From Candidatus Saccharimonadota bacterium (lineage in GTDB: Bacteria > Pseudomonadota > Gammaproteobacteria > Burkholderiales > Burkholderiaceae): 32,000 bases of DNA. This document shows, piece by piece, positions 1-32,000 of this stretch; the first letter of the stretch is position 1, and the number at the start of each line of letters is the position of its first letter. Under the pieces are notes generated by a model. It did not search any database. It worked only from the letters and a program-made list of their open reading frames with translations, and was not told the origin of the DNA. The stretch is from the NCBI RefSeq assembly GCF_964019745.1, contig NZ_OZ026462.1, positions 180,001-212,000 on the forward strand. Direction: 5' to 3'. The position numbers were made by a program, and so were the translations under genes.

Positions 1-306
1 CATATTATGTTTTAAATGATTCATAACCCATATTGATCCTAATATAATAATAAATATTATAATGTTAGTAAATATTAATGATAAAATAATCCAACCTTTT
101 TCTGATTTTGAATTCATATGTAAAAAATATATCATATGTATGATAGTTTGTATTATTGCTAATAAAATTAAAATATTAATTATATTTTTTTTTTTAAAAA
201 ATAATATTTTTTTATATAAAACTATAATACTTGAAAAAATTGTTAAAATTATTGATAATGTAAAGCCTATTAAATAATCTTTAAAATTTATTTTAAAATC
301 TAACAT
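1..306 (-). CDS. cyoD: Cytochrome bo3 ubiquinol oxidase subunit IV (CyoD); its 3' end runs off the left edge of the window
   Basis: This gene is not in the ORF track because it has no stop inside the window. My own minus-strand translation from the ATG at 306 gives MLDFKINFKDYLIGFTLSIILTIFSSIIVLYKK...LAIIQTIIHMIYFLHMNSKSEKGWIILSLIFTNIIIFIIILGSIWVMNHLKHNM, 102 codons with no stop. It aligns with E. coli CyoD (YMTGFILSIILT...VHLVCFLHMNTKSDEGWN...VGSIWIMWNLNYNM). The start lies 1 nt after the cyoBC stop. Confidence 0.85.
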   Translation of the reverse strand, partial: MLDFKINFKDYLIGFTLSIILTIFSSIIVLYKKILFFKKKNIINILILLAIIQTIIHMIYFLHMNSKSEKGWIILSLIFTNIIIFIIILGSIWVMNHLKHNM

Positions 307-307
307 T

Positions 308-2932
308 TTATAAGGTTCCTATTAAGTAAATGAAAGTAAAAATATTTATCCAAATAATATCTAAAAAGTGCCAGAACATTGATAAACATGTTAATCTTTG
401 TTTATTTTTTTGTATCCCAAATTTTTTAATTTGAATTATTAATGTTAATATCCAAATAATACCAAAAATTATATGTATTCCATGAATTATAATAATAGTA
501 AAAAATGATGTTAAAAATGCACTTTTTTGTGGTATAGCTCCTATTTTTATAAGTTTAAATATTTCATATGTTTCTAAACTTAAAAAAAGTATTCCTAATA
601 TTGATGTAGTTTTTAACCAAAAAATTATGTTTTTAATATTATTTTTATTACTTTCAATCATAGATAAACCATATGTTAAAGAAGAAGTTAATAATATTAA
701 TGTATTACATGTAACAAATTTTAAATTAAATAATTTATGCTTATTAAATATATTATGAGAATTATTTTTTAATATTGCATATGCAATAAATAAACAAGCA
801 AAAATAATACAATCACTCATAATATATAACCAAAATCCTAATAATGTTCCATCATTTTCAGAATGTTGTGTTTTAATATTATATAATTTATTTAAAAAAA
901 TATTTTTTTTAAAATTTATATTTTTTTTATTTTTTTTAAATTTATTTTCAATTTTAAAAATTTCTTTTGAATTTAAAATATAACTGTTTTTATAATTAAA
1001 AGAATATTTAATAATAATTATTAAATTAATTATAAATCCTATTATAGATAATATCCACATATTCCAAATTATACAAAATCCTATAAATGTACAAATAATA
1101 GAAATTATAAATCCTAATGAAGTTTTTTTAGGCATATGAATTGAATGATAATTTTTGTAATTTATATTTTTTTTTTGATTATTTTTTTTATTTTTTTTTT
1201 TTATATATATCCATATATCTTTTTTATTAATTTTAGGTATAAATGCAAAATTATATTTAGGTGGAGGTGAAATTGTTGACCATTCTAATGTTCTACCATT
1301 CCATGGATCACCTGTAAAATCTTTTAATAAATTTCTTTTTTTATAACTTACAAATAATTGTATTATAAAACAAATTATTCCTAATAATATTATTATTGCT
1401 CCTAAAGCTGCTATTAAAAACCATTTTTTTTTTGAATAATCATCGAAATGACTTATTCTTCTTGTAACTCCCATTAATCCTAAAATATATAATGGTGTAA
1501 ATGCTATATAAAATCCTATTAACCATAACCAAAAACTACAACGTCCCCAAAATTTATCTAATTTATAACCAAAAGCTTTAGGAAACCAATAATTAATACC
1601 AGCAAACATACCAAAAACTACACCACCTATAATTACATTATGAAAATGTGCTACTAAAAATAAACTATTATGTAAACTAAAATCTATTGGGGGTATTGAT
1701 AAAAGTATTCCTGCCATTCCACCTATTACAAATGTTGTCATAAATCCTATAGTCCATAACATAGGATTTTCAAATTTTATTTTACCTTTATACATTGTAA
1801 AAAGCCAATTAAATATTTTAGCACCAGTAGGAATTGATATAATCATAGTTGTTATTCCAAAAAAAGCATTTAAATTAGCACCAGAACCCATAGTAAAAAA
1901 ATGATGTAACCAAACTATATAAGATAAAATTGTTATTGATATAGTAGCATATACCATTGATTTATAACCAAATAAACTTTTACCACAAAATGTTGCAGTA
2001 ACTTCTGAAAAAATTCCAAAAGCTGGTAAAATTAAAATATAAACTTCAGGATGTCCCCAAATCCAAATTAAATTTATATACATCATTGGATTACCGCCAA
2101 AATTAGTAGTAAAAAAATTTGATCCTGTTATTCTATCTATTGCTAACATTCCTAAAACAGTTGTTAAAACTGGAAAAGATACTATAATTAAAATATTAGT
2201 ACATAATGAAGTCCAAGTAAAAATTGGCATTTTCATTAATTTCATTCCAGGGGCACGCATTTTTATTATTGTTACTAGTAAATTTATTGCAGATAATAAA
2301 GTTCCTATTCCTGCTATTTGTAAAGACCAAATATAATAATCTACTCCTACGTCTGGGCTATTTATTATCCCAGATAATGGAGGGTAAGCCATCCATCCAG
2401 TTTTGGCAAATTCTCCTATAAATAATGATATCATAACTAAAATTGCTCCAGATGTTGTCATCCAAAAACTTAAATTATTTAAGAATGGAAAGGCTACATC
2501 TCTTGCTCCAATTTGTAGTGGTATTATAAAATTCATTATTCCTGTTACTAAAGGCATTGCTACAAAAAATATCATTATTACTCCATGAGCGGTAAATATT
2601 TGATCGTAATGATGAGGAGGTAAAAAACCATGATTTTTTCCAAAAGATAAAGCTTGTTGTGCCCTCATCATTAATGCATCTGTAAAACCTCTTAAAAGCA
2701 TAATAATTCCTAATATAATATACATTATACCTATTTTTTTGTGATCTGTAGTAATAATCCATTTATTCCAAATTGTTTTCCATAATTTAAAATATGTAAT
2801 ATTTATTAATAAAATAACGATTATTAAAAATATTATTATAAAAGTTGTTAATAAAATTGGATCTTTGTATTGTAATGCATTTAATGTAAGTTTTCCAAAA
2901 ATTTTATTAAAAAAAATATTTTTTAACAACAT
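308..2932 (-). CDS. cyoBC: Cytochrome bo3 ubiquinol oxidase subunit I fused in frame to subunit III (CyoB-CyoC fusion, 874 aa)
   Basis: Residues 1 to about 665 align along their whole length with E. coli CyoB ([83 protein letters not shown] versus EIEKLENQHF). Residues about 696-874 align with CyoC ([39 protein letters not shown]). No stop or Met separates the two parts. Confidence 0.95.
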
Positions 2933-2933
2933 A

Positions 2934-3797
2934 TTATTTTTTTTTAAAAGTTTTAATATTATTAATATTATTTATTTTGCCTTTTAATGTTAAAGGAAAA
3001 ATATTTTTATCTATTTTAGAATAATAGTGTATAGGTTCTTTAATACTTTTTTTTATTAATTTTTTATAAGAATTAAGATTTAAATTTGAATTTTTATTAT
3101 TTTTTTTAATATTATTAATCCAATTTTTAAATTTTTCTTTATTTACTCCTTTAAATTTAAATCTCATATCTGAAAAACCTTCTCCACTGTAATTTGAAGA
3201 AAATCCTTCAGAATTACTAATTTTATTAATTACAGCATGTAATTTAGTTTGCATATTAGGCATAGCATAAATTTGTCCTGCTAATGTTGGAATAAAAAAT
3301 GAATTCATATTAGAAAGAGAAGTTATTTTAAATTCTATAGGTTTATTAATAGGTATAACTAATTTATTTACTGAAGCTATTTTTTGTTTAGGATATATAA
3401 ATAGCCATTTCCAGTCTAAAGCTATTACATTTATTTTTAAATATTTAATATGATTAGAAATAAAATGATTTTTATCTATTCTAGAAAGTTTTTTATATGG
3501 ATCAAGTTTATGAGTATTTTTCCAAGAAAGTGTTCCTAAGATTAATATCATTATTAAAGGTACTCCCCAAATTATTAATTCTAATTTTATAGATTTATTC
3601 CAATTTGGTTTATATTCTGAATTTGAGTTATATCGATATTTCCAAGCAAAAAATAAACTAAGTATTATTACTGGAATCATTATTATTGATAATAATGATA
3701 TTGATATTAAAAATAATTTTGATTGTTGTATTGCTATATCCCCATTGGGATTTAATACTAAAAATTTTTTTTTATTTATAAAATTTGTATTTAACAT
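2934..3797 (-). CDS. cyoA: Cytochrome bo3 ubiquinol oxidase subunit II (CyoA)
   Basis: Matches E. coli CyoA at [47 protein letters not shown] and [12 protein letters not shown]. Its stop is 1 nt from the cyoB start, giving the operon order cyoA-B(C)-D. Confidence 0.92.
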
Positions 3798-4630
3798 TAA
3801 TAAATTTTTTTTATAATGATAAAAATATAAATTTATTATTTTTTTTTTTAAAAAAAAAATAATAAATTTATTAAATTTTTATTATATAATATATATATTA
3901 TTAATAATTTTTTATATATTTTAAATATAATATAATATAATATTAACATATATATTTTATTTATTTAAAATTTTTTAATTTTTTTAAAATAATATAAATT
4001 ATGTTTATAATTAATATAATTATAAATTTTTTTAGGGTTATTGTATATTTTAAAAAAAATTTTTAGAAATTATTGATATTTTAATAAAAATTAATAGTTA
4101 ATATTTTTTATTTTGTTAATTTTATTTTTATTTGTATTACAAAATATAAAATATTTATTAAAAAAATATTTAGAATTTAAAAAAAATAAATATTGAAGTT
4201 TATGAAATATTGATTAATATTTATAATGTTAATAAAATTTAGTATAATATTTTTAATATTAAAAAAAAATTAATATTTTTTATTAAGTGATTTAGTATAA
4301 ATTTTATTTTATAATTTTGATGTATTTATTAAGAATTTTGATTTATTTTTAAAAAAATTTTTATTATTAATTTAAAAGTAAAATTATAAAAGTTGTAGAA
4401 ATTAATAATAATAATTTTAGTTGTAATGTTTTTAAATTATTAAAAAAATTTAAATTTATTTAATATATAAAAAATAATTTTGTAAAAGTTTTTTTTGCAA
4501 ATTAAAATGATAATTTTAAAATGTTAAAACTATCTTTATAATTAATAAAAAAAATTTAATTTTAAATATTTTTAAAATTATATTTAAAAAAAATATAGTT
4601 TTTAAAAATATTATTATTTAATTAATATAT
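3798..4630. other. Non-coding A+T spacer of 833 bp between the divergent cyoA and uvrD genes
   Basis: The track shows no ORF here and I see no tRNA-like GC island. By hand count there are about 39 G and 5 C in 833 nt. It presumably holds the divergent promoters, but none can be singled out in this composition. Confidence 0.7.
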
Positions 4631-6604
4631 TTGAAAATGAATAAAAATATTTTTTATAATCTTAATAATAAACAATATTTAGCAGTTACTTATCCTTTAA
4701 AATCAGTTTTAATTTTAGCAGGTGCTGGTTCTGGTAAAACACATGTTTTAATAAATAGAATTGTTTGGTTAATTAAATTTAAAAATGTATTATTTTCTCA
4801 AATTTTAGCTGTTACTTTTACAAATAAAGCTGCTAATGAAATTATTTTAAGATTATCAAAAATATTTTTAAATTTTTCAAATATTAATAATAATATTTGG
4901 ATTGGTACTTTTCATTCTATATGTAATAAATTATTACGTATACATTATAAAAAAGTTAATTTACCTTATTATTTTAGAATAATAGATTTTAATGATCAAT
5001 TATCATTAATTGGTTCTTTAATTAAAGAACTTAAATTAGATAAAAATATATATTCTAAAAAAAAAATAATTTATATATTTAATAAATTTAAAGATAAAGG
5101 TATAAGATATATTAATTTAAAAAAAAAAATGTATGATACTAATATAATTTTATTATATAAATTATATGAAAAACAATGTGAAATAAATGGAGTAGTAGAT
5201 TTTTCTGAATTATTATTACGTGTTTATGAATTTTTTTTAAAAGAAAAAAAAATTTTAAAAAAATATAAAAAAATATTTAAATATATTTTTATTGATGAAT
5301 TTCAAGATACTAATTTATTACAATATAAATTACTTAAATTATTAGGTAATAAAAAAAATGTTATTTTTGCCGTTGGAGATGATGATCAAAATATTTTTAC
5401 TTTTAGAGGTTCAAATATTAATAATATGTTATTATTTAAAAAAGATTTTAATATATTAAAAATAATAAAATTAGAACAAAATTATAGATCTTATAAATAT
5501 ATTTTAAATGCTGCAAATTATATTATATCTAATAATAAAAATAGGTTAGAAAAAAAATTATTTACTAATTTAAATTTAGGTGAAAAAATAGTTATTTTTG
5601 AATCTTATAATGAATTTCAAGAAGTACAATGGGTTATTAAAAAAATAAAAAAAATTTGTAAAAAAAATAAAATTAATAATAATATTGCTATTTTATATAG
5701 ATTAAATTTTCAATCTCGTTTATTAGAAAATAATTTTTTTTTAGAAAAAATACCATATAAAATATATGGTAAATATAATTTTTTAAAAAAAAAAGAAATT
5801 CAAAAAGCAATTTTTTATTTAAAATTAATAAATAATATTCATGATAATTTATCTTTTTTAGAAGTTGTTAATTTTCCTCCTAGAGGAATAGGTTTAAAAA
5901 CTTTAAAAAAATTAAAATTTTTATCTAATAATTATAATTGTTCTTTATATTCATCAGTTTTTTATATTGAAAATAAAAAAAGAAAATCTTCATTAGCTTT
6001 AATAAATTTTATTAAATTAATTAATATGATTTGTAATAAAATTAAACAACTTTCTTTTAAAAAAAGTATAATATTTATACTAGAAAGTAGTGGTATAATT
6101 TATTTTTATAAAAATTTTAAAAAAAAAATATTTTCTTTAGATAATTTAAATCAATTAATTAATTTAACAAATTATTTTTTACTTAATTATTTTAATTATT
6201 TTATAAAAAATAAAAAAAATATAATAAATATTTTGTTATCTAATTTTCTTTCTTATATTTTAATAGAAAATGAAAATTATTATTTTAATGATAAAAAAAA
6301 AAAAAAAATACAATTAATGACTATACATTCTTCTAAAGGTTTAGAATTTGATGTAATTTTTATTATAGGTTTAGAAGAAGGGATATTTCCATCTTATAAA
6401 GGAGATTATAAAAAAAAAAGTTTTATAGAAGAAGAACGTAGACTTATGTATGTTGCAATAACTAGAGCAAAAAAAAAATTATATATTAGTTTTAATAATT
6501 GTCGCACTTTTTTAGGAAATAAAATTTATAATAAAAAATCTAGATTTATTAATGAATTGCCAAATTTTTTAGTAAAGAAAATTTCTTATAAAAATATAAA
6601 ATAA
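4631..6604 (+). CDS. uvrD: UvrD/Rep-family superfamily 1 DNA helicase (DNA helicase II-like)
   Basis: Collinear with E. coli UvrD: LAGAGSGKT (motif I), AVTFTNKAANE, GTFHS, IDEFQDTN, VGDDDQNIF, LEQNYRS, TIHSSKGLEF, EERRLMYVAITRA and SRFINELP. The track starts at TTG 4631; ATG 4637 is an equally plausible start. At 657 aa it lacks the E. coli C-terminal tail. Confidence 0.9.
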   Translation: MKMNKNIFYNLNNKQYLAVTYPLKSVLILAGAGSGKTHVLINRIVWLIKFKNVLFSQILAVTFTNKAANEIILRLSKIFLNFSNINNNIWIGTFHSICNKLLRIHYKKVNLPYYFRIIDFNDQLSLIGSLIKELKLDKNIYSKKKIIYIFNKFKDKGIRYINLKKKMYDTNIILLYKLYEKQCEINGVVDFSELLLRVYEFFLKEKKILKKYKKIFKYIFIDEFQDTNLLQYKLLKLLGNKKNVIFAVGDDDQNIFTFRGSNINNMLLFKKDFNILKIIKLEQNYRSYKYILNAANYIISNNKNRLEKKLFTNLNLGEKIVIFESYNEFQEVQWVIKKIKKICKKNKINNNIAILYRLNFQSRLLENNFFLEKIPYKIYGKYNFLKKKEIQKAIFYLKLINNIHDNLSFLEVVNFPPRGIGLKTLKKLKFLSNNYNCSLYSSVFYIENKKRKSSLALINFIKLINMICNKIKQLSFKKSIIFILESSGIIYFYKNFKKKIFSLDNLNQLINLTNYFLLNYFNYFIKNKKNIINILLSNFLSYILIENENYYFNDKKKKKIQLMTIHSSKGLEFDVIFIIGLEEGIFPSYKGDYKKKSFIEEERRLMYVAITRAKKKLYISFNNCRTFLGNKIYNKKSRFINELPNFLVKKISYKNIK

Positions 6605-6609
6605 AAAAA

Positions 6610-9498
6610 TTATTTTTTATATAAATTATATGGATATTGTAAAAAACAAAATCCTAGTACTTTTTTTTCTTTTTTTATTATTTTTTTTATATCCCAAGTT
6701 ATTTTTTTTTTATAAGGAAAAAAATTTTTAAAATTTTTTTTATTTTCAAATAAATTTAATTGATTAATAAATTTTTTATTTTTTTCTGCATGAAGTATTA
6801 TTTTATTTATTGATGTATACATAATAGGTCTACTAATTTTAAAACAATCAAATGCTCCTGAAGTAATAAATGCTTTTAATGTTTTTTTATTTATATATAT
6901 TTTATTTATTCTTTCTATAAAATTTAAAAAATTTTTAAATATTCCTTTTTTTCTTTCATTAATTATATTTTTTATTATATTTTTTCCTAATCCTTTAATA
7001 GCACATAATCCAAAACTAATAGTATCTTTTTTTATTGGTTTGAAATTATGAAATGAAAAATTAATATTAGGTGGTAAAATTTTTATTTTACATGTATATA
7101 TTGAATCTTTAATTAAAATTTTTATTTTTTTTGTTTCATTCATAGCTAATGATAAATTAGCAGCCATAAAATATATAGTGTAATTTGTTTTTAAATATGC
7201 TGTATAATAACTTATTAATGCATAAGCCGTAGCATGTGCTTTATTAAATCCATATCCTGAAAATTTTTCTATTAAATTAAAAATTTTATTTGATTTTTTA
7301 ATAGATAATCCATTTTTTATTGCTCCTTTTATAAAAGTTTTTTTTTGTTTTAACATTTTTATTTTATTTTTACTACTCATTATTCTTTGTAAAAGATCTG
7401 CCTTTTTTAATGAATATCCTGCAATTATTTGAGCAATTTTCATAATTTGTTCTTGATAAATCATTATTCCATAAGTTTCTAATAAAATATTTTTTATTCT
7501 TTTATCTATAAAAGAGAAATTTTCTCCATGTTTTCTTTTGCAAAAAATTTCTATTAATTCTATTGGTCCTGGTCTATATAAAGATATTATGATAATAATA
7601 TCTTTAAATTTATCTGGTAATATATTTTTTAACATTTTTTGCATTCCTAAACTTTCTAATTGAAAAACAGCTATAGTTTTTGCTTGTGATAATAATTTAA
7701 AAGTTTTTTTATTATTTAAAGGAATATTATTTATACTTAATTTTTTTTTAATTTTAAATTGTTTTTTAATATTTGATAATGTTTTTTCAATTATTGTTAA
7801 AGTAGTTAAACCTAAAAAATCAAATTTAATTAATCCAATTTTTTTAATATCTTCTTTATCATATTGTGAAATAATTATTGAATTTTTTTCTTGAAAATAT
7901 AATGGACAAAAATTAGTTATTTTTTTAGGTGATATTATAATACCCCCAGCATGTGTACTAATATTTTTTATTATTCCTTCTAATTTTTGTGCAAAAAATA
8001 TTAATTTTTTAATTTCTTTATTACTTTCAATTTTTTTTTTAAAATTTTGTTCTTTTTTTATATATTCAGCAATAGTAAATAATTTATTTTGTTTGAAAGG
8101 TATTAATTTTACTAAATTATCACAAAAACTATAATTTAAACCTAAAATTCTCCCTACATCTCTTATAACTCCTCTAGCAGCCATTGTACCAAATGTTGCA
8201 ATTTGTACTACAGATTTTACCCCGTATTTATTTTTAATATATTTAATTACGATATCACGTTTTTTTTGACAAAAATCTATATCAAAATCAGGTATTGAAG
8301 TTCTTTCTTCGTTTAAAAATCTTTCAAATAATAAATTATATTTTATAGGATCTACATTAGTAATATTTAAAGAGAAAGCTACTAAAGAACTTGTACCTGA
8401 ACCTCTTCCTGGGCCAACGGGTATATTATTTTTTTTAGACCAATTAATAAAATCAGCAACTATTAAAAAATAATTAGAAAAATTCATTTTAATAATTGTA
8501 TTAATTTCATAATTTATTCTTTTAAAGTATTTTTTAATAGTTTCAATTTTATTTTTTTTTTTAGATAAAATTATTTTTAATTTTTTTTTTAAACCCTGTT
8601 TTGTTTTTATTTTAAAAAAAATATTATTTATAATATTTTTTTTTTTAAAAAATTTAGGTAATTTAACTTTTCCTAATTTAAATGAAAAATTACATTTTTT
8701 TGCTATTTCGATAGTATTTAATATAGCTTCTGGTATATCTTTAAATAATAAACACATTTCTTTTTTTGTTTTAAAATATTGTTCTTTAGTAAATTTTTTT
8801 TTTCTTTTTTTATCTTTTAATAATTTATTTTCAGATATACAAGTACGTATTTCATGTATTAAAAAATCTTTTTTTTTTTGAAATTGTATTGGTTGAGTTG
8901 CAACTATAGGAATATTTAATTTATTTGCAATTTCTAAAGATTTTAAAATTTGTAATTCCATATTTGGTTGTTTAATTCTTTGTATTTCTATATAAAAATT
9001 TTTTTTAAAAATTTTTTTCCAATTTTTTGCTTGTTGTTTAGCTTTTATAAAATTTCCATTGTTAATAGATTTTCCAATATTTCCTAAATGTGCTCCAGAT
9101 AAAATAATTAAATCATTATTATTTTTTTTAAAAATTTTTTTAATCCATTTAAATTTAATAATAGCTTTATTATTTTTAATATTTTTAATCCAAGCTTTAG
9201 ACAATAAATTACAAATATGTAAATATCCATTATAATTTTTAATTAAAAATAATAATCTTGATGATTTATTATTATTTTTATTTGATATTAATATATCACA
9301 ACCAATAATTGGTTTTATTCCTAGTTTTCTTGCTTTTTTATAAAATTTTATTGATCCAAAGATATTTAAAAAATCTGTTATAGCTATTGATGGTTGTTTA
9401 TCTTTTTTAACTTTTTCTAAAATTTTATTAATTTTTATTGTACTATCGTTAATTGAAAATTCTGTATGTAGTCTTAAATGTATAAAATTATTATTCAT
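6610..9498 (-). CDS. dnaE: DNA polymerase III alpha subunit (DnaE), C-terminally short (962 aa)
   Basis: The N-terminal PHP domain (FIHLRLHTEFSINDS), GPGRGSGTSSLVAFSLNITNVDP, PDFDIDF, FDFLGLTTLT, YRPGP and FNKAHATAYA are all present. A clamp-binding-like QLNLF motif sits near the end, and the protein stops at ...EKKVLGFCFLQYPYNLYKK. Confidence 0.95.
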   Translation of the reverse strand: MNNNFIHLRLHTEFSINDSTIKINKILEKVKKDKQPSIAITDFLNIFGSIKFYKKARKLGIKPIIGCDILISNKNNNKSSRLLFLIKNYNGYLHICNLLSKAWIKNIKNNKAIIKFKWIKKIFKKNNNDLIILSGAHLGNIGKSINNGNFIKAKQQAKNWKKIFKKNFYIEIQRIKQPNMELQILKSLEIANKLNIPIVATQPIQFQKKKDFLIHEIRTCISENKLLKDKKRKKKFTKEQYFKTKKEMCLLFKDIPEAILNTIEIAKKCNFSFKLGKVKLPKFFKKKNIINNIFFKIKTKQGLKKKLKIILSKKKNKIETIKKYFKRINYEINTIIKMNFSNYFLIVADFINWSKKNNIPVGPGRGSGTSSLVAFSLNITNVDPIKYNLLFERFLNEERTSIPDFDIDFCQKKRDIVIKYIKNKYGVKSVVQIATFGTMAARGVIRDVGRILGLNYSFCDNLVKLIPFKQNKLFTIAEYIKKEQNFKKKIESNKEIKKLIFFAQKLEGIIKNISTHAGGIIISPKKITNFCPLYFQEKNSIIISQYDKEDIKKIGLIKFDFLGLTTLTIIEKTLSNIKKQFKIKKKLSINNIPLNNKKTFKLLSQAKTIAVFQLESLGMQKMLKNILPDKFKDIIIIISLYRPGPIELIEIFCKRKHGENFSFIDKRIKNILLETYGIMIYQEQIMKIAQIIAGYSLKKADLLQRIMSSKNKIKMLKQKKTFIKGAIKNGLSIKKSNKIFNLIEKFSGYGFNKAHATAYALISYYTAYLKTNYTIYFMAANLSLAMNETKKIKILIKDSIYTCKIKILPPNINFSFHNFKPIKKDTISFGLCAIKGLGKNIIKNIINERKKGIFKNFLNFIERINKIYINKKTLKAFITSGAFDCFKISRPIMYTSINKIILHAEKNKKFINQLNLFENKKNFKNFFPYKKKITWDIKKIIKKEKKVLGFCFLQYPYNLYKK

Positions 9499-9685
9499 AA
9501 TATTTTTATGTTTTATAATATATATTAAATTTTATGTTTTTTATAAAAATTAAAAAATTTTTGTAATATTTTATATTAAAATATTAATTATTTTTTTTTA
9601 TAAAAATAAAAAATATTAATTTAATTTTTTAAAATTATTTATAATTAAAATAATAGTTTTTATTATTGTAAATAAAAAAGATTTT

Positions 9686-10816
9686 ATGGATTTAGTTTTT
9701 ATTAAGGAAGAATATTTTTCAGATCCATTGTTGTTAAAAAGCGGTTTAAAAATATTTAATTATAAGTTAGTATATGAAACTTATGGTAAATTAAATTTAG
9801 ATAAGTCTAATGTAATTTTAATTTGTCACGCTTTAAACGCATCTCATCATGTTACAGGAAAATATAAAAAAAATATAGAATATTCGGGGTGGTGGAATAA
9901 TATGGTTGGCCCTAATAAAACTATAAATACTAATATTTTTTTTATTATATGTATTAATAATATTGGTTCTTGTTTTGGTTCTACAGGACCTATGAATATT
10001 AATTTTAAAACTGGTTATTTATATGGTTCTAATTTTCCTATTCTTACTATAGAAGATTGGGTAAATTCGCAATTTTTTTTAATGAAAAAATTAAAAATTA
10101 AAAAAATTTTTAATGTTATTGGTGCTTCTTTAGGAGGTATGCAAGTTTTATGTTGGAATTTAATATATCCAAATTTTTCGAAAAATTATATAATAATAGC
10201 TTCTACTTTAAAATTATCTGCGCAAAATATTTCTTTTAATAGTATTACTCGTCAATCAATAAATTTTGATTATTATTTTTTTAATGGAGATTTTTATTAT
10301 TATGGTTTAATTCCTAAAAATAGTTTGTGTATATCACGTATGATTGCTCATAATACTTATATTTCTAGTTTTGATATGTCAAAAAAATTTAATCGTAAAT
10401 TACAATTTGAAAATGTTTGTTTTAATTTTGATATGGATTTTAAAGTTGAATCTTATTTATATTATCAAGGTGAAAAATTTTCTAATTATTTTGATACTAA
10501 TACTTATTTATTAATTACTAAGCTTTTAGATTATTTTGATATGGATAAAAAAATAAAGAAAAAAAATAAAAAAAAAAATTTTTTAATTATATCTTTTAAT
10601 ACTGATTGGAGATTTCCTTTAAAACATAATAAAAAAATAATAAATTTATTAATTAAAAGTAAAATGAATATTTATTTTATTAAAATAAATTCTTTATATG
10701 GGCATGATGCATTTTTAAAATATAATTATAATTATATGCAAGTAATAAATTTTTTTTTAAAAAGAAATTATAAAAATATTTTTTTAAAAAAATATAATAT
10801 ATATAATAATATATAA
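9686..10816 (+). CDS. metX: Homoserine O-acyltransferase (MetX family, alpha/beta hydrolase)
   Basis: Shows LICHALNASHHV...GWWNNMVGPNKTINTNIFFIICINNIGSCFGSTGP, a nucleophile-elbow-like GASLGGMQ, and a C-terminal GHDAFL. These are typical MetX signatures. Confidence 0.88.
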   Translation: MDLVFIKEEYFSDPLLLKSGLKIFNYKLVYETYGKLNLDKSNVILICHALNASHHVTGKYKKNIEYSGWWNNMVGPNKTINTNIFFIICINNIGSCFGSTGPMNINFKTGYLYGSNFPILTIEDWVNSQFFLMKKLKIKKIFNVIGASLGGMQVLCWNLIYPNFSKNYIIIASTLKLSAQNISFNSITRQSINFDYYFFNGDFYYYGLIPKNSLCISRMIAHNTYISSFDMSKKFNRKLQFENVCFNFDMDFKVESYLYYQGEKFSNYFDTNTYLLITKLLDYFDMDKKIKKKNKKKNFLIISFNTDWRFPLKHNKKIINLLIKSKMNIYFIKINSLYGHDAFLKYNYNYMQVINFFLKRNYKNIFLKKYNIYNNI

Positions 10817-10860
10817 TATAATATAATTTATATATAATATATATTTTATATAAAATATAT

Positions 10861-11436
10861 ATATAATATAAATTATATATAATATAAATTGTATATAATA
10901 TAAATTGTATATAATATAAATTATATATAATATAAATTATATATAATATAAATTATATATAATATAAATTATATATAATATAAATTATATATAATATAAA
11001 TTGTATATAATATAAATTGTATATAATATAAATTGTATATAATATAAATTGTATATAATATAAATTGTATATAATATAAATTGTATATAATATAAATTGT
11101 ATATAATATAAATTGTATATAATATAAATTATATATAATATAAATTATATATAATATAAATTATATATAATATAAATTATATATAATATAAATTATATAT
11201 AATATAAATTATATATAATATAAATTATATATAATATAAATTATATATAATATAAATTATATATAATATAAATTATATATAATATAAATTATATATAATA
11301 TAAATTATATATAATATAAATTATATATAATATAAATTATATATAATATAAATTATATATAATATAAATTATATATAATATAAATTATATATAATATAAA
11401 TTATATATAATATAAATTATATATAATATAAATTAT
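10861..11436. repeat. Tandem array of 36 copies of the 16-bp unit ATATAATATAAATTRT
   Basis: I read the array unit by unit, and each unit is perfect apart from one A/G position. The variant order is A x1, G x2, A x5, G x8, A x20. Degenerate related sequence extends left to the metX stop, and the array ends 50 bp before tRNA-Tyr. Confidence 0.97.
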
Positions 11437-11485
11437 ATAGTAAAATTTATTTTATAATATATAATAATATAAAATTTAAAATATT

Positions 11486-11569
11486 GGAGAGATGGCCGAG
11501 TGGTTAATGGCAGCAGACTGTAAATCTGCCCTTTTTATAAGTACGTTGGTTCGAATCCAGCTCTCTCCA
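11486..11569 (+). tRNA. tRNA-Tyr (anticodon GTA), type II with a long variable arm
   Basis: Manual cloverleaf: acceptor GGAGAGA/TCTCTCC plus A, anticodon stem GCAGA/TCTGC, loop CTGTAAA, T arm GTTGG-TTCGAAT-CCAGC. Confidence 0.93.
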
Positions 11570-11601
11570 TAAAATATATATAAATATATATTTTTATAAA
11601 A

Positions 11602-11672
11602 GCGGATATAGCTCAATGGTAGAGTAAAAGCCTTCCAAGCTTGAGATAAGGGTTCAATTCCCTTTATCCGCT
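11602..11672 (+). tRNA. tRNA-Gly (anticodon TCC)
   Basis: Manual cloverleaf: acceptor GCGGATA/TATCCGC, anticodon loop CTTCCAA, T arm AAGGG-TTCAATT-CCCTT. Confidence 0.92.
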
Positions 11673-11698
11673 TTTAAAAATATTAATTATTATAATTA

Positions 11699-11770
11699 GC
11701 CCTTGTAGCTTAGTGGTAGAGCACTCCCTTAGTAAGGGAGAGGTCAAATGTTCAATTCATTTCTAGGGCA
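11699..11770 (+). tRNA. tRNA-Thr with the unusual anticodon AGT
   Basis: Manual cloverleaf: acceptor GCCCTTG/CTAGGGC (one T-T mismatch), D arm GCTT-AGTGGTA-GAGC, anticodon stem CTCCC/GGGAG, 7-nt loop TTAGTAA, giving anticodon AGT. Confidence 0.88.
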
Positions 11771-11822
11771 AAAATTTAAAAATAATTTATATAATAAATA
11801 TTATATATTTTTTTATTTTAAG

Positions 11823-11895
11823 AGGGGGATAGTTCAAATGGTAGAGCATCGGTCTCCAAAACCGAAAGTTGGGGGTTCAATCCCCTCTCCCCCTG
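11823..11895 (+). tRNA. tRNA-Trp (anticodon CCA)
   Basis: Manual cloverleaf: acceptor AGGGGGA/TCCCCCT plus G, anticodon stem TCGGT/ACCGA, loop CTCCAAA, T loop TTCAATC. The CCA anticodon argues for UGA as stop. Confidence 0.92.
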
Positions 11896-11930
11896 TGATA
11901 AAAAAAAATATATTTTTTATATATTAATAT

Positions 11931-11985
11931 AATATAATATAATACAACATAATACAACATAATACAACATAATACAACATAATAC
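11931..11985. repeat. 10-bp tandem repeat AATACAACAT: 4 perfect copies plus degenerate flanking copies
   Basis: Positions 11941-11980 read aatacaacat x4. They are preceded by aatataatat and followed by the partial copy aatac. Confidence 0.9.
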
Positions 11986-12038
11986 GGGATTGTATAACAT
12001 ATATATAATATAATATAATATTATATAATATAATGTAA

Positions 12039-12540
12039 TACAATATAAATAATAGTATTAGTACTAATATTAGTAATAATATTAGTAATAATGTTAATAA
12101 CAATATTATTGATAATATTATTAATGTTATTATTAATAATATTAATAACAGTTTTATTAAAAATATTATTAATTTTTTTAATAGTAAAATTAATAACAAA
12201 ACCATTAATAATACTACTAATAATTTTACTAATAATATTAATACCAATTATATTATTAATAATATGAGTAATAATATGAGTACTATTATTAATAATAATA
12301 TTTATAATAGTATTAACAATATAACTAATAATCATATCGGATATAACATTACTAATAATATCAATACTAATATTAGTAATAATATCAATGATAATATTAT
12401 TAATGTCGATAATTTTATAATAGTTATGATACTAGTTTTTAATATTAATAATAATAATATTATTAATATTATTTCTAGTATTATTAATAATAATAATTAT
12501 AATTATAATTATAATTATAATTATAATAATAATAATAATA
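12039..12540. repeat. Decayed trinucleotide (AAT/ATT)n tract of about 500 bp, ending in (AATTAT)x5 at 12495-12524 and a pure (AAT)n run
   Basis: Read in the frame starting at 12039, the tract is almost entirely aat/att/agt/act/ata/gtt-type codons and has no stop for about 169 codons. The low-complexity track ORFs on both strands overlap it. Confidence 0.8.
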
Positions 12541-12585
12541 TTTAATATTAATATTAATATTTAATATTAATATTTAATATTAATA
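12541..12585. repeat. 13-bp repeat TTTAATATTAATA x3, with an extra TTAATA after the first copy
   Basis: Copies start at 12541, 12560 and 12573, read directly from the sequence. Confidence 0.85.
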
Positions 12586-12687
12586 ATTAACATTAACATT
12601 AACATTAACATTAACATTAACATTAACATTAACATTAACATTAACATTAACATTAACATTAATATTAACATTAATATTAACATTAAT
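12586..12687. repeat. Hexanucleotide microsatellite: (ATTAAC)x12, then alternating ATTAAT/ATTAAC, 17 units in total
   Basis: Read directly: 12 perfect attaac units from 12586 to 12657, then attaat, attaac, attaat, attaac, attaat. Confidence 0.95.
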
Positions 12688-12790
12688 AATTAATAATTAA
12701 TAATTAATAATTAATAATTAATAATTAATAATTAATAATTAATAATTAATAATTAATAATTAATAATTAATAATTAATAATTAATAATTA
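12688..12790. repeat. Heptanucleotide microsatellite (AATTAAT), 14 copies plus a partial copy, ending 17 bp before the secE start
   Basis: Read directly: perfect 7-nt phase from 12688 to 12785, and the last unit degenerates to aattaaa. Confidence 0.95.
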
Positions 12791-12807
12791 AAAAATAAAA
12801 ATTATAT

Positions 12808-12996
12808 ATGAAATATATTATTTTTTTTTTTAATTTTTTAAAAAAATCTTTTAAAGAATTTAAAAAAATTATTTGGCCTACTTTTTTTGAAGTAATTGAA
12901 GTTATTATTGTAGTTATTTTATTTTGTATTTTTATGTTTTTTTTTTTTATTTATTCAGATAAATTAATTAAAAATATATTGTGTAATATATATTAA
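12808..12996 (+). CDS. secE: Preprotein translocase subunit SecE (minimal single-TM form, 62 aa)
   Basis: The sequence FKEFKKIIWPTFFEVIEVIIVVILFCIFMFFFF matches the conserved SecE core (E..KV.WP.r.E followed by a TM helix). Its position immediately upstream of rplK is the canonical one. Confidence 0.75.
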   Translation: MKYIIFFFNFLKKSFKEFKKIIWPTFFEVIEVIIVVILFCIFMFFFFIYSDKLIKNILCNIY

Positions 12997-13144
12997 TATG
13001 TTATCATATAATTTAATTATATGAAATATTTTATATTTTTTTAAAAAATAAAATATTAAAAATGTTTATTTTTTAAATTATTAAAAATATAATTTATTAA
13101 AATTATTTTTTTTATATTATATATATTTTAAATTATTTTATTAA

Positions 13145-13570
13145 ATGAAAAAAATTATAGGTTTTATTAAATTACAAATTTTAGCTGGAAAAGCTACTCC
13201 TGCACCTCCTATAGGTCCAGCTTTAGGACAAAGAGGTTTAAATATTATGGAGTTTTGTAAAAATTTTAATAATCAAACTAAAAATTTGGAATCGGATTTA
13301 CCTATACCTGTTGTAATAACTGTTTTTTTTGATAAATCTTTTGATTTTATTTTAAAAACTCCTCCTACATCGGTATTGATAAAAAAAATTTTAGGCATTG
13401 ATAAAGGTTCATCAAAGCCAAATTTAAATAAAGTAGGAACTATTTCTATGAAACAAATAGAAGAGATTGCTCTTAAAAAAAGAAAAAATCTTACTTCAAA
13501 TAATTTATCAGGAGCTATTCGTACTATTATTGGTTCTGCTATTTCTATGGGAGTTTTAGTAAAAAATTAA
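13145..13570 (+). CDS. rplK: 50S ribosomal protein L11
   Basis: Shows [34 protein letters not shown] and [20 protein letters not shown], which are clear L11 signatures. Confidence 0.97.
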
Positions 13571-13601
13571 TAAATTTTTAATTAATAATTTTAAAATTTT
13601 T

Positions 13602-14288
13602 ATGTTAAAAATTTCTAAAAAAAGAAAAGAAATTCTAAAAAAAATAAATAATAAAAAAAAGTATCTATTAGAAGAAGCTTTTGTTTTAATAAAAAAATGT
13701 TCTATAGCAAAATTTAATGAATCTGTTGACATTTCTATTCATTTAGGTATAGATTATAAAAGATCTGATCAAATTGTTCGTGGTTTTGTTATTTTTCCTT
13801 TTAATTTTAAAAAGTCTGTTAAAGTTTTAGTTTTTGCTAAAGATGAAGAAAGAAAAAGTGCTTTAGAAGCTGGTGCTGATTTTGTTGGTATGGAAGATTT
13901 AATAAAAAAAATTAAATTAAAAGGAATTTTTTTTGATGTAGTTGTTACTTCGCCTAAAAATATGTTAATTTTAAATTCTTTAGGAAAAATTTTAGGACCT
14001 CGTGGATTAATGCCAAATAAAAAAAGTGGTACATTATCTTCTGATATTTTTAATACTGTTAAAAATATTAAATTAGGACAAGTTAATTATAAAAGTGATA
14101 AATTTGGTATTATTAATTTATCAATTGGTAAAAGTAATTTTAAAATTTCAAGTTTAAAATCTAATTTTTTTTCATTATTAAATTCTTTAAAAAAAAATAA
14201 ACCTATTTCTTTGAAAAATATTTATTTTCGTAATATTTGGGTATCTTCTACTATGGGTATAGGTGTTAAAATTAATCAACAGTTTTAA
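13602..14288 (+). CDS. rplA: 50S ribosomal protein L1
   Basis: Shows FNESVDISIHLGIDYKRSDQIVRG, ALEAGADFVG and LGPRGLMPNKKSGT. Its position after rplK fits. Confidence 0.95.
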   Translation: MLKISKKRKEILKKINNKKKYLLEEAFVLIKKCSIAKFNESVDISIHLGIDYKRSDQIVRGFVIFPFNFKKSVKVLVFAKDEERKSALEAGADFVGMEDLIKKIKLKGIFFDVVVTSPKNMLILNSLGKILGPRGLMPNKKSGTLSSDIFNTVKNIKLGQVNYKSDKFGIINLSIGKSNFKISSLKSNFFSLLNSLKKNKPISLKNIYFRNIWVSSTMGIGVKINQQF

Positions 14289-14341
14289 TTATTAAATTTT
14301 TTTAATAATATTTATAATTAATAATTTATATTTATATTTTT

Positions 14342-14346
14342 GGAGG
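14342..14346 (+). promoter_or_regulatory. Shine-Dalgarno-like GGAGG, 4 nt upstream of the rplJ TTG start
   Basis: The sequence reads tggaggtatt|ttg. It is the only strong SD-like motif I could find in front of any CDS in this window. Confidence 0.45.
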
Positions 14347-14350
14347 TATT

Positions 14351-14836
14351 TTGAATTTTAATATTGATAAAAAAAAAAAAATTGTATCTAAAATTATAGA
14401 AAAAATTAATATTTTTAATGTTATTATTTTAGCTAAATTTAAAAAAATAAGTACTAATCAATTAACTGATTTAAGAGTAATTTTTAAAAAAAAAAAAATT
14501 TTTATATCTGTATTTAAAAATAGCTTATTAAAAAAAGCTTTAATAAAAAGTAAATTTGAAAAAATAATTTCAAAAATTAATGGTCAAATAATTTGTTTTT
14601 TTTCTAATGATGTAATTTTATTATCTAAAGTAATTATTGATTTTTTAAAAATTAATAAAAATTTAATTGTTAAAATAGGAAGTTTTTTTGAAAAAAAAAT
14701 TTTTTTATTAGATATAAAAAATTTTGCAAATATCCCTAGTAAAAATGTGTTATTAATGCAATTATTTAAAATTTTTAGGTATTCTATAATTAATTTTATA
14801 AAAATTTTATTTTTTATAAAAAATAAAAAAAAATAA
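14351..14836 (+). CDS. rplJ: 50S ribosomal protein L10 (divergent)
   Basis: MNFNIDKKKKIVSKIIEKI...LTDLRVIFKKKKIFISVFKNSLLKKAL parallels E. coli L10 (MALNLQDKQAIVAEV...[27 protein letters not shown]). It sits between rplA and rplL and starts with TTG. Confidence 0.85.
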   Translation: MNFNIDKKKKIVSKIIEKINIFNVIILAKFKKISTNQLTDLRVIFKKKKIFISVFKNSLLKKALIKSKFEKIISKINGQIICFFSNDVILLSKVIIDFLKINKNLIVKIGSFFEKKIFLLDIKNFANIPSKNVLLMQLFKIFRYSIINFIKILFFIKNKKK

Positions 14837-15047
14837 TTATTATAAAAATTTTATTTAAATTATTATTAATTATTTTTTTTATTTGTTTTTTATTAAATAT
14901 ATTTTATATAAATATAAAAATAATTTTATATATATAAAATATGTATATATATTTATGTTTTTATAAGGTATTTATTTTTAACAATAGAGAAATTTAAAAA
15001 CAATTTTAAATTGTTATTTAAATTTTAATATATTTTTTAAAAATTTA

Positions 15048-15434
15048 ATGATTAAAAAATTAACAAAAGATGAGATTATTAAAGTAATTAATAATTTAAG
15101 TGTTTTAGAGTTAAATGATTTAATTAAAGGTTTTGAAAAAAAATTAGGTATATCAGTTAATGATATTAATAATATTAATACTTTGAATAAAAATATAAAT
15201 AATATTTCTAAAAAAAAAGAAAAAACAAAATTTTCAGTAATTTTAACTGAAATAGGTACTAGTAAAATTAGTGTGATTAAAATTGTTAGAGAACTTACTG
15301 GTTTAGGATTAAAAGAATGTAAAAATTTAGTTGATAATATACCTAAATCTTTAAAAGATAATTTAACTAAAGTAGAAGCAGAGACTTTTATAAAAAAAAT
15401 AGAATCTATTGGAGCTAAAGCTTTAATAAAATAA
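15048..15434 (+). CDS. rplL: 50S ribosomal protein L7/L12
   Basis: Has an N-terminal dimerisation-helix-like segment, and the C-terminal domain reads KISVIKIVRELTGLGLKECKNLVDNIPKSLKDNLTKVEAETFIKKIESIGAKA. Confidence 0.93.
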   Translation: MIKKLTKDEIIKVINNLSVLELNDLIKGFEKKLGISVNDINNINTLNKNINNISKKKEKTKFSVILTEIGTSKISVIKIVRELTGLGLKECKNLVDNIPKSLKDNLTKVEAETFIKKIESIGAKALIK

Positions 15435-15494
15435 TGTTTAATAAAAATTTTTTAATTTTTTTTTTTTTAAATTTTATGACTAATAATAAATATC

Positions 15495-18400
15495 ATGATT
15501 ACTAAATATATTGATTCTTTTATTAAGAAAAAAAGTATTCGTAAATCTTTTACAAATAGAAATAAGGTGTTTAAAACTTTAAATTTATTAGAAATACAAC
15601 TTAAATCTTATGAAAAATTTTTGCAAAAAGATATTTTTTTTTTAAAAAGAAAAAATTATGGTTTACAATTTATCTTTAAAACTTTTTTTCCTGTTGCTTC
15701 TAAAGATAATTCTTATAATATAGAATATTTATATTATTTTTTAGAAAAACCTATTTTTAATATTAAAGAATGTAAAGAACGTGGCTTAACATATTCTTCT
15801 GTTTTAAAAGTTATGTTTCGTTTAAATATTTTTTATAAAGGTTTTTTAGAAACAAAAGTTATAAAAGAAATTAAAGAACAAGAAATTTTTATGGGCGAAA
15901 TACCTTTAATGACAAATTTTGGAACATTTATTATTAATGGTACAGAACGTACTGTTGTTTCTCAATTATATAAATCACCTGGAGTTTTTTTTGATTATAA
16001 TAAAAAAAAATTTTTTTCTGATGAAAAAATCTTTTATAACGCTAAGATAGTACCTTATAAAGGTTCTTGGTTAGAATTTGAATTTGATTCTAAAGATATA
16101 TTATTTTTTCGTATTGATAGACGAGCAAAAATGCCAGTTACAATTTTATTAAAAGCTATGGGTATGACTGTTGAAAAAATTTTATATTCTTTTTCTTTAT
16201 ATGATAAATTTTTAATTTTAAAAAATTTTGTTAGAATTAAAATTATTGTTAATCGTTTATTAGGAAAAAAAATTAATTTTAATCTTTTTAAAGAGAATGG
16301 AAAACTTTTAATAAAAAAAAATGAGATAATTACTTTAAAAAAATTACGAATAGATTCAAAAACTGAATATTGTATTTTTTTAGTTAAAATAAAATATTTA
16401 TTGGGGCGTGTTTTAAAAGAAAATATTATTAGTAATATTGATAAAAAAATAGTAATTGCTTATGCAAATGAAACAATTACAAAAGATTTGTTGTTTATGT
16501 TTATAAAACATAAAATTAAAGTTGTAAAAATTATTTATAGTAGTAATATTAATTATATTGATTATATTTCAAAAATTTTAAATTTTGATAAAACTTTAGA
16601 TTCATTTTCTGCAAAAAAATTTATTTATAAAATTATGCGCCCTGGTGATTCTCCAACTATTGATACTGTAGAAATTTTTTTTAAAAATTTATTTTTTAAT
16701 AAAAAACGTTATAATTTATCTTTAATAGGTCGTATGAAATTAAATAGTAGATTTGGTTTTGATAGTTCTTATGGAACTTCTCTTTTATCTATTAAGGATA
16801 TAATATATGTTATTAAAACTTTAATTAATCTTAAAAATAATATTGGTAGTATAGATGATATTGATCATTTAGGTAATAGAAGAATTAGAAGTGTTGGAGA
16901 ATTATTAGAAAATCAATTAAAATTTGCTTTTAATAAAACTGAAAAATTTATTAAAGAGCGTTTAAATTATGTTGAACAAGATAATTTAATGCCTCATGAT
17001 TTTATAAATTCTAAAACAATTTCTACAATTATAAGGGATTTTTTTTGTACTTCACAATTATCTCAATTTTTAGATCAAACAAAAACAATTTCTACAATTA
17101 TAAGGGATTTTTTTTGTACTTCACAATTATCTCAATTTTTAGATCAAACAAATTCTTTATCTGAAATTACACATAAACGTCGTATTTCATCTTTAGGACC
17201 TGGAGGATTAACAAGAGAAAGAGCAGGTTTTGAAGTTAGAGATGTACATTATACTCACTATGGGCGTGTTTGTCCAATAGAAACTCCGGAGGGTCCTAAT
17301 ATAGGATTGATAAACTCTCTAGCTTTGTTTTCAAAATTAGATAAATATGGTTTTTTAGAGACACCTTACTATAAGGTTGTAAATAAAAAAGTTACTTCTG
17401 AAATTAAATATCTTAATGCGTTTAATGAAGCTTTTTATACTATAGCACAAGCTAATTCTATTATTAATAATAAAAAAGAATTAATAGGTCCTTTAGTTTC
17501 TGCTAGAAAATTAGGTAATAATATTTTTGTTTCTCCTGAAAAAATTGATTTTATAGATGTTTCTCCTAATCAAATAGTATCATTAGCAGCATCTTTAATA
17601 CCTTTTTTAGAACATGATGATGCGAATAGAGCTTTAATGGGTGCTAATATGCAACGTCAAGCTGTTCCCTGTATGAAAGCACAAAGGCCTTTAGTAGGTA
17701 CTGGTTTAGAAAAAATTGTAATTTCAAATTCTGGAGATGTAATAAGATCTTTAAGAGGTGGTAAAATAATTTTTGTAGATTCTAATAAAATTGTTATAAG
17801 TGTTAATGAAGATGAAATTATGAGTAATGATTTAGGAATTGATGTTTATAATTTAGTTAAATATTCAAGAACTAATCAAGATACTAATGTTAATCAAAAA
17901 ATTATTGTTAATGTTGGAGATTTAGTATTAAAAAATGATGTTATAGCTGATTGTTCTTCAAGTCATTTAGGTGAATTATCTTTGGGGCAAAATATACTTG
18001 TGGCTTTTATGTCTTGGAATGGTTATAATTTTGAAGATTCTATTATAATTTCTAAAAAGATTGTTGTTGAAGAAGTGTATACCTCTATACATGTTAAAGA
18101 ATTTGTAGTTTTAATTCGTGATACTAAATTAGGATTTGAAAAAAATACTAGAAAAGTTCCAAATCTACCTAAAAAACAAAAATTTAAATTAGATGATTCT
18201 GGTATTATTCATCTTGGTGCGGAAGTAGTATCTGGTGATGTATTAGTAGGAAAAATTACACCTAAAAATGATATTCAAATTACTCCTGAAGAAAAATTAA
18301 TTTGTGCTATTTTTAAAGAAAAAATTTCTAATTTTAAAGATACTTCTTTTAGAGTACCACCTCAAATATGTGGTACAGTTATTAATGTAGAAATTTTTAC

Positions 18401-19682
18401 TAAGAAAGGTATTATTAAAGATGAACGTTCTATACAAATTATAAAAGATAAATTAGAAAAATACAAATTAAATTTAATGGAAAAAATATTTTTTATTGAA
18501 AATGATTTGTTACAAAGATTAAAAAAAAAATTAATAAATAAATTTATGTATATTAATTTAGATGTTAAAAATAAAATTAAAATTACAAAAAAATTTTTAT
18601 TAAATTTAAAACTTTTAGATTTATTTGAAATTAATTTAGAAGATAAAAATTTAAAAAAATTTTTAAAAAGAATTAAAAAATTATTTTTTTTAAAACAAGT
18701 TTATTTTCAAGATAAGTATATTAAAAAAAAAAAAAAATTAACAGAAGGTGATGAATTACCTTCTGGAGTATTAAAAATAATTAAAATTTTTTTAGCTATT
18801 AAAAAAAAATTACAACCAGGTGATAAGATGTCTGGTAGACATGGAAATAAAGGTGTAGTTTCTTGTATTTTAAATATTGAAGATATGCCTTATATGTCTG
18901 ATGGTACTGTAGTTGATATTATTTTAAATCCTTTAGGTATTCCATCTAGAATGAATGTTGGGCAAATTTTGGAAGCGCATTTAGGTTGGGCTGCTAAGGG
19001 TTTAGGTTTACGTTTACAAAAAATGATAAATTCTCAAAAAAATTTATTAGAAATACGAAAATTTTTAGAAAAAATTTATAATTTTTCTTATAAAAAAGAG
19101 AATTTTAATAATTTTAATGACAATGAAATTTTAGAATTAATAAAAAATATTAGTAATGGTGTTTATTTTTCTACTCCTGTTTTTGATGGAGCTACTGAAA
19201 AAGATATAGATTATTTATTAAATTTAGCTTATCCTAAAAATATTTCTAAAAAATTAAAAATTAATGAAAAAAAAAATCAAATTATTTTATATGATGGTAG
19301 AACAGGAGAGGCTTTTAAACAATTTATAACTGTTGGTTATATTTATTTTTTAAAATTAAATCATTTAGTAAATGATAAAATTCATTCTAGATCAATTGGT
19401 CCTTATTCTTTAATAACTCAACAGCCTTTAGGTGGTAAATCTCAATTTGGTGGTCAACGTTTTGGAGAAATGGAAGTTTGGGCTTTAGAAGCTTATGGTG
19501 CTTCTTATACATTGCAGGAGATGTTAACTATTAAATCTGATGATATTAATGGTCGTACTGAAATTTATAAAAATTTAATAAATAATATTGGTATAATTAA
19601 TATTAATATACCCGAATCTTTTAATGTTTTAATTAGAGAGATTCGTTCTTTAGGAATTGATATAAAATTAAAATATAAATAA
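15495..19682 (+). CDS. rpoB: DNA-directed RNA polymerase beta subunit (1395 aa), carrying an internal 23-aa tandem duplication
   Basis: Collinear with E. coli RpoB: [94 protein letters not shown] and [18 protein letters not shown]. Confidence 0.98.
   Translation: [1395 protein letters not shown]
17013..17150 (+). repeat. Perfect 69-bp direct tandem duplication (x2) inside rpoB
   Basis: Positions 17013-17081 and 17082-17150 are identical at 69/69 positions in a base-by-base comparison. The protein reads [23 protein letters not shown] twice. Two further nt (aa) of homology follow, at 17151-17152. Confidence 0.97.
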
Positions 19683-19718
19683 TTTTTTAAAATATAAAAA
19701 AAGGATATATAAAAATAT

Positions 19719-22700
19719 ATGAAACTTATAACTAATTTTTTAAAGTTTGTTAGATATAAAAATCAATTTAATTCAATAAAAATAAAATTAGCTTCTGATA
19801 AAAAAATTAGATCTTGGTCTTATGGAGAAGTAAAAAAATCTGAGACTATAAATTATAGAACATTTAGACCTGAAAAAAGTGGTTTATTTTGTTCTAAAAT
19901 TTTTGGACCTGTTAAAAATTATGAATGTTTATGCGGAAAATATAAACGTGTAAAATATTGTGGTGTTATTTGTGAAAAATGTGGTGTAGAAGTAACATTA
20001 ACTAATGTTAGAAGAGAAAGAATGGGACATATTACCTTAGCTGCTCCTGTAGCACATATTTGGTTTTTAAAGTCCTTACCGTCTAGATTAAGTATAATTT
20101 TAAATATGAATTTAAAAGATATAGAAAAAGTTTTGTATTTTGAAAAATATGTTATTATTAATCCTGGTAAATCTTTTTTAAAAAAAAAACAAGTTATATC
20201 AGAAAATGTTTATATTCAAAATAAAGAAAGATATAAAAAAGATTTTTTAGCTTTAATGGGAGCTGAAGGAATACAAAAATTATTATCTTCTATAAATATT
20301 AAAAAAAATATTAAGAATTTAAAAAAATCTTTAAAGAATTTAAAATCTAATTCAAAAGTTAAAAAACTTTTAAGACGTTTAAAAATTTTTGAAGCTTTAA
20401 AAAAATCTAATATGAAACCACAATGGATTATAATGAAAATATTACCTGTATTACCATCTGAATTACGACCGTTAGTTTTATTAGAAGGTGGTAGATTTGC
20501 AACTTCTGATTTAAATGATTTGTATCGTAGAATTATTAATAGAAATAATAGATTGAAAAAATTAATAAATTTAAAAGCACCAGAAATTATTTTAAAAAAT
20601 GAAAAACGTATGTTACAAGAAGCAGTTGATGCTCTTTTTGATAATGGTAGGTCTGGAAAAGTAATTTTAGGTTCTAATAAACGTCCTTTAAAATCTTTAT
20701 CAGAAATGATAAAAGGTAAAACTGGAAGATTTAGACAAAATTTATTAGGAAAACGTGTTGATTATTCTGGAAGATCTGTAATAATTGTAGGACCTGAGTT
20801 AGATTTACATCAATGTGGTTTACCTAGACTTATGGCTTTAGAATTATTTAAGCCATTTATTTTACAAAGACTTAATATTCTTGATATAACTACAGATTTA
20901 CAATTTTCAAAAAAATTAATTGATTCTCAAGATCCAATAATTTTAGAAATTTTAGAGGATATTATAAAAGAACATCCTGTAATATTAAATAGAGCTCCAA
21001 CTTTACATCGTTTAGGTATACAAGCTTTTAAAGCTGTTCTTATAGAAGGAAAAGCTATAAAATTACATCCATTAGTTTGTGCTGCTTTTAATGCTGATTT
21101 TGATGGTGATCAAATGGCAGTTCATATTCCTTTATCTATTGAAGCGCAAAGTGAAGCATTATCTTTAATGATGTCTGATAAAAATATTTTATTTCCTTCT
21201 AATGGAGAGCCTTCAATAACTCCTACTCAAGATATTATTTTAGGTTTATATTATGCTACTCAAAAATTTAAAAATATTGAAGATGAAAAAATAATATTTA
21301 GTGATGTACATGAAGTTATTGTAGCTTATAATAATAAAGTAGTTGATTTATTTACTAATATAATTTTAAGAGTTTATGAAAAAGAAAATTATAAAGATAA
21401 AAAAAATTTATCTTATGTTTATAGAAGATATAGTACTACAGTAGGTAGAGTGATGTTATATGAAATATTTCCAAAAAATTTATCTTTTTCTTTAATTAAT
21501 AAAATAATTAATAAAAAAAAAATTTCTAAAATAATTAGTATTATATTTTTTAAAAATGGAATAAAAAAAACAGTATCATTTGTTAATAAGTTAACTCAAT
21601 ATGGTTTTAAAATGGCTACTATTTCCGGTATGTCTATTTCTATAAATGATATGAAAATTCCTAAAGAAAAAAATAATATTATATCAATATCTAAAAAAAA
21701 AATTAATAAAATAAATAAACAATATTCTTTAGATTTAATAACTAAAAAAGAACGTTATAATAAAATAATAGATATATGGAGTAAAACTACTGAAAATGTA
21801 AGTAAAATTATGATATATGAAATGGAAAAAACATATAAAAAAAATAGTTATAAAAAAAATTTTCTTAAAAAAGATTTAAATCCTATTTATATTATGATTA
21901 ATTCTGGAGCTAGAGGTTCTTCTATACAAATTCGTCAATTAGCAGGTATGAGAGGATTAATGTCTAAACCAGATAATTCAATTATTGAAACTCCTATTAT
22001 ATCTAATTTTAGAGAAGGGTTAGATGTATTACAATATTTTATTTCTACTCATGGAGCTCGTAAAGGTTTATCTGATACTGCATTAAAAACTGCTAATTCT
22101 GGATATTTAACTAGACGTTTAGTTGATGTTACTCAAGATTTAATAATTTTAAAATATGATTGTTTTACAAAAAAAGGAATAAAATTAAAATCTTTAATAG
22201 AAAATGGAAAAGTTATTGAATCTTTAAAAGAAAGAATTTTAGGTCGTGTTTCTTTAGAAGATATTGTTGATTATGAAACAAAAGAAATTATATGTAATGC
22301 TGGTACATTAATAGATGAAGATATTATTGAAAAAATTAATTTTTTAAAAATTAATTCAATAAAAGTTCGTAGTCCATTAAAATGTAAAATTCGTTATGGT
22401 TTATGTGTTAAATGTTATGGTCGTGATTTGAGTAAAGGTGTTTTAGTTAATGTTGGTGAGGCTGTTGGGATAATAGCTGCTCAATCTATAGGAGAGCCTG
22501 GTACACAGTTGACTATGCGTACATTTCATATAGGTGGTGCAACTTCTAGAGTTATTGTAGATTCTTTTATAAAAACTAAAGTTAGTGGAAAAATTTTATT
22601 TTCTTCTTCTATGCGTTGTATTTTAAATAGTAAAAATAACTTAATTGTTATTTCTCGTTTTGGTAAAATTTTTATTTTAGATAAATTTAAAAATAAAATA

Positions 22701-23897
22701 GAACAATATAAAATTCCATATGGTGCAATTTTATTAATAAATAATAATGATTTAGTAAAAATTGGAGAAAAATTAGCTTTTTGGGATTCTTTAGCACGTC
22801 CAATAATTGCTGAAAATTCTGGTTTTATAAAATTTAAAAATTTTTTTAAAAATTTAACTGTTGAAAAAAAATTTGATTCTTTAATTAAATCAAATATTTA
22901 TTTAGTAATAGGTTCAAAGAAAATTAATAAAAAAAAACATTTTGAAATTTTAAGGCCTCAAATAAATATTTTAAATGAATTTAAAAATTGTGAGGAAAAA
23001 AAAGATGTAAATAAATTTACAACAATTAATTTTTTAATTGGTACTAAAATTATAGTTAAAAATAAACAATTTGTAAAAGTTGGTGATGTTATAGCATATA
23101 TTCCTGTAAATGTAAAAAAAACTTTAGATATTACTGGAGGCTTACCAAAGGTTGCAGAATTATTCGAAGCTAGAATTTCAAAAAATTCTGCTATTTTAGC
23201 AGAGATTACAGGTAATATTTTTTTTGATAAAGATATAAAAAATAAACAATCTTTAAATATTATAAGTTCTGATGGTATAAAACATAATTTTTTAGTTTCT
23301 AAAAATAAACAGATTTTAGTTCATGATGGACAATTTATAAATAAAGGAGAAATTATAGTAGAAGGCCCAATTAATCCTCAAGATATTTTAAGATTATTAG
23401 GTATTAATAAATTAATAAAATATATTGTTAATGAAGTACAAATAATTTATCGTTCTCAAGGTGTAAAAATTAATGAAAAACATATTGAGATTATTATTAA
23501 ACAAATGTTGCGTAAAGTAGAAATAATTTCTCCAGGAGATACAGATTATATTGTAGGTGAACAAGTAGAAAAATATGAATTATTAAATATTAATGATAAT
23601 ATTATTTTAAAGAATAAACTTCCTGCAACTTATATTCCTGTTTTATTAGGTATAACAAAAGCTTCTTTATCAACTGACTCTTTTATTTCTGCTGCATCTT
23701 TTCAAGAAACTACAAGAATTTTAACAGAAGCTGCAATTTTAGGAAAAGAAGATAATTTACGAGGGTTAAAAGAAAATGTAATAGTTGGTAGATTAGTTCC
23801 TGCAGGAACTGGTTTTATTTTTCATAAATTTAAAGAAAAAATTTTTAAAAAAAAATCATTGTTTAAGAAATATTTTAAATATTTTTTAAATAATTAA
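19719..23897 (+). CDS. rpoC: DNA-directed RNA polymerase beta' subunit
   Basis: Has the zinc-finger region CLCGKYKRVKYCGVICEKCGVEV, NRAPTLHRLGIQAF, the catalytic NADFDGDQMAVH, and GLPKVAELFEAR. Confidence 0.98.
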   Translation: MKLITNFLKFVRYKNQFNSIKIKLASDKKIRSWSYGEVKKSETINYRTFRPEKSGLFCSKIFGPVKNYECLCGKYKRVKYCGVICEKCGVEVTLTNVRRERMGHITLAAPVAHIWFLKSLPSRLSIILNMNLKDIEKVLYFEKYVIINPGKSFLKKKQVISENVYIQNKERYKKDFLALMGAEGIQKLLSSINIKKNIKNLKKSLKNLKSNSKVKKLLRRLKIFEALKKSNMKPQWIIMKILPVLPSELRPLVLLEGGRFATSDLNDLYRRIINRNNRLKKLINLKAPEIILKNEKRMLQEAVDALFDNGRSGKVILGSNKRPLKSLSEMIKGKTGRFRQNLLGKRVDYSGRSVIIVGPELDLHQCGLPRLMALELFKPFILQRLNILDITTDLQFSKKLIDSQDPIILEILEDIIKEHPVILNRAPTLHRLGIQAFKAVLIEGKAIKLHPLVCAAFNADFDGDQMAVHIPLSIEAQSEALSLMMSDKNILFPSNGEPSITPTQDIILGLYYATQKFKNIEDEKIIFSDVHEVIVAYNNKVVDLFTNIILRVYEKENYKDKKNLSYVYRRYSTTVGRVMLYEIFPKNLSFSLINKIINKKKISKIISIIFFKNGIKKTVSFVNKLTQYGFKMATISGMSISINDMKIPKEKNNIISISKKKINKINKQYSLDLITKKERYNKIIDIWSKTTENVSKIMIYEMEKTYKKNSYKKNFLKKDLNPIYIMINSGARGSSIQIRQLAGMRGLMSKPDNSIIETPIISNFREGLDVLQYFISTHGARKGLSDTALKTANSGYLTRRLVDVTQDLIILKYDCFTKKGIKLKSLIENGKVIESLKERILGRVSLEDIVDYETKEIICNAGTLIDEDIIEKINFLKINSIKVRSPLKCKIRYGLCVKCYGRDLSKGVLVNVGEAVGIIAAQSIGEPGTQLTMRTFHIGGATSRVIVDSFIKTKVSGKILFSSSMRCILNSKNNLIVISRFGKIFILDKFKNKIEQYKIPYGAILLINNNDLVKIGEKLAFWDSLARPIIAENSGFIKFKNFFKNLTVEKKFDSLIKSNIYLVIGSKKINKKKHFEILRPQINILNEFKNCEEKKDVNKFTTINFLIGTKIIVKNKQFVKVGDVIAYIPVNVKKTLDITGGLPKVAELFEARISKNSAILAEITGNIFFDKDIKNKQSLNIISSDGIKHNFLVSKNKQILVHDGQFINKGEIIVEGPINPQDILRLLGINKLIKYIVNEVQIIYRSQGVKINEKHIEIIIKQMLRKVEIISPGDTDYIVGEQVEKYELLNINDNIILKNKLPATYIPVLLGITKASLSTDSFISAASFQETTRILTEAAILGKEDNLRGLKENVIVGRLVPAGTGFIFHKFKEKIFKKKSLFKKYFKYFLNN

Positions 23898-23915
23898 TAT
23901 TATTAGTAATAATTT

Positions 23916-25712
23916 ATGTTAACAAAAAGAAGATATTGTGGTTTAATTACCGAAAAATTTATTAATAAAGATGTTAATTTATATGGTTGGGTTAATAAAT
24001 ATAGAAATCATGGTAAAATTATATTTATTGATCTTAGAGATAGAGAAGGAATTGTTCAAATAGTTTTTAATAAAAAAAATATTAAAAATTTTAAAATTGC
24101 AGAAAATATTCGTAATGAATTTTGTTTAAATATTAAGGGTATAGTTCAAAAACGACCTAAAAATAATATTAATTTAAAAATAAAAACTGGTTTAATAGAA
24201 ATTATAGTTTATAGTATAAAAATATTAAATAATTCTATTGAATTACCATTTAATTTAGATGATAAAAATTTATCAGAAAATGTTCGTTTAAAATATCGTG
24301 TTTTAGATTTAAGAAGAAAACAAATGCAAAAAAATATTTTTTTACGTTATAAAATAACTTATGAAATAAGAAAATTTCTTCATAAAAATGGTTTTATTGA
24401 AATAGAAACTCCTTTTTTAACTAAAAGTACTCCAGAAGGAGCTAGAGATTATTTAGTTCCTTCAAGAGTAAATATTGGAAATTTTTTTTCTTTACCTCAA
24501 TCTCCTCAATTATTTAAACAATTATTAATGATTTCTTCATTTGATAGATATTTTCAAATTACTAAATGTTTTAGAGATGAAGATTTACGCTCTGATAGAC
24601 AACCAGAATTTACACAAATTGATTGTGAAATTTCATTTTTAAATGAAAAAAAAATTAGATTTTTATTTGAAAAAATGATAAAAAAAATTTTTAAAAAAAG
24701 TATAAAAATTAAATTACCTGATATTTTTCCAATTATTAATTTTAATGATTCTATATTAAAATATGGAACAGATAAACCTGATATTAGAATTAAATTAAAA
24801 ATAAAAGATTTAACTGATAAAATTAATATTATTAAATATAAAAATTTTTTAAATTTTGAATTTAATAAAAATAATAAAATATTAGGTATGAAAATTCAAA
24901 ATGGTATTAATATGTCAAAAATAAAAATTAAAGAATGTATTAATTTATGTAAAAAATATAATTTAAAAAATATTTTTTTTTTTTTTGTAAATGATATTAA
25001 AAAAAATTTTTTAAATTTAAAATTTCCATTTTTTTTAAAAAAAATAAAAAAAAAATTTTTTGAAAAAATTATTTTTTTTTTAAAAGCTAATGAAAAAGAT
25101 TTAATATTTTTAGGTATTGGAGATATTAAAAATATTTTTTATATTTTTGGAAAATTACGTTTATATATTGGTTATATGGATTTTAGTATTAAAAATAATA
25201 TTTTTGATAAATTTTGTTATAAACCTATTTGGGTAATAAATTTTCCTTTATTTAAATATAATATTGAAAATAAATCTTGGGAATCTTTTCATAATCCTTT
25301 TACTTCACCTAAAAAAAAATATGAAAAAAATATTTTTAAAAATCTTGATAAAATAATTTCTAAATCATATGATTTAATTTTAAATGGTTGTGAAATTGGT
25401 GGTGGTTCTATTCGAATACATAAATCAAAACTTCAAAAAAAGATTTTTAAAATTCTTATGAAAAATAATAAAGAGAAAATTTCAAAATTTAATTTTTTAT
25501 TAAAAGCTTTAAAATTTGGTGCACCACCTCATGGTGGTATAGCTTTTGGATTAGATCGTTTAGTTTCAATTATGACAAATTCTAATTCTATTAGAGATGT
25601 TATAGCTTTTCCTAAAACTAGTCAATGTCAATGTTTGTTAACTAAATCTCCATCTTTAATAGATAAAAAACAATTAAAAGATTTAAATATAACAATAAAT
25701 TTTAATAAATAA
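23916..25712 (+). CDS. aspS: Aspartyl-tRNA synthetase (bacterial type)
   Basis: Shows [26 protein letters not shown] and [13 protein letters not shown], the class IIb AspRS motifs. Confidence 0.96.
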
Positions 25713-25801
25713 AAAATTTTTAAAATAAAAATTATAAAATAATTAAAAAAAATTAATTTTATTAATTAATAATTATAAAAAAAAATAAATATTATAATAA
25801 T

Positions 25802-27046
25802 ATGAAAAATTTTAAAAAAATATTTACTAAAAATTTATTAATTCCTGATTTTATTAAAGATTCTTTAAAGATTTTTATTCAAAATTCTAAAGAATTATTA
25901 AAAATTAATAATTTTGTTAATCAATTAATTTTTTCTTATAAAAAAAAAATACCTTTAAGAATTAAATTTGGTTGTGATCCTACTTCTCCTAATTTACATT
26001 TTGGACATTTAGTTGTTTTAAATAAATTATATCAGTTACAAAATTTAGGACATAAAATTATAATTGTAATAGGAGATTTTTCTGCTAGAATTGGTGATCC
26101 TACGAAATGTAATGTAACTCGTCCTTTTCTTTCAAAAGAACAAGTAATAGAAAATTCTAAAAATTATTTTTCACAAATTGGTTTAATTTTAGATTTAGAT
26201 AAAATTGAAATTAGGTATAATTCAGAATGGTTTAATAATTTTAATATTCAAGATATTATTAAATTAACATCTTATTATACAGTTGCACGTATGATTGAAA
26301 GAGATGATTTTTCTAAACGTTTAAAATTAGGTTTCCCAATATTTATGCATGAATTTTTATATCCATTATTTCAAGGATATGATTCAATAATTTTAAAATC
26401 TCATTTAGAAATTGGTGGTTCTGATCAAAAATTTAATTTATTAATTGCTCGTAATTTACAAAAAAATTTTGGAGGTGTACCTCAAAATATTTTAACTATG
26501 CCTATATTAGAGGGTTTAGATGGTGTTCATAAAATGTCTAAATCTAAAAAAAATTTTATTAATATTGTTGATGATTCATATAAAATGTTTTCAAAAATTA
26601 TGAGTATTTCTGATAAAATGATGTGGAAATATTATAAATTATTATTATTATATTCTAAAAAAAAAATATCTTCTTTAAAAAAAAGTATTGTTATTGGTAG
26701 TGATTTAAAAAAAATTAAAATATCATTAGCTTTAAAATTAGTAACAAAATTTCATTCTTTAAATAAAGCTAAAAAAGCTTTATTTGATTTTATTAATTGT
26801 TGTAAAGGAGGTGTTCCTAAAAAAATAGATATTTTTTATTTATCTGGTGCTCCTTTATTAATAGGAAACTTATTAAAAAAAGTAAATTTTTGTTTTTCAT
26901 TTTCTGAAGCTTTAAGAATGATTATGCAAAAAGGTGTACGTATTAATGGTAATATAGTTACAGATAAATTTTTAAAAATTAATTCAGGTATATTTATTTT
27001 ACAAGTTGGTAAACGTAAATTTTTAAAAATTCATTTAATTAAATAA
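25802..27046 (+). CDS. tyrS: Tyrosyl-tRNA synthetase (type 2 / TyrZ-like sequence pattern)
   Basis: Has the HIGH-type motif (PNLHFGHLVVLNKL), GDFSARIGDPT, KMSKS, and a C-terminal S4-like domain (GVRINGNIV). Confidence 0.93.
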   Translation: MKNFKKIFTKNLLIPDFIKDSLKIFIQNSKELLKINNFVNQLIFSYKKKIPLRIKFGCDPTSPNLHFGHLVVLNKLYQLQNLGHKIIIVIGDFSARIGDPTKCNVTRPFLSKEQVIENSKNYFSQIGLILDLDKIEIRYNSEWFNNFNIQDIIKLTSYYTVARMIERDDFSKRLKLGFPIFMHEFLYPLFQGYDSIILKSHLEIGGSDQKFNLLIARNLQKNFGGVPQNILTMPILEGLDGVHKMSKSKKNFINIVDDSYKMFSKIMSISDKMMWKYYKLLLLYSKKKISSLKKSIVIGSDLKKIKISLALKLVTKFHSLNKAKKALFDFINCCKGGVPKKIDIFYLSGAPLLIGNLLKKVNFCFSFSEALRMIMQKGVRINGNIVTDKFLKINSGIFILQVGKRKFLKIHLIK

Positions 27047-28207
27047 AAAAATTAAAAAAATAATTTTTTATATAATTTTAAAAAAATATTAGAATTTTTA
27101 ATTTTTTAAATTTTATATATTAAATATATTATTATTTTTTTATATAAAATATTATTTATATTATAAAAAAATTTAATTATATTAATTTTTTAAAAATTTT
27201 AATAGATAGAAAAAAAATTTTATATTTTAAATTATATTTTGAATATCATATTTAAATATGATTATTATTAATAATAATTTAAATTTTAAAAAAATTATTT
27301 TTTTATTATTAATATAATAATAATAAATTTTTATTATTTTTAAAAAATTTTTAAAAAAATATAATAAATATTATTTATATTATTAATATTAAAAATATAT
27401 TTTTTTTATATTTTATAATAAAAATAAATATATAAAAATATTATTTGAATTTATAATTGTTTAATTTAAAAAATTTAAAATAATTATTTTTTTAAAATAT
27501 TTAAATAAAAAATAATATTTTTAATATTTTTAATAAAAATATATTTAATTTATATTATAATAATATTATATATTTTAATATAAAATAAAATTATATAAAT
27601 ATTTTTAATAATTTTTTATAATATTTTTATTAATAAAAATTTTTTAGAAGTTTTAAAAAAATTTTAAAATTAATAAAATATTATTTATTAATAATATATT
27701 AATTTTTAATAAAAAAATATTAAAATTAATTATAATATAATTAATATATTTTTAAAATTTATAATAATTTTTATTTTTAAAAATTTTTTTAATTTTAAAT
27801 TTTTTTTAATAAATTGTTAATTTATAAATAATTTTTAAATATTTTATTTATATAAAAAAAATAATAACATGTATTAAATATATATGTTATAATTTATATA
27901 TATAATATATATTGTATAAGTTATATTTAATTATAAATTAGATTAATTATATTTAAAATAAAAATTATTTTAATATTAATTTATTAAATTTAGTTTTAAT
28001 TTTAAATATTGTTTTTATAAATAATATAAAATAAATTATTAATTTTAAAATTAATTGTATTTTTTAATTAAAAAAAAATAATAAAAAATAAAAAATTGTA
28101 AATTTTGTAAATAAATTTAAAATTTTTATAATATTTATAAATATTTAAAATTATTATTAATTTTTTATTTATTTAAATATATTTTTTTTTAAAAAAAAAA
28201 TATTTTT
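27047..28207. other. Non-coding spacer of 1161 bp, almost pure A+T, between tyrS and aroC
   Basis: The track shows no ORF and there is no structured-RNA-like GC island. By hand count there are about 22 G and 2 C in about 1160 nt. Confidence 0.75.
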
Positions 28208-29293
28208 ATGTCTATACTTGGTAATATTTTTGGTAAATTATTTACTTTAAGTATTTTTGGTGAATCTCATGGTCCAGCTATTGGTTGTATAATAAGTGGT
28301 TGTCCTCCAGAAATGAATTTATGTGAATTAGATATTCAAATAGAATTAAATAAAAGAAAACCTGGGACTTCAATTTATGTTACTCAAAGATCTGAATTAG
28401 ATAAAGTAGAGATCCTTTCAGGAGTTTTTAAAGGTAAAACTACAGGTACTCCTATATCTTTATTAATACGTAATATTGATCATCGTAGTAAAGATTATAA
28501 AGAAATAAAAAATATTTTTAGACCTGGACATGCAGATTATGTTTATTTACATAAATATGGTATTCGTGATTATAATGGTGGTGGATATTCTTCTGCTCGT
28601 TTAACTGCAGCTTCTGTGGCTGGAGGGGCAATTGCAAAAAAATGGTTATTTGAAAAATATAATATTTTTTTTTTAGGATGTGTTAGCGAGATAGGGGAAA
28701 TAAAAATCCCCTTTAGATCTTGGAAAGATGTTCATACTAATATTTTTTCTTTAGCAAATTTTAATTATGTTTTAAAAATTAAAAAATATATTAAAAATTT
28801 GATAAAAATTGGTGATTCTTGTGGTGCGAGAATAAATATTATTGTTAAAAATTTACCAATTGGTTTAGGAGATCCTATTTTTGATAAATTAGATGCTAAT
28901 ATTGCTTATGCATTAATGGGCATTAATGCTGTAAAAGGTGTTGAAATTGGTGCAGGTTTTAATTCTATAAAATGCAAAGGTTCATTTTTTAATGATGAAA
29001 TAACTTTAAAAAAATTTTTAAGTAATAATTCTGGAGGAATTTTAGGTGGTATATCAAATGGTCAAGATATTGTTATTTCAATTGCTGTAAAACCTACTTC
29101 TAGTATTAAAATTCCAAAATTATCAATAGATGTTTCTGGTAAACCTGTAATTGTTAAAAGTTTAGGACGTCATGATCCTTGTGTTGGGATTCGTATAATC
29201 CCAATTATTGAAGCTATGTTAGCTTTATTATTTATGGATCATATTTTACGTAATAAATCTCAGTGTTTAGAAAGTAATAAAAAAAAAAATTAA
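28208..29293 (+). CDS. aroC: Chorismate synthase
   Basis: Shows [37 protein letters not shown] and [10 protein letters not shown]. Confidence 0.96.
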
Positions 29294-29374
29294 TAAATTT
29301 TTAATATTTTATTTTTTTTTTTTTTAAAAAAAGAGAAAAAAAATAATATCAATAAATTAAATAAAAAAAATATT

Positions 29375-30652
29375 GTGTATAAATTACCTAGTTATTTAAT
29401 AAATTTTAAAAATAATCCTTGGAAACTTTATTTAAATCAGCTTGATAAGGTGATTTCTTATTTAAAATTTCCTTTTGATTTAATAGAATTTTTAAAGATT
29501 CCTAAAAAAATTTTTATTTTTGATGTTGTAATTAAATTGGATAATGGTACTATTAAACATTTTGAAGGTTATCGTGTACAACATAATGTTTCTAGAGGTC
29601 CTGGAAAAGGAGGTATACGTTTTCATGAAGATCTTACATTGTCAGAAGTAATGGCTTTATCTGCATGGATGAGTATTAAAAATGCTGTAGTTAATATTCC
29701 ATATGGTGGTGCAAAAGGAGGTATTAGAGTAAATATAAAAAAATTTTCTATAGGAGAATTAGAACGTTTAACTAGAAGTTATACTCGTGAAATTATTTCT
29801 TGTATTGGTTCTCGTAAAGATATTCCAGCTCCAGATATTAATACTAATGAACAAATTATGGCATGGATGATGGATGAATATTCTATATATTCTGGTTATA
29901 ATAATTTTGCTGTTGTTACTGGTAAACCATTAAATATTGGAGGAATTTCTGGTCGATTTAAAGCAACAGGTATGGGAATTTTTTTAATAGCTTTAGAATT
30001 AGCAAAAAAAATGAATTTTGATATTAGTAAAAAAAAAATTGCTATTCAAGGTTTTGGAAATGTTGGAGGTGTTGTGGCAGAATTATTTTTTAATATTGGT
30101 TGTAAAATAGTTGCTATACAAGATAATGATATAACTCTTATAAATGAAAAAGGTTTAAATATTAAAAAAATTCAAGAATGTTCTTTAAAAAAAAGAAAAA
30201 TTAAAGGTTTTGTAGAAGCAGATTTAATAAAAGATAGAACTAAATTTTGGTCTGTAAATTGTGATATTTTAATACCAGCTGCGTTAGAAGGGCAAATAAC
30301 AAAATTTAATGCTAATTTAATAAAAGCTAAAATTATTTTAGAAGGTGCTAATGGCCCTACTACTACAGAAGCTGAAGAAATTTTATTAAAAAGAAATGTT
30401 TTAATAATCCCAGATGTTATTGCGAATTCTGGTGGAGTTATAGTTAGTTATTTTGAATGGACTCAAGGTTTATCTGGGATGTTTTTAACAAAAGAAAAAG
30501 TTAATAAATATCTTAAAATAATTATTATTAAATCCTTTTTAAAGGCATGGGATTTTTCAAAAAAAGAAAAAATTTCATTACGTCTTGCTTTATTTATTAT
30601 AGCTTGTAATAGAATTTTAAATAGTATGAAAATTAGAAATTTTAATTTTTAA
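29375..30652 (+). CDS. gdhA: Glutamate dehydrogenase (Glu/Leu/Phe/Val dehydrogenase family, about 420-aa class)
   Basis: Shows GPGKGGIRFH, PYGGAKGGI, APDINTNEQIMAWM and the Rossmann GFGNVGG. The track start is a GTG, so the exact start is uncertain. Confidence 0.9.
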   Translation: MYKLPSYLINFKNNPWKLYLNQLDKVISYLKFPFDLIEFLKIPKKIFIFDVVIKLDNGTIKHFEGYRVQHNVSRGPGKGGIRFHEDLTLSEVMALSAWMSIKNAVVNIPYGGAKGGIRVNIKKFSIGELERLTRSYTREIISCIGSRKDIPAPDINTNEQIMAWMMDEYSIYSGYNNFAVVTGKPLNIGGISGRFKATGMGIFLIALELAKKMNFDISKKKIAIQGFGNVGGVVAELFFNIGCKIVAIQDNDITLINEKGLNIKKIQECSLKKRKIKGFVEADLIKDRTKFWSVNCDILIPAALEGQITKFNANLIKAKIILEGANGPTTTEAEEILLKRNVLIIPDVIANSGGVIVSYFEWTQGLSGMFLTKEKVNKYLKIIIIKSFLKAWDFSKKEKISLRLALFIIACNRILNSMKIRNFNF

Positions 30653-30671
30653 AATAATATTTTTATCTAAA

Positions 30672-30762
30672 TGTGAAGAAGGGGATTTGAACCCCTAAAT
30701 CTTTTAAAAAAATTGATACTAAGTTCTAAGCTTAGTGCGTTTACCTATTTCGCCATCTTCAC
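30672..30762 (-). tRNA. tRNA-Leu (anticodon TAG), type II
   Basis: Folding the reverse complement gives acceptor GTGAAGA/TCTTCAC plus A73, anticodon stem CTAAG/CTTAG, loop CTTAGAA, T arm AGGGG-TTCAAAT-CCCCT and a variable region of about 22 nt. Confidence 0.9.
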
Positions 30763-30779
30763 AAAATTACAAAAATAAA

Positions 30780-30880
30780 AGGAGAGAGAGGGATTTGAAC
30801 CCTCGGTATAGTTTTTTATTAATTTTTTTATATACTCTTGATTTCGAATCAAGTACATTAAGCCTCTCTGTCATCTCTCC
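30780..30880 (-). tRNA. tRNA-Ser (anticodon CGA), type II with a 32-nt variable region
   Basis: Folding the reverse complement gives acceptor GGAGAGA/TCTCTCC, D arm ACA-GAGAGGCTTAA-TGT, anticodon stem CTTGA/TCAAG, loop TTCGAAA, variable arm GTATA-(20 nt A/T loop)-TATAC, and T arm GAGGG-TTCAAAT-CCCTC. The 3' end is uncertain by 1 nt, because the implied discriminator would be U. Confidence 0.85.
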
Positions 30881-30938
30881 TTAATAGGAATTATTTTATA
30901 ATTTTTAATAAATTTAATATGTAAATTAATTAAATTTA

Positions 30939-32000
30939 TTAAATTAAATATTTTTTTAAAATAGGAGGGATAAAAAATTTTTCATTTTCTTCTTGAAAAT
31001 TTTCAAGTAATGCTATTAAAGTTCTACCAATAGCTAACCCAGAACCATTTAATGTATGTACTAATTTTAATTTTCCATTTTTATTTTTAAATTTAGTATT
31101 CATTCTTCTAGCTTGAAATGTTCCACAATTTGATACTGAAGAAATTTCTAAATATTCTTTTTGTGAAGGTAACCATACTTCTATATCATAAGTTTTTTTA
31201 GCGCTAAAACTTAATTCTAAACTACAAAGTTTCATTATTCTATAAGGTAAATCTAATTTATTTAAAATATTTTCAATATGAAAAATCATTTCTTCTAAAG
31301 TAGAATATGATTTTTTTGGATGAGTTATTTGAATTATTTCTACTTTATCGAATTGATGTTGTCTAATAATACCTTTAGTATCTTTTCCATAATTTATTGG
31401 TTCTGATCTAAAACATGGAGAAGATGCAACCATTTTTAATGGTAATTTATTAAAATTTAAAATTTTATTTTTAACTATATTTAATAATGGTACTTCTGAA
31501 GTTGGTATTAAATATAATGATTCTTGATTTTTAAAATATGTTTTTTTTTTTATTTTAAATAATTCATTTTTAAATTTAGGTAATTGACCTGTGGAATATA
31601 AAGAATTTTTATTAACTATATAAGGTATATAATATTCAGTATATCCATGTTCTTTTATATGAGTATCTAACATAAATTGTGAAAGAGCTCTATAAATTTT
31701 TACTATTTTACCTTTCATAACTACAAATTTTGTTCCTGTTATTTTTGTAGCTAATTTAGTATTAATACCTAATTTTAAACCTATTTTTGAATGATTTTTA
31801 ATTTTAAATTTAAATTTTGGAAATTTTTTATTTTTTTTAATTTCTATATTTTTATTATTAATTGGTACTGAATTATGAGGTATATTAGGTATATTTATTA
31901 ATATATTATTAAGTTTTTTTTTTATATTTTGTAAATTTAATTTAAATTTTTTTAAATATTTATTAATAAATATTACTTTTTCTTTTATTGAGTTAATATT
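30939..32000 (-). CDS. serS: Seryl-tRNA synthetase; its 5' end runs off the right edge of the window
   Basis: The track ORF (30939-31718) covers the catalytic domain (RALSQFMLD, TGQLPKF, PTSEVPL, CFRSE, HQFDKVE, NGSGLAIGRTLIALLEN). I translated upstream of Met 31718 in the same frame and found no stop up to position 32000. That stretch reads ...IPNIPHNSVPINNKNIEIKKNKKFPKFKFKIKNHSKIGLKLGINTKLATKITGTKFVVMKGK, which aligns with E. coli SerS residues preceding VMKGQ. The gene is therefore intact and longer than the track ORF. Confidence 0.93.
   Translation of the reverse strand, partial: NINSIKEKVIFINKYLKKFKLNLQNIKKKLNNILINIPNIPHNSVPINNKNIEIKKNKKFPKFKFKIKNHSKIGLKLGINTKLATKITGTKFVVMKGKIVKIYRALSQFMLDTHIKEHGYTEYYIPYIVNKNSLYSTGQLPKFKNELFKIKKKTYFKNQESLYLIPTSEVPLLNIVKNKILNFNKLPLKMVASSPCFRSEPINYGKDTKGIIRQHQFDKVEIIQITHPKKSYSTLEEMIFHIENILNKLDLPYRIMKLCSLELSFSAKKTYDIEVWLPSQKEYLEISSVSNCGTFQARRMNTKFKNKNGKLKLVHTLNGSGLAIGRTLIALLENFQEENEKFFIPPILKKYLI

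Follow-up and report, generated by a model that had tools for sequence, protein, structure and literature searches.

Can the beta subunit of an essential RNA polymerase take up a second copy of part of its own rifampicin pocket and go on working? This question is raised by the only rpoB gene seen in the betaproteobacterial symbiont of the alder spittlebug Aphrophora alni, in which 69 bp are repeated head to tail inside rifampicin-resistance cluster I. We analysed a stretch of 32,000 nucleotides of the symbiont contig around this gene (hereafter the window, to which all nucleotide coordinates refer), following up a first-pass annotation of the same DNA.

A perfect tandem repeat in rpoB

The repeat lies within an intact open reading frame of 1395 amino acids on the forward strand (15495..19682), which ends in TAA. 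The first-pass annotation had named this gene rpoB, encoding the RNA polymerase beta subunit, and the identification is borne out by family model, domain content and operon context. The TIGR02013 model matches the translation with 1575.5 bits (cutoff 801.15); at residue 530, where the duplication lies, the match is interrupted and falls into two stretches. Six of the six Pfam domains of the beta subunit are present (PF04563, PF04561, PF04565, PF10385, PF00562 and PF04560). Gene order is canonical, with rplK, rplA, rplJ and rplL upstream (13145..15434, forward strand; NCBIfam equivalogs L11, L1, L10 and L7/L12, all above their cutoffs) and rpoC downstream (19719..23897, forward strand; an intact beta' subunit of 1392 amino acids, TIGR02386 score 1670 bits against a cutoff of 963), as expected of a member of the RpoB family. 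A pseudogene reading of rpoB was ruled out by the intact reading frame together with a score far above the RpoB cutoff.

The protein shares 55% identity with a 1368 amino acid RpoB from Oxalobacteraceae across 99% of its length, and is 100% identical to RefSeq WP_339044831.1, listed under Candidatus Zinderia endosymbiont of Aphrophora alni. WP_339044831.1 is alone in its 90% protein cluster, and a second rpoB product nearly identical to it is thus not recorded.

Direct string comparison shows positions 17013-17081 and 17082-17150 to be identical at 69 of 69 bases, head to tail. Copy 1 (17013..17081, forward strand) encodes residues 507-529 of the symbiont protein, as placed by sequence comparison and MAFFT alignment, and copy 2 (17082..17150, forward strand) encodes residues 530-552, which are in register with residues 496-518 of E. 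coli beta. Tandem Repeats Finder (TRF) makes the same call (17013-17152, period 69, 2.0 copies, 100% matches, score 280). Past the unit, the match continues over 2 nt on the right side and 0 nt on the left; the two bases concerned, AA (17151..17152, forward strand), are those with which the unit also starts. The spacing from start to start is 69 for a 69-nt unit, which leaves no spacer and, with the 2-nt microhomology, is the arrangement expected of slippage. The perfect identity, the reading frame (the unit is in frame in the translated ORF 15495-19682) and the mere 2 nt of flanking microhomology had all been claimed by the first-pass annotation, and all three hold.

Chance does not account for such a repeat. 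With a per-site match probability of 0.332 in the base composition of rpoB, 69 matches out of 69 would occur at a given position and offset with a probability of about 9e-34, and the longest run at the same offset is 71 nt as against 11-17 nt in 20 shuffles of rpoB. It is also the sole exact direct repeat of at least 25 bp in the 32-kb window outside the AT-microsatellite arrays at 10798-12800. The junction runs from GATCAAACA, at the end of copy 1, directly into AAAACAATTTC, at the start of copy 2; the k-mer spanning it is GATCAAACAAAAACAATTTCTAC, and the flanking k-mers are ATAAATTCTAAAACAATTTC and GATCAAACAAATTCTTTATC. The 69-bp tandem repeat in the symbiont rpoB is therefore confirmed as a real feature of the sequence.

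The window also bears on the genetic code of the symbiont. In Zinderia insecticola, whose description includes the recoding of UGA to tryptophan, 360 of 374 tryptophan codons are UGA (PMC2953269). No trace of UGA=Trp recoding is seen in the 16 genes of the window, whose 8,767 codons include 71 TGG and 0 in-frame TGA and whose stops are all TAA, and the anticodon stem of the tRNA-Trp(CCA) at 11823-11895 is of the normal 5 bp. The symbiont contig is 336,619 bp long, compared with 208,564 bp for Z. insecticola. The unrecoded window and the difference in size together suggest either that the recoding is younger than the split of the host lineages or that the symbiont is less close to Z. insecticola than its name implies.

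Position in the rifampicin pocket and rarity

The duplicated unit had been assigned to approximately residues 496-518 of E. coli beta, and phmmer alignment to PDB chains agrees, with copy 1 ending at E. coli-type residue 517 and copy 2 restarting at 496. In a MAFFT alignment with 54 homologues, residues 507-529 of the symbiont protein (copy 1) are left unaligned and treated as the insert, and the invariant columns pick up again in copy 2 at K530, I532, S533 and so on to T552. Since nothing distinguishes the two copies, any position from 495/496 to 518/519 serves equally well as the insertion point.

The rifampicin hot-spot comprises codons 507-533, or 81 bp, in E. coli numbering (PMC2652454). 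The unit begins 11 residues upstream of this cluster and covers its first 12 residues; as the first-pass annotation had proposed, the duplication overlaps the N-terminal half of cluster I, residues 507-518 lying inside the duplicated 496-518. The remainder of the cluster, 15 residues equivalent to E. coli 519-533 by translation and PDB alignment, follows in single copy (17151..17195, forward strand). In the symbiont beta subunit Q510-Q517 are doubled, including Q513, F514 and D516. These three we take to be rifampicin-contact positions, from structures of the drug bound to the polymerase; they are present twice because the unit corresponds to beta 496-518.

In the consensus of free-living relatives the edges of the unit adjoin prolines, SK-P-ISAA at one end and TN-P-LSE (DQTN-P-LSE) at the other. 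Flanking prolines would place the unit between loops, which suggests that it may be a helix-loop-helix whose ends possibly lie close together. AlphaFold2 models were too poor for structural use, both for residues 1-1200 with 54 homologues (pLDDT 37.5, pTM 0.26) and for a 261-aa fragment with 137 homologues (pLDDT 51.2, and below 50 in the duplicated region).

How unusual the duplication is was assessed from the spacing between the GNRR and (T)HKRR motifs, which flank the region, and from the number of copies of the cluster I motif. In the symbiont protein the spacing is 99 and the motif occurs twice. Among 239 fetched RpoB homologues, the 231 with both flanking motifs have a spacing of 76 (223 sequences) or 77 (8 sequences), and the cluster I motif is found once in 239 of 239. 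Two DNA-pattern scans added 230 rpoB loci, 142 of them evaluable, with spacings of 75-79 and a single cluster I motif in each. Thus more than three extra residues between the flanking motifs were found in 0 of 381 other RpoB sequences, and a second copy of the cluster I motif likewise in 0 of 381, which bears out the earlier claim that a large insertion at this site is exceptional.

Searches for a related sequence with the same duplication were of varying power. The pattern used to scan genome contigs, CARTTRWSNCARTTYWTRGAYCARACNAAY, is permissive and its loci served as a background sample only; the matches listed from it came from unrelated phyla, with no relative of Zinderia among them. A metagenome collection gave 0 matches to the exact core of the unit, and an AT-codon pattern returned 110 loci there, of which 0 were from close relatives. 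Copy 2 together with the 27 residues that follow it was searched against 1.84 billion cluster representatives, where a duplicated RpoB would have come out on top and matched in two stretches. Of the 1,629 matches, none of the best 150 did so, a result of low power as the collection consists of 50% representatives only and the symbiont RpoB is not among them. With a 261-aa query around the duplication nothing above 62% identity was retrieved and the symbiont protein itself was missed, the index being evidently weak on this low-complexity protein, and for the same reason the zero matches to a query from the variable region 225-420 are a weak negative. Exact-product look-ups for rpoB, rpoC, rplL and rplK, also weak negatives, returned no contig, and a search of the literature on larger rpoB duplications found nothing relevant.

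Known length changes in the beta subunit

Small in-frame insertions and deletions in cluster I occur as resistance alleles, including in clinical catalogues of Mycobacterium tuberculosis, and Jin and Gross reportedly described such changes in rpoB in 1988. The symbiont allele resembles those of E. coli and M. tuberculosis, whose carriers stay viable, in that a short segment of rpoB is changed in frame and in that the change falls within codons 507-533. The known alleles, however, are drug-selected and alter one to a few codons, whereas the symbiont allele adds 23 codons, well beyond that small size, in an uncultured, host-bound bacterium with no known drug exposure. In this sense the duplication is a larger form of a known in-frame length change in Rif cluster I. 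Rifampicin resistance would be a plausible consequence of it, since the residues that contact the drug are doubled.

A second comparison is with the lineage-specific insertions of the beta subunit, which occur at five sites, in uD2 (N- and C-terminal halves), uD3, uD5 and uD4, and are independently folded, ancient, clade-wide domains (PMC11515920). The SI1, SI2 and 'BEAN' domains show that beta can work despite a large amount of added sequence. The insert described here, in contrast, lies at 496-518 and so in uD1, the universal domain that includes E. coli beta 450-577 (Table 1 of PMC11515920), which is outside the five lineage-specific sites. It is an exact copy of its neighbour rather than a separate fold, and its 23 residues are below the 50-residue limit applied to such insertions (PMC11515920). 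BEAN-type insertions span clades; the symbiont duplication has so far been seen in a single genome and in 0 of 381 other, more distant RpoB sequences. Judged by its position in the sequence, in uD1 where the known sites are in uD2-uD5, the duplication is outside the class of known beta insertions.

Outside bacteria, the second-largest subunits of the archaeal enzyme and of Pol II exceed bacterial beta by 11-13 residues over a wider region in the PDB alignments (query 10-180 against 329-489 and 15-179 against 392-544, minus the 23 duplicated residues). These extra residues are not duplications. In archaeal and eukaryotic Rpb2-type subunits, fork loop 1 is a longer loop of the fork domain, close to where the RNA-DNA hybrid has its upstream end; a likeness between this loop and the symbiont insert would be a lead at most.

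The third comparison is with slippage duplications of AT-rich, repair-poor genomes, with which the rpoB repeat shares identical head-to-tail copies, the lack of a spacer and microhomology at the breakpoint. The remaining arrays of the window have many copies, are of low complexity and do not code for protein, whereas the rpoB repeat consists of two copies of a unique and highly constrained coding sequence.

Origin, rival explanations and meaning

The duplication would have arisen by replication slippage or template switching across the 69-nt interval, with 2 nt of microhomology, in an extremely AT-rich genome full of tandem arrays and under strong drift. Arrays in the window include one of 16 bp x 43 copies (10798-11484, TRF), a degenerate ATATTA-type array (11925-12791) and further tandem arrays at 27333-27751; given their abundance, the replicon clearly slips often. 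Inverted repeats at the breakpoints are weak AT-rich matches (70-81% complementary) and were given no mechanistic weight. The 7-nt sequence AAATTCT occurs immediately before copy 1 and again across the end of copy 2; it was rejected as the slipped repeat because its ancestral spacing would be 75 nt and not 69. An in-frame length is to be expected, since an essential gene would keep only such a change.

With 0 differences in 69 sites, divergence between the copies is below about 4.2% at 95% confidence. The first-pass annotation had taken the identity of the copies to imply a very recent slippage event, a polymorphism or an assembly artefact. A slippage event would be young beside the 45% by which the protein differs from its nearest sequenced relatives; a bound of about 4.2%, however, does not call for a very recent one, and the event did not necessarily occur in the sequenced insect.

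The confidence to be placed in the assembly depends on its source. According to the host genome note, the insect was a single male Aphrophora alni (specimen ihAphAlni1) from Beinn Eighe in Scotland, its PacBio HiFi reads came from a Revio instrument and hifiasm was the assembler; the symbiont is left unmentioned (PMC11579584). We infer that the symbiont contig comes from the same HiFi reads as the host. HiFi reads of many kb cross a 138-bp repeat, which makes a collapse or expansion error unlikely; this argument applies only if the contig does come from the host reads.

An error of assembly or consensus, the true genome having one copy, would likewise give perfect identity, and the allele is known from a sole assembly, with no independent copy from the product look-ups or the metagenome search for the unit. 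Against such an error, HiFi Revio reads would cross the 138-bp structure many times, tandem doubling of a unique 69-mer is atypical of the errors of HiFi or hifiasm, no other such repeat occurs in the 32 kb, and an artefact would have had a 1 in 3 chance of an in-frame length. We therefore regard an artefact as unlikely. A more serious alternative, given how extremely conserved the segment is, is heteroplasmy: the duplicated allele would exist beside an ancestral single-copy allele that provides functional beta, and it would be by chance that the assembler followed the path with the duplication. In that case the product of the duplicated allele may be defective. Symbionts of this kind have high ploidy, with many genome copies per cell, and perfect tandem repeats readily revert by slippage, so that a mixture would be expected. 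The zero divergence between copies fits a young, unswept variant, and the count of 0 in 381 makes a fully functional insertion of 23 residues unlikely a priori. However, no second allele is seen in the assembly or protein data at hand, the normal output of an assembler is the majority path, and the one-member protein cluster also speaks against a second allele; heteroplasmy is, in our judgement, rather doubtful.

Selection could also have reshaped the Rif pocket and the path of the RNA: the added helix-loop-helix would compensate for lost transcription factors, through altered elongation or termination, or protect against a rifamycin-like compound. Changes in cluster I can alter both elongation and termination. 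The absence of nusG from its usual place is circumstantial support, the usual tuf-secE-nusG site between the tRNA cluster and rplK holding an AT-rich array only, and the longer archaeal and Pol II subunits would fit as well. Yet the identical copies point to no refinement since the duplication, the searches yielded no sister sequence that might show conservation, no source of an antibiotic is known inside the bacteriome, and drift is the simpler account. Adaptation is thus a very improbable explanation.

The best explanation, to which we give a probability of about 55%, is that the duplication is real, of slippage origin and young on an evolutionary scale, that it sits in the only rpoB seen in a drift-dominated A. 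alni symbiont, and that it is tolerated or mildly harmful. On the simplest reading the duplicated allele would supply the cell's beta subunit and be tolerated, since rpoC, the genes nearby and rpoB outside the repeat are all intact and just one rpoB product is recorded for this lineage. Beta would then gain a second copy of 496-518, the segment leading into and forming the N-terminal half of the Rif pocket. As the two copies are identical, the chain would have 24 possible registers in which to occupy the canonical site, so that one composite copy would take the normal place and the surplus 23 residues would loop out where the cost is least. The enzyme would still be working, and the change would be neutral to mildly deleterious rather than adaptive.

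Several points count against a tolerated slippage duplication. Few parts of RpoB are as conserved as this one, and in 0 of 381 other RpoB sequences does it accommodate as many as 4 additional residues, so that an insertion of 23 may well do harm. There is a single assembly from a single insect, a length divisible by three arises by chance once in three, and classical slippage would normally involve more than 2 nt of microhomology. How the duplication arose, its fixation in the host and the retained function of the enzyme are what we infer, and each is to be read as probable at most.

If the duplication is fixed and the polymerase functional, we would tentatively see in it the first natural insertion in uD1 at the Rif pocket: a self-copied helix-loop-helix that may be accommodated in any of 24 registers, probably lengthening a loop near the upstream end of the RNA-DNA hybrid, in an enzyme that would be intrinsically rifamycin-insensitive.

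Such features in one assembly warrant checking at the level of the reads. The two outcomes would differ in meaning. Should the allele prove heteroplasmic or defective, we would be looking at one moment in the history of a harmful variant of an essential gene, which polyploidy and drift protect as the symbiont degenerates. Were it fixed and functional, the wall of the Rif pocket, the target of a first-line antibiotic, would be able to absorb 23 residues in a highly invariant stretch, and the space of viable resistance-type alleles would be wider. The symbiont would then provide a natural test case in which tandem self-duplication lets the protein choose where its insert is placed.

Substitutions around the rpoB duplication

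The segment of rpoB that carries the perfect 69-bp in-frame tandem duplication (copies at 17013-17081 and 17082-17150) also differs from its free-living relatives in residue content. Within residues 507-567 (17013-17195), both of the prolines that bracket the duplicated unit in free-living relatives have been substituted in the symbiont lineage (KP to KT and NP to NS), and the Rif pocket of the symbiont RpoB carries G507C, S508T and M515L (E. coli numbering). These substitutions are present in both copies, and are therefore older than the duplication.

Fused and shortened genes

An 874 aa ORF on the minus strand (308-2932) matches both CyoB and CyoC, with residues 12-662 corresponding to cytochrome o ubiquinol oxidase subunit I (CyoB) and residues 696-873 to subunit III (CyoC). 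Judged by these matches, cyoB and cyoC appear to be fused into a single gene, with cyoA (2934-3797) directly upstream. The dnaE gene, also on the minus strand (6610-9498; 962 aa), has a profile match limited to positions 3-962 of 1146, and thus lacks the C-terminal ~180 residues. It ends 6 nt from a convergent uvrD/rep-like helicase gene (4631-6604).

Tandem repeats between genes

The interval from the tRNA cluster (Tyr-Gly-Thr-Trp) to rplK is the usual place of tuf, secE and nusG in Proteobacteria. Here it is filled by a degenerate ATATTA/24-bp tandem array of ~0.8 kb (11925-12791, inside the gap 11896-13144), and all three genes have apparently disappeared from this position, with repeat DNA in their place. 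Three ORFs listed in the interval (11924-12545) are probably spurious.

On the other side of the cluster, a minisatellite (10798-11484) comprises 43 copies of a 16-bp unit (TATATATAATATAAAT) at 94% identity, with its left end within the final codons of metX (9686-10816) and its right end abutting tRNA-Tyr exactly (11485). At 687 bp, it is an uncommon feature in so small a symbiont genome.

The 1.16 kb tyrS-aroC spacer (27047-28207) is filled by nested AT-rich tandem repeats with periods of 25-142, the arrays lying at 27333-27751. At 336,619 bp, the symbiont contig far exceeds the Zinderia insecticola genome (208,564 bp) in size, a difference that these repeats, together with the other arrays in the window, may explain.

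Genetic code and relationship to Zinderia insecticola

The use of UGA for tryptophan is part of the description of Z. insecticola, in which UGA accounts for 360 of the 374 Trp codons (PMC2953269). No sign of this code was seen in the window, where the 8,767 codons of 16 genes include 71 TGG and no in-frame TGA, and all 16 genes stop at TAA. The tRNA-Trp(CCA) (11823-11895) has a canonical anticodon stem of 5 bp, whereas that of Z. insecticola has 4 bp and is proposed to read UGA (PMC13092985). Two readings are offered: UGA was recoded after the hosts split, or the symbiont's name overstates how closely it is related to Z. insecticola.
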